A stretch of 64,000 bases of DNA from an uncultured Nitrososphaeraceae archaeon (GTDB lineage Archaea > Thermoproteota > Nitrososphaeria > Nitrososphaerales > Nitrososphaeraceae). Below the pieces are notes generated by a model. That model did not search any database. It worked only from the letters and a program-made list of their open reading frames with translations, and had not been told where the DNA came from. The stretch covers positions 128,001 to 192,000 of the forward strand of contig CAVZZA010000003.1 of the NCBI GenBank assembly GCA_963779615.1, written 5' to 3'. Of this stretch, positions 1 to 64,000 are shown piece by piece. Both the position numbers and the translations under genes were made by a program. Each line of letters begins with the position of its first letter. The first letter of the stretch is position 1.

Positions 1-6
1 GTTTTG

Positions 7-683
7 CTATTTTACCTTTAGGGTAAGCTCTTCTCCGTAGCCTATAGGAACAGTGACAGACGTAACGAGTTCATTGTCTCCAATGTATTTAACATACTGA
101 GACATTGTTGACCTGTATTCCTCCGGGTATAAAATATTGTCCGTCACAATAAATCCCCCCTTTTTTAATAATGGTAGTGTCAAATCAAAATATTTGGTTA
201 GGTTTTCTTTGTCCGCGTCTAAAAAAACAAAATCAAACAAATTATCACTTCCATTCAGGGTTGTGCGATGATTGTCGGATAATTGAACAGGACATCTAAA
301 GCATTGCCCTCTATGATTTTTATTAGATCATGTACTTCTGCATCTGCAAAGTTTTTTTTGGCTCTTTTAATCTTTGATGGATCCTTTTCTATGGTAATAA
401 TGCTCTTTTTTACTTTTTGTGGCAAAATATTTTCCGTTTGAGACAACGCAAGTGCGAACCACAGGGTAGAATATCCGGCAGAGGTGCCAACCTCAAGGAT
501 TTTGTTTGCATTCATGGATGTTAACAGCATGTTCAGAAACCTGCCTGTGTCTTTGGTGATTGCGAGCATTAACTCGTTATCCGAAATGTTTGCTTGCCCT
601 GACCGCTCCAATCTTGATTGTCCCTCTAACCTATCCATCACAGTAATTATTTTTGAATGATTGTGAAAATTATCGGGGCACAT
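7..683 (-). CDS. SAM-dependent O-methyltransferase (Methyltransf_3/YrrM-like), split by one frameshift near 285
   Basis: ORF 255-683 has ILEVGTSAGYSTLW and TIEKD; ORF 7-240 has FDFVFLDADK and GGFIVTDNIL. Adding one base at TTCAA^TTA joins them (LF-K-LSDNHRTTLNGSDNLFDF). Confidence 0.8.
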
Positions 684-824
684 ATTTTTTCTTGTAATAC
701 CATCCGCACCACGCTTTATTATTATTAATGGTGTTTATGATACCCACGGAACCGTAATTTCATGCAGATTTAAGCAATTTCAACTTCCATATAGGCACCG
801 AGTTTATTTTTTTTCATTGCCTTG

Positions 825-1106
825 CTATCCTGCTCTCTTTATTATATGGTATCCAAACTCTGTCTTGATGGGCTCAGAGGTTAGTTCCCCCTTCTTGAGC
901 TTAAACGCGGCTTCTTCAAATGGTTTTACCATCATGCCCCTTCCAAATAAGCCTAAATCTCCACCTTTTTTTGCACTGCCTTTATCAATGGATAGCTCTT
1001 TGGCAAGGATTGTAAAACTTTCACCTTTCTTTAATCTTTCAAGTATTGAAATAGCCTCGCTTTGTTTCTTGACAAGTATATGAGAACATTTGATTTTGTC
1101 GGCCAA
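825..1106 (-). CDS. Parvulin-type peptidyl-prolyl cis-trans isomerase (single domain)
   Basis: [36 protein letters not shown] and TEFGYHII are all parvulin motifs. Confidence 0.95.
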
Positions 1107-1713
1107 TGTTTAGATCCTGTTTACTATCTAGGTAATCCGAATATAAATAAATATTACCTATATGATGGGGTTTCTATTCCCTAGCCAAATACAAAGCAAC
1201 GTTTACCCTATTTTTTTCTAGCCTAAAAGAGGACAATTACAGAACCAAATTGCAAGTACACCGAATTCAAAATAATCAGCAAAGAGTTTGCCATATCACA
1301 TGGTTTTATTGGATAACTCTATCTGCACCATTTTGAACAAAAAAAGTAGTAGCGTCTGAGGATGAAAACCAGTCGAAAGAGTGCACTCTGCAGACATCAT
1401 TCCGAGACAGGATAAACGATTGGTTGGGGAAGGAGAAAAAAACAAACAGCAATATTTTCAACTAGTGTTAATTAGACGATCTCTGGATGAGTTTGAAGAA
1501 AATAAACAGAACCATGAAAGGTAAACATCATTTTTACCTATGCAGATAAACCTCCTCCGGCCGTGAATGCGGATTTGCTATGTTTTTGGACATCGCCTGA
1601 CTTTATATAAATCAAATAAGCCAAGAGACATTGTTATTTAATTAAGGACCATTACATATTCCGTTCATTCCTGAAACCGTTGCAAATTGTTGTTTTTCTA
1701 TTATCTTTTTACC

Positions 1714-2634
1714 CTAGTCCAAAATTCTGAATTTAATTGTATTGTAGAAATATGACGCATTTCTTTCGATAAGATTCATTTTCCTTGGAGCCTTTTCCAA
1801 CCCCCTTTTTTTGGAGTTCAATGATGCAATGACGGAACCAGCCCCAAAGCAAAAAGCCCATAATGGATCTTTCTCTTTTAGGTAGGAACAGGAGAACCCC
1901 GATGTCAGTATGTCACCCAATCCCGTGCTATCTTGGCCTGAAATTTTGTTGAAAGACAGAGAATACAAAATGTTTTTATTTAAAAACAATACCTGGTTAT
2001 CCCCGGTGGAAATAACAAATTCCAGGCAGTATTTTTTTTTTAATAGTTTCATTCCCTCCACAGATGTAATCCCTTTTGTAAGAGCGGAGAGTTCCTCTTC
2101 ATCTGTTTTGATGGCGGTTACACCCCTAAAATCAAGGTCTAGATGTTTTTTATGCGAAATTGACCGTGTTTCATCATTGCAAAAACGTAAAAATCCTTGA
2201 GGATCTAGCATGATAAATTTTTCCTTTTTGGTTGTGTCAAAATTCTGAAAAACATCGTTTGGGATTTCATCCATCACTGGGCTCAATATAAGACCATCAA
2301 GGTTATCCACATCCTGATAGGAAATATCAATAGGAGAACACTTGGATAATAGGAAAAGTTTTCTGCCCCCATCCTTGTCCAAATATAGTTGAAATCGCGT
2401 TGTTGGGTTCTTCTCGTCTATTTGATCTTTTTTAATTGAAATACCATTTTCTTTCAAGAATGCTTCCTTATCAGAAATGTCATTACCCACTTTAGTAAAC
2501 AAAACAACATCCAGCTTGAAGGTTTTTGCAATAACTGAAGCATAACATGCAGGTCCTCCGAGGCTTTCGATTGTTGTTCCCTCACTATCTATTATTGAAT
2601 CTATAACAATATGGGAGGCAATACCTACTTTCAT
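1714..2634 (-). CDS. PfkB/ribokinase-family carbohydrate kinase
   Basis: N-terminal LGGPACYAS, DPQGFLR, and C-terminal DSTGLGD anion-hole motif. Confidence 0.85.
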   Translation of the reverse strand: MKVGIASHIVIDSIIDSEGTTIESLGGPACYASVIAKTFKLDVVLFTKVGNDISDKEAFLKENGISIKKDQIDEKNPTTRFQLYLDKDGGRKLFLLSKCSPIDISYQDVDNLDGLILSPVMDEIPNDVFQNFDTTKKEKFIMLDPQGFLRFCNDETRSISHKKHLDLDFRGVTAIKTDEEELSALTKGITSVEGMKLLKKKYCLEFVISTGDNQVLFLNKNILYSLSFNKISGQDSTGLGDILTSGFSCSYLKEKDPLWAFCFGAGSVIASLNSKKRGLEKAPRKMNLIERNASYFYNTIKFRILD

Positions 2635-3245
2635 GAAATCATCAGTTCATATGTAAAAATTTTAATTAATATAATAAGGTTATTGTATGCATCAGAGCAA
2701 GAAACAAATTTTAAAACTAATTGATGTCAAAAAAATAAAGTGGCGGATTAGGCATGAAGATTAGGCATGTAAACGAGGGTGATGAGAGAGAGGGAGAGGG
2801 TTTCCTAGTGGGGTTAGCATTAATAACATCCAGTTTCACCACCTTCCTCATGTGCAAGGTGTTTCCCACAATATGATTCACGTTAAATGGATGAATGTTT
2901 CAACATTAGATCAGTTCTTTGTCCTGCAGATGCACTGTTTTCAAGAATTGCTTTTTGTAATGGTTTGATGTCAACAATCAGGCACAAGTGTAATGGATCT
3001 AAATCGATAGGGGACTCATCCTCAAGAAAATAATAATAACAATAACAATAATAATCTGCAACTCTCTTTTTCCTGGACACCATCACTGATTCGCACCCAT
3101 ATCAAACCATGTAGAGTCACAAGACACAATCAACGAAATTCATGTGTTTGCGAGCACATGTACTTTCTTTCTTTGCCTCCTGACTGTGCACTATAGCCCT
3201 TGATAATCGATTACTTAAATACTACAGATTACTTATAGCATTTTA

Positions 3246-3686
3246 ATGAAAAAGCTGTTTACCCTGAGAGGTATTGTTACCATTGGAATAATAGTCCTTT
3301 TGGGATCAACAACGATTGCCGAAACGACCTTTAGAGAAGCATTTGCGCCTAACAACGGTCGAGCTGCCATATCCGCCATCACAGGTGACAACGTCTACGT
3401 AGCATGGTGGACAAACACGACAGCCAACAAAAATGAAGATGTTTTATTTAGAGCATCTACGGACGGAGGAAATACCTTCAATGACAAGATTAACTTGAGT
3501 AACTCACCCACCTCCAATTCATCAAGGGTAGAGATAAGCTCAGACGCAGATAACGTAGTAGTCACATGGTGGGAGGCAAATCAGACAGCTGATACACCAG
3601 TTATGCGGATAAGCAATGATAATGGATACACATTTGGGCCCGTGTTGACACTTGCTGTCAATGGAACTATTGGTGCTACCGATTAA
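3246..3686 (+). CDS. Small secreted protein with two Asp-box/BNR motifs
   Basis: Signal peptide MKKLFTLRGIVTIGIIVLLG; Asp-boxes STDGGNTF and SNDNGYTF; several N-x-T/S sequons; TATA-like CTTAAATA at ~3214. Confidence 0.75.
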   Translation: MKKLFTLRGIVTIGIIVLLGSTTIAETTFREAFAPNNGRAAISAITGDNVYVAWWTNTTANKNEDVLFRASTDGGNTFNDKINLSNSPTSNSSRVEISSDADNVVVTWWEANQTADTPVMRISNDNGYTFGPVLTLAVNGTIGATD

Positions 3687-4442
3687 AAGGAAAATAATGA
3701 GAATCAAAATTGTCGCTGTTGGTTTGTCCTCCCTATATGGCACCTGGGAATCTATATCATATTCCCCTCCCGCCTTTTTCCAATAAACACATCATTTTTT
3801 TTCTTTTTCTACTTCCTGTTCAACTAATATTCAACTACCACCGCATTTTCTCTTTGGATTTGTCGAGAGCATCGTTAAGCTACAACCGTAAGTATAAGAA
3901 ATCCGTGTTTGCTGCAAGGGACAATCAGGATCAATGTTTGGCAGCTTGTTCTTATCTGTTATCTTGTCGTCATTTTCTATATGTTATTGGCAATTTGCCA
4001 GCCTAACTTTATCCCGTCCCTTCAGTGAGTATCATTTTGGGAATCCTCAAGGATTCTGTCATTTATGAAAACTAGGACATCATTTCAAGCCCTATTTCTT
4101 ATACATGACATGTCTTGGAAGGACATGCCTAAAACATACTGCAAAGTGTAACAATATTCATGTTAACACGGCTCAAGTCCGTAACTTTGGAATTATTTTT
4201 ACATAATACGACACAATTCCATCATGTCTGTTGCTTCAAATTCAACTAGTGTCGTAAAGTGTTCTTTTGGCGCACCAACATTTTGGTACACTCACTCTTA
4301 TGGGTGTTCGTTTCCCAGTGTGACAAATGCCATGACAGCCAATACTGCCTTTGGATGGATACAATTAATTGTTTTTATTTTTTTGGGCATTTTAAGTCAC
4401 TAAATATAATTCTCGTTTATTAGAAACCATGAGTATTACTTT

Positions 4443-5807
4443 TTGATCGACGTGAGAAACGGCCCTTTAAAGATTTTCTCGATTAGTTCTTTTCTTAGGT
4501 CAAGGTTTGACTGCAAGAGGCTTTTGGTTCTCATGCTAGTTGTGATTATCACGGTTATGCTGGATTCAGAGATTGGTTATGTTGCGGACTTCATTCCCCA
4601 GCAACTATCGTCAAACTGGGGAATTGCCTTGTTCACAAGCATAGCAATAATATTTGCAATAGCGCAATACTTTATGATAGCCAAAGCCAATCAAAGTAAC
4701 AAGGATACAAGATCTAGAGCACTTCATCTCAATGTTACGCATATCATAGTATCCGTTTCACAGTGCATCCTGGCCGGAATACTTGCTTTTGTTATTTTGC
4801 AGATATTGATGACACAGCAGTACAGCATTGTAACGCTGTATGTATCCCATGTTATTAGCTATGGACTTTGGATCATTACTTTGGGATTTCTAGCCAAAGC
4901 CTTTTTCTCCTGGTACAAAAGGTCTGAAAAAAACGTTATGGTGCTAATACTCACCTTATCAATGATTGCATATGCAGTTAACGGCGTAATAATCTTGTTT
5001 ACCTACCTCGATATCCTGACACAACAAAAGCCAATAATATCATCAATGGACGTGGCGCATTTTCCAGAATTTTCCATTGCTTCAATCGGAGGCCAGATTG
5101 CGACTGCCAATATTGCAGCTTCTAGTGCTGCTTATGTCCTTACGTGGATAGGGACCGTCAAGCTGTTATCCCCATTTATCCAAAGACTTGGAAAAATCAA
5201 ATTCTGGATGATAATGAGTGCAACCATGGTGTATTATCTCATATCATTTCCTCTTTTTGTATTGGGATATTACACCCCATCAGACGGTATAGACGCAATG
5301 ACAAACATCCTCATCTTTTCACTCGGTGGAATTTCCACAGGGATCATATTTGGAGCCGCTTTTTTATCTGTTGCAAGAACTTTGCCAAAGCAGACCGCGC
5401 TCAGAGACCATATTACAATGTCTGCTTATGGCTTTCTTCTTTTTTATATTGCTGGATCCGCTATTGCTGCTCAGGCAGCGTATCCACCATATGGACTTGC
5501 ATCACTGTCTTTCACGGGTTTATCATGCTATTTGATATACTCAGGCCTATACTCTTCAGCTGTTACCGTATCACAGGATACAGCATTGCGCCAATCAATC
5601 AGAAGGTCAGTAACCGAGCAATCAAAGTTGCTTGACAGTATAGGTACGGCTCACCTAGAGCAAGAACTACAATCGATTGTTTTGGCGATTACCAAAAAGT
5701 ATTCTGACTCGATGATGGAAGATACAGGAGTTGAGGCATCAATGACAGAAAACGACATAAAAAAGTACATACAGAGGGTTAGGGATGAAATGCAGAAGAG
5801 GTCCTGA
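4443..5807 (+). CDS. Polytopic (~10 TM) membrane protein of unknown function with a cytoplasmic helical C-terminal tail
   Basis: 454-aa ORF with repeated hydrophobic segments and tail QDTALRQSIRR...LLDSIGTA...TGVEAS...DIKKY; homologous to the N-terminal region of the kinase at 17425-20536. Confidence 0.85.
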   Translation: MIDVRNGPLKIFSISSFLRSRFDCKRLLVLMLVVIITVMLDSEIGYVADFIPQQLSSNWGIALFTSIAIIFAIAQYFMIAKANQSNKDTRSRALHLNVTHIIVSVSQCILAGILAFVILQILMTQQYSIVTLYVSHVISYGLWIITLGFLAKAFFSWYKRSEKNVMVLILTLSMIAYAVNGVIILFTYLDILTQQKPIISSMDVAHFPEFSIASIGGQIATANIAASSAAYVLTWIGTVKLLSPFIQRLGKIKFWMIMSATMVYYLISFPLFVLGYYTPSDGIDAMTNILIFSLGGISTGIIFGAAFLSVARTLPKQTALRDHITMSAYGFLLFYIAGSAIAAQAAYPPYGLASLSFTGLSCYLIYSGLYSSAVTVSQDTALRQSIRRSVTEQSKLLDSIGTAHLEQELQSIVLAITKKYSDSMMEDTGVEASMTENDIKKYIQRVRDEMQKRS

Positions 5808-5808
5808 C

Positions 5809-5858
5809 TGACTGGCATTTACAAAAGAACGCCCAATGCTTTTACAAATTGCCAGTCA
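5809..5858 (+). terminator. Imperfect inverted repeat immediately after the stop codon (possible terminator or 3' hairpin)
   Basis: TGACTGGCA(5809)...TGCCAGTCA(5858) is a perfect 9-bp outer stem, with inner AAAAG/CTTTT pairing. Confidence 0.35.
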
Positions 5859-6457
5859 TTTATATCGTAATGGTCATTTATTATATACATAGACGACATC
5901 AAGAAATAAATATACATAGCGTTACCAATTTTTTATAAATTTTATTTTTGATGTGCCTTAGCAACCCATCCCTAGTCAACAAGGCCGCTGGTATGCGATA
6001 CAGCAACCAAAACCATAAACCCGTACTTATACTTAGGAACATGAGTATATCAAACATATTCAAATAAAAAGTGTTTCAGTCATTTTTTTTACATCACTTA
6101 ATTGCATATTCACTTCATTAAATAGAAATGACGCAAATATTAGATTCAACTGGAATTCCATGAATAATTTAAGAAGTGAAGACATTTAATGGAATGAAGT
6201 CATCCAATAGAATTTTCATGGATTTGCCTTGGGAAATGTTTTTGGAGGTTCATTTAAGCCTTTAACGGGCCATTCAGTCGATACAGATATGTCACAAAAG
6301 AATAAAAAGTCATATACAACTTAATCATGTTGAACTTTTGATCAGGAATTCCACAGGTCTTTTATAGAGTCTAAATTGCAACTGCCGGGAGAAGAAAAGT
6401 GTTCAAGTAAAAAGAGTCGACATATCTATTAAATAATCCAGATTCCACATAACATAA

Positions 6458-6805
6458 ATGAGTCAACACAATTCTACGGCAAAAGAAGAAATGGACTATC
6501 CCTGCATTAGTGGTAAGAGTGTTTACGACCTTCTTGCCAAAATTCCCCTAGGGAAAGTTTCCACTTATGGCGACATAGCAAAGGCATTGGGGCATCCTGG
6601 AGCATCTAGGGCAATAGGCAGGATTATCGCAAATAACCCAAATCCGATAGTGATTCCATGTCACAGAGTTGTCAAATCTAGTGGCGAAATCGGTGGTTTC
6701 AAGTATGGTGAAAACAGGAAGAAAGAGATACTTGAAAGAGAAGGCGTTAAAATAGAAAATAGAATTGTGAAAGACTTCAAAAAGTTCAGATTTGTTTTTG
6801 AATAG
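6458..6805 (+). CDS. ogt: MGMT-family methylated-DNA-protein-cysteine methyltransferase (C-terminal domain only)
   Basis: GKVSTYGDIAKALG, SRAIG and active-site IPCHRVV. Confidence 0.9.
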   Translation: MSQHNSTAKEEMDYPCISGKSVYDLLAKIPLGKVSTYGDIAKALGHPGASRAIGRIIANNPNPIVIPCHRVVKSSGEIGGFKYGENRKKEILEREGVKIENRIVKDFKKFRFVFE

Positions 6806-7345
6806 GCAGAGTCCTTGTTTCATCCCAGTATTGAGTGATACAAGGTTGGATAATTCCAAAAGATCATGCAATTATCAACGCAAAGGATAAAGTGTGGCAG
6901 AAATCTAGGTTTTATTTTTTTCATTGGCAAAATGTAATTATTAAAAAAATTTATTTTAAAAAAAACATAGAAATTGAGTTGTTATTGCATTATGTCCATG
7001 AGTGCTTTTTTTTGGAGGCAGGCATCATTCTACTCATAGTCTAGTAACAAAATCAAGGAATGTGGACAGGCCGAATGTAATTGTCTTTTTGTTAATGGAT
7101 ATAGCAGTATGAAGGCATCCATTAGGTCATCAACTGAGAAATGAACCGACTATCCCTTGTTTTACAGGCACTCCCGCCGATATTATCAGGATGCCATAAT
7201 TTATGAGATCCTAATTTAATTTAATTTAATTTAATTTGTTTAATTTTTAATTGTTTAATTTTCTCCCAAGACACATATCATAACAATAGTTGTTTAAGAT
7301 GATAGAAAAATCTAATACTAAAAGGAAATCAAATAACAATGCTGA

Positions 7346-8565
7346 ATGGCTGACTACCCCAATTCAATTTTGATAACCCTGTTTGTCTTTCAAGTGATTA
7401 TTTTTTTTAGTTGGACATTCTTTCTAGCCTACTCCATTAAATCAATTAGGCAAGTCCCAAAACTACAATCTCCTAGAACTATTTGTACAAATACCAATTG
7501 CCCAATGGTAAGCATCATACTTCCATCAAGAAATGAAGTAAGATACATAGAAAAATGTCTTGACAGCCTACTAGGCAGGACTATGCGAATTACGAAATAA
7601 TAGCTGTTAATGACTCCTCAACAGATAGGACAGGAGAGATAATTGAAAGATATAGCAGGGCCCATAGTAAAATAATCTATGTTGATGCGGAAGAAAAGCC
7701 AAAGGGATGGACTGGAAAGAATTGGGCTTGCTATCAGGGATATCTTTACTCAAAGGGGTCCCTTTTTCTTTTCACCGATGCTGACACGACCCATTCTGCA
7801 TCGACTATTTCGTTAGCAGTTACCCATTTGATGACAGGTGGTCTTGATGCACTTACTGCAATACCCAAAATATTGGCATATGATTTTTGGACAAAGGTTA
7901 CTTTACCCGTACTTTGGACATTCTCCTTGGCCAGATATTCCGCATTAAAGGCAAATAATCCTAAAACAAAGGTAGGGTATTTTTTTGGATGTTTTTTCAT
8001 AATAACAAGAAATGCTTATGAAAAAGTTGGCACCCACAAATCGGTCAGAGAAGAAATCATAGAGGATGGGGAATTGGGGAGAAAAGTCAAAGAACAGGGT
8101 TTCAGCCTCAGGGTTGTTCATGGCGAAAAACACATAAATGCAGTGTGGGCAAGAGATCCCTCCACTTTATGGCACGGACTACGCAGACTTATGATTCCTT
8201 TGTTTAGAAAGGAGAAAATAAAGGCATCTATGATGGTTGTTGCAACATTTATTTTACTTTTGCTCCCTTTAATCATTCTACCATTCTCAGCTATAACCGC
8301 TCTAAACGGAAAGGACGCCAACATCACTACGATAAACAATTATTCAACATCATTGGTTCTGCTATTTCTTACAATAACATCCATCTTATTATCAACAGTA
8401 ACAAACATTTTACAGCTAAAGTATATGGTATTTCAAAATCTATTGTATTCACTATCTTTTCCTTTAGCAGGATCCTTTGTTTTTATTGCGTTTCTTTCAT
8501 CTATTTTTGACAGCAGAAAGGAAAATGCTGTGAATTGGCGGGACAGAAAATACTCAATCAGATAA
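7346..8565 (+). CDS. Membrane glycosyltransferase family 2, one frameshift near 7575
   Basis: VSIILPSRNE, then in a second frame QDYANYEIIAVNDSSTDRT, GWTGKNWAC, FTDAD, GCFFII, IIEDGELG and C-terminal TM helices. Confidence 0.85.
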
Positions 8566-9181
8566 CATTAAACATAAAAAATTGCCAACCCATGGCAAAA
8601 TGCAATGATGCAGAATTTTTGTTTTTGAAATGAATGCGCAGCACAATTTAGAGATAACGGCATCCAGCAACAGCAAGACACACAGTTTCCATGCCTTTTG
8701 TCGTCAAGTATTCCCTCTACCGAGCACAAAAAAAATCATGAACGTATTAATCAAATGGAAAGCAAGGTGACAGAAGGTTTGAGAAGGTCATTGTGATCTG
8801 CAGGAGGATTTTCAGATCAGCAATAAAGAGAACATGAGGAAATTCTCCAACACACCTAAAACAGTTTCGTCTAATTTGGACTAGGAGGTTTGCGGAGACG
8901 CGAAAATAAGGTGACTGATGTCATTTTGCTGAAATAGGGATTTTGGAAAAAGATGGCAGTGCCGGTTTAACATGCCAACAATTTGTGAAGGGTATTTACA
9001 CCGGTTCCCTTCTTATTAGGTGAATACACGCCTCAAGGTTTAGACTTGGCAAAGATAATGCAACTACCACCACAATAGGGATAAAACAACAACAACTTTT
9101 ACCAGAAGAAAAGCTGCTCTAAAAAAATTTAACCTTTTTTTTATGAAAGAAATTTAAATATTTGCCTACAGCAATATAATT

Positions 9182-9637
9182 ATGAAAAGTATTCATTTGT
9201 TATTGCTTTCGGTGTTTTTAATACCCCTAATGCAATCTGCCTATGCACAATCTACAATGAATCAAAGCGGTAGCCCTATTGTTAATCAACCAGCAGGTAC
9301 GGATAATCCTGTGAATAAACCTGGAGACAGGTTCGGACTCATAGAGGACACCCCTAATTACAACAAGTATATACCCAATACAGGGCCCGACTCAAACAAC
9401 GCCTTAATAGGGCCAGCACAACCATCCACTAATTCAGGCAGCGGCGGCAACGGTACCTCCAATACAGCTACTTCTAGTAACGCATCATCCAATAATTCAG
9501 GCAGCGGCGGCAACGGTACCTCCAATACGGCTAATCCAATTGGCGGAGCGTTAGCAAACACGACAAAGTCAGTTGGTGAGGCTTTGGAAAAAGGTATCTC
9601 AGGTATTATGAATCTTGGAAATAATTCTGCAAAGTAG
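9182..9637 (+). CDS. Secreted low-complexity (N/S/G/T-rich) hypothetical protein
   Basis: Signal peptide ending AYAQ; duplicated NSGSGGNGTSNTA; TATA-like TTTAAATA at ~9153. Confidence 0.7.
   Translation: MKSIHLLLLSVFLIPLMQSAYAQSTMNQSGSPIVNQPAGTDNPVNKPGDRFGLIEDTPNYNKYIPNTGPDSNNALIGPAQPSTNSGSGGNGTSNTATSSNASSNNSGSGGNGTSNTANPIGGALANTTKSVGEALEKGISGIMNLGNNSAK
9430..9528 (+). repeat. 36-bp intragenic direct repeat (2 copies, 63 bp apart)
   Basis: TAATTCAGGCAGCGGCGGCAACGGTACCTCCAATAC at 9430 and 9493. Confidence 0.9.
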
Positions 9638-10005
9638 GATGGACACGACTATCCTTATCATCAGTCACATACACAGTATTCAAGTTTAAAATCCAAACCA
9701 ATGATTCGTATTTCATAACCAAAACCTTTTTCTGATTACAAAAGGCATAATGTTAAATTACAAGAATGTCTACAAATTCAATATTTTTTGGTTCTGTTGA
9801 TTCCCTTAATATTGGCAATGAATATTTCATTGCATTTGCTTCTGATTACAAAAGAGATCTATCAATGTTAACAATGGATAACTAACATAAAGGAGAAACC
9901 AAATGATAACTAAGGTAGATATGTCTTTTTTTCCAGAACACCTGATACCCATTGTTACAAATTCTTATCGTATTGTAAAATATTCAGGGCCAAAACAGAG
10001 TAACT

Positions 10006-10527
10006 ATGAAGAAAACAACTCAAAGTAATATTAAAGGCAATACATCATTAACAGTTATGTTTGAAACATTTTTCAAAGGATACGAACTGGATTTTTTAAT
10101 TGATATTGGTATCTCCTTATTAGCGGGTTTCATCATAGGCACTGAAAGGGAGTTAAAAGGCAAGCCAGCGGGTATTAGTACCCATTCATTGGTTATAGGC
10201 GGTTCAATGATTTTTACATTCTTGTCTTCTCAAGTAGACCCAACATCCACTTCAAGAATTGCCGCACAAATTGTTTCAGGAATAGGTTTTCTTGGAGCAG
10301 GAGTAATACTTAAAGGCGAGGTTCAAGGTAAAACAGAGACTGAAATTCATCAGAGTGGCCGCAGGGTTGTGAATTTAACCACAGCAGCAAGCATATGGTT
10401 TTCTGGAGCCATTGGAATGGCTATTGGCTTTAACTATTATTTTATAGCACTTGTATCAGTTGGGTTCGTTGTTATTGTTTCACGTTTGCCAAGGTTCAGG
10501 AAAACCGATAATACAGATAATGAATAA
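10006..10527 (+). CDS. MgtC/SapB family membrane protein
   Basis: IIGTERE, AGISTHSLV, RIAAQIVSGIGFLGAGVI, LTTAASIW...AIGMAIG. Confidence 0.9.
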   Translation: MKKTTQSNIKGNTSLTVMFETFFKGYELDFLIDIGISLLAGFIIGTERELKGKPAGISTHSLVIGGSMIFTFLSSQVDPTSTSRIAAQIVSGIGFLGAGVILKGEVQGKTETEIHQSGRRVVNLTTAASIWFSGAIGMAIGFNYYFIALVSVGFVVIVSRLPRFRKTDNTDNE

Positions 10528-10633
10528 GACATATCCAAAAGTCATCCAATCCATATGGAAATCAAACTATCTTTTGAGTTTAATGATTAGCAGATAAAGA
10601 TAAAAAAAGATTACCACATTACCTAAATTGTAA

Positions 10634-11284
10634 TTGGTTTCCATGAAATGGCTTTCTTGGCTGAAAGGCAATGATAAGGCGATTATTGAAATGTTAGATA
10701 AACAGGCTGCCAATTTGGTAAAAGCAACAGCAGTTTTAGTTGAAATAATATCAGAAAGCAAGGAAGAAAACATCAACAATGAGAAAATATCCCAAATCAG
10801 GGATTTAGAACACGAAGGAGACAACATGACTCACAATTTATTTATTGTTTTGACCCAGACATTTGTAACACCGTTAGATAGGGAGGACATTTCAGGCCTT
10901 GCTAGCGCAATAGATGAAGTACTAGACTACACTGATGGAACCGCAGATAGGTTTTTGATATTCAACATAAAAAGGTCTACACCCTATATGATTGAGCTTT
11001 CCAAGATTCTCCATTCCGCAACCAATGAAATACATCTTGCGGTCAGTATGCTGAAAAAAATGAGAAACGCTTCAGAACTGACAACACACTGCATCAATAT
11101 AAAAAAGTTTGAACACCAGGCAGATGCAATATACAGAAAAGCAATTGCCGAGTTATTTGAAGAAAACAATAACGCAATTGAGATAATAAAGTTAAAAGAA
11201 TTATACGAAAATTTTGAATCTTCCTTAGATAGATGCCAAGACGTATCTGACATAATAGAAGATATTGCCCTTAAATATGGTTAG
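10634..11284 (+). CDS. DUF47 / PhoU-like phosphate transport regulator
   Basis: LEHEGD, TFVTPLDREDI, EHQAD, DRCQDVSDIIE; lies upstream of a PiT gene. Confidence 0.9.
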   Translation: MVSMKWLSWLKGNDKAIIEMLDKQAANLVKATAVLVEIISESKEENINNEKISQIRDLEHEGDNMTHNLFIVLTQTFVTPLDREDISGLASAIDEVLDYTDGTADRFLIFNIKRSTPYMIELSKILHSATNEIHLAVSMLKKMRNASELTTHCINIKKFEHQADAIYRKAIAELFEENNNAIEIIKLKELYENFESSLDRCQDVSDIIEDIALKYG

Positions 11285-11296
11285 ATATGCTAAGTA

Positions 11297-11964
11297 GGCT
11301 CTGTTAACTTAAGAGCTTATTCCGCTATTGGGGTAATAGGCAAACAGATTCAACCATTGTTTTACATGCTTTAGTTTGCATTTCTTTTTTCGGCATGGAA
11401 AGTAGTCGTCAAAGCATTCTGTCCTGTCCTTGATGTACTGCACCGTCCTTTCTATCAGGCTTTTCTCAAAAGGGGAATGCAAATGGTGTTTCAGTTTCAG
11501 GAACCTGCATGCTTGCGGATACCAGATGCCCCCCATCGGTGGAAACCGGATGCCTTCCATACCTATTTGTCAGAGATGCAATAAACCGCTCGGCAACAAG
11601 TATTGCTCTTTCAACTGACACATCAATCCGAAGGATTTACCTGTGTTTTGGCTCAATTGCAGCCCAGAGCCATATGCATTGAGAGCCAACCTTAATCTGG
11701 GTTTCATCAACAACATACCCATGAACCTTTTTTCTCCTGGTTTATAGTCTCTTTGGCTTGTGTTTTTGAATCCATTTCCAGACTGATACATGGCTCCTTT
11801 TCACAAACCTTTTCAACGCCTTTGCGGTGCTTCTATAGTAGAGACCCGGGAAGTGAAGATATAGGGAACAGGCAATATCTTTCGGTTTGGTTCTCTGCCT
11901 TCTGTATATCAATATTGCTTATGGCATAATCGCGACTATAGCTTTTTCTTGAGTTAACAGAGTC
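11297..11964 (-). mobile_element. IS6-family insertion sequence with degenerate transposase
   Basis: Left TIR GGCTCTGTTAACTTAAGA (11297); right TIR reverse-complements to GACTCTGTTAACTCAAGA (ends 11964). Flanks are GCTAAGTA/GCTAAATA (8-bp TSD, 1 mismatch). Transposase fragments SHVSVWKWIQK and KSLIERTVQYIKDRTECFDDYFPC contain stops and frameshifts. Confidence 0.9.
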
Positions 11965-12062
11965 GCTAAATATTACACCTGCAATAAATCTCATGAAAGA
12001 CGGTATGTATCAATAGAATAGAAAGATATAGTCCTCCCTTACAAGTCCAAATATATCTGGCT

Positions 12063-13079
12063 ATGGAAGAGGAAATACTATACATAACAATTGCGGCGAT
12101 ATCTACAGCCCTTTTCTTTGATTTTATAAACGGATTTCATGATTCTGCAAATGCAATAGCAACAGTTGTTGGGACCAGAACCCTCAAACCATTACATGCA
12201 GTAAGCATGGCCGCTATTGCGAATTTTATTGGCCCTTTTATTTTTGGAACAGCTGTGGCGGCAACAGTTGGAAAGGGAATCATTAGGCCTGAATTTGCCA
12301 CTACTGAAGTAATATTGGCCGGTCTAATTGGGGCAATAGTATGGAACCTAATTACGTGGTATTTTGGCCTGCCTTCTTCTAGCAGCCATGCGCTTATTGG
12401 AGGATTAATTGGTTCTGCTTTGATTTCAGGAGGCGTAAAAACTATTGTTTTTGAAGGGATTCAAAAATCACTTATTTTCATGATAGTGTCACCCACATTA
12501 GGGTTTTTAATAGCATTTATTTTTGCAATACTCCTGGTCATATTCCTTAAAAAGAAGAAGCCCCAGTTAATCAATAGGATATTTGGCAGATTACAAATAG
12601 GCTCATCTATGTTTTTTTCGTTGACTCATGGTGCCAATGACGGTCAAAAGACCATGGGTGTAATAACTGCATTGCTTATTGCGGGAGGTTTCATAAATTC
12701 TGAAGAATTTGTTGTTCCTCTGTGGGTGATGCTAAGTGCAGCAGTAGCAATTGGGTTGGGCACATTCTTTGGAGGATGGAGAATTGTAAAGACAATGGCG
12801 TTTAGGCTTACAGACTTGAAACCATATCAGGGATTTTGTGCAGAAACAGGAGGGGGGGCAATTCTTACGAGCATGGCATGGCTTGGAATACCCGTTAGCA
12901 CAACACACGCCATTTCTGGAGCAATAATGGGAGTTGGCGCAACAAGGAGACTTTCTGCGGTCAGATGGGGTGTTGGGAAAATTATTATTTATGCCTGGAT
13001 AATAACAATCCCAGCCAGTGCTGCTATTGCGGCTTTGACCTTGTTATTTATCAACAATGTTTTTGGCAGCATTTTGTAG
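12063..13079 (+). CDS. pit: Inorganic phosphate transporter, PiT family
   Basis: Signatures GFHDSANAIAT and HGANDGQK; LPSSSSHALIG and PVSTTH. Confidence 0.95.
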   Translation: MEEEILYITIAAISTALFFDFINGFHDSANAIATVVGTRTLKPLHAVSMAAIANFIGPFIFGTAVAATVGKGIIRPEFATTEVILAGLIGAIVWNLITWYFGLPSSSSHALIGGLIGSALISGGVKTIVFEGIQKSLIFMIVSPTLGFLIAFIFAILLVIFLKKKKPQLINRIFGRLQIGSSMFFSLTHGANDGQKTMGVITALLIAGGFINSEEFVVPLWVMLSAAVAIGLGTFFGGWRIVKTMAFRLTDLKPYQGFCAETGGGAILTSMAWLGIPVSTTHAISGAIMGVGATRRLSAVRWGVGKIIIYAWIITIPASAAIAALTLLFINNVFGSIL

Positions 13080-13813
13080 ACACCAGACAGGATTATAGAA
13101 TTATAGACATTCTCACTGTCAGGAGCATTACTTTATTTTTGATCACCAATGAAACATCTTGACATCTTTTTAAAAAAAAGATATTGCTTTTGGATTGGGG
13201 GTTTACAAGACATATCACCATATAATCTAAAAGTTTTTTATGTTAAGCCGTACCACATTAAGCAACATCATTTTAATCCCAAAAGTGACTGTTTAAACTT
13301 GACCTGCTAATTTTCATAACGGTTTTAAATCCACTTTACTTTTTGAAACAAATGCATTCTCGCATAATTACTGAAAACATTCAGATTGGTCATTGCTAAT
13401 AACAGCCTGTCATTGACCATTCTGACCTTCCAAAAATAGCAGAGGGGTAATGAAATGTGGTTACAGGTCCATTTTCAATGTACGCAAAGCATTCAAAAGT
13501 AGAAAAGCGGGGTTCAAAAAAAGGCTTATGATGATAATTGATAGGCATCATCTTAAACTAGTTTTTTCCATGACACATTTGAGGAAAAGAACGCGTGTCG
13601 CTATTCAGAGAACTCTACGATAGACAAAAGAACAATTGGAAATAAAATCTCAGAAACAAAAAATAATGAGGAAAAAGTGCTGCAACGCCAACAGCAGATA
13701 TCTCTTACACATCTTTTGGTGACACGAGAATAGGAATTAAAGTTCGATATCCTTTTTTGTCTGCTATGTGGATTTGGAGTATTTTCATCAGCATGATCAT
13801 CATCATCATCGTC

Positions 13814-13983
13814 TATATCTTCAACTTTTTTTCTTCCACTGGTTCTCCATTTATCCCTTTTTTGGCATCCATACCCCTTTTGATGGCTTCTGCATCCCCT
13901 CCCTCTTTTGCTATTTTGTCCTCTACCTCTTCCTCATCAGCTTTCAATAAGCTCTTTTTAATTTCTTCAACTTCTGTGGACAC
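13814..13983 (-). CDS. Small acidic/charged hypothetical protein, below the ORF-track cutoff (ends approximate)
   Basis: GTG start, STEVEEIKKSLLKADEEEVEDKIAKEGGDAEAIKRGMDAKKGINGEPVEEKK; may continue (VEDIDDDDDHADE) across an A-run frameshift. Confidence 0.45.
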
Positions 13984-14328
13984 CAGTATAATTATTTATT
14001 ATTGCCAAATGCAATATCTGAATTGGCTAACCTAAGGGTCAAGAAGGTGTTGCATTCTCACCAGTGCTCATAATTTACAATATCCAAAATAGATGAAATA
14101 ATAACTACAAACAACTAGAGACAAGGTCAAAAGGCCTCCTGCGTAACTATATGCATCAAAATTTGACTATTTTAAACCATAACTTGATTAAAAATCAAAT
14201 CCATTTGAGTAATGACATAGAGATATCCTTGGGGATTCAATGATGATGCCTAACCAAGGGTGATAATATTATTGCGCCAGGAAAAGGCAATTCTAATGGG
14301 TGAAAGAGTAAAACCTCTTGGATACCAA

Positions 14329-15150
14329 TTACAGTCTAAAAATACTTTTTGTATTTTTAAACATCAATAGATCACAAGATTCCCCATCAAGGCCAAGGTT
14401 TTGAGTAAGTTTAAGATAAGATGGCATGTTGCAAATCGGCCAATCGCTTCCATATAGCAGGCGATGGGGTTCCCCAACATAATGCAACAGTTCTTTTATT
14501 TTACCAATATAATGCTCCAGGGAAGACGATGTAAAGTCACCAACAATAAGGCCAGATATATCTGCGTATACATTTCTATTTTTATAAATCACTTCTTGGC
14601 AATCAACTATCCAGGGGTTTCCCAAATGGCACATAACTATTTTTAAATCAGGGTTATCAACGGCTATATCGTCTATGTTTAAGGGATGAGCGTATTTTAC
14701 TTTAGATTTGGGTGAAAATGAATCGCCTGTGTGAATCATGAGTGGATAATCAAACTCTATGCACATGTCATAGACACTTTGGTATCTCTCGTCATACGGA
14801 TAGTGATGTTCATATCCACAATAAAGTTTTATGCCCTTGATAAGACCGTCTCTTAACCATTCCCTACAGTTTTTCAAATCCTCATCAGTATGGTTATCAA
14901 TTGTAAACCCAGCGACAACCCCGATTCTATCATTTTTGCCAACATGCTTTACCAAATCAATGATTTGAGATGTTGACGGCCTGTTTACATCAACTTTGTA
15001 TGAGGAGAGCACAAGTGAATAATCAACATTGTTGTTGTCCATTGATTCAAGTAATGCGTTTAGCCTTTCATCCAATGAAAGAACTTTGTCTTCTGTCTTG
15101 TTTATTCCCTCATAATTATTTAGATGTATATGACAATCAATAATGGGCAT
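14329..15150 (-). CDS. Amidohydrolase_2 family TIM-barrel metallohydrolase
   Basis: IIDCHIH, GIKLY, IHTG, MCHLGNP, YADISG, LLYGSDWP. Confidence 0.9.
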   Translation of the reverse strand: MPIIDCHIHLNNYEGINKTEDKVLSLDERLNALLESMDNNNVDYSLVLSSYKVDVNRPSTSQIIDLVKHVGKNDRIGVVAGFTIDNHTDEDLKNCREWLRDGLIKGIKLYCGYEHHYPYDERYQSVYDMCIEFDYPLMIHTGDSFSPKSKVKYAHPLNIDDIAVDNPDLKIVMCHLGNPWIVDCQEVIYKNRNVYADISGLIVGDFTSSSLEHYIGKIKELLHYVGEPHRLLYGSDWPICNMPSYLKLTQNLGLDGESCDLLMFKNTKSIFRL

Positions 15151-15159
15151 GCGATAGAC

Positions 15160-15841
15160 CTATTTATTGCGCTCTTTGTATTCTGGGTTTAGCCATTCAA
15201 TAAAACTGGCATAATTTAGAGAACGTTCATCATAAAGGTAATTGGCGAGTAATTTAACCAATTTAAACCCATTTTTTAATTGCAAAGATAAAACTGGGTC
15301 TTTTAGTTCCCCTTTCACTACCTTTTTTGTGTATTCTTCAGCGGACATCATTTTTGCATATTTATAATAATCGTACAGCCGACCACCAGCTATCACTCGC
15401 CGTAAGTTCATCTTTATGGCTAACTCTTTTCTTGCATTATACAGCATTGTCGCTAGCCCTTTGTATCGGAAATCAGGATGCACAGAAATGTCTGCACCGT
15501 ATAAACTATCTCCAAGTGGGTCATGATTTTTAAACAGTCCCTGTCCAGTAACCTCCTGCCAGGTATGCTCTGCATACTCCGGTTTTAGGGAAACTATTAG
15601 GCTGCTGGATGAACCAACTATTTTTCCGTCAATTTCAACGCAAAACTGACCTTCTGGAAATATGCGAATGTGGTTATAAAGGAAGGATGAGGGCCATGTC
15701 ATTCCATAGGCGGCCATGTCTGCAAAGGACACGTTCTGAAGATCCACTATTTTAGGAATGTCTTCGGGGGTTACGTTTCTTAATATGATGGGTGCATTGT
15801 CATCACTAATTTTATAGGTAATGGATTTTTTTCACTCTCAT
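15160..15841 (-). CDS. GNAT N-acetyltransferase; N-terminus extends beyond the listed ORF, with a probable A7/A6 frameshift at ~15830
   Basis: FPEGQFCVE, LYGADISVHPDFRYKGLATMLY, AGGRL, DPVLSLQLKNGF; upstream in-frame IILRNVTPEDIPKIVDLQ. Confidence 0.85.
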
Positions 15842-16580
15842 ATCTTGACCCCGGTTTATTTATAATTGTTATTTTCTACTCTTAACACCATTAATTTTAC
15901 CATCAAACTAAATGAACATCAATAGAGAACATTACAACCGTTAATCCATAATAACGTAAACCAAACTCGTTTACCTCAGTCACATGTTTTATCACATTGG
16001 CTGAGCAACACCCTGCTCAAGGGTAGTGAATTTGCTTATTTAATTTTTGGTAACTATCATACCAAAAATGCAATAGTGACTACAAAATAACTTGAAATTG
16101 TTTCTTTTTGTTGTTATCAAACTGTTGGTTTCTTATTGAAAGAGATTAACATTTTTTATTGTGTATTAAATATTTAATTTAATATATTTTCATAGGTTTA
16201 TCAAGGAATTGAGGAAAGAAAAAAGAAAAATCATTTACTATAAATAATATGAACAAGGGATGATGCATTTATTAGATCAAATTCAAGAAGCTGAGTGGAA
16301 CAAAAGATGGAAAATTCTATCATTGCAGTGAAAAAAATTTTCATTAATGTTAAGCACAATAAGAAAATTAGAGGTTTTCATAAGAGCAATACTATAATGT
16401 GCTAAACCGACATTTAGGTCTCTCTGTAAAATATTCTGAAAATCAAATCATTATTTGGCATTACTAAATTAAAAAAAAATTTTCTCTCTTTTATCCATTA
16501 AAAAAAAATTAAAAAGAGGAAGATTGGATTTTTATCTATTCTTATTTTATTGTATTAAAGGTGTTTTACTAGCTATTGCC

Positions 16581-17082
16581 TTATTCGTCTGAGTTGTCGC
16601 CGCTGCTACCAGAGCCGCTTTCAGAGTCATCGTCAGAGCCGCCTTCAGAGTCGTCGTCAGAGTAGAGGAGGAGGAGGAGCCGCCGCTGCTACCAGAGCCG
16701 CCGTCAGAAGAGGCGGAAGAGCCACCGCTGCTACCAGAGCCACCGTCAGAGCCACCGTCAGAAGAGGAGGAGGAGGTGAGGGGGAGGAGGAGCCGCTAGC
16801 AGAACCTGTTGTTCCAGTCATTGTGGGTGCTAAGGAGGAGGGGGAGGAGGAGTCACTAGCAGAACCTGTTGTTCCAGTCATTGTGGGTGCTAAGCCTGAT
16901 GTTGCGTTTCCGGCTGCTGATGTTGCGTTTCCGGCTGCTGATGTTGCGTTTCCGGCTGCTGATGTTGCGTTTCCGGATGATGGAAGAATCTGTGCATTAA
17001 TCTGTGAAACCATTCCAGAAGTCATTGCTGCAATAAGAAATACTGCTGCCAAAACTCCTGCAAAAATAAAGCTATTGTTCAT
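16581..17082 (-). CDS. Secreted Ser/Gly/Asp-rich repeat protein (probable glycoprotein), two apparent frameshifts
   Basis: Signal peptide; GNATSAA repeats; duplicated LAPTMTGTTGSAS; the corrected frame gives SSDGGSDGGSGSSGG...SDDDSEGGSDDDSESGSGSSGDNSDE*. Confidence 0.7.
16780..16976. repeat. 21-bp tandem repeat (~4 copies) plus adjacent ~55-60-bp tandem duplication
   Basis: CTGATGTTGCGTTTCCGGCTG repeated from 16896; CTAGCAGAACCTGTTGTTCCAGTCATTGTGGGTGCTAAG twice, 60 bp apart. Confidence 0.9.
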
Positions 17083-17424
17083 GTAATTCTACTGTGATAA
17101 CATTCTATATAAAATGTACGCATTAAATTACACTCACTGTTTACCATGATATTTAATGATTCAAATGCTTTTCTAAATCATTTGATATAGAAAAAGTTTG
17201 TAAGTAGAGTTATTAGGGATTAGCAATCAACAAATGACCTCATTAAAAAATTAGGTTCATATGTTTTTGGGTTCAATACAGGCTATTCTTTAGGATTTAT
17301 AACTGCCTGAATCGGAAGTTATCCGGCATATTTTGGCAGTTGATTTCTTGTTTTAAATAATCTTTTTGATTATTTGTATTATTTGTATTCTTGATGTATC
17401 CAACTGAAATCTGCATTGTTTTTT

Positions 17425-20400
17425 CTATATTATTTTATTGTTGGTTAATGGTAGGCTAAACGAGAAGGTTGCCCCTTTACCATCTTTATTGTTTTCTGCC
17501 CAAATCTTTCCACCATGAGCCTCAATTATTTTTCTTGAAATATACAATCCCAACCCTATCCCGCTTTCGGATTTTGTTTCAAACTTCTCAAATAGTTTGT
17601 GTATGACAGCTGATCCTATTCCTGCGCCCGTATCCCTGATGCAAACTACAGCGAATTTGCTGTGATTGTTATTATTGTCGTTGTTAATGCCTTGGGAGGC
17701 GTGTCCATCTTTTTCTATCACTACTGAAATGGAGCCCTCTTCTGTAAATTTGAGTGAGTTGCTCAATAAATTAAAGATAACTTGGGTTATTCTCCCCTCA
17801 TCGCCACATATAGGAAAAGGATGATCTTTGTCTTTTGACATAAACTCCAATTTTATTCGGTTGTCTTTTCCTTCGATTTTGGTTTGATCTTTGAAATCGT
17901 TGACGATATCCCTAACTATATTTTCAAGGTCAAATTGAGTCATATTCATGACCAATTTCTTACTTTCTATTTTTGCCACATCTAAAATATTTTCTGAAAG
18001 TATTTGGAGCCTCTTTGCATTTCTATTTATGATGCTCACAATTTCTCTGAACTGTTTGATATTACCTCCGCTTCCCTCCTTTTTATCTTCTTGGTCTTCT
18101 TTTGACTGTATGATGGTAGACGCTGCCAAAATTATTTGAATGGGGTTACGAAGTTCATGGGCTGCGGTGTTTATAAACTCTCTCTGCATGTTGTCCATCT
18201 TTCTTAATTCCTCATTTATTTCGCGTTCATTCCACAATAGTTCAAAAGTTGACCTAAACGATTGAACACTTAGTTTGCTATTAGAGTAAATGGGAAAGCT
18301 AATTGATTCTACAAATTCATCAGCATATGGTATTTTAAGTTCGGCTCTGAAAAATTTTTCGTTATCAACTATAAACATACCTGCATACGAACTGTTGCCA
18401 TTCAATATCTGGATTTTAGGAGCATTTTTGGATATCTTTTCCAAAACATCAGAATTCTTGTTGCTCAGAGGACAGATAATTTTTATAGTGGCATCTTTTT
18501 CCTTTGATGCTTGTATCAGGTAATCAATGATTCCAAATTTGTCCACCCTCACCATTGCTTTGTCATTTGGAAGCAAAAACAAGGCTTCTTTTTTTACAGA
18601 CTTTGCTAAACCAATAAGAACATTGCGCGCTTTTTCATTGTCGGTTATTACCTCTAAAAATTGTGGCTCTATTCCTTGCTCTATCGATGATATCCTTTCT
18701 TTGGCATCAATAGCATCTTTCCACAATTCGCTGAAAATAAAACTAAAGTGACTAACGTAGGCAGGCTCATTGCTCACTAGCAAGCTTTTTATCGTCTCCA
18801 CCCCTTGTGATTCTTCTGTCTTCTCTATAGTAGCAATGAGCTCTTTATTTGATAGAGCAAAATCAATAGGCGGCATGTTGTTGACATGCCTTATTTGTAC
18901 CCCTATATCGAGAAATTTTTTGACTACGTCCGCAGAGTCTTTGTCCACAATAGTTGTGACCAATTTGATTCCCAGGTGCTCTGATTTTTCATGTTTGGTC
19001 ATGATTTTTTTGTAAAAATTGAAATAATTGTTGTATACCAACCGCAAACCGTTAGTTCTAGAACAAACTAGAAATTCATACGATGCCTCGAGAATATCTT
19101 TTCCCTTCTCCAGTATTTCGTCGATATCTTTCAGAATTTTAATCTCTTTTAACACCTTACCCAAGTACTGTTTCATATCATGTTCTGAGAGGGAAGGCTC
19201 AACTCCAGTCTGTTTCAGAAAAACAGATTGCTGGTCTTTTGCCACGTTCATCACCCTTTTCTCTATCTCCTGCTTCATATGCGGCGTTCCAACGATATCC
19301 AATAATTTGACCACCTCCAGAGTAGAACTCTTGATGGATTTCCTCAACGAGGTATCTTGAGTTGTGGATATCGCTAAAGAGTACAAACCTATGCTAAACA
19401 AATAGGTAGATAGAAACACAAGAGAGTGAGCCGCCACTCCGAATGTTTGCTGTAAAGCTGAAATCTCATTAGCGATTCCAATTGGTATAATACCCATTGC
19501 AGCTATTGCAAGGTAGTCCTTTACCCTAACAACAGACAGATTTCTTGTCGCAATAAAAAATGCAAGACCAAACAAGACACTACTCCCTATTGTGCCAGCC
19601 CTGAACATCAGCCTCAAATAAAATCTATATGGGATATCCGAGGGTAGCGAAATTATCAATCCGCTTCCTACAAGGTATAATACTAAGGGTACAGCTAAAA
19701 GAACCCAAAATTTAAAGGGGAATTTTCCCGGCCTGACTGATTTGTAATACTTTTGTAATAGAGTTGCTACTGCTAGCCATGTAAAAATATAAGGCAATGC
19801 TGCCAGATAATCCAAGTTGTTTTTTAGCGATATGAGAGAAGATGGCAAAATCCAGAGTGTGGTGGTATCCGGATTTACCACTTTGTACTGTATCTCGCCA
19901 TGGTATTTTTCAAAGGTTTCATAAATGAATGATGCCTGGGGAGTCACATTGGGCCCTGATTTTTCTTCTATGACATGTATGAATATCAGTCTTTGTATAG
20001 GCATCCTCTGTTATTGCTATGGCGAAGGTTGCAGCTGCTAGTCCCAAAAATAGTATCATGAAGTTTGCTTTATTTGATCTATACCAGGAGAAAAATTTGA
20101 AACTGACTATTCCCATTATAACGCTAGCCGCAATGGAGCTAACCACATAAACCAAGGTAGACTCGAATCGGACATTTGTGCATTTACTAAAATATTGATA
20201 GCAGTTTATGGAATTATTAAACAGTATGAATAACAATACTAAAAATAAGGAAAACTGGATTATTGCAACCGACCAATGCATTGTGTTTAGTAACTTGGAT
20301 TTTTTCCGGAGGTTTGCTGTTGCTTCCCTAACATATTCCAAAAGAATCCAAGAGCCTACCCCGTATCCTACAACTACAGTTAGCAAAAAAATTACAATTT

Positions 20401-20536
20401 CATAGGTATTGTCAAAGTACAGTATTTGACGGGTTGCTAACAAATCCAAAACAACAAGGACAATTATAACCCCTGAGGTAACAATGGGTATTTTTTTGTT
20501 ATCAATCAAAAAATTTTTGACAAAGGGATTTCTCAT
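17425..20536 (-). CDS. Membrane sensor histidine kinase (~1036 aa): polytopic N-terminal domain, soluble middle region, HisKA-HATPase_c; one frameshift near 19991
   Basis: H-box EFINTAAHELRNPIQ, N-box QVIFNLLSNSLKF, G1 DTGAGI, G2 GIGLGLYISRKIIEAHGG. ORFs 19919-20536 and 17425-20004 join by removing one base (AYTK^LIFIHV). Confidence 0.9.
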
Positions 20537-20738
20537 TTATGTTATATCATATAAGCAATCCAACATAATTAATAAATTTTATAAAAAAAACAAACAAAAC
20601 AAACAAAATGATATTCAAAAATTCCAATTTTATGATCTTTGTTATGCTCAGAACATAAAGCACAATGCCTAAAACCATTTTCAAGGCACTTCCATATCAA
20701 AAAATATTCTATAGTATAAAAAAATCAATCAAAAATGA

Positions 20739-21122
20739 TTATTTGCTAGACGCATTTCCATCCTGGCCCAATCCAGTCAGGTTTTTGAATGCTTCCCCAA
20801 CCTGGCTACCTACACTGCTTAATGTTTCACCAGCCCTTTTAGCAGCCTGACCTGTAACTTGGCTTACATTCTTGACTACCTTATCCTGTTCGGTTTGAAC
20901 TTCTTTTGTTCCAGAACTGTTTGATGCCAGATCTGTATCTTGGCTTGCTGTTTGATTGGCTGGTTGAGCTGTGACCTGGTTTGTGTTTTTATTGTTTTGA
21001 TCCAATACGGCTAGATTCTGAAACACTCTACCTGCTTGGTCAAATGTGTTTTGAGCATGAGCTGCATGTGTTGTCGTTATTAAAAATACCGAGAGTAACA
21101 ATAATGATAGGAGACACTTCAT
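20739..21122 (-). CDS. Secreted hypothetical protein, similar at both ends to 9182-9637
   Basis: Signal MKCLLSLLLLSVFLITTTHAAHAQ; C-terminal VGSQVGEAFKNLTGLG. Confidence 0.7.
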   Translation of the reverse strand: MKCLLSLLLLSVFLITTTHAAHAQNTFDQAGRVFQNLAVLDQNNKNTNQVTAQPANQTASQDTDLASNSSGTKEVQTEQDKVVKNVSQVTGQAAKRAGETLSSVGSQVGEAFKNLTGLGQDGNASSK

Positions 21123-21423
21123 AGATTTACATCAACAATTCTTTGATTAAACCTTTTGCTATGCACTAATCGTGAAATTAAACAAAAAGTATTTTTATCT
21201 CATCTGTGTCCATTTCCATTAACCAGCACACTACGCAACTATAAAAATCAAGGAATCAAAGAAGGAGCGCCATTATCTTTAATTAAAACCATACGCAATA
21301 ATTTTTCGTTGTTTATCATGATAAATTCAATATCCTTTAAATTATAATTTTCAATGCAATAATTCACTTGTTGAGTTAGTTGTGCCTGGGTTGTTTTTCG
21401 GTAAAGCTGATTTAAAAGGGAAC

Positions 21424-21447
21424 AACAACAATCACAGGATTGTTGTT
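21424..21447. promoter_or_regulatory. Perfect 10-bp inverted repeat in a divergent intergenic region (possible operator)
   Basis: AACAACAATC-acag-GATTGTTGTT. Confidence 0.35.
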
Positions 21448-21593
21448 TAGGGTCACGGGTTGTTCATCGCCATTTTAGCATGGCTTCTAAACAATAACAA
21501 AATTTTATAAGTTTAATATTAAACTTTGTCGTGTTCAAATCCGATTGGCAATGTTATCATAATTCATATATTTCCGAGATATTTTATGGTTAC

Positions 21594-21854
21594 ATGAAAA
21601 TAATCATTGCCATAACACCATCGCTATTGGTAATATTGGCTTTTCTTGCCATTGCAACAGGCTTGAACAACAATGCAAATGCAATACAGAATTATTGTCC
21701 TCCAATATGTCTGGGTGAGGTTAACGAGCATGTTAGAGACGCAATAAAAGCATTGGATAAGGCAGACATACCCACAGCAAAGTCAGAATTGGATATTGTC
21801 AAGAGTTTATTAGATCAAATAAAAGACATGACCAGTCCAGCAGATAGTGAATAG
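21594..21854 (+). CDS. Small secreted helical protein
   Basis: Probable start MKIIIAITPSLLVILAFLAIA; CPPIC motif followed by amphipathic helices. Confidence 0.6.
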   Translation: MKIIIAITPSLLVILAFLAIATGLNNNANAIQNYCPPICLGEVNEHVRDAIKALDKADIPTAKSELDIVKSLLDQIKDMTSPADSE

Positions 21855-22281
21855 ATCCTTATTTTGGAATGCATGATTACTCAATTTTTATGCGGCCGCT
21901 AAAAAGTGACTGGCAAAAGAGACCACAATGGTGGTCTTATGGCTGTTATGAGCACAAGCTTTAATTTTGGAATGATTGTTGTTAATGACCTTTAAACCAC
22001 AAGATAAACATCTTGTTAATACTAATGCATACCGCAAATTATCCAATTTCCTCAACCAGATGATGATAAGAAACATCCCCGGCACAACTAATGGATAGTG
22101 TATATGCATGTGTACACCAACCTGGGGCAGAAGTGTTACTGCAATGAGCATGATGAAACCTAAGAACACACAATAAGGGGGACAGAAGTTTCTGTAACAG
22201 AGCGTCATAACTTTTGAATGGTAACCTCTGATCATTTAATCAAGGGTTGATGGCATCTTCAAAACTAAACCGGAAAAGTGA

Positions 22282-22719
22282 TTGTGGGTAGGGGACGAAT
22301 GCAGGACGGCAAAGAATATTTTTATGGGACGAAAGCTATTAGTCAGTTGTTACTGCCTATTGCAAGATATAGAAATTAATGAATTTGAGTGGTATTTGCG
22401 AGATCATTTGTTCAGGCAATCAAGTAAAGGCAGACAACAATTCAAAAAAGAATCACTTGCAGATGAGATGACTAGTTTGTATCTCAGGTATAGAAACTAC
22501 ACTTCACAATGCATGAATGAAATGATAGATGTTGTGGTTGAAAGCCTAGTTTTGCGCCAAGTGCTAAACAAGTTTGAGAATTCCCTGGAACTGACAAGCA
22601 GACTTTCCCGATTACAATGCGCTAAATGTTTTTACATCTCATATCTGAGTAACAATGAAACTAGGAGTTGCCTGAGGTGTTCATTTAGAGAATTACATGA
22701 CTTTCCAAAGAAAAAGTAA
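22282..22719 (+). CDS. Hypothetical protein with C-terminal Zn-ribbon (true start probably TTG ~22360)
   Basis: FEWYLRDHLFRQ; CAKC...CLRC. Confidence 0.7.
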   Translation: MWVGDECRTAKNIFMGRKLLVSCYCLLQDIEINEFEWYLRDHLFRQSSKGRQQFKKESLADEMTSLYLRYRNYTSQCMNEMIDVVVESLVLRQVLNKFENSLELTSRLSRLQCAKCFYISYLSNNETRSCLRCSFRELHDFPKKK

Positions 22720-23326
22720 GATGAATAACCCAAGAGTACTTTCACTAGTATAACTTTGTAAGCAGAACGCTCTTTGGTTGATAGGGGTAGTGCCTGCTTA
22801 AATGCAGGATTCATTTGGAAAAAACGCTACTATTAAAAAAGATAGCAACACAGATAGCATATAAAAAAATAAAGATTCTAAGAACGGAAAGGTAGCAAAA
22901 GGACTTTATATGGAAACCCATGCCTACGGCGATGGCGGACAAGTCCTGCAGCTTTTGTGACTTCAAAATCATTTCATGCAGCATTTCTGCTATTTTTTTA
23001 CTAGCAATGGCAATTACTTTTGCAGCAGTATACCCTTCATCCGTGATCAGATCTTCTTGTTTTTGCAGTAAATGATTATTACTTTATCCCATCTGTCTTG
23101 ATGATCATAGTCATCAGATAAAGATATCAAATTAGTGGGCCATTGTTACAAGACAATATTTCTCTACCTGTTAACTTACAAAAGATCTAATGAAAATTAC
23201 AGGCTTGGCAGCACATGTTTTAAATTCCCAAATCTATCCCAATACCATTATTGAGTAATTATTCTAGACATTAACGCAGTCAGGCATACAATCCTACAAT
23301 CTTTATATAAAGTTTAACCAAAACAA

Positions 23327-23968
23327 GTGTGGGTACCTTGTTTGGAAACCGGATTAAACGCCACACAGAACCTTAAAAATGACCACATCACAATAAGAAG
23401 GGTTAAAGATATTGCTCAAAAATGCTCCAGACTGTTATATTCTAATAAGAACATACCGATAGAAGACATAGAAATTATATCTGTAGTAATAGAAGAATTT
23501 GTAGATCATTTTCATCACGGAAAGGAGGAGAAAGCATATTTTCCTGAAACAAAGGAAAAGGACGGTTTTGTGGAAGATATTCGTAAATTTTTGATTGAGC
23601 ATGAACTAGGGAGAAGAATAGCAGTAATGCTAAGAAGAGAAATAATGGAATTGAGAAGGAAGGTAAAAGAGGAAAACCATGGGACAAATAACGAAAATGA
23701 AAAGGAAAAGGAGAATACGTTAATTTATGAACCAGTAGCCAGGTTTTTGAAGGCCTATGCCGTTTTTATAGACGATCACACAGGAAAAGAAGACAAATTC
23801 TTTGATTTAATAGATAAAAACAATAAACTGTCAGACAAGGAGGATGAATTATTGCTGAAGCATTACGAATTATGCAAAATCCAAGTTGGGGGTGAAGCAA
23901 GAATGCAAGAGATGATTAGGCTGATCGAATATTTGGAGGAAAGAGAATGGATGAGCCAAAACCAATAA
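23327..23968 (+). CDS. Hemerythrin/HHE cation-binding domain protein
   Basis: Ligand motifs NDH, HHGKEE, IEHELGR, DHTGKED; TATA TTTATATA at ~23302. Confidence 0.9.
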   Translation: MWVPCLETGLNATQNLKNDHITIRRVKDIAQKCSRLLYSNKNIPIEDIEIISVVIEEFVDHFHHGKEEKAYFPETKEKDGFVEDIRKFLIEHELGRRIAVMLRREIMELRRKVKEENHGTNNENEKEKENTLIYEPVARFLKAYAVFIDDHTGKEDKFFDLIDKNNKLSDKEDELLLKHYELCKIQVGGEARMQEMIRLIEYLEEREWMSQNQ

Positions 23969-25671
23969 ATTTTAATGCCGAAAAGACCCTAACAGATTTG
24001 AGCTCACCGGAAGAAATTGGAAAAAGCATAGCATCAAAAAGATTCCTTAATAACATGGATGGCTTTTGGTTTGCCGTCAAGCCCAATACAATCGTAAATT
24101 CTTTTGATTTTGTTACAGTCGATAATTTACAAAACAGTAAAACCATCGGAATTGTAAAGGAGATGCAAGCAGTTGAAGAAGATTTTTATACAGAATATGT
24201 TTCGGACCGCCAAAAGAACCTGAAAAAACAGGAACAACCATGTAATGAGCCCTCAAAAGGATTAATATTGGCAAAAGTGGGCATAATCGCAAATACCGGG
24301 GCAACAGTGGAAGGTCGTAAGGAGGCCATTTCTATAAACTTTCCAGTAGGCATAGGCAAACCCGTTAGATTTGCCACAGAAGATGAGATTATTTTTGCGC
24401 TAGGAATTCCAGAAATGGTAGATCCAATTCCTGCAGGGATTATAGAAACAACAAATGGCTTACAGGTTCCCATTTCATTAGCATTAACTTATTTGGCTGG
24501 TCCCGATACAGCACACGTAAATGCTTCAGGGATCTCGGGAAATAGGAAAAGCAATTACATTTTGTTTCTATTGCAATCGGCTTATCAAACACTTTTTGAA
24601 AAGAAGAAGGAGAACATAGCACTGATCATTTTCAACACCAAGGAACAGAATCTGCTACACATAGATAAAAAACCAACGGATGTCAAAGAGAGAACTGAAA
24701 ATTTATTCAATATTCTTGATTTGGAATTAGAGCCTTTTGAGAATGTGTCTTATTTTTTACCAAGGGGCAAAGATGGCAAGCCCAATTCAATGCACATACC
24801 AAAAAATTTCAAAACATACTCCTATGAGTTGCAGGATATTTACGATAGGCTTGAATTGCTATTTTATGAAGCATATGACACCCGTTTTAACCTCTCATCA
24901 ATCATAGATTACATCTATGAATCCTGGCCACTAAGGGAAAACACTGGAAAGGAGATAAGAACATGGACTGACTTGTATGAATTTAGTGGATATCCCGAAT
25001 CGATAGTTTCACACAAATCCTCCCTGTTGCACTTTTTAGGTCAACTACAAAGAATGAGGAGGTCCCCAATGTTCATTGACAAAAAAGTAACCAGCACTTA
25101 CCTTGGCGAGGAAATAAGGAAAATTAAATCAGGCCAGGTCTTTGTGATAGACGTGGCAACAATATCTTCTGTGGAGGAACAAGCATTTGTTGTTGGGGAT
25201 GTGATGAAAAGTATAGATGAGATGTATTCTTCAAGTCCGTTTGACTATCCCAATGACAATGCAAATGGCGATTCAGATGACAAGCTCAAAAACAAAGAAA
25301 CACCATCATACATTTTTGTGTTTATTGACGAGGTTAACAGATACATACCCAAATCCCCTTTTGGAAAAAGTGCAGTTTCAGAACAGATCATGAGAACCAT
25401 AATTGCGGGAAGATCCAGAGGAACAATTTTATTTTCTGCACAGCAGTTCAAAAGCGCTACCGACTACAAGCTACAAGAAAATACTGGATTACACATAACA
25501 GGGAAATTAGGAATATCTGAGTTATCCACAGAACCATATTCAAATCTGGATGAAAGCACAAAAAATAATATCGTCAGGCTGAATAAGGGGGAATTAGTCA
25601 TGATTCATTCAGCGTTTAGGCATCCAATAAAGATTGGCTTTCCCAAAGCTGCATTTAAGAGTCCAGTGTAA
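23947..25671 (+). CDS. HerA/FtsK-like P-loop ATPase
   Basis: HAS-barrel-like N-terminus, HVNASGISGNRKS (Walker A variant), IIFNTKE, FIDEVNRY (Walker B), AGRSRG and SAQQF. Confidence 0.85.
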   Translation: MDEPKPINFNAEKTLTDLSSPEEIGKSIASKRFLNNMDGFWFAVKPNTIVNSFDFVTVDNLQNSKTIGIVKEMQAVEEDFYTEYVSDRQKNLKKQEQPCNEPSKGLILAKVGIIANTGATVEGRKEAISINFPVGIGKPVRFATEDEIIFALGIPEMVDPIPAGIIETTNGLQVPISLALTYLAGPDTAHVNASGISGNRKSNYILFLLQSAYQTLFEKKKENIALIIFNTKEQNLLHIDKKPTDVKERTENLFNILDLELEPFENVSYFLPRGKDGKPNSMHIPKNFKTYSYELQDIYDRLELLFYEAYDTRFNLSSIIDYIYESWPLRENTGKEIRTWTDLYEFSGYPESIVSHKSSLLHFLGQLQRMRRSPMFIDKKVTSTYLGEEIRKIKSGQVFVIDVATISSVEEQAFVVGDVMKSIDEMYSSSPFDYPNDNANGDSDDKLKNKETPSYIFVFIDEVNRYIPKSPFGKSAVSEQIMRTIIAGRSRGTILFSAQQFKSATDYKLQENTGLHITGKLGISELSTEPYSNLDESTKNNIVRLNKGELVMIHSAFRHPIKIGFPKAAFKSPV

Positions 25672-25972
25672 AGTGGTTGTTGAAAAACTGGAGACAATAT
25701 TGAAGTCTACAGCATGCAATTTTAATAACATGTCAATTTTTAAAAACAAAAACCTTGTGTTGAATCACCTTTTATGAAAATTGAAATGCTGGTATGCGGG
25801 GAACCCAACCCTATAAAAAACCGTTTTTTTGTGCAAATTTACGGCATTGCTTTTGACAGGAGTTGAAGGCGCCATTTCTCCCTGCCAATGCATTTTGCGA
25901 GAATATCCATACAAAAGCATCTGTGGATTGTTGAAATGCAGGTTTTGCATTTGCTTTTTTTAATATAACCGC

Positions 25973-26195
25973 ATGTTTAGCAGAAAAAATAGATTGGAAG
26001 ACAGTATAGAAAGAGGCCAAACAATACATCAAAGCAATCCATATCATCGCACTTGAAAGAGATGCAATTGATGATGAAACAAATAGATCTGATGTTGAAA
26101 TAGCAGAAATATTTCAGAAACCAATACTTTTAAAGAAACCTAGATTGTGTGTAGATAAACACATCAAAACAGACGGCATTAAAAAAGAAAAATAG
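25973..26195 (+). pseudogene. Possible response-regulator receiver domain remnant
   Basis: One frame reads EAKQYIKAIHIIALERDAIDDE...AEIFQKPILLKK, resembling the C-terminal half of a REC domain (QKP motif); it sits upstream of the MEDS gene. Confidence 0.35.
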
Positions 26196-26299
26196 GTCAA
26201 AAGAATGTAAGCGATATTTGCAGATAAATCCCTTTTAGGGCAATAATGACGGATGGATGGATGGTATTAAGGTTTGTTTACCATATGATTCTGTAGTAG

Positions 26300-26905
26300 G
26301 TGTTTGCTATTAGTTCCAGTCGATTAATCAAAAACGTTCATGCCGAGGATGCCGCAAGTAAATTATCAAAAGAAGAGTATGGCATCCATTGTATGATTAT
26401 ATATCCGGATTTGACAACTTTAAGAGAATTCTACTCAAATTACATAAAGAAGCAAATCGAAGAGAATAATGAAATAGTTCTTTTCACGCCTTTCTATGAA
26501 ACAACGGATTCTGTTAGGCAAATTCTTTCTGAAGGCCATTCCGCAATAGAGAACGTACCAAAATATGAAAAAGAAAATTTCCTGATAATTATTGATGCAT
26601 TGATAAAATACTTTACTCAAAAAGACGAAGGAGATGAAACAGACTGGTCTTTTAAAGAAAGAATGGTTAAGCATGCCAAGATAAAAGGGAAGAGAGGATT
26701 TTCCATTTTGGGGGATATGGGTGCCTTTAACTATAAGGGAAAAATCAAGGAGCTTGTTGATTATGAATTATCTTTGCCTACAAAATACGATATTGACCTG
26801 AGAGGATTTTGTTTGTATCACCAAAAGGACCTTGACAGATTTGTAGAAGGGCAACAACAAAAGTTGGTTGAGCATCATGGCATGGTTATGAAAATAGAAA
26901 CATAA
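26300..26905 (+). CDS. MEDS-domain protein (stand-alone)
   Basis: GIHCMIIYPD, ILGDMGAF, LVDYELSLP, GFCLYHQKD, LVEHH. Confidence 0.8.
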   Translation: MFAISSSRLIKNVHAEDAASKLSKEEYGIHCMIIYPDLTTLREFYSNYIKKQIEENNEIVLFTPFYETTDSVRQILSEGHSAIENVPKYEKENFLIIIDALIKYFTQKDEGDETDWSFKERMVKHAKIKGKRGFSILGDMGAFNYKGKIKELVDYELSLPTKYDIDLRGFCLYHQKDLDRFVEGQQQKLVEHHGMVMKIET

Positions 26906-27882
26906 CAAACCAATAATTCAGCATGCCACAGACCATCAATTATTCTAATAAATTAAAAAAGTTCTTGTGGGCTTGCATGCTGATTGGATATAATATAGCA
27001 GTTAAAAAAAATCAAAAGTCGCAAATGAGAGGTCAAGATCACGCATCTCTTCTTTGTGGTGGAGACAAACATTAAAAAATATTTCTATTGTAACGCCCCA
27101 AAGTCTCCATATTTATATCAGTAATTTGGTGAGACGCATCATATCATTTTTAAATTAAAAATAGGCGTTATTTTCAACATTTGCAGCGGCCGTTATGAAT
27201 CATGATTAAATGTAAGTTCATTAACAAATAAGCATTCGGCAACCAATGTAATCTGAAAAAAATGTTGGAGTTGGTTGAATCTTTTCAATCGCTCTCATAA
27301 CGAAGATTGGAAAAATGCTTAGGGAACTAAACGCTATTTTTGATATTTAAATTTGACCAAAATAGTATCTGGTATTTTACCTATGTAAGAAGATGATGAC
27401 CCTCTTAAGGCAAAAATATTTTTATCTTCTTGTTCTATTGTTAGAGAAGGATCTATGAGAAGCAGTACAGTATCCACAAAAATCTATTATACCGGCTTTT
27501 CCATGACACATACATTCGCATTTATTTCCTAATGAAAATCTTTGTCTCATAGGTCATGTGCTTCCTCATGCCTTATAATGTTATGTAACGATTGGACTTT
27601 AGTTTGATAACAACACAACAAGTCGGTCACCATCACAACCTCATATACAAAAAGAGACGCAAAAACAAAATCGAAATAAGACAACATATGGAGATCATTG
27701 AGCTGCTTACAAGAAATTAACAACCATCTATACCCGATACTTATCATTATCAAGAAATGAGCAGTTTCTTGACCATTTTTTACTATGCAAGACATTAAGA
27801 ATGTACCAAACAACTACAAGTTAAATGGGATGTGGTGATTGTTCAACAGGCTATAGCAGCAATCTTAAATCTGTGAAAATGG

Positions 27883-28665
27883 TCACAAATATCCAATCAC
27901 AAAGAGGCCCATTGCAACACCCATTGTAATTCCCCATACCAACTTATTCCAATCAAGTATCTTTTGTCCATCTAAAACCCCAAACGGTATTAAGTTAAAC
28001 AATGCAATCCACCCATTAAATGATGCACCTATTGCAAAGTAGGGACTAGAACTATAAAATAAAGACAGTAGAAGGAATGAAAACCCCATCACCAAATTTG
28101 TGAGTGGGCCTATCAATGCGACCCTGCCAAACTTATTCCTATCACTCAGACCAACCATTACGGCGCCTGGTGCTATAAACTTGAAAGGCATTATTGGAAG
28201 GGCAGATATTGCCGTTATAAGAAGGCCAGACATTTGCGCTCTAAATTCCGCCCAACTCCCATAATATTGAGCCAAAAATTTGTGTGCTAGTTCATGAACA
28301 AGAAACGCACTGATGAATATGGCAAGAAACTGCCAGGAAAAATGCCTATAACCGTTTAATGAAAGTCCAACAGCGGTTACTAAAATTGTGGCTATAGTTA
28401 AATGCAACAATTCTGTCTTTGAAGTTTTAATACGCATAGTGCTTGACAATATTTGTGACAGTGATATGCGGGGTCTATAATTTTGGTTATTGTGGAGCAT
28501 ATCCTGTCTTTTCTTCTTATATGAATTTACAAATGGACAGGAATGATTAATCGGATTTCTATGGTTACTACAGAAATATTCTTTACAATAATTGCATCTG
28601 AAAGGAATGTTTTCTGCCGTTCCGCACACAAAACACCCAATTACGTTTTTTTTCTCTTCAGTCAT
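27883..28665 (-). CDS. AN1-type zinc finger fused to M50 (site-2) membrane metalloprotease
   Basis: CFVC...PFRCNYCKEYFCSNHRNPINHSC; HELAH; GPLTN; FNLIPFGVLDG. Confidence 0.9.
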   Translation of the reverse strand: MTEEKKNVIGCFVCGTAENIPFRCNYCKEYFCSNHRNPINHSCPFVNSYKKKRQDMLHNNQNYRPRISLSQILSSTMRIKTSKTELLHLTIATILVTAVGLSLNGYRHFSWQFLAIFISAFLVHELAHKFLAQYYGSWAEFRAQMSGLLITAISALPIMPFKFIAPGAVMVGLSDRNKFGRVALIGPLTNLVMGFSFLLLSLFYSSSPYFAIGASFNGWIALFNLIPFGVLDGQKILDWNKLVWGITMGVAMGLFVIGYL

Positions 28666-29378
28666 ACTAGAATAGAAAAACCTTTTTTTTGCTTAGATGT
28701 GTTTCAGCATAGGAATTTTCAAAAAGGCTATCGTTAGGTCTTCTTCCATGTTTATGTAAAACATAAAAATTCAAAGCGCTGTAGATTTCTTTTTGCATAC
28801 AGATAACATTATTATTTGAAGGATCCACATATATATCAAATTCTTTTAATAGATATACATTATTTATTATTTAATTTGTATCACTGATTTTGTATAGTGA
28901 CCAATGTTACAGTAATGACCGTAAATAACAATCCCCAAAGAGCAACAAATGTTATGACTTTTGTTGGGTTTACCGAAGTTTGCCTTGAGTTTTTGATCCA
29001 TTCTTCCTGGCATACATTGGAGAATGAAATGCGGGCGTGTTATCGCGGATCATTAAGCTATGTTTCACATTCTTGCCCGAATGCACATTGGACCTTGCAA
29101 GCATGATAACAAGTAAAAGTTTCGTTCTTTAAGTCCACCACAACATCTTTCAGAACTTTCATTCGTGGATGTATTATTAACAGTGTCGGACATCGTTCGA
29201 ATCTTTATCCTGGCTGTTTAGTTCATTTGACAAAAAAACCTTTTCGAATTGGTATTTCCCCGTTTTTAATTTACAGCGTCAACTATCATTTACTACAGAC
29301 TATCTTTTTTTGGCATACAATTTAGTCATAGTAATCATTTTCAAAGAGAGAGAGATTATCCTCGGTATACTTTAAAAA

Positions 29379-29588
29379 TCAAAAAGACTCCCTGATTTTT
29401 TTAGTTATTCCCAACCCATAAACTATTAATTCATCGCTGCCGGTAACTTTTATTAGTTCATCAATAGCGTCAATGCCTTTATTACCATATGCCGTTAATG
29501 AGTCCAGGATTTTTATTCTTGCCTCTCTCTCCGTATTAGTCATATATTGATGCATGAGGTCTTTGATTTGTTTTTCCCCCTTTGACAA
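29379..29588 (-). CDS. Small helical (HEAT-like) hypothetical protein
   Basis: 69-aa ORF with ARIKILDSLTAYGNKGIDAIDELI. Confidence 0.5.
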   Translation of the reverse strand: MSKGEKQIKDLMHQYMTNTEREARIKILDSLTAYGNKGIDAIDELIKVTGSDELIVYGLGITKKIRESF

Positions 29589-29907
29589 TTTTCCGTATCT
29601 CTTGTTTACCTTGCATTATGTGATTATTAACTATCATCTATGATATTTATGATATTTTTTGGCCATATGATTTGTCCTTAAATATTTATGCACGCTATTA
29701 CATGGTATGCTAAAGAATCATGATTAAAATAAAGGGCACATTTTTTGACGAATGTGTTTTTCTTCCATCTACGCGGCATTAAATACTGTGCCACAAACAC
29801 CACAGGTTGAGAAAAACTATTTCTTCATTTCGTCATAGTTTAGTTTAAAAGACTAGTGCTTGTTTTTGTCTCGCACAGCTCATGATGTATTGGTTTCTTT
29901 TTGCATT

Positions 29908-31764
29908 TTATCCATCATGAAATATTGAATGCGCCCCTCCTGGGAATACATTGTGATTTAGGTCCTCCAAAACTACTACAATTGTGTATACACCTGATTT
30001 TTTTTCTTTTATCAAAGGCATGATATCGAATTCCAAGGATATAGCCTGTTTGTTCTCAGAAAAAGAATATGATTCTTTCAGAGGGCTTATCATAACAACA
30101 TTTGACAACGATGCAACAGTGGAGTTTTTTTCAAGGCTACTGTTACCAATACCTGTAGCAAATCCAACATTAGTTGCAGCTTTTACTGTTGCAACAAGGT
30201 TGCCGGGTTGGTATTTGTCTGGATCTTTATATTGCTCATAAAAAGAAGTGGTGGGCAGATTATCATAATATATTTCGACGCCATAAAACCTAGTATTGTT
30301 TAATAACGTACCGGCTAATTTCACATGTTTATCACCATTTTTCATATCTACAGGGTTAGAGAAATTTATGTAATTATTTTCAAAGTTTTGGACTAGTGCA
30401 AAAGAGTAATCATCATATGCGATTCCTAGGCTAACATGGGTAGTGTAGCTATCAAGTATGTTGTACCTATGATGCCATTTTGCATGAGCATCATTGTACA
30501 CCATAATATCTTCAAGCAAATCCATGGTTTTTAATGGATTGATTTTTTTACAATCTATTTCTCCGCCAATGCATTTGCCATAAAGGTAAGGATCACCAAT
30601 AAAAGCTATGTTCTGTCTTAACTTTCCATACCCGCCTAACTCAGAATAGAGCATATACGGTTTTTCGCCTTTTGTTGTCAGGTGTGACATGTACTTTGTT
30701 GACAGAATATTTTCAGCTTGGTATTGCGCTGCGTTGTTAAGGCTTAAATTAACAGGATGTTTGCCAAAATCTTGCCTGTCTTCGTTTATTCTGGATAATG
30801 CATAGTTCTTTAGTGAATCTACAGAGGGACTTGAGGAGTTGTTGTAGATAAAACTATTACCAGTGTTGTTTGTTACCGTCAAATGGGAAAAATCAGAAGG
30901 ATTGTTGATATGGAGTCCTTTTGTTTCCACTTTGGGCCCATCGATGATTTTATCCTCATTTTCCTTTTTTGTTTTTATCTCAAATGAATTTATCATGGCA
31001 TTTATAACTGGCAAATACTTGGAATATTCGTTTAATTCAGATGTATACCTTAAACCATATACTTTGTTATTGTAAAGAGTAAACACATCTAAAACAGACT
31101 GTTGTGTTTGTGTATCCCCTGTTGCATATCGTATTTTGATTGCACTTTTATTATCAATTCCAAGCATGGTTTTTGTAATGGGCTCCGCAATTGTGAAATT
31201 AGAATATTTCAGTATGTGTAGAAAATAAATCGCATATAAATCCAATAAAGACAAATGAGAAGCGTTGGACAACTTTTCAATTTCAGGTGGCAAGTCTTTG
31301 GCATAAATTCTCAAGTTAGCTAAATAGGTATCGTTGTCATTTTTCAATGGCGAATAAAATGAAATAAAACTCCCATCGTCTAATTGTAAATACTTTTGTT
31401 GTTCTCCAAACCTAACAATACTCCCATTTTCTTCTGAAAAGGTCCAGTTACCCGGATATTGAACTTTGATACCATAATTTAAATTTTGGTAGGACTGCAA
31501 AATGGTTTTATTTTTATTTTTATTTTTGAACCCTTCCTCTTCGGTTGAGGTGAACATATGTTGTAGAGCATTATTACCCGTTTCATTGTAATATTCTATA
31601 TAAGATGTAGCGAATAATTGTTGGAGAACATCATAAGGTTGTTGTAGTGAATACGGTAGCGTAAACGATAGCGTAACTATAGAAATGCTTACAATACCGA
31701 TAAAACATATCGGTTTTGTAATTTGCAAAGCTAGTAGATATTCCCCATGGTTAAATAGAATCAA
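29908..31764 (-). CDS. Secreted/anchored PsbP-like plus CAP (SCP) domain protein
   Basis: YQNLNYGIKVQYPGNW...YLPVINAMINSFEI (PsbP-like); YALSRINEDR, MSH, HRYNILD, VSLGIAY (CAP). Confidence 0.8.
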   Translation of the reverse strand: MILFNHGEYLLALQITKPICFIGIVSISIVTLSFTLPYSLQQPYDVLQQLFATSYIEYYNETGNNALQHMFTSTEEEGFKNKNKNKTILQSYQNLNYGIKVQYPGNWTFSEENGSIVRFGEQQKYLQLDDGSFISFYSPLKNDNDTYLANLRIYAKDLPPEIEKLSNASHLSLLDLYAIYFLHILKYSNFTIAEPITKTMLGIDNKSAIKIRYATGDTQTQQSVLDVFTLYNNKVYGLRYTSELNEYSKYLPVINAMINSFEIKTKKENEDKIIDGPKVETKGLHINNPSDFSHLTVTNNTGNSFIYNNSSSPSVDSLKNYALSRINEDRQDFGKHPVNLSLNNAAQYQAENILSTKYMSHLTTKGEKPYMLYSELGGYGKLRQNIAFIGDPYLYGKCIGGEIDCKKINPLKTMDLLEDIMVYNDAHAKWHHRYNILDSYTTHVSLGIAYDDYSFALVQNFENNYINFSNPVDMKNGDKHVKLAGTLLNNTRFYGVEIYYDNLPTTSFYEQYKDPDKYQPGNLVATVKAATNVGFATGIGNSSLEKNSTVASLSNVVMISPLKESYSFSENKQAISLEFDIMPLIKEKKSGVYTIVVVLEDLNHNVFPGGAHSIFHDG

Positions 31765-32642
31765 ATAGTTTTTGATTGATAGAACCCTATTTATCCATTA
31801 ACGAGCCATTTGATTTTTTCCCAGGCTAAAGTCAATAGATTGGCTATTGAGGCATATGGCATTTTTTGATAGGTGTTTCCATCCTTTTTTTTGATTGATT
31901 TCCTTTGTAACCCACAGGTAGATTTGATTGAACTCAACAAATTTTATATCGGTTTTAAGGTAAATTAAAACCATTCAATGCTTGTTAGGGTCATTCCAAT
32001 CATGCAGGATAGCAGTTTTTATTTCAAAAGCACGGCATTTGTCCTGTAATTCCATAGCATTTTAATTAAAATAAATTGGAATAGGTCTAAACTCTGTCCT
32101 CATCCAAATCCCATGCCAAATGGAAACTGTTGGAGTCAAGTTAATCCAAATATCAAATACTGAAAATTTAACCGATAACAAGACGTAAATAATAATCTCC
32201 GGCAAAATTAGAAACCGTACTTCTATTCAGCATGGCTATGACTAATGTACATCTGAACAGATGGCAAATCTCTATGGTTTACCACCAGTCCCGTTATTTT
32301 ATCCATTCTCATTGTACTTTTCAAATTATTTTTAAGCATTCCACTCAATACCCTGTACTTTTTAATCGACAAATGACGATGCACTACTGGCAGACTCTTA
32401 CCCAGTATTCTTCACACATACTTTGAGATTTGAGAGCAAAAATGGATTTGTAAAGGGTCTAGAAACTTGTGAAAAACTATGTCAAAGTAGTTGCAATTCA
32501 GACTGCATTGCAAATTATTGTAACATGCGTAACATCAGAATTCCCAACATGCGTTTCACTTCACTCTAAAAAAGATCTTTTTCATTCTACTCAGATATAC
32601 CATGTGTAATCTCTTTTGTTCATTCTTAAAATACACAAGCAA

Positions 32643-33220
32643 ATGGGCCGCATAATTGCATCATTTAGGCAACTAATTGAAATTGAAAAACTTTATTGTT
32701 CCCCATACAAGAAATTGTTACCAGGTAAAAAGCATTTGGTGTGATATTTGAAAGCGCCAGATTGTATGCTTCATATTTGTCATGCCGTAAATCCAATTGT
32801 TTTTGAATCGGTAATAATGGCGACCCTTTTCCATAATTATAAAACTCTGTTAGAGATTAACAAAGAAGATGACAAAGCCAATGAAAATGTAGTCACAAAT
32901 GAGATAAAGGTATTGGCAGAAGACAAACCACAGGGAAGAATACTGTTTGATAGCATCTGCAAAAAGTGGAAGGGTCTCTAGTAGGGTTCTTACATAAAGG
33001 AGACAGAGAACTATTATTAAAAAAGATATCAGAAATATGTAATTATAATGAAAGCAGTTTTGATACGATAGCAAACAATAAAGAGTCAGAATCTCACATG
33101 ATGAATCTTTTCTTTTTATTAGTCATAATACAACAGCAGGGATTATTAAACAAAATAAACAAAAACTCGGATACAAAAAATAAAGCATCTGCACCATTAT
33201 TAGACTTTATGCCCAGGTAA
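32643..33220 (+). pseudogene. Multiply frameshifted hypothetical gene (MGRxIxSFR-type, two similar halves)
   Basis: Stitched frames: MGRIIASFRQLIEIEKL.../KAFGVIFESARLYASYLS/AVNPIVFESVIMATLFHNYKTL.../KWKG/LVGFLHKGDRELLLK. Confidence 0.5.
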
Positions 33221-33340
33221 ATTATATACCGAAATATAGACATAAGCCAAATCCATAGTTTGCAATAAAGCATTTTCAAGATAAAAAGCTCAAAGATATA
33301 TTATAATTGCTGAACAAACTACTACTATTCGTTAAAAGCC

Positions 33341-33931
33341 TTGGAACCAACTACAAGATTCCCAAAATGGATGTGGAGGATTGCTTCAAAATTTAACCCC
33401 AATAAAAAAAACCAAAAGGCGGCAATAAAAAAGAAATTGATTCCATATTTAGGCAAGCCAATATTTGAAGGTGAAATAAAAGACAAAAGGGATTTGTATG
33501 ACAGAAGAATGGATGAAATTACCTTTAGAGTTGCATATAAAGGCAGAATAAAACAGGGGTTATTGGCGACTGTAATTGTCCCTCCAACGGATTTTCCTCC
33601 TGACACCCCTCATTTAGATAAGGAAAGCGGCAATGTGACATCCTTTTGTGTTCAAACACTTAAAAAAATAGACAATTCAAAACACATCAACAATATACAA
33701 AAAGATATAGGGACTCTTGATGGCCATAACATAGAAATTAGCGGATTAGAGTGGAAGTGGAAAATTCCTGAACTTGCACCGCTAGGCGAGAATAAAGCAA
33801 TAATAGGCATGTGGGGAGTCTCAACTAATAATAATGAAAAAATTGAATTGATACAAGCTTTTGACGATTCATTTACTGTAGTTGATTCCAACCCTCCCCA
33901 TTTTCAACAACAAGAACCATTTTTTGACTGA
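33341..33931 (+). CDS. Hypothetical protein
   Basis: 196-aa open frame with plausible composition; no recognised motif. Confidence 0.55.
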   Translation: MEPTTRFPKWMWRIASKFNPNKKNQKAAIKKKLIPYLGKPIFEGEIKDKRDLYDRRMDEITFRVAYKGRIKQGLLATVIVPPTDFPPDTPHLDKESGNVTSFCVQTLKKIDNSKHINNIQKDIGTLDGHNIEISGLEWKWKIPELAPLGENKAIIGMWGVSTNNNEKIELIQAFDDSFTVVDSNPPHFQQQEPFFD

Positions 33932-34704
33932 TTCCTAATTTGTATTGTTCATGTTCTTTTTGACCGACCACAATGTTTACATCTACAATAATGCGTGTCA
34001 ACCATAAACTCATGTTTTCGTCATCAATCAACAGTTTAGGTCTTTATCTATCAATAATATCATTTAAAGTAATGATACCTGCATACTCATCAAGTTCCTT
34101 TGTTATAGGCACGTGTCAAAAAGTAATGACATCCCTATTTCAAGATATCAAGCAAGCAGCAAAAGAACTAACAAACAGATCAAAGGGATCACATCATTAC
34201 TTATCATAACAAAAAAGAAGAGATGGTTAAATTTTGAAACAAAAAAAGCTATTTTCTCAATTGCAGTGGCTGATTTAAAGTGGCTCTGAAGGATTGCCAC
34301 AAGAATTTTTGGGCATTCGTCAACTACTTCTCACTTGAATCAAATTCACCCATGTGAAGGCAACTACAAACCTCTGGCCTATAGGGTGCATATCCAAAAA
34401 CAAAGATCTGGTGAAGGCGATATTGAGCCCTAGCACCAACCAACATACCAATAGATGCACTATTGATTATGTGTTAAAGCAGGATCAGCATCTGTAAACT
34501 TTTATTTTTTATCATAATTGTATCCATTTACGTTTTCTAGGGAATCAATAGGCATATTAATACATCCTGGGCACAAATCCAACAAGTAACAATGCCTCAT
34601 CTGTCACCACCTAATCAATGAAGGAGATTGCATACTAATCTTTACTAATGTTGGTAAGAATATCTGTAAAGTTTAAACAACTACCTCGACATAGAGAATA
34701 TAAA

Positions 34705-35146
34705 TTGAAAGAAATTCGCACCGAGATTGATATCAACGCATCTCCCGAGAAGGCATGGAAGGTATTAACAGATTTTAATGGCTTTCCGCAGTGGAACCCT
34801 TTTATTCGCCAAATAAAAGGATCCCCTACGCTCGGAACAAAGCTCGAAATACATTTGCACACCTCAAGTGGAAAGAGCAGAACCTATCGACCAACAGTGA
34901 CAAAGGTCAAGCCACATCAAGAACTGCGTTGGTTTGGAAAATCAATTATACCGGGAATTTTCAATGGCGAACGTATTTTTACTCTGGAACCACTGAAAAC
35001 AAATCAAGTACCGCTTTGTACATATGGAGATCTTTACGGGATTAGGAGTAGCTATTGTAGGCGATCGTTTGGATAAAGACATGTATCAAAGTTTTGTGAA
35101 AATGAATGATGCCTTTAAAGAAAAGGTTGAGCAAGAGTCTAGTTAA
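34705..35146 (+). CDS. SRPBCC/polyketide-cyclase (START-like) protein, frameshift at ~35011
   Basis: EIRTEIDINASPEKAWKVLTDF...WNPFI...ELRWFG...FNGERIF; second frame RFVHMEIFTG...FVKMNDAFKEKVEQ. Confidence 0.85.
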
Positions 35147-35668
35147 TTGAAGCATGGTCATCGTTTCAAAACTATTTTTAAAGCATCTCAAAGATTCATT
35201 GTGCTATGATTTTAAAACACACTGGCCGAAAGACTTCATATGATCTAAAGGAGCCACCCTTTTTAACATCTGTGCATGATAAGTTGCATAAAGTGGGGCA
35301 TGCTGATTCAAACAAAAAGCGTCATCGTGACAGACCATATGTATTTCCTATTTGGAATTGATGAACAGTGTCCATCATATGTTTTGTCGGTAATTTTAGA
35401 CATAACCAAATGAATAAAACAATCAAGTTTATGAGAGACCATCATCTAGCAAATTGGCCCTACGGGTTTGGTAACAGGCATATTGCGAGGCTAAATTCCA
35501 TAGTCCTCAATTAACAAAATACAAAATCCACATACCTTTTAAAAATCATAAACAAAAACATGTTTTGCAATTTAACAATCACATCAAATATTTTTTCCAA
35601 AAGCCCATTACTGTGGTGAGGATAGGGTGTCTCCTGACTGTTTTGATAAAATAAAAGTTTAAAAAAAA

Positions 35669-35824
35669 TTAAGATAGTGCGTCTTTTATCTTTGTTTTTG
35701 CCTTGTTTAAGGTTTCTGAACTTGGTTTTCCTTCGGCATGATCCTTTGTGGTCTCTGATTTTGCCTCAAGGTCTTGACCTGTGTTTTTCATTTTCTTTAC
35801 GGCGTCATCGATGATATCTGTCAT
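35669..35824 (-). CDS. 51-aa hydrophilic CsbD/LEA-like small protein (not in ORF track)
   Basis: MTDIIDDAVKKMKNTGQDLEAKSETTKDHAEGKPSSETLNKAKTKIKDALS*; TATA TTTATAAA ~25 nt upstream; T-run directly after the stop. Confidence 0.65.
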   Translation of the reverse strand: MTDIIDDAVKKMKNTGQDLEAKSETTKDHAEGKPSSETLNKAKTKIKDALS

Positions 35825-36670
35825 TTATCCATAGTAGTTAACATCATTTATAAAACTAACCGAGTGAAATCTTCCCCCATTAATTTATACAATCATTTTT
35901 ATTTGTCGTTCAGTAATATCGTTATTTTAAAACTTGACACAAGTTCCAAATTGTAGATTAAACATCATTAAAATAGCAGGATATGAAAACCTTCCTGTTT
36001 AACCATTTGCAGTACTACAACAACCTATTTTTCACAATGTAATGTTTTTATTAGATATATCAATATGTCAATTCATTTCCCTTTTCTAGAAACAAGATGC
36101 AAAAACACAAGGCGAATGTATTGACTATTGATGCCTTTATTATCGCTAGCTGTAAGTGACTTGCAAAAATAATTAGTTGGATAAATTTGGCAAAATCACA
36201 CTAGATAAAAAAAATAATTCCACAGTACAGAATATAGAATGATATAAAAAATATCATTAACACGTATTATATGTTGTTAAAATTAATTATGGATAAAAAT
36301 GTTATTTTTTTTGGTTTCAATTGTTAATTATTCGTTCCCATTTCCAAAATCCTCGATTCTTTGGCATATCTCCTGCGTGTTATTCATGACACAAGGGATC
36401 AAATACTGCTATTGGTTCTTTTGGCAGTATGTACACCTTTATTAAGAAGAACATCCAATTTCATTTATATTTTCAGTAGCTTAATTGCAATATCATAGCC
36501 TCCGTCTACTCTATCGAAAAGACCCATTTGCCCCCTTTTACCATTGATTTATTCCAATCATAAAACATATTCCAAAAATAAGCCAAACAGTTTTTGTTAA
36601 TTTACAAAATCACATGCAAACATATCTGTTAGCACACCCTTTAAAAATTAATTAATTTTTATATCATATA

Positions 36671-38098
36671 GTGCCGGTCTATAACCCTTTTTTAAATTTT
36701 ATAAATAGCATTAGGCTTCCCGAATATGGATATATTGGAATAACAGACATAGAAAAAAAAATAATTGACACAAAGTTTTTTCAAAGACTCAGGAGGATAA
36801 AACAAAGCTCTAATCTCTTTATGGCTTTTCCAGGGGCATCTCATTCAAGGTTTGAACACTCACTGGGTTCGATGTATATCGCAGGGGAGGCCTCAACATA
36901 CATTATTTTGAATTCAAAAAATAAACTTGGCTCCACATCAATAATCGACATAATGGACTCGATTGATTGTAAATCTGAAATAAAAAAACAAATTCAGGTT
37001 ACTAGACTTGCCGCTTTGTTGCATGATGTCGGACATGCCCCTTTCTCCCATACCTTTGAAGAATTTTTGAAGATTGTAAACCCGACTATAGACTGGAAAC
37101 ATGAAAACCTGAGTTTGGAGATAATATACAAAAAGCTCAGCACCCTGTTTAAAGAATCGACCAAAAGCAATATCGAAGCATATGAGGTAATGTCATTACT
37201 GTGTGATTTGTCCCCTGATTTTAAAATCAAAGACAATACGGAAAAGGTTTTACAAAAAATAGGTTTAACGGATGACATCGTTACTAAAATGAATGGTTTC
37301 CTCCAGTCTAGTTGGTATTTGAATCACCTTATAAAAGAGGATCCGTATAATGTTGACAGATTCAACTATTTAATATTAGACTCCAATAGAACAGGCACAA
37401 AAGAATATGGCTTTGTAGATGTGGGAAGAATTATCCAAAACTTATATTTTCTTGAGGATGATAAAGTTGTTACTGTTTCAACCCATGCCAAAGAGGAAGC
37501 ATTGAGGTTTTTTGAGGCGTATTCTCAAATGCACAGATCGATTTATTTACACAAGATATCCCAAGGTGCCGATATACACTTATCGTATATAATGAATGAG
37601 GCTGCAAAAGAGGACAATTCAATCTTTCACAAATTGTCAAACCCCGATATGGAAACCATTTTAGAACTGTCTGATGATGTACTGATATACGAACTAACAA
37701 AGGCCAAAAATAGAAAAACAAGGAAATTAGTAGATGATTACTTAAACAGGAATATTTTATCCCTGGTTCATGAATTTGACCTTGCCGATAATAACAAATT
37801 GACCAGGATAATGGATTCAAAAGGCTCAGAGGGCCTACAAAACGACCTCAGAAAAGAAGCTGGTTTGCCTGATGAAAGAGTAATACTGGTGATAAATACA
37901 ACCAGCAAAAAAGCAACTAAACCTCCCTTGGATGAAATTACATTGAAAAAACTGACATTCTATAATGTTGACACTAAAAAATTAGAGCCTTTAGATGTCG
38001 ATTTATCTAGGCAGTTTTACTCAAATAGCAAATATAGGATTTACAGTGAAAAAGAAGACAAGGAAAAAGTCAAAAGGATAACCTCTGCTTGGACATGA
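36671..38098 (+). CDS. HD-superfamily phosphohydrolase (SAMHD1/dNTPase-like, COG1078 type)
   Basis: FQRLRRIKQ, FPGASHSRFEHSLG, AALLHDVGHAPFSH, VDRFNYLILDS, IYLHK. Confidence 0.9.
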   Translation: MPVYNPFLNFINSIRLPEYGYIGITDIEKKIIDTKFFQRLRRIKQSSNLFMAFPGASHSRFEHSLGSMYIAGEASTYIILNSKNKLGSTSIIDIMDSIDCKSEIKKQIQVTRLAALLHDVGHAPFSHTFEEFLKIVNPTIDWKHENLSLEIIYKKLSTLFKESTKSNIEAYEVMSLLCDLSPDFKIKDNTEKVLQKIGLTDDIVTKMNGFLQSSWYLNHLIKEDPYNVDRFNYLILDSNRTGTKEYGFVDVGRIIQNLYFLEDDKVVTVSTHAKEEALRFFEAYSQMHRSIYLHKISQGADIHLSYIMNEAAKEDNSIFHKLSNPDMETILELSDDVLIYELTKAKNRKTRKLVDDYLNRNILSLVHEFDLADNNKLTRIMDSKGSEGLQNDLRKEAGLPDERVILVINTTSKKATKPPLDEITLKKLTFYNVDTKKLEPLDVDLSRQFYSNSKYRIYSEKEDKEKVKRITSAWT

Positions 38099-39034
38099 TG
38101 AGAGAATCTAGCACAAGCAATATTGAGAACGGTATTTTTCGATAAATTTGTTGATTTGGAAAAAATTATTTCTAAAAAATTTTCCGGCTCTGTTATCCTA
38201 GACGTTGTTTCTTCATTCAACGGATAACCCACAAAAAGGTTCTTTCAATTGAGAACCTGTTTTAACTTGCATTTCTTTCCTTTAATTAATCAGTGTTAAT
38301 AACAACTAAAAAAAAGTTTGAATGTATAACAAATATTGGCCAGTTTGCATTTCCCTGTCCCCGAACTTACTGCTGTTACAATGGACTTGCTTCTTCTTGT
38401 AGGCAATATTTGAATTACATATCATAATATGAATATTAAATATTTGAGTTTGTGAAATTAACTCTATGTTATTTTTCTGTTTGAATAATCCATTAGCCTA
38501 ATTGAAAAGCCTTTAGGAATGTGGCGGTTCATTGCCTGTGACAAATCCAAACAAATCAGCCAAAGGATAAGATTTCGGAAATCCCATATAACTATGAGGT
38601 TGTGGCAATGATTACACCTGGTAAAAGAGGACCAAAACAAAATTTGCAAAGAATTTGCAAGAAAAAGCACATCCAAACTATGGAAAACCATCAAAGAAAA
38701 TAGTTATGGTAGGCCGCTTTATCTGAAAATAGACTGGATACTTTGTAAACAAACATTATTTCGATTCCAATCGTTTAAACTGCTTCTTAGAGGATAAATA
38801 TTGTTCGTGTTGCTATTAACCCTTACTTGCCTACAGAACAAACATTGTAGATTGAATCTGGCTATTTAGTGTTACAGATATGGGATTTGTATCGTCAGCA
38901 CTAACAGAAAATAAAAATAACCCAACAGCATTTATAACTATTTCATTTCACCAAAGAAAATCCATGATTCTAAAGATATTTACTTTCTTTATCTTTACAA
39001 ACTCTGTGACTGTGTGATCAGAGCCGACTCTATT

Positions 39035-39244
39035 TTATTTCAAAAATTCTAATGACATCATAGGATTCTTATCGTTATAAACTCGTCGATTTTTCACAGC
39101 GGGAAGTTCGTTTCTATATTTACGGCATAACTCATAATAGTAATCATTAGAATACTCAAAATCCTTGTTGTGTTCTATTAATCGTTCTAGTTCGTTATCA
39201 TCAACAACAATGCTTTTATCCCTTGTACCATTGATTAATTCCAT
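39035..39244 (-). CDS. Small hypothetical protein or gene remnant
   Basis: 69-aa ORF with protein-like composition; no motif. Confidence 0.35.
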   Translation of the reverse strand: MELINGTRDKSIVVDDNELERLIEHNKDFEYSNDYYYELCRKYRNELPAVKNRRVYNDKNPMMSLEFLK

Positions 39245-39726
39245 TTAGGAATACTTTTTGATATCCAAAGATATCACTTAATGCCTGCATGAAATTATGC
39301 AAAAGACATATCCAATCGTTGTTTTTCACTCAACACCATAGATTCAGGTTTTAGTGTGCGGCCAATCCAGCATGTCCACCCTTTTTCATGTTTTGTCCCT
39401 TTCGTTTTCCCGCCAATTTTAACTAAATCCTGCCAACAGTATCAAGGGAATTTGGGAGGCAACGAGCCAAATGAATATGTGCAACTGAAAAAAAATGCAG
39501 GTCTGACAGATATTAAATACGTGTGTCAGACGTACCAACCAAGTCGTGCCGAAAAATAGGTTTAAGAAATTATTCCTTTTAGACTAATTACCATATTTCC
39601 ATAGTAATGCATTAGGGCTACCACACAATATTTTTTTCTTTAGATAAAAACCAGAAAAAAGGTTACCTGCCTAATGGCCTATTGTCCTGACATCCAATAA
39701 CTACCTTTATACTTGCATGCTCATAC

Positions 39727-40245
39727 TTATTTTGCTTTACCGTTAGCAGAAGAATTGTTCAAACTACAACTCCTGGTTATTCTATTATGGACTGAATATA
39801 ATGCCCAAACCATTATGAAAATCGAAAGTAGTCGCAAGTGTATTTGATAATTGGTAAGAAATCCTGTGGCAACTATTCCGGCTCCCCCAAAGGCAGATAT
39901 CACGAGGAATCCGATTGACGAACAGCTAGCACATACACCGGAAGCTATTCCCACGAAAGAACCTGAAAATAACGATTTATCTAATTTCAAGCCGGAGTAT
40001 CTGATTACATAAACATTCATGGATACTACAATACCCAAAAGAAATGCAATTACGTTGGTAAATATAAATCCCACCATAGCGTCATTTGGAACATAAAAGA
40101 ACAGTACAGGGGAGAAAAACAACAGCTGGTCCATAACATTAAAGAATATCCAAAGCGACGAGAACACACAAACAGAGACTAGCGCATATAAAAAGGGATT
40201 TGAACAGTAAACCGTTCTGAATGCAAGTGGCAACATAGTTTTCAT
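39727..40245 (-). CDS. 4-TM membrane protein with a membrane-embedded CxxC
   Basis: Hydrophobic segments; SGVCASCSS; downstream of and co-oriented with the DsbA gene. Confidence 0.75.
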   Translation of the reverse strand: MKTMLPLAFRTVYCSNPFLYALVSVCVFSSLWIFFNVMDQLLFFSPVLFFYVPNDAMVGFIFTNVIAFLLGIVVSMNVYVIRYSGLKLDKSLFSGSFVGIASGVCASCSSIGFLVISAFGGAGIVATGFLTNYQIHLRLLSIFIMVWALYSVHNRITRSCSLNNSSANGKAK

Positions 40246-40335
40246 ATTCTTATAAATAGCGGTTGTTCTTGTCTTTCATAAGTCATTTCTTTTTGAATAA
40301 ATTTACCATAATAATGTAGAAGATTGAAATATGAT

Positions 40336-41094
40336 TTATTGGGACTTGTTTTCATTTTTTTCTAATTTGTCTATAATAGCCTTGAAAATTGGGAATGGCT
40401 TTGGACCCTCAATTTTGTGCATATTGAGACCACTAGCATCCATTACCACAAATGATGGTGTCTCGGTAAACCCCAACGAATTTGCCAATTTAATGTCGCT
40501 ATTCACAAATGCCTCATGTTTTTTATTGTCAAAGCAATTGTTGAACTGATTCAAGTCAAGTCCTTGTATTTGTGAGGCAAATTTTTTTAAGTTTTTGATG
40601 TTGGCCCATCCCGAATCTATGAGACCCTGGTTTTTATATAAAATTTTATGATATTCCCAAAATTTTCCCTGGTCATTCATGCATTGGGCGGCAAGTGACA
40701 CAGGCTTGGAATCAAACCCCCTGTTTGGAAGGTGCTTAAACACATAGATCGCCTTACCTGTTTGAACATACGTAGAGTTGATTTGTTGTTCAGTATTGTC
40801 GACATGTCTCTTACACAAGTGACATTGAAAATCACTAAAGTCCACAATCACTATTGGAGCGGACTTGCTTCCATAATAAGGAGAGCCCTGCTCAATTAAA
40901 CCAGGCAAAGTGAGGTTATTTCCAGTTTGTGCAAAAACAAATGTTTCGGTCATTTGATTTAAACCAAGTGGAACAGAAGTCAATGCCATCACCACAGTTA
41001 AATTCAAAAAAAATACAAAGACAACAAAAAAGCGAGCAAAGCGAGTGTTGTGTTCATTACACAGTGCTGTTTTTTCCAGATTTTCATTATTCAT
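40336..41094 (-). CDS. DsbA/thioredoxin_4-family oxidoreductase, membrane-anchored
   Basis: GSKSAPIVIVDFSDFQCHLC, QGKFWEYH, GFTETPSF. Confidence 0.9.
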   Translation of the reverse strand: MNNENLEKTALCNEHNTRFARFFVVFVFFLNLTVVMALTSVPLGLNQMTETFVFAQTGNNLTLPGLIEQGSPYYGSKSAPIVIVDFSDFQCHLCKRHVDNTEQQINSTYVQTGKAIYVFKHLPNRGFDSKPVSLAAQCMNDQGKFWEYHKILYKNQGLIDSGWANIKNLKKFASQIQGLDLNQFNNCFDNKKHEAFVNSDIKLANSLGFTETPSFVVMDASGLNMHKIEGPKPFPIFKAIIDKLEKNENKSQ

Positions 41095-41555
41095 TTTGTT
41101 AAATATGCATATAACATGGATAATGCTAAATTTAATTTAAATACATGGTTTCTAACGCATATCGTATAATCTCACTCATCTGCTATTATTAGTAGTTAAA
41201 CCAAATAGTGAAAAAAGTAACATATACATTAACAAGAGTACACAGCGGACAGGCATCAATTGTTAGATTGCGCATTTTATTGGAATTATTTAGATTTGAT
41301 TGCATTGTGATATTTTATTTTTTATTTCATTACCACCCCGCTATTGATAACATTTTTTGTGCTCTTTCCAGTATCGCGTCCAGCCCATAAACTATTTCTG
41401 TATCATGGCTATGTGACATGTTTCCATTGGAACCTAAAAAGATGGATTCAATTTGGTTATTGAAACTGTCTTAATTTTTAAAGGTTCAATTACTTTGACG
41501 TGCAAAAACAAAAAAGTAAACTATTTGGCGCATGAGTTTATGTTCACACCTAGCC

Positions 41556-41957
41556 CTATAAAAATAGGCAAATCTGGGATATGACATTCTTAGGGCTCCG
41601 CATGACCTCGTGTTCCCAAAACTCCAAGACAATCCACCCCTCGCTAAGCAGACTCTCTTTTACCCTTATCCGTCTTTTTTTGTTGGAGTTCAACTTTTCT
41701 CTCCAAAATGAAACATTGCTCTTTGGCTCCCGGTAGCACTCAACACACCCATGCCAAAAGCAACCGTCGATGAATACCGCTGTTTTTCTAGACTTGTTGG
41801 TCAGGTCTGGCTTTCCGAAAATTGATTTGTCGTGAATTCGGTATCTCTTTCCCTTGGCCCACAGAAGTTTTCGTATTGTTGTCTCAGGCTTTGTGTTTTT
41901 GGACCTGATGCGGGACATTACTTTGCTTCTCTTTTCTGGGCTCATCCGGTCTGGCAC
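41556..41957 (-). CDS. vsr: Very-short-patch repair endonuclease
   Basis: PDRMSPEKRSKVMSRIRSKNTKPE, GKPD, VFIDGCFWHG, FWREKL..N..R, GWIVLEFWEHE. Confidence 0.92.
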   Translation of the reverse strand: MPDRMSPEKRSKVMSRIRSKNTKPETTIRKLLWAKGKRYRIHDKSIFGKPDLTNKSRKTAVFIDGCFWHGCVECYREPKSNVSFWREKLNSNKKRRIRVKESLLSEGWIVLEFWEHEVMRSPKNVISQICLFL

Positions 41958-42206
41958 ACACCATATATTGACAGTCTGACTTCTATGTCTTTCATTGGCG
42001 CACATAACACGCACTCAAGAAATGGATTCGCCTGGTAGCCAGTTTCAAAATCGTGTCCTTCCTTAACGGTGAGACACATCAATACATTGTTGAAAAACCA
42101 CCCAATGGATTTAACATCAATCCAATCCAATCGATTATCCGATTCCATAAAGTCATCTAAAATTTTTTTTGCTATGGCCAATGATGTCTTGGAGTTACAT
42201 ATTATA

Positions 42207-42234
42207 TTTATTTATTTATTTATTTATTTATTTA
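42207..42234. repeat. (TTTA)7 microsatellite
   Basis: Seven perfect TTTA units. Confidence 0.9.
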
Positions 42235-42463
42235 TGATATGGAAAAACATATAGCATATTTATCCAAATGAGTCAGACTGATACATTCAAGCAGTTTATC
42301 TCTTTTCAAATACCATAACAATATAGAATTAGCCATGGGATAATCTGTTACCGGTCTAATGTTTTTGGTAATAGAGATTTAGCAAGGGTGCCATGGATTT
42401 GTTCTCCTTTAACATTCATGGACACATGTCAAATTTATAAATCAAATACTTTGTACTTATGTA

Positions 42464-43024
42464 ATGCATTTGCATGTATCAAAAACGATATGCCTATTAG
42501 TATCTTTATCACTGATTACCATTTTTCTGTCCTTTAGCAACAATGCTATCATATACGGCCAGGTGATAAACAACAGCGCACATGACAACAGCATAGAAAA
42601 CAGCACTGCTATAACATCTGGAAACAGCCAAGACAAGTCAGACAAGGAAATAAGAAACGATAAGATTGTAAGGGAATTTTACAGCAATGTATTCGTTGCC
42701 AAAAATGCTTCCGCTGCAGTCAATTATCTGGAAGAGAATTACATACAACACAATCCAAATGTCCCAACAGGAAGAGAGGCCTTCATTGACGCATTTACAC
42801 AAATCTTTGAGCAAAACCCCAAATTCAATACACAAATACAAAGAATCTACACAGATGGAGATTACGTCATAGTGCACTCATTTGCTCCATTTGGAGAGAC
42901 AGGCAATGCAATAGTTGACATCTATAGGGTGATTGATAATGGAAAAATCGCAGAACATTGGGATGTTCTTCAACAAATACCATTAAATCCGGCAAACAAC
43001 AATACTATGTTTTATCAAGAGTAG
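42464..43024 (+). CDS. Secreted SnoaL/NTF2-like protein
   Basis: Signal peptide; YIQHNPNVPTGREAF, DGDYVIVH, VDIYRV...GKIAEHWDVLQ. Confidence 0.9.
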   Translation: MHLHVSKTICLLVSLSLITIFLSFSNNAIIYGQVINNSAHDNSIENSTAITSGNSQDKSDKEIRNDKIVREFYSNVFVAKNASAAVNYLEENYIQHNPNVPTGREAFIDAFTQIFEQNPKFNTQIQRIYTDGDYVIVHSFAPFGETGNAIVDIYRVIDNGKIAEHWDVLQQIPLNPANNNTMFYQE

Positions 43025-43141
43025 GTATCTCCAATTCCCTTTCTTTTCTATTTGTTTTTGTTGACATTTTTACATGGCAATACAAATACATTCCAAAATC
43101 AAAAATACCATCGAAAGGCTCTATCCTCCATTTGAGAGGTT

Positions 43142-43234
43142 GCAGAGGCAACACCAAAGTTATGGCGTTACCATCGTTTTGATTATCTTCATTCAGCATT
43201 ACTTCCGTATAAGCTAAAAAGCAACATCATGTTT
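43142..43234. repeat. 93-bp dispersed repeat, copy 1
   Basis: 88/93 identical to 63135-63227. Confidence 0.9.
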
Positions 43235-43235
43235 T

Positions 43236-44135
43236 ATGTGGTACAGTTTGGGTTTGCCGAGATACACCATCATTGATGCGCCCTCGATTCTCGGACTAGG
43301 GCCTACCGGAGTAGAACATCTTCCCGAAGCATTGAAGGGATCCGGATTAATGAAGAAACTAAATGCGGAATATGCAGGTTGTTTCCAACCATCAATATCA
43401 TATGACCCATATCGCGATCCAAAAACACAGATAATGAATGCTGATGCAATCAAGGCATTTTCATTACAGCTAGCCGACGTGGTCAGTGTTGAGATATCCA
43501 GGAGTTTTCCCATAATATTGGGTGGAGATTGCAGCATCGTCATAGGTGCTCTCTTGGGATTACGGCGTGTTGGCAGATATGGATTATTTTTCATCGACGG
43601 ACATTCTGATTTTTATCAGCCCCAAGCGTCCACAACTGGAGAGGTTGCAGATATGGACTTGGCAATAGTAACCGGCAGAGGTCCGAATATTCTCACAAAC
43701 ATAGATGGTCTCAAACCGCTTGTTCGCGATGAGGATGCAGTGTTGTTTGGCTACCGCGACGCAGAACAATCATCCAGTTATGGAAGTCAAGATGTGATGG
43801 ACACCGATATCCTTGCTATGGATCTTTTGAAAATAAGGGATTTGAAGATAAACACGGCTGCCCCTATGGCCGTTTCAAGGCTGCTGAAAGACGGATTGGA
43901 TGGGTTTTGGATTCACCTCGATGCAGACGTCCTAGACGATGGAATAATGCCTGCGGTTGACTATAGAATGGAAGGAGGGGGGTTAGACTTCTCTGAGCTG
44001 AGTGAGCTTTTGAAGGTCCTGGTTTCATCCGGCCGGGGTGTAGGAATGTCGGTTACCATATTTAACCCTCATCTTGATCCAGGTGGCTCCATTGCAAGAA
44101 ACTTTGCATCGAGCATAGTTGCAGGTTTGACATAA
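43236..44135 (+). CDS. Arginase/ureohydrolase-family protein
   Basis: LGGDCS, FIDGHSD, GYRD, WIHLDADVLD, TIFNP. Confidence 0.9.
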   Translation: MWYSLGLPRYTIIDAPSILGLGPTGVEHLPEALKGSGLMKKLNAEYAGCFQPSISYDPYRDPKTQIMNADAIKAFSLQLADVVSVEISRSFPIILGGDCSIVIGALLGLRRVGRYGLFFIDGHSDFYQPQASTTGEVADMDLAIVTGRGPNILTNIDGLKPLVRDEDAVLFGYRDAEQSSSYGSQDVMDTDILAMDLLKIRDLKINTAAPMAVSRLLKDGLDGFWIHLDADVLDDGIMPAVDYRMEGGGLDFSELSELLKVLVSSGRGVGMSVTIFNPHLDPGGSIARNFASSIVAGLT

Positions 44136-44578
44136 GAAAAAGACATTGTCTGATTACCTAGAATGGGAATTTAGTCATGAATGAATCCGCTGACACACAG
44201 GGTTAGATTGGAGCAAATCCAGTATACCTTTGTGATTCAGGTGCATTTAGAGCATATAAAGTTTTGATAGGGAGGGTTTTGAATGGTATCGATTTTTGGT
44301 TTGCAGAATTCAATCCCAAATATAATGTGTAGGTCGACCTTAAAAAAAAGAACAGACATATACATTGTGGGCCCAAGGGGTACAGTAATAGATATATTAC
44401 CTGCCCAAGGGCTGTTTACGGTTTATTAAAATCTTCCTGGTTACTCAATTTTATAGATTTGCCATGGGGAGATCCCCGTTCAAATAAATTTGCCACATTA
44501 ATAGGCTATCAGAATGAAATGAACTAAGAATAACTAGATTTTAAGGTTTATCGTTCTTACAGATCAACAGATATCCAA

Positions 44579-45493
44579 ATGGATGTGTTATTTGATTGTG
44601 CCATTATCGGCGGAGTTCCTGCGGGTTTAAATGCTGCTTTGGTTTTAGGACGGGCAAGACGAAATACAATATTGTTTGATAACAATAACCCTAGGAATGC
44701 AGTTACACAGGAATCTCACGGGTTCATTACGCGTGATGGGATAAAACCCAAAGAATTTAGAGAAATTGCTCACAAAGAAATAGGCAAATATCCTTCTGTT
44801 GTAATTCAAAAAAAGGAGGTAACTTCAGTAATCAAAAATAATCAATTATTTGAATTGGTTACATCCGAAAAAGTAATTTATCAATCCAAGAAAATAATTA
44901 TCTCTTCGGGCTTGAAAGATGTTTTGCCGAATATAGGGAATATTTCTGACTACTATGGTAAGAGCCTGTTTAACTGCCCGTACTGTGACGGATGGGAATT
45001 ACGGGACAAACCTTTGGTTGTTATCATAGATGATCAAGTTCAGGGTTTTCATTTCATTCAGACTATCTATAATTGGTCCAAAGACCTTGTTGTGTGCACA
45101 AATGGCAAGTCCTTTCAAAACTCTGAGCAAAAACGTTTGATTCACAATAAGGGAATAAAGATAATGGAAAATAAAATCAGAAACTTTGTTGGGAAAGATG
45201 GGCAAATGGAAAAAATAATCTTTGAAAACGGAGAAAGAGTGAATAGAAATGGTGGCTTTGTTCTTCCCCAACTTATTCAATCGTCTAATTTTGCTAAACA
45301 ATCAGGATGCGAAAATAACTCACTTGGTGGGATTTCCGCAGACTCTCATGGCAGGACAAACATCCATGGGGTATATGCCGCTGGTGATGCTTCCGTAATT
45401 GCTCCCGCTCAATTGATTATTGCCGCGGCGGAAGGGCTTCGTACAGCAGTGGGTGTAAACAGAGACTTGATCCAAAAGGAGTTTTTAGGATGA
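44579..45493 (+). CDS. FAD-dependent thioredoxin-reductase-like oxidoreductase
   Basis: AIIGGVPAGLNAALVLGRARR, CPYCDGWE, GVYAAGD. Confidence 0.9.
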   Translation: MDVLFDCAIIGGVPAGLNAALVLGRARRNTILFDNNNPRNAVTQESHGFITRDGIKPKEFREIAHKEIGKYPSVVIQKKEVTSVIKNNQLFELVTSEKVIYQSKKIIISSGLKDVLPNIGNISDYYGKSLFNCPYCDGWELRDKPLVVIIDDQVQGFHFIQTIYNWSKDLVVCTNGKSFQNSEQKRLIHNKGIKIMENKIRNFVGKDGQMEKIIFENGERVNRNGGFVLPQLIQSSNFAKQSGCENNSLGGISADSHGRTNIHGVYAAGDASVIAPAQLIIAAAEGLRTAVGVNRDLIQKEFLG

Positions 45494-45590
45494 ATCTGCA
45501 TGGAGATTGTATAAACAGTAATCCAAAAACCAATTCCATCTTTTCAGTAGTTTCAATAAGAATCCAAATAGCATGACTCTAGCAATAAAT

Positions 45591-45653
45591 GGGCTCAGCC
45601 ACTTTTCATCTAAAACTAGGGGGTTTGAGTAGGGTAGGTAAACGGGTTCAATC
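45591..45653. repeat. ~60-bp dispersed intergenic repeat, copy A
   Basis: GGGCTCAGCCACTTTTCA...AGGGGGTTTGAGT..GGTAGGTAA..GGGTTCAA; similar to 49661-49723. Confidence 0.75.
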
Positions 45654-46019
45654 AATACACCAGGTATTTTAGTTTATTTTAACTTTGTAAAATTGATTTA
45701 TACTAACTAAGAGGGATAAGAGACAAATTTTGCCAAATTTGGGATTTGGTTCTGTCGTCACCTATTTGAGTTTTTTGCATTCTTTTTAGGAATTGTTACC
45801 GCAGATTTTTAAATGAATGGATCTTTGATTATATCCAACTATTAGAAACTACTATACTAATTTATTGTCCTGTTTTACAAAAGGCTGATTCAAAGCATGT
45901 ATGCTTATAATGAAAATGACAAATGTGGTGGTAGCGACTACAATCCTTTCTATAGTAATATAACTTTATCAGTTTATTACGCTATAGTGAGGTTTTAGAA
46001 TCGCTATTTATTACCCTAA

Positions 46020-48084
46020 TTATAACGCTACCCAGCTTTCAGACCACTGGCTACTATTACTTGGAGCAGTCTGCCACCTATGATAGAGTTTTCCGTCTGA
46101 ACCTACTATAAATGCCTCTAGTCTGCCATCGGCATTTTGAGTCTACAACAGGATTGCTGCTTGATGGCCATGTCTGTTTTCCAAATGGAACCCAATTCAT
46201 AAACCACTCCCATAGACTAGTGCTATTATTTTTTATAGTCTGCCACCTATGATAGAGTCGTCCGTCTGAACCTACTATAAATGCCTCTAGTCTGCCATCG
46301 GCATTCTTTGCCACAGATATCCTTTTACGAACAGGCCAGTTTCCTTCCAATGGAATCCACGACGACCATATACCGGTATCAATAGAGTTACTATCCTGTA
46401 ATCTATAATAAAGTCGTCCGTCTTTACTATTTATGAAAAACACATTTATCCTGCCTTCAACATCAGTTGCCACTGCAGGATCGCTGAGTCTGTTTTCTGG
46501 AGGTTCGGTAGATAATGGGCCGCCTAATGAAATCCAATCCTCAGACCATTGATTACTATTCATCATACCCTGCCATCTATAGTAAAGTTGTCTATCCTGA
46601 CCTATCATAAAAACCACTAATCTAGCGTCACTGGTCATTGCTACAGTGGGTCTTGCATTTGGAGACCATCGTCCTCCAAGAGACGGAAGATATGCATCAT
46701 CCCTAGATGTGTGATGGAGTCGATACAGATTGGAAGAATAGTCCTCATGCACCATAAACAATTCTAGACTACCGTTAGGATTCTGTGCTACTACAGGATC
46801 ACCCTCAAAGTCTACTCCCCCTATTTCATTTGATTGTGTGGTAGCCCATTTACTATTTGGTTTATCCTGATATGAATGTAAACGGGTATTATCCCTTAGC
46901 CAAAAGACATCAAGTCTACCGTCACTACTCCTTGATATTGCCGGCCTTTGACCAGAAGAAAAAAACTGTTGTTCTAGTCCCAAAAAAATCCAATCCTTAT
47001 CCCATTCATTACTATTTACGGATTTTTGTTGTTTATTGGAAAGCTGCTTATCTGACCCTATAACAAAGGCTTCCAGCCTGCCATCAGTATTTCGTAATAT
47101 AGTGGGGGTTAGATTCCCATACATTTCAGAAGCTGCTGCTATATCGCCATTGCTTAGTTCGTTCTTTTGTCCTAATGAATTTGCACAGTCCCTAGATGGA
47201 TATACTGGCTCAATTGTTGGACTTCTATTCTTAGAGAAAAACCATGCACCATAATGCATAATTGAACAATAATCATATTCACCTACATCATCACCGTCAA
47301 CGATATGCTGACCAAAGTTGTGTCTCATATCCTTCGTCGAATCATATGTTCCATTTGGCTGAATTCCATCTTCAATATTATCCCAATTAATTCTGATAAA
47401 GTTATCTCTGTCTTCTCTACTTTGCTCATGCCATAATCCCACTGTATGTCCAATTTCGTGTATTACATCGCCGGTAACACATCTATCAGATATTATTATA
47501 TACTGTTGTCCCCAGTTTTGCATTCCGATAGGTGAAGAACAGTGAAAGACTTCTTGTTGTGTTTCATTTGAATTGGGAGTATATTGTATAAATGATACAT
47601 AATTTGGGTAATACTGAGCATTGTTATCATTGCGCTGAATAAAGCGAACTGGCGTTCTCTCCTCCCAATGATTAATTGCATCTATAACACGCTGTTGGTT
47701 TGGAAGTGAAGGTCCAATTGTGTAAGGTATTTCCCCACGTGGCCAACGAAGCTTATCACCCTTTCGTACAATCGCTCTCAAGAGTGGTTTTACTGATAGT
47801 TCATGTTCATTTGGAGCCTTAGGCTCAGGACTAAGCTTTTCTATCTCCTGGGGAGAGCTAGCAAGTATAATATCGCCTTCAAAAATGGCATTGCCATTGA
47901 TCATTCTATATTTAACTTCCTTATTACGAAAGGTGTTACCGTTGATATGTCCCGTATGCCATGCAGAATCTGCACTAACATCGGTATTGCCATTACCAAG
48001 GCTTGTATCGCTATTGATGTTACTATCAGATGAATTTTCTTCTGACTTTCCTTTTGACAAGACAACTTTAGTAACTTGCTGCAC
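46020..48084 (-). CDS. Astacin (M12A) zinc metalloprotease fused to C-terminal beta-propeller (PLL/fucose-lectin-like) repeats; frameshift at ~46142
   Basis: Pro-region IFEGDI, HEIGHTVGLWHEQSREDRD, Met-turn SIMHY; repeats NxDGRLEAF..GSD..LY.RWQ...W..W. Confidence 0.9.
46068..46305. repeat. Near-identical 69-bp duplication of a propeller blade
   Basis: 46068-46136 vs 46237-46305, 2 mismatches. Confidence 0.9.
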
Positions 48085-48086
48085 TA

Positions 48087-48168
48087 TAAAAGAAATTCCC
48101 TAGGAATGATTAAAAAGAAATTCCCTAGGAATGATTAAAAAGATATTCCCTAGGAATGATTAAAAAGA
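48087..48168. repeat. 25-bp tandem repeat, 3 copies plus partial
   Basis: TAAAAAGA(A/T)ATTCCCTAGGAATGAT x3, head to tail with no spacers. Confidence 0.9.
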
Positions 48169-48224
48169 TCATTTTTGTCTTTTGTTTTGTTTTGCATATA
48201 GATAAATTATGGAAAATTATGACG

Positions 48225-48427
48225 GTTTTTGTATCCATTTCCATGTCGATACATGGCCTCTGTGAGCAAATCTGTTTAATGCTTTAGCGGTGCTTCTATA
48301 GGAAAGACCAAGAAAGTAGAGATATAGCCCATAAGCGATATCTTTTGGCTGTGTTCTCTTCCTTTGATATTTCAATGTATATTGTAAACGCCTTTCAGCT
48401 ATAGCATTTTCTTAAGTTAACAGAGCC
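48225..48427 (-). mobile_element. Truncated IS6-family remnant (one TIR plus 5' end of transposase)
   Basis: Ends TTCTTAAGTTAACAGAGCC (same TIR as 11297); encodes RTQPKDIAYGLYLYFLGLSYRSTAKALNRFAHRGHVSTWKWIQK, homologous to 11760-11910. Confidence 0.85.
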
Positions 48428-48621
48428 ATTTATTCACGGGCCACCGCTATAAAGTAAGAGTATTCCACCTAACATTAAAAACAGAAACTAAAAAATAGGC
48501 AATGTTGAGGCCATCTGTAAGAAAAATTCTAAATTTATCTGGCTGTTGCCATATAAAATAAATATTTGGGCCATAATAAAACATATCTGCTTTTGACTAT
48601 TACCGTAGCGTTGGATAGATA

Positions 48622-49539
48622 ATGGTAAAAAATCAAAAGGTGGCGGTTGTAACGGGAAGTTCATCAGGCATAGGATTTGAAACATCCTTGGCACTTGCAA
48701 GGAAAGGTTATGTTACCTACGCTACTATGAGGGATTTGCGAAAATCCAAAAACCTGGAGGGAATTGCCCATGATGCAAACGTTTCGCTGAAAACTATCGA
48801 GATGGACGTTGACCATGATCATTCGGTTGGGAACGCAATAGACAAGATTGTTGGTGAATCCGGCCGGATTGATGTGCTGGTCAACAATGCAGGGTTTGGT
48901 CTTTTTGGATCGTTGGAGGATCTTGAGATGGAAGAGATAAAAAAGCAATACGAAACAAATGTGTTTGGTGTAATAAGGGTGACCAAAAATGTCCTTCCAA
49001 CAATGAGACTCAGACAGAATGGAATCATAGTCAATATTAGCTCCATAGCTGGATTGGCAGGCGTTCCTTCCCAATCCATTTACTGTGGAACGAAGTTTGC
49101 AGTTGAGGGCTTTAGCGAATCCCTGTCTTTTGAGGTTGAGCCTTTTGGGATAAAAGTGATACTTGTTGAACCGGGGGCAATAAACACGGAATTTGCAAAG
49201 GATTTGATAGTGCCAACCAACAGGTATGGAGTTGGCAAAAATGCAGAATATGTCAATCAACCCGTTCATAAAGACAATGGGGATAATTTGTTGTCCTCCT
49301 ATAGCAACACCATAGGAAAATTCTTGTCATTTTATTACAAGGCAATGAGCAACGCTCCCCACCCTGAGGTTGTTGCCAATGAGACAATCCGAGCAATAGA
49401 AAAAGTTTCTGATGGAAGCAATGCCGAACCTATTCTGAGGGTAACAGTTGGAAATGACTCTAAAAAGTATTCCAAATTAAAAAAGGAACTATCAGACAGT
49501 GAATTTCATAAAACACTAAGAGAGGATTTGTTAAGGTAG
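48622..49539 (+). CDS. Short-chain dehydrogenase/reductase
   Basis: TGSSSGIG, LVNNAG, NISS, YCGTK. Confidence 0.95.
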   Translation: MVKNQKVAVVTGSSSGIGFETSLALARKGYVTYATMRDLRKSKNLEGIAHDANVSLKTIEMDVDHDHSVGNAIDKIVGESGRIDVLVNNAGFGLFGSLEDLEMEEIKKQYETNVFGVIRVTKNVLPTMRLRQNGIIVNISSIAGLAGVPSQSIYCGTKFAVEGFSESLSFEVEPFGIKVILVEPGAINTEFAKDLIVPTNRYGVGKNAEYVNQPVHKDNGDNLLSSYSNTIGKFLSFYYKAMSNAPHPEVVANETIRAIEKVSDGSNAEPILRVTVGNDSKKYSKLKKELSDSEFHKTLREDLLR

Positions 49540-49660
49540 GTTGAACTATTTTCAGTTGAGTGCCTTTCTTTTGAGATTATCATAACAAGAGGTTAAAAAG
49601 CCCCGCGTGAGAGCCTAAATCTATTTTAACATTCAAAGACAAAGGGTTCTGACGATACAG

Positions 49661-49783
49661 GGGCTCAGTCACCTTTCAGCTTTGAATAAGGGGGTTTGAG
49701 TTTGGTAGGTAATGGGTTCAACTAACATATAATGATAATAGCGTATCAAGTATATGAACCCATGTATCTATGGGCCCAAGGGG
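49661..49783. repeat. Dispersed intergenic repeat, copy B, plus TGGGCCCAAGGGG motif
   Basis: Matches 45591-45653; TGGGCCCAAGGGG at 49771 also occurs at 44368. Confidence 0.7.
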
Positions 49784-50534
49784 GCTAGTGCCGATATCGG
49801 TTCTTAAAAATAGATTCTAATAAATTAGATATTTTTAGAAATATAAAGATTTTAGGGAGTTGTAATAATTAGATGGTGAACATCGAAAGAGATTTGAACC
49901 CGCATCTTGCGTTTAAGATTACGTTAGATGATTTAATTCAGCTTGGATAACAGATTAATTGAAAAAGAATTAAATCTAGATCAATTCTGACAATGAATTG
50001 GTCGTAGGCCAGAGGTTTTTGAAACAAATTTGACATCAAAAATGGATTCAGTTTGACAATATTATCATGACATCAATTCCATCCCTCGTTAGGCAGGTTT
50101 GTAACGAGTAGGCGTGTTGATGGAGGATACTCAAGGAAGTTAACCTAAATTTCAATCGTATCAATATTGCTGGCGAGGAATCGGATTTTTTTACTTGTCA
50201 GGGAGTCCCAATTTGACTCGCTAGATGTCATCACTAAACAGATGTTGATGCTAGAATTGATTTTCACCGATCAGACAACTCAGTGACTTATTTTCTGCAT
50301 CATTACATCAAGTACGACAATAGCATATAGGTTTGACTTAAAGTTACAAGCACCAGCACAGGATCATCTGAAAGTATCTTGGGGAGTCGAGTCCTGTAGG
50401 CTCTAGTGCCATATTTAGTAATGTTGTCATGTCAGGTTCGTCGTCTCTTTACGGTTTCAAGGATCGCGACTGTAGTAGATCCTCCACCGTCACTCAGCGG
50501 TCGACCGGTTCGGAGAGCGGCCACTCAAACGGCA

Positions 50535-51212
50535 TCAGCGGGGAGAAACGTGAAGGACCTCCTCCATGTAGCGATCGGCGTTTGATGCTGCCTCCTCTGG
50601 GTTGCTGCCGATTTGACGCGCGCTGAGATAGGGCGCATACCAGTCCCACCAGTGATGCTGGGCATGCGTCTTCTCGAAGTGGCCGTGGTGCTCTGCTGTC
50701 TCGTGGAGGAGCCCTGCCAAGGTTGCAACGTCCATAGCCTGTGGTAGCGTCAAGTTCCACTCGCGGCCGGGAAGCCGCGTCTGGATCTCCTGGAGCAGCC
50801 AGCCGTTTCCGTCCGGATCCTCGAACGAGGCAAATGAGTAGTAGGAACGACCTTGCGGATCGTGCCCGTTGACGCGTGGGTTCTCCATGGCGTTGTTGAA
50901 GGGGCCGCCGGCATAGTGGAAAACCTCGCTCACGTCGACGCCGCGGGCGATCAAGTTGTCGCGGGTGGCGTCGACGTCGTACACCGCCAGGACCGGGCGG
51001 TCGATCGACCCCGGCTTGGCGGAAGTGATCCCCTTGCCGAAGACGATCGATGCTTTCGAATTGGGAGGAGTGAATTGTATCGCCCGGAAGTCCTCGTTGG
51101 CGACGTAGTCGATATCCAAGCGAAATCCCAGTTTCTCGTAGAAATGTTTGGCCCTATCGATGTCAGAAACAGGTACGAATAAAATTTCTAGTTTCATATC
51201 CATATACAACAC
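50535..51212 (-). CDS. VOC/glyoxalase-bleomycin resistance family protein, GC-rich
   Basis: MKLEILFVPVSDIDRAKHFY, SFASFEDPDGNGWLLQEI, C-terminal HGHFEKTH...WWDWYAPY. Confidence 0.9.
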   Translation of the reverse strand: MLYMDMKLEILFVPVSDIDRAKHFYEKLGFRLDIDYVANEDFRAIQFTPPNSKASIVFGKGITSAKPGSIDRPVLAVYDVDATRDNLIARGVDVSEVFHYAGGPFNNAMENPRVNGHDPQGRSYYSFASFEDPDGNGWLLQEIQTRLPGREWNLTLPQAMDVATLAGLLHETAEHHGHFEKTHAQHHWWDWYAPYLSARQIGSNPEEAASNADRYMEEVLHVSPR

Positions 51213-51450
51213 TCCTTTTTCTTTTATTTAATTAGAGTGGTTGTTTACTCCGGCATAGTTGAACAAGTCGTTATTAAATTAGTAGTAATTATCTGTCTTT
51301 TGGGTTTGGTATGCAATATATATTAAGTTAAGAACTACTACTGTACTTATTTAATGGAATTGCTTAATCTACACAAATTAAATGTAACGGGAATCGATAG
51401 CTGTGTAGCCTATGATATTGCCTTAAACAGCTATGACTTTAATAGAATAG

Positions 51451-51740
51451 TTGCTAGTCATCACTATCAATATTGTTCTAGTTTATAATACACATAATAA
51501 TAGATCTTCATGGAGCAAAGCAATTCTAATTTTAAGAATGCAGGACATAGTGTTATCGGAGTACAACTCGCATTGCATTCAGTGGGAGACTATATTGCTA
51601 CGGTTAAGCAAACAATCAATCAGACAGGTGGACCAGTAACCGCCGTAGGACATTCCTATGGTGGACATGTGATCACTAACGCTGGATTAAATAATAGTAT
51701 CAACATAAGAAATTCCTCCACTATATCGAAATCAGAATAG
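51451..51740 (+). pseudogene. Alpha/beta hydrolase remnant
   Basis: NIVLV...SSWSKAI / NAGHSVIGVQL...VGHSYGG nucleophile motif; frameshifted and truncated. Confidence 0.65.
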
Positions 51741-52606
51741 CTGATACTTGGACTGATCATATCCGTCAACATGAATATGTTACCAAGAATGTTCAAGTTA
51801 TGGAAGATAGAATCCGTGCACTTATCAAAGATTCTCCAACACCAATAACATCGCATCATGTAGTAAAATTGCCTCTCAAATAGTTTCCACGTAGAAGGGC
51901 CTCGCTAATAGATTTTTAGTCTACAAGCAATAATCAATAACATACGTACAATATCGCCAAGACTGGACATGGATAGTCTGTTGTGCAGACAGCACGTGAC
52001 TTTCAAATTCGTTCCCTCATACCACACTGCTATGCGGACAAATAAATAACTATGAATAAATAAATAGTAAAACTGATGTTCATAAATAATTTTAATAACC
52101 ATGGGAGAAAATATTCAAATCTCAACTTCGTTTTTCTACTATTTTTAATAGGTAACATATCAAAGCAAATTCTAGGTTAATAGTTGGGAAGGGTAAACAG
52201 TGAATCCCAAAAAGCATTACTCTTTGTTCTATTTCAAATTCATCTAAAGTAATTTTAGATCCTTTAATCATATATATATATCACTTGTCGAAATGTAAGT
52301 TTGTTTGCGCCTGTAGAAAGTTACTTCCGATAATCATCAACTTAGATACAATACTCGTTACCAAAGATTCTATTGATCGATTCTTGAGAGTTTAGTAAAG
52401 TCTTGAGCCACAGGATTTGATTTCGTTCTTTTTGAAGGAAATTCAAAGGAAATCGCCGCTCCCATCCGAAATTTTTCGGAGGGTTACCTTAATGAATCAT
52501 TGATTGAAAGACCAAAAACAAGCATTTAAAATAAAGGTGTTGAAAACTTATTGATCTAAATCTGTTGTAATTGCAGAATAAAAATGGTTGTTTTTGATAC
52601 CCGTTT

Positions 52607-53119
52607 TTATTTATCTTTTTTCTTTATGAAACTGATTTGACCATTTATTTCTAGATTAGATATGTCAATTTCATCAATGTTTCTTATCCCCGCTAATCTC
52701 ATAAAGGATTCAAATTCTTTTATTCCGATTCTTGCCCTTGTCATTCCTTCTTTGTCCATATTGCCATTCTTAACCAATGATACAATTTCTGGATTAATCA
52801 TCTTCTCCAATCTTTTGTTTTTAGCGCTTACATAATCCAAGAATTTAAACACACTTATAATTATGACCAATGCTACTAACATTATTACTATCGGTGTATC
52901 ACGATTAATCACAGCATCACCTACTAGATCTCCAAGACTCAGAAATATTACCAATTGATAAGTTGTCAGCTGGCCAAAACCTTTGCTCCCGAGCCATTTT
53001 ATAACAACCAGAAGGATTCCGGTTATAATGAGGGTTCTTAAAATGATGGACAGTATTAGTGCGGGCTCAAAACCCAATGCAGTGTCCAAATATTCCAAAA
53101 GAGATGATAATATACCCAT
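52607..53119 (-). CDS. DUF421/YetF-like membrane protein
   Basis: GQLTTYQLVIFLSLGD, LVKNG, LEINGQISFI. Confidence 0.85.
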   Translation of the reverse strand: MGILSSLLEYLDTALGFEPALILSIILRTLIITGILLVVIKWLGSKGFGQLTTYQLVIFLSLGDLVGDAVINRDTPIVIMLVALVIIISVFKFLDYVSAKNKRLEKMINPEIVSLVKNGNMDKEGMTRARIGIKEFESFMRLAGIRNIDEIDISNLEINGQISFIKKKDK

Positions 53120-53278
53120 TATCCATGAATATTAACTACTAAATAAAAATAGTCGCAATTTGACACAACAACCATTTCAAATACCCATATTACTAAAGTG
53201 AAAGTGCTCTAGGGGATAAAATAATCATAGGACCCTTTTTAATCAAGATATAAAATTAAAGATAGCCGTCACCAAACC

Positions 53279-54767
<1,489 letters not shown>

Positions 54768-55086
54768 AGATTGTTCGTATTGTCACCTATGTCAAAGATT
54801 GCACAATCATTGGAAGATATACCATTAGATCCAATGCTTTTTTATGATGAAGAAGAAGATTGTTAGATTAAAAAATAAGTTTGTATGATATCTGGATTGT
54901 GCTGCAGTTTATCTAAAATTCAATCCTTAATTTAATTCAAAATTATTTCTCCCTCGCCTCTGTACAAGTATATGCTCTCTACACTGAAAATATTGAAGAG
55001 ATCTTATAAGGGGGCAGCATCCAATTTGTTCCAAATATTTCGGTTTTGAAATGAAAAACAATATATCGTTACAGATTAAAAAGTCC

Positions 55087-55460
55087 ATGGTTAAACTGTA
55101 GAATTAGATGGGCAGGTAAAGATTGCACAACAGAGGAGGAAGATTTTGGTCCTGTCATCCTGATCAACACATTTCATGCGAATCCTGAGGATGCATACAA
55201 GTTGATTGAGGCCTGGACTTCCGATGCAGTATACTTTAAACAACAACCGAGTACACCTCTACACAACTTCACAGGGGCATATGAGAAGCGGCACATTTAT
55301 CAATTACCTAGTCTGGGAATCTACAAAAAAATACAAAGACGCATATAGGGTGGATGGTTCACCGGAAGCAAAGTCAAACCTTTTGGAGTGTCCTGTTAGC
55401 GCAGTTTCCTCGCCGCATCTCTTTAAGAAGGTTGCATTGACAGATATTTGTGTTGGGTAA
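55087..55460 (+). pseudogene. Antibiotic-biosynthesis-monooxygenase (ABM) family pseudogene
   Basis: EEDFGPVILINTFHANPED...EAWTSDAVYFKQQP / TQLHRGI* / SGTFINYLVWES...SPHLFKKVA...ICV. Confidence 0.75.
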
Positions 55461-55846
55461 ACCCTTACAGAAAAACCCAAGGAAAAAAAAGATAACAATC
55501 TGCTAGGTAAATCACATGCGATGAGCTGATTTTTATTCGCATTTTCATTTATAAAACAACTCTTTCAAGAGAGCCATTATCGTAACTGGCCCTATTGGCC
55601 TCGACTCTGGCATATAGAATGGATCTGTTACCTTAAAGTAACGGCAGAAGGCGAGGCCTGACTGATGCAAGTCATTTATATTTTAAATCTAAATAAAGGA
55701 TTTAACCGTTTTAATGACAAATGACTTGTGATGTCAAATTTGGTCAACTAAACAATTGGGAATAATTGTCAAATACAAAAGTACAGTGAGATGTTATAGT
55801 ATGTGGTGTATATTGCTTTTTTTATTGGTGGTCCTACTCAAAATCA

Positions 55847-56422
55847 ATGGTAAATCATAGTAAGGTGATGCTATTGGACTTGTTACCAATAGTCGCAATA
55901 TCAGCTTTGCTTGTGTACGGGACCATGCAACAACAATCAGCATTAGCGTTTGGGGTAAACGTAAAAGACACGCATTTTTATGATGTGTTTATTACCACCC
56001 AAAACGGTGTTGAAAAGTTTGCTGCGGATTACCGTAAAATAACCGGGGATGATCCGTCTGAGACGGTGGTACTTGAAAATACAAAACCTAGGACTGCACC
56101 TGAAATTGTTTTAAAGGAAGGTCAGCCGACCGAGATTCATTTTGACTGTAAAAATGATGATTGTCTTGTAAATACTTTCGAAAGATGGAATGCCAATCTT
56201 GTACCATTGGGGACCTCCGATGAAACAATAATAAATGGCACACCTCCTACTGTAAAAACCATAGTTGAAAATCACTTTTGCGACTGGAAAGATGAAGCCT
56301 GCGCTTTAACATTTGATTTTCCATCAGAGAACTTGAAGACTGGAAACTATTTGCTGGTGGTGGTGGCATCGGTTGATGAATTCACTGGTATCTTCATAAA
56401 TGAGGCAAAGGTAATCAAATAG
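55847..56422 (+). CDS. Secreted hypothetical protein with four Cys
   Basis: Signal peptide ending SALA; DCKNDDC and FCDWKDEAC; T-rich tract after the stop. Confidence 0.7.
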   Translation: MVNHSKVMLLDLLPIVAISALLVYGTMQQQSALAFGVNVKDTHFYDVFITTQNGVEKFAADYRKITGDDPSETVVLENTKPRTAPEIVLKEGQPTEIHFDCKNDDCLVNTFERWNANLVPLGTSDETIINGTPPTVKTIVENHFCDWKDEACALTFDFPSENLKTGNYLLVVVASVDEFTGIFINEAKVIK

Positions 56423-57315
56423 GTTTTTCTTTTCTTTTTCCATCTGCTTTGCTGCACGGTTTTATTATAAATCGTTTTTTGTTAACGGTTTAGACATTAT
56501 CCAAAGGGTAACTAGTCATAATTTAATATGGATTACCAGGAAAGTAACAAATTTTTAACTGTATTTCGAACCATGCAACAAAGCATTTTTTATCCATCAA
56601 AATCAACTTGTTGATGTTCAACACCTCTTTGTTTCAGGGCGGATATATTTTAATTAGGCGAATTGATAGAATTTTGTATTACCCTGATACTGGGTACAAT
56701 CCTGTTCTCATTTAGAAATTCAAAAAAAATATTGCGGTCATAGAAACAACGGGCCCGACCCGATAACTGTTCTTTTGTTATATTCCTTATTTTCATAGAT
56801 TTGATTACAATTCTCGTTTTTTATCTATAGATAGATTTTGTAAAACAGTTGACATATGGCATCTACCCTATGAGAACAAGTAATAAAGATATAGGCATAC
56901 CTTGGCAGCCTAAAACTTCTATTTGTCTTGGAATTCTTAACCTTTAATCATCTTATTCTCAATTGCATAAATTTAGTGATATATTGTTACCATGTTATTA
57001 TATATAATAACCATTATGTTAATGATGATTGTGGCAACTATTTGTAATTCGAATATGGATTTTATGCTACAGTTACATTATATTGAATTTATGTAAATAA
57101 ATATTTTGACGGGTTTATGTTATTTTTCAAATTTGAATTAATATTTTGTAATTCGATTATTCTTAAGACAAACACTATCGGAGTTTACTGCATCTAAATA
57201 CGGGTTATCATCTATCTGATGGGTCTTGAGGGGTTATGCTTAAATTTTATTGATATTGCAATGCAATGACTATTAATAGAAGTATTTAAAATATAGCTTG
57301 TCTTATTGTTTGTAG

Positions 57316-58308
57316 ATGAAATGCTTGATTCGATCTTCCTGTTCGATCAAATCCACTTCAAAATCGTTAGATTCCATGAATGTCTTGGGATTTGCCATAG
57401 GTTTTACAGGGGCAATGGTGTTGACAGCATTCGCCATTATTGCGGTGTTAGGCCAAAATGCCAATGCGCAGGCGAGTACAAATCCTATCTCCCTGGTCCG
57501 ACTTGATTTTGAGACCGGCGATTTGTCTCAATGGATTAAAGGACAAAAAACCACCACTACGACCAATAACTGTCATGAGTATGACTATCCGGGCAAAAAC
57601 AACAGACTGGAGGTTGTCAAATCCCCTGTAAAGCAGGGCAATTACTCGCTCAAAGTCACACTTACAGAAAATGCGATAGTGGTGCCAAGAACTGGCGTTA
57701 ATGGAGAGCGTGCGGAGTTGAAGTATTGTGACTCCCCTAACCATGTCCATCTGTTCAAGAATGGTGAAGATGTGTGGTATCATTGGTACACTGATTTTTC
57801 TTTCAAAAACTTTACAATTCCCATACCCGTTTCTAACAAGAATTGGCATGTTTGGACACAATGGCACGGACTAAAAGACACAGTATATGACTTGCCCTTG
57901 GCATTTAATCTCAATGCAGACCAGCTTAATCTTAGAGTGCTTCCCCATTATTATGACAGTCAGAGTTGCTATACCATGCAAACAGGCAAATGCGGGCATC
58001 TTTGGGTGGAGAAGATAGAAAAGGGGAAATGGTATGAAATGCTTTTGCACGTAAAGTGGTCAACCGGAAATAACGGCTTGGTGGAAGGATGGATGAAAAA
58101 AGACGGAGCAAATAAAATACCATTTGTAACATACAAAGGCAATACCCTTGATCCAACTGGTTCTGAAGGAGTATACCTAAAACAGGGACTTTATCGCAAC
58201 CCGAGCATAAATGTAGGACAGGTAGTGTGGCATGATGGCATGGTTATTGCAAAGTGCCCTACAAATACCACCAAATTTAATCCGTCCACAAATAAATGTG
58301 ATTCATGA
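57316..58308 (+). CDS. Secreted polysaccharide-lyase-like (jelly-roll) protein
   Basis: DFETGDLSQW, ERAEL, QWHG, GKWYEMLLHVKWS...GLVEGW, YLKQGLYR. Confidence 0.75.
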   Translation: MKCLIRSSCSIKSTSKSLDSMNVLGFAIGFTGAMVLTAFAIIAVLGQNANAQASTNPISLVRLDFETGDLSQWIKGQKTTTTTNNCHEYDYPGKNNRLEVVKSPVKQGNYSLKVTLTENAIVVPRTGVNGERAELKYCDSPNHVHLFKNGEDVWYHWYTDFSFKNFTIPIPVSNKNWHVWTQWHGLKDTVYDLPLAFNLNADQLNLRVLPHYYDSQSCYTMQTGKCGHLWVEKIEKGKWYEMLLHVKWSTGNNGLVEGWMKKDGANKIPFVTYKGNTLDPTGSEGVYLKQGLYRNPSINVGQVVWHDGMVIAKCPTNTTKFNPSTNKCDS

Positions 58309-59246
58309 TGAAGAATTGCACTGATGGACCTGTGTTATTAGTTATCGCTTCATTAAGTTTCCTTATTATTTTTAATATTGGAGAAGGGATTTTTGCGTTA
58401 CCTGTGGATTTTAATTTTGGTGCCTCTGGAGATTGGGGTCTAGGTTCAGATGCAATTAATACCGCCAAAAATATGAAAAATCATGGGGTAGAATTAGTTC
58501 TTGGGCTAGGAGATTATGCGTATAATGAAGGGGGGACTGCCGTAAATACATGGTGGAACAACGTTAAAACCGGTTTAGGAAACAACCCTAAATGGATCGG
58601 AGCACTCGGAAACCATGACGTCAATGACCAAACTGCATATTTGAATAAGTTCAACCAGAACAAGTGGTGGTTTAGCTATGACTATCAAAATACCCATTTT
58701 TTAGCACTAAACCCTTACGGTGAAAACTATGGTGTAAATTCAGATCAGTATAACTTTGTAAAGAACGACTTGGCAAAAGCAGCATCAAACCCCAACATAA
58801 AATGGATTCTCGTATTTCTCCATCCGCCTATGTACACATCCCCCTCCGCTCACACCCCAGTTACCGGATTAAGAGACACCTACCATAAACTGTTTGTAAG
58901 CTACAAGGTTGATTTAGTGTTAGAAGGGCATAACCATAATTACCAAAGGACATACCCCCTGCTTTATAATGACGCTGATCCTTTCAACCCAAAATTGTCA
59001 TCCAATTACACCAAATCGTATTTTGATCCACGAGGAACGATATTTGTGATTACGGGAAAAGGTGGTGTCGGAACTCACCCTCTGAACGGAAAAAGTTATT
59101 ACACCGTGAAGCAGTTTCCAGATCCATTTGGTTATTTGAATATAGATGTTGGAAAAAACCCTGAAGGCTATCCTACACTTACAGGTTCTTTTATTGCAAA
59201 TGACGGTACAATAAAGGATCAATTCAGCATCAGGAAAAACCCGTGA
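58305..59246 (+). CDS. Secreted calcineurin-like metallophosphoesterase (purple acid phosphatase-like)
   Basis: GDWG, GDYAY, GNHD, HPPMY, GHNHNYQR; ATGA overlap with the upstream gene. Confidence 0.9.
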   Translation: MMKNCTDGPVLLVIASLSFLIIFNIGEGIFALPVDFNFGASGDWGLGSDAINTAKNMKNHGVELVLGLGDYAYNEGGTAVNTWWNNVKTGLGNNPKWIGALGNHDVNDQTAYLNKFNQNKWWFSYDYQNTHFLALNPYGENYGVNSDQYNFVKNDLAKAASNPNIKWILVFLHPPMYTSPSAHTPVTGLRDTYHKLFVSYKVDLVLEGHNHNYQRTYPLLYNDADPFNPKLSSNYTKSYFDPRGTIFVITGKGGVGTHPLNGKSYYTVKQFPDPFGYLNIDVGKNPEGYPTLTGSFIANDGTIKDQFSIRKNP

Positions 59247-59933
59247 TAGCATAAAAAATGCAGTTACTGAAATATCCATAAATAACTTTTTATTTTTAAT
59301 AGCGACCTGCTACAAATTATAGGTGGGTTTAACTCAGACTTTATCTTCATACAAGTTAATTATTAGAACAATTCATTAACCAATTTCATCGGTCATTGAT
59401 TTTTCTCTGACGCATCATGACATGAATTTTGCAATTAATTCTTATTGTGTAATTTGATTATACCAAGTTTAACTCTATCAGGATTTGACGTTAAACGAGA
59501 TTACAGGCATAAATGGCCTGCAAACGACCCGGCCCATTACAAATTTGATTTTATTTATGGGCCCAGAGCCAACAATAGTAAGGAAGTGTCTGAAATGCAA
59601 TCTACAAGGAATGAAACTAAATTCGTTTTATATGATAAACTATCTTCTACGGCTGTTGCAGGTGGTGCTCCATAAACCGCTTGACAAATATTTTTATTAA
59701 TTATTAATTGCTTATACCATTTTTTAGAAAATTACTTGGATTATTCAAATGATGTTAGGGCTTGATATGTTAGGGAGCTTTATTACCGGTAGCAAGAAAG
59801 CGCTTGAGGGAAATGGAATTAGAACCACATTCTGGTGCAAATCTATACGATATAAAGAAAATGGAACTATTGACATCTATATAGAGAATATGGAAAAGGT
59901 GTATTAGCATTAAAGATTGAGTATATACATACT

Positions 59934-60179
59934 ATGCCTTTACAGATGGTAAATGACACAGATATGGAAAAATTAGAAAAACTAAAGGATAACTTGGACT
60001 GGTTTAATGAAAATCATAATCACTTTGAAAAATATTACAAAAATCAATTTGTTGCAATTAAGGACAAAAGCTTTTTGGATAAAGACACTGAACTTGAGAG
60101 ATTGGTGAAAAGACTGGAGATAAAAAATCTTGACGATTCAATTGCGATAGAGTTTGTATATGGTTTGGAAAAACCATGA
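59934..60179 (+). CDS. Small DUF5678-like protein
   Basis: NLDWFNENH..FEKYYKNQFVAIKD...DKDTELERL. Confidence 0.6.
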   Translation: MPLQMVNDTDMEKLEKLKDNLDWFNENHNHFEKYYKNQFVAIKDKSFLDKDTELERLVKRLEIKNLDDSIAIEFVYGLEKP

Positions 60180-60949
60180 CCTTGATATTTAATGTCTTTA
60201 TGCAGTAAAGGATGAGAACCGTACCAACAAACAAAGCATAAGGGTGCATTTAATGATAAATCATAACTTTCAGGTTCCATCTCAGACTGTGGTAATTGCA
60301 ATAATCTTTGGAAAATCATGTTCTTAAATTCCATATCAGCCCATAATAAAAAAGGACGAATGATTTTAGATCACCAATTTACCGTTTTTCACTATCATAG
60401 ATTTATTTTGTGTTAGCAAAATTGTTAACTATTTAGTTTTATTTTTCCTTTTAAATCCTATTTTTTTTACAATTGAATTCTTTGAGAATAAATCCTTTGA
60501 AAACCTTTTAGTTTATTGTTGATGGACTAATTGAGATTTTAATAAAAAAATAATGAGCGTCAATCTTAGTTAGAAATAAGCATGACTTTGGATATGCCGT
60601 GAATGATAATTTTTTATTACATCCTTCCACAAAAAAAGGTATTACGATTTTACATTATGACGAGTTTGATTCGTATTGAGATCCAAATTTATATCCATAA
60701 ACTTTGTTTTATTTCATATCGAGTTTTCAAGCATCCATTTTGAAGTCATGTCTAAGTTTAATAATTTGTTTTGTTATTTATAATAGTATCAAATAAAAAC
60801 ACGGTAGAATACAAAGTCGTCATAATATTCATATGTTGTTTGCATGAATGTTACCTGCTGTAATGATGCTATATCCTGAGGTATAAAGTAAATTTGACGG
60901 TTTTCTAAATGCTTAAGTAATATCCTTAGTCAAATTCCGGAGATAGTGA

Positions 60950-61804
60950 ATGAATTCCACCATTCCTCCATTGAATTCTCGAGAATACAAGATAATCCTC
61001 AAACCCGATGCTTTTAAAGATAACAAGAAAGGCAGAGATAAACTTATTCATATGATTGAAAGTCAAAGTAGGAAGCAACGCGGAATGTTTGAAACAGCCA
61101 TAGAAGAAAATACGAGGAAGACATGTTATTTAGACACCAAGAAAGAGGATCTTTACGATAAAAACAAGTTTTTACTCAGGGTCAGGGAAGAACACAAGAA
61201 AGAAAACGACGGCATAAAAGGATACAGTGTTACTCTTAAAAATAGGCATCCTGATCGACTTATAGCAGTATCGTATGATGTCTCAAGTCATATAGATAAA
61301 CCAAACCCCAACCTTGACTTTAAGAAAAAAGAAAAAAAGTTTGAGGAAGACATAACAACTCCATTTATCAGCAAGTTTTCGACCTCCGTTAACCTGGATT
61401 ATGAAAAACCACCTGAGTTAAACAAATTCCAGGATTTGTTGTCAATATTTCCTAATCTGAAATTGGACGTCCCATCCAACGAAAACCTGCTCATAGTAAA
61501 CGGATTTGTAGCCAAAGAAATTTCCTGTACGTTGGGCAAACTGAAATTTGATGATGGAAGTGAGGTCAGGCTACAGTATAGTTTATGGCATTTATCAAAG
61601 AAAAAGACTCCAGTGATTGTAGAATTTGATATCGATGTAGAAGCTAAAGAACCATCAAAATCTGGTGAAACCCTCTTTGAAGGTTTTTCTCTTTTTCTTT
61701 TGACCCAAGTTTATGAATTCTATCAAGCGTTACAAAAGAAAGGGATTGCGGATCTCAAGGCACCTAAAACAAAAACACAGTTTGCATATGAACATAAAAA
61801 ATGA
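60950..61804 (+). CDS. Hypothetical protein, possibly CYTH/triphosphate-tunnel fold
   Basis: N-terminal REYK (ExK), YLDT, LRVR, TLK, KFEED, VEFD pattern. Confidence 0.55.
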   Translation: MNSTIPPLNSREYKIILKPDAFKDNKKGRDKLIHMIESQSRKQRGMFETAIEENTRKTCYLDTKKEDLYDKNKFLLRVREEHKKENDGIKGYSVTLKNRHPDRLIAVSYDVSSHIDKPNPNLDFKKKEKKFEEDITTPFISKFSTSVNLDYEKPPELNKFQDLLSIFPNLKLDVPSNENLLIVNGFVAKEISCTLGKLKFDDGSEVRLQYSLWHLSKKKTPVIVEFDIDVEAKEPSKSGETLFEGFSLFLLTQVYEFYQALQKKGIADLKAPKTKTQFAYEHKK

Positions 61805-61965
61805 GGATGCCGTAGACAAGAAGTTACACCGTGGCACGGATAACAAAGTGATGAGACTTTTGGGACCTTGTCTTAAAAAGATATCCCAAATTGTTCTAAT
61901 TTTTTAGTAACAAGTAAATGATCTTAATTTAATTATTCCAAAAGATCGACAGTTTCTACAATCTG

Positions 61966-63025
61966 TGGTGTGTTGAATAACTACTTTCTCAAACGAGCTC
62001 ATATAGCTCCTTTTAGTAGAATGGATGTTGTCTGATAACTCCAGGAAGGACAAAAAGAAAAAACCAAAGAGGAAGGTTAACTGGCGTGAATATAATGAGT
62101 CTCTTGTTAGACGAGGTGAAATGTTGTTTGATTCTGGTTTTTTACAGAACTGGCGAGCAGAGCTAAAGAAAATGAACAAAGGAAAGGAAGGCCCTCACTT
62201 TCGCTATCCGAATTCCTTGATATCGCTGCTCGCCATCGTACATGCGTACCTACTTCCATACCGTCAATTAGAGGGCTTTCTAAGAATGATGTCAATTCAT
62301 ATAAAGAAGCTCCGGGAAACAATACCAGATTTCACAACAATCTGGTGGAGAGTAGAAAGGACAAAGATAAACCTGGATCCAAACATAAATCCAGAAAAAG
62401 ACGACATAGTGATAGCAGTTGACAGCACTGGTATCAAGGTAACAAACAGAGGCGAATGGATACTTGACAAATGGAAGAATAAAAAAAGGATGAGGAAAGG
62501 ATTTATCAAAATACACGTAGCCGTAGACATAAAGACAAAGGAGATAGTATCAATGAGTGTAACAAAAGAAGATGTTTATGATGGAAAGATGTTGAAAGAG
62601 TTGGTCGATGGTGTTTCTAAAAAGCATTCCATCAAAAAGGTATTGGCAGATGGGGGTTATGATTCTAAAGACAATTTTGGGTATCTTGATAGACTGAATA
62701 TATTACCGGTCATCAAAGTAAGAAAAAATTCATCGGTTAAGAACAACACCAGATGCATTCCACGAAAACTATCAGTAATGCAGCAACTTGAAGATATAAA
62801 GCGATGGAAGAAAAGACACGGATATGGAATGCGATGGATGGCCGAATCTGCATTCTCCTCCATCAAAAGAATGTTTGGTGAATACGTATATTCTGCAAAG
62901 TGGAACAACATCGTAAATGAACTGATGTTAAAGGCATCGATCTATAACTTGTTTATGGACAAGATGAAGACATGATGCAACACTAGCATAATTGGTTGTA
63001 TCCAAATTAGTTATTCGACAGAGCA
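61966..63025 (+). mobile_element. IS5-family insertion sequence, apparently intact
   Basis: Left end TGGTGTGTTGAATAACTACTT vs right-end reverse complement TGCTCTGTCGAATAACTAATT (17/21); perfect 8-bp TSD ACAATCTG (61958-61965, 63026-63033). Confidence 0.9.
62025..62975 (+). CDS. IS5-family DDE transposase
   Basis: NWREYNESLVRRG, AVDSTG, KIHVAVD, LADGGYD, YGMRWMAESAFSSIKR. Confidence 0.95.
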   Translation: MLSDNSRKDKKKKPKRKVNWREYNESLVRRGEMLFDSGFLQNWRAELKKMNKGKEGPHFRYPNSLISLLAIVHAYLLPYRQLEGFLRMMSIHIKKLRETIPDFTTIWWRVERTKINLDPNINPEKDDIVIAVDSTGIKVTNRGEWILDKWKNKKRMRKGFIKIHVAVDIKTKEIVSMSVTKEDVYDGKMLKELVDGVSKKHSIKKVLADGGYDSKDNFGYLDRLNILPVIKVRKNSSVKNNTRCIPRKLSVMQQLEDIKRWKKRHGYGMRWMAESAFSSIKRMFGEYVYSAKWNNIVNELMLKASIYNLFMDKMKT

Positions 63026-63120
63026 ACAATCTGCTTAAAGCATATATATTGTGTATAAAGTAATAGGCTCACAAAATCAATTTAAAGATACAAGTGCCAT
63101 CTGTTATTGATACTAATGAT

Positions 63121-63315
63121 TCATTTGATGAGTCGCAGAGGCAACACCAAAGTTATGGCGTTACCATCGTTTTGATTATTTTCATTTAGCATTCCTTCCG
63201 TATAAGCCAAAAAGCAACACCATGTTTCTTGTAATTCTTGTCTGTTGGTTACTTCTGCTACATTGATTGCTTGACACTTTTTAATATGTTCGACAATTTC
63301 AAATGAATTGGTCAA
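63121..63315 (-). CDS. Small hypothetical ORF containing copy 2 of the 93-bp repeat (63135-63227)
   Basis: 64-aa ORF whose 3' half is duplicated at 43142-43234. Confidence 0.35.
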   Translation of the reverse strand: MTNSFEIVEHIKKCQAINVAEVTNRQELQETWCCFLAYTEGMLNENNQNDGNAITLVLPLRLIK

Positions 63316-63380
63316 AGTTTGATTAATTTTGTATGTTCATCTATTTTCAAATAGAATCAATCATTTCCATTGCCTGTCTG

Positions 63381-64000
63381 TTATTTGCTTGCAACTACTA
63401 CCTCACCCTTCATGTCAGGATGAAACTTACAAATGTAATCATAAACTCCTGGGCTAGTAAACGTATGACTATAAGCTGTGTTGCTTATGATGGACCCTGA
63501 GTGGAATAGCTTGCCAGAGGTAAGACGATTCCAATCCTTGCCTGAGGTTACTGTATGTGCTATTACATCGACGTTTATCCAAGTTACTGTATCTCCTGCC
63601 TTTATGTTAATTGGATTTGGATCATAAGACTGTGTGCCTTTTACACCCACAATTGTGACTTTATTGGTTATGTTAGCAGGTATTGTTGATAGTGACTGTA
63701 GTTGTTGTTGTCCTTGTGAACCAAAAGTAGAAATGTTGTATGAGGTTGGGTTGGCAGCAGCAAAGCTGGTGGGCACTATTCTAAATATGGCCCCATTAGC
63801 TGTAAGACCATATAAAAAGCCATCAGGTCCTGCTTGCAAGTCAGTAATTCCGCCAAATCCCAATCCAAATCTAAGCAAAGGGATTTGTGCAGACGTTGCA
63901 GGCTTGTTCTCAATTGGTTGCCCGTTTGGATACAGCAGTTCTGTTCTATCCTCGCTTAATTTAAAATGATATATGTTGCCGTTGTTAATATCGCCTACAA
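63381..64000 (-). CDS. PQQ-dependent sugar dehydrogenase (GSDH) fused to C-terminal cupredoxin; partial, continues beyond the window
   Basis: Frame is open to the window edge (VGDINNGNIYHFKL...GFGGITDLQAGPDGFLY); type-1 Cu ligands HTVT...CKFHPDM. Confidence 0.9.
   Translation of the reverse strand, partial: VGDINNGNIYHFKLSEDRTELLYPNGQPIENKPATSAQIPLLRFGLGFGGITDLQAGPDGFLYGLTANGAIFRIVPTSFAAANPTSYNISTFGSQGQQQLQSLSTIPANITNKVTIVGVKGTQSYDPNPINIKAGDTVTWINVDVIAHTVTSGKDWNRLTSGKLFHSGSIISNTAYSHTFTSPGVYDYICKFHPDMKGEVVVASK

Follow-up and report, generated by a model that had tools for sequence, protein, structure and literature searches.

The locus analyzed here raises the question of whether an unannotated membrane protein and the N-terminal part of a histidine kinase encoded in the same stretch of DNA are two forms of one module and, if so, what this module may do. 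The window (the whole stretch of 64,000 nucleotides from an uncultured Nitrososphaeraceae archaeon) contains all three open reading frames from which the earlier note had started, namely the stand-alone protein P0001 and the two frames, P0002 and P0003, over which the kinase gene is split (Table 1). The start codon of P0001 is uncertain, with GTG and ATG codons available further in. Without one extra base, the kinase gene reads as 1036 codons with zero internal stops and encodes, from N- to C-terminus, a 10-TM module, a tail, a tandem PLD-like module, HisKA and HATPase_c.

Table 1. Positions of the stand-alone protein and of the parts of the kinase gene in the window
Feature	Position	Strand	Extent and basis
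Stand-alone family member P0001	4443..5807	+	ORF, 454 aa/codons from TTG
Kinase gene, all parts	17425..20536	-	in two frames, owing to one extra base
ORF P0002, larger kinase frame	17425-20004	-	859 aa
ORF P0003, second kinase frame	19919-20536	-	205 aa
Kinase 5' piece, TM1 to TM5 of the module	19991..20536	-	182 codons; multiple alignment, profile match E 5.9e-21
Extra frame-shifting base	19990..19990	-	left out in both contigs covering the site
Kinase TM6 to TM10 and cytoplasmic tail	19138..19791	-	P0002 72-289; BLASTP to P0001 231-451
Tandem PLD-like module without HKD motif	18190..19152	-	P0002 285-605; model pLDDT 89.4, Foldseek
HisKA (phospho-acceptor/dimerisation)	17962..18189	-	P0002 606-681; Pfam PF00512 E 5.3e-11
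HATPase_c (catalytic ATP-binding)	17443..17805	-	P0002 734-854; Pfam PF02518 E 9.4e-24

A collinear alignment of the 454-aa protein with the start of the kinase had been claimed in the earlier note, and BLASTP reproduces its later matching blocks at high significance (78/225 identical residues, 35%, E = 7e-35 over the ranges of P0001 and P0002 in Table 1). The N-terminal halves are related by a shorter match (P0001 145–172 vs. P0003 139–166, 11/28 identical, E = 4e-5), by a tblastn-type search of the own genome in which P0001 residues 30–195 match the 205-aa frame (E = 1.6e-5), and by the match of positions 20–173 of this frame to a profile of seven own-genome paralogues, which takes in the other fused paralogue (E value in Table 1). 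Both halves are collinear in the multiple alignment of the family, and P0001 is thus homologous over its full length to the first ~500 aa of the kinase.

The remainder of the kinase gene is assigned through its HisKA (42.8 bits vs. a gathering cut-off of 26.9) and, C-terminal of it, HATPase_c (84.4 vs. 26.4 bits) matches; inside the former lies a His, followed by E-L-R-x-P, that is nearly invariant over 63 rows. An H-box pattern of this kind is the phospho-acceptor His site of histidine kinases. By these two domains, the gene is predicted to encode a class I sensor histidine kinase, and in this assembly it has no single uninterrupted reading frame. The break, previously placed at ~19991 and taken for an error, was traced to a single extra base at 19990, in a position that paralogue and orthologue alignments had predicted. 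Contigs of two related metagenome strains (95–98% alike, from other samples) lack the base, and the orthologue P0392 (intact, though truncated to 878 aa by a contig end) has no frame break there. The frameshift is thus missing in close relatives. The alternative of a true pseudogene in the window, or of a gene expressed in two parts, has a chance only slightly below even. That alternative draws on long housekeeping genes standing in single frames (ileS 1095, valS 799, leuS-like 1064, rpoB 1123 aa), on splits in 3/8 family members and 5/27 HisKA kinases of the genome, on the position of the extra base outside any long homopolymer, and on degraded family copies in the one-contig relatives G012 and G032. 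It is countered by the otherwise intact gene, whose frame a single base restores, and by the unbroken frame in the contigs of the two other samples and in the G038 orthologue, while an excess of same-strand overlapping frames (124 per Mb vs. 75 in a sampled one-contig relative) and a genome completeness of just 92.5%, in 5 contigs, fit residual indel errors.

The count of about ten TM helices proposed earlier is borne out by hydropathy and by the AlphaFold model of P0001 (pLDDT 91.3, pTM 0.90), where they are followed by an ~80-aa three-helix cytoplasmic tail: TM10 extends unbroken into a cytoplasmic helix that ends at residue 397, after which come two more helices. The model and the positive-inside rule indicate an N-in/C-in topology with the tail in the cytoplasm, the mean K+R across 110 sequences being 1.8–2.6 in the N-terminus and loops 2–3, 4–5, 6–7 and 8–9 and 0.03–0.56 in loops 1–2, 3–4, 7–8 and 9–10. 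Over the same 110 rows, conservation is highest in TM10 and the tail, with the best-conserved family motifs in the cytoplasmic continuation of TM10 (G368, Y370, A373, D379, R383). The outer half contributes conserved polar or aromatic residues (D41, Q107, Y127, S139 and the YPPFG loop before TM10), including the nearly invariant acidic D41 of TM1 (93% of rows) and Q107 of TM3. Overall, 18 columns are ≥90% identical across these 110 sequences, whose mean column identity is ~30%. The earlier proposal of a conserved cytoplasmic tail coupling the membrane part to the kinase is upheld as regards the location of the tail and its link to the kinase part, but there is no direct contact with the kinase core, since a tandem PLD-like module of ~310 aa lies between.

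In Foldseek comparisons with the PDB, the model of this middle module is matched by F13 (E = 4.1e-12), PLD (1.4e-10) and PLD3 (1.5e-10), and further by PLD4, PPK1, TrmBL2 (E = 1.1e-7) and NucT. It resembles the Phospholipase D superfamily and the TrmBL2 C-terminal domain in its two PLD-like folds (E from 4.1e-12 to 1e-7), and it is unlike that superfamily in that the kinase-proximal module is missed by Pfam and contains no HxKxxxxD motif: HxK(x)4D is absent from the module in 63 rows, three of which have the pattern only at 860–874, outside it. The module is, as judged from model and motif, a duplicated PLD fold that is predicted to be catalytically dead. It recurs in at least eight soluble kinases of the own genome (frames of 810, 750, 736, 754, 589, 576, 634 and 521 aa, with no hydrophobic segment), and can thus serve kinases without the TM module. 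Its presence on its own at the N-terminus of many soluble kinases, together with its place between tail and HisKA, speaks for a reading in which the PLD-like module senses, the TM module is a mere membrane anchor or scaffold (localisation, oligomerisation) and the stand-alone proteins have an unrelated, structural role. We consider this unlikely, given that the size and conservation described above, which extends to the outer-face YPPFG, are rare for anchors, that several paralogues per genome represent a diversification typical of receptors, and that fusion or fission with the kinase is repeated on the tree of modules.

On that tree (207 modules), 27 of the 31 kinase-fused forms belong to one main clade and the others fall in at least two further places, the fewest changes being 10, which points to fusion or fission having happened more than once. 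As had been proposed, stand-alone and kinase-fused forms both occur in many genomes: among the 120 relatives listed for the fused paralogue, 79 (~950–1050 aa) have HisKA and/or HATPase_c, and half of the same-genus genomes (9/18) have an open frame of 997–1047 aa. Other C-terminal extensions, without a Pfam family, are found in P0167 and P0178 (645 and 649 aa). The majority of family members are stand-alone, and the kinase link may therefore concern one subfamily only. Gene neighborhoods contain no conserved neighbor pointing to a pathway (the genes on either side of P0001 are unrelated), no REC domain within 40 kb of either fused kinase, and a kinase within 5 kb for only one of six stand-alone paralogues.

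The module belongs to none of the curated family libraries searched (Pfam-A and NCBIfam), in line with the view that it is not a named sensor domain. P0001 has no Pfam family at E ≤ 1, no Pfam-A family is common to more than three of 110 members, NCBIfam yields zero families for the module, and no PDB sequence matches it below E = 0.5. The family comprises 2387, 1562 and 724 clusters at 50% identity (E ≤ 1e-3, 1e-10 and 1e-30, respectively), and P0001 has 1439 homologues in the near-length band at E ≤ 1e-3. Members turned up in 166 of 200 genomes belonging to the same family as the window (Nitrososphaeraceae, as named by the sources), and 17 of the 18 soil-lineage genera sampled have them, against 0 of 160 genomes from 19 sister families; among the genomes searched, the module is confined to Nitrososphaeraceae. 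The family has several paralogues per genome, and the own genome has eight members; the splitting of three of these over two frames fits either dispensability or assembly error. By its cluster number, its spread over soil genera, its absence from the sampled sister families and its copy number, these membrane proteins form a family that defines its lineage and is linked directly, and repeatedly, to two-component signalling. We regard it as an undescribed family, a probable signal receptor of soil ammonia-oxidising archaea.

A comparison of folds bears on this receptor reading. All of the best 50 rows of a non-Foldseek search (VIA) are 7TM proteins aligned to TM4–TM10, led by Ste2 (Z 12.7, rmsd 4.6, 244 residues aligned), a borderline score, as helical bundles commonly reach Z values of up to about 13. 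Foldseek with the module model gave no match at E ≤ 0.001. A borderline 7TM fold likeness was thus the only sign of a characterised sensor or transporter family, and it fits the receptor reading. A role as a transporter or channel for small solutes or ions, with the fused forms as 'transceptors' and the stand-alone forms as permeases regulated by the tail, appears very unlikely to us: the 50 best VIA rows are all 7TM receptors, rhodopsins or PAQR-type proteins and include no transporter, no transporter family was matched in Pfam or NCBIfam, hhalign gives little sign of an internal repeat between the N and C halves (probability 0.3%), and conservation peaks in the cytoplasmic tail rather than at a membrane-embedded site. 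Its appeal comes from the ten helices, the near-invariant D41 and conserved Q107, the several paralogues per genome, and the best Foldseek rows, which are transporters but all insignificant (E 0.045–1, TM-score 0.1–0.15). Fusions of transporters with kinases also exist in other systems.

We therefore return to the receptor reading, in which the 10-TM region and the ~80-aa tail probably form a self-contained, lineage-specific membrane input (sensor) module. Following TM1–3, the bundle of seven helices TM4–10 would be arranged as in 7TM receptors, and a signal received on the outer side or inside the membrane would shift TM10, the shift passing into the unbroken cytoplasmic helix and then into the three-helix tail. 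In the fused proteins it may travel from the last tail helix through the dead tandem PLD-like module into the HisKA/HATPase_c core; with the tail running via the PLD-like module into this core, autophosphorylation would come under the control of the module in cis. Stand-alone members have the same tail and would most likely hand on their state to a partner in the cytoplasm, for which the own-genome soluble kinases with the same PLD-like module appear to be the best candidates. The bolder version, in which stand-alone members are GPCR-like receptors with a 7TM core signalling in trans via the tail to pseudo-PLD soluble kinases, in a two-protein system unique to Nitrososphaeraceae, is tentative and, on balance, somewhat unlikely. 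If true, the fused kinases would be a covalent version of a two-protein receptor–kinase system, and the paralogues of each genome a receptor repertoire for different soil signals.

Ammonia-oxidising archaea have many kinases and response regulators, and their sensing is almost wholly uncharted (PMC5847659). Against this background, the family supplies concrete receptor and partner candidates, and defining the module together with the pseudo-PLD module would put names to two regions that lack annotation in hundreds of archaeal kinases. At the fold level, the 7TM likeness adds to the archaeal examples of GPCR-like folds that have recently been under discussion (PMC13581589).

Among known systems, the 7TM folds (the class D GPCR Ste2, adhesion GPCRs, microbial rhodopsins) show a borderline likeness to the module in that TM4–TM10 superpose on their seven helices in the same N-out/C-in orientation (Z 12.7–8.7, rmsd 4.1–5.3 for most rows, 200–244 residues aligned) and in the cytoplasmic helix after the last TM helix, whereas the three extra N-terminal helices set the module apart from 7TM receptors. 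G-protein partners are not known from these archaea. Microbial rhodopsins bind retinal through a Lys in the last TM helix; no Lys is found among TM10 columns conserved at ≥50%, and the module thus has no retinal site. PAQR-type 7TM hydrolases, represented among the fold rows by AdipoR2 (Z 10.3) and ACER3 (Z 9.1), have a conserved His/Asp metal site, and membership in this group (PAQR/adiponectin receptor/alkaline ceramidase) is rejected, as there is no His among module columns conserved at ≥80%. HisKA_7TM (Pfam PF16927) likewise precedes a HisKA/HATPase_c kinase in archaea as a polytopic membrane module, and it is the nearest named ESM Atlas cluster (0.82 for the stand-alone and 0.76 for the fused form, as leads only). 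Alignment by hhalign with 12 HisKA_7TM domains of the phylum is weak (probability 2.7%, E = 0.017, 116 columns) and pairs the PPxG loops before the last TM helix. PF16927 is matched by none of the 110 members at E ≤ 1 and has no match in the own genome, the same model finding 11 of 301 genomes of the phylum. The module is also unlike HisKA_7TM in its 10 helices, its conserved 80-aa tail, its mostly stand-alone occurrence, and the PLD-like module that separates it from HisKA. Histidine kinases with an N-terminal membrane module of the 7TM type are already known from archaea (HisKA_7TM; section 6 of PMC5847659; PMC13581589). The 10-TM module is accordingly a new family of an already known kind of system and involves no new principle. 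The trans branch of the receptor reading may likewise have a parallel in sensory rhodopsin: there, a 7TM-type protein works with a separate transducer feeding a histidine kinase. Other receptor-plus-transducer pairs exist as well, and the analogy with sensory rhodopsin would differ in one respect, the coupling taking place within the membrane in that system and, as proposed, via the cytoplasmic tail here.

The stand-alone protein P0001 and the two frames of the kinase gene, P0002 and P0003, are all present as described in the earlier note (coordinates are collected in the table), and the homology it had claimed between the stand-alone protein and the kinase is borne out. BLASTP aligned residues 231-451 of P0001 with 72-289 of P0002 (35% identity, E 7e-35) and residues 145-172 with 139-166 of P0003 (E 4e-5), both halves of the module being collinear across a multiple alignment with the other copies of the same genome (G000). 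In P0002, HisKA (606-681) and HATPase_c (734-854) domains were recognized, both over Pfam cut-offs. P0001 itself had no match in Pfam-A (E <= 1) or NCBIfam, and these two databases were likewise empty for 110 family members and for the 581-658 aa variants; searched against PDB sequences, the module profile had no match under E 0.5 and the middle region none under E 0.25. No description of this 10-TM family was found in the available portions of published main texts (PMC5847659, PMC13577086 and PMC13581589 included).

Features of the window and of related loci on contigs C3-C5 of the same genome; helix positions are residues of the P0001 model
Feature	Location	Strand	Remark
P0001, stand-alone member	4443-5807	+	ORF, 454 aa
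P0002, main kinase frame	17425-20004	-	ORF, 859 aa
P0003, 5' kinase frame	19919-20536	-	ORF, 205 aa
TM1-TM5	24-46, 58-85, 94-124, 129-160, 165-193		model
TM6-TM10	215-249, 251-273, 283-313, 319-338, 352 onward		model
PLD-like module, window copy	18190-19152	-	kinase-proximal, no HKD motif
PLD-like module, other loci (among others)	C3:110281-111270, C3:1100501-1101442, C3:457631-458572, C3:991580-992512, C5:592010-592810
Split member 1, kinase	17425-20536	-	extra base at 19990
Split member 2, paralogue kinase			extra base between the HisKA and HATPase_c regions, by comparison with 99%-identical P0125
Split member 3, stand-alone copy			break in tail
HisKA kinases with split frames (examples)	C5:513713-514377, C4:304304-305208, C5:7849-8770, C4:171720-172374, C3:946983-947679

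The AlphaFold2 model of P0001 (110-sequence alignment; pLDDT 91.3, pTM 0.90) contains ten TM helices, the last of which runs on without a break as far as residue 397, with two further helices (402-428 and 436-453) after it. Counts of Lys plus Arg over the 110 sequences obey the positive-inside rule for an N-in/C-in topology, which places the tail in the cytoplasm, as the kinase fusion requires; the ten helices and the conserved cytoplasmic tail proposed earlier are thus both upheld. No internal 5+5 repeat was detected in the module, and a homodimer prediction for P0001, run without controls, scored 0.00 and weighs neither for nor against. Columns at least 90% identical among the 110 sequences comprise D41 (TM1), Y127, W157, W235, L242, P261, F307 and G330 in the TM region, P348-P349-G351 in the outer loop before TM10, G368 and A373 in TM10, D379 and R383 in its cytoplasmic continuation, and A403, Y442 and E449 in the tail. 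Conservation is densest in TM10 and the tail, as expected if the transmitting part is located there. On balance, the 10-TM module is probably a sensing element.

The family is large. In the near-length band of a large protein collection 1439 proteins matched P0001 at E <= 1e-3, and the 120 listed were all unnamed or "hypothetical" and without Pfam domains, the few organism names among them being Nitrososphaeraceae or Thermoproteota. A profile built from seven of the G000 copies recovered 2387 clusters (50% identity), of which 1562 reach E <= 1e-10 and 724 reach E <= 1e-30; among the best 150, four are ~1000 aa long, four 563-653 aa and the remainder 293-491 aa. This profile was positive in 166 of 200 genomes belonging to the window's family, covering 17 of 18 genera (162 of 196 without four genomes flagged as unpublished), and in 31 of 40 in a second sample, vs. 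none of 160 genomes from 19 other families of the same order. In these genome counts the number of candidates scored per genome was limited to 8, a ceiling that many genomes reached. G000 itself has eight members, of which six stand alone, in stop-to-stop frames of 419-471 aa, and two are fused to a kinase. With P0001 as a query for longer proteins only one fused protein (P0124) was found, which reflects the limit of the word-based search, since the fused paralogue as a query matched 290 proteins of 484-1540 aa. HisKA and/or HATPase_c domains are present in 79 of its 120 listed relatives, one of which is annotated by name as a Candidatus Nitrosocosmicus hydrocola sensor histidine kinase, so that both the stand-alone and the fused forms anticipated earlier do occur. 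Overall, sequence and model data support the view of the earlier candidate receptor family as a large, lineage-restricted and unannotated 10-TM module whose cytoplasmic tail is conserved and which is repeatedly joined to a histidine kinase; its sensing role and coupling in trans are what we infer from this arrangement.

The history of the fusion was traced on a FastTree tree of modules cut from 376 of 397 profile-matching proteins (21 partial modules being left out) and thinned to 207 rows by removal of 169 near-redundant ones: 165 stand-alone, 31 with a C-terminal extension of at least 300 aa and 11 with one of 100-299 aa. Extended forms require at least 10 changes of state, an upper estimate because a contig end may have truncated the gene behind some of the "stand-alone" rows. 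Most long-extension forms (27 of 31) share one clade of 46 leaves (support 100) with 10 stand-alone forms, and the kinases P0124 and P0271 (support 99), as well as one more, are placed outside it. More than one fusion or fission event is likely on this tree. A 23-column insertion in the outer TM5-TM6 loop and the absence of the PP of the YPPFG loop distinguish the kinase-type subfamily. P0167 (645 aa, 25-kb contig) and P0178 (649 aa, 49-kb contig) carry the module and tail of the kinase type ahead of a different C-terminal region of ~170 aa, composed of a low-complexity stretch and a small conserved end and matching no Pfam or NCBIfam family. P0124 (1050 aa) is kinase-fused, yet its module is of the stand-alone type, and in its outer TM5-TM6 loop an acidic repeat of eight residues occurs four times in tandem.

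Between the tail and HisKA, residues 285-605 of P0002 were modeled (with 63 fused relatives; pLDDT 89.4) as two PLD-like domains, with vaccinia F13 as the best Foldseek match (E 4.1e-12) and phospholipase D, PLD3/4, PPK1, TrmBL2 and NucT among further ones. None of the 63 rows has an HxKxxxxD motif in this region; thus, judging by its residues, the PLD-like module is probably not catalytic. It is unrecognized by Pfam and NCBIfam, and this tandem module without an HKD motif looks like another signalling domain of the lineage yet to be described. There are 24 matches to it in G000, with HisKA and/or HATPase_c matches directly downstream; among the matching open frames, those of 810, 750, 736, 754, 589, 576, 634 and 521 aa lack any hydrophobic segment, and a 775-aa one has a single such segment at the start of its stop-to-stop frame. 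The fused gene is thus the 10-TM module and tail placed ahead of a kinase type that is otherwise soluble. These soluble kinases provide a candidate class of partners for the stand-alone proteins, which sharpens the Rosetta-stone argument without proving it, and coupling of stand-alone members to kinases in trans still appears rather unlikely to us.

As to gene context, P0001 is flanked by unrelated genes (a weak Tli3-like ORF upstream, a methylguanine methyltransferase downstream) and the kinase gene by a GNAT/amidohydrolase pair and small unknown ORFs, with no conserved partner gene seen around either in their own genome. Both fused kinases of G000 are orphan kinases, no REC domain being found within 40 kb of either. 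Elsewhere in G000, three stand-alone paralogues lie within 27 kb (C3:672243-699122), with kinase (C3:693822-694547) and REC (C3:693385-693726) genes about 3-4 kb from one of them. The Tli3-like ORF (3246-3686, +; 146 aa) scored 26.0 bits against the T6SS Tli3 immunity family (cut-off 27), probably by chance. The window also holds adjacent genes for MgtC family, PhoU_div (DUF47) and PHO4-type phosphate transporter proteins (10006-13079, +), as well as a rise in GC at 50001-52000 (0.45 vs. about 0.36 elsewhere) with ordinary genes (glyoxalase-like, YetF-like, a short-chain dehydrogenase nearby) and no tandem repeat; Rfam gave no match across the whole window, this region included.

The frameshift suspected near 19991 was located to one extra base at 19990. 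The kinase frames overlap around 19919-20004, a site read straight through by both the fused paralogue L007 (880-aa frame, same contig) and a same-genus orthologue (P0392, 878 aa, ending at its contig end), and alignment with these two predicts one extra base directly after Thr-Lys codons. Contigs of four public metagenome runs (X1-X4) were aligned to 19600-20400, and exactly one letter is missing at 19990 in the two that cover it, X3 (216 nt, with 5 further differences) and X4 (4111 nt, differing at 35 positions across 801 nt). Without the extra base the gene has 1036 codons and no internal stops, in agreement with open frames of 997-1047 aa in 9 of 18 same-genus genomes. The extra base may have arisen in assembly or by mutation in this strain; the contigs of X1 (100% alike) and X2 do not reach 19990. 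Split genes are in excess in G000: pairs of same-strand open frames, each at least 100 aa long, with an overlap of 10-200 nt in different frames number 388 in 3.12 Mb (124 per Mb), vs. 30 in a 0.4 Mb sample of a one-contig relative (75 per Mb). Sensor genes seem over-represented among them: three of the eight family members are split, and HisKA and HATPase_c lie in different frames in 5 of 27 HisKA kinases; four long housekeeping genes (IleS, ValS, LeuS-like and RpoB) are unsplit. These breaks may represent assembly indels or a real decay of sensory genes.

Comparison of the 10-TM model with known structures gave no Foldseek match in the PDB at E <= 0.001. The 50 best rows of an exhaustive VIA-align search are all 7TM proteins (Ste2 is the best, with Z 12.7, rmsd 4.6 and 244 aligned residues; others include adhesion GPCRs, microbial rhodopsins, AdipoR2 and ACER3), and nearly all cover residues ~120-390, i.e., TM4-TM10, with the same outside start and inside end as 7TM receptors. 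Values of Z below about 13 are common for helical bundles, and "3 + 7TM" therefore describes an arrangement and is no proof of homology. Rhodopsins are marked by a Lys in the last TM helix, and the PAQR signature includes His; the family has no conserved Lys in TM10 and no conserved His anywhere, so neither chemistry fits. In the ESM Atlas, both forms adjoin unnamed Nitrososphaerota clusters, and HisKA_7TM is the nearest named one (0.82 and 0.76), under the tool's meaningful level; an hhalign comparison with an alignment of 12 HisKA_7TM domains from other genomes of the phylum gave a probability of 2.7%, by which membership is not established. Kinases with a 7TM-type input domain in the membrane are already a known kind of system, as HisKA_7TM in PMC5847659 (section 6) and as archaeal 7TM kinases in PMC13581589.
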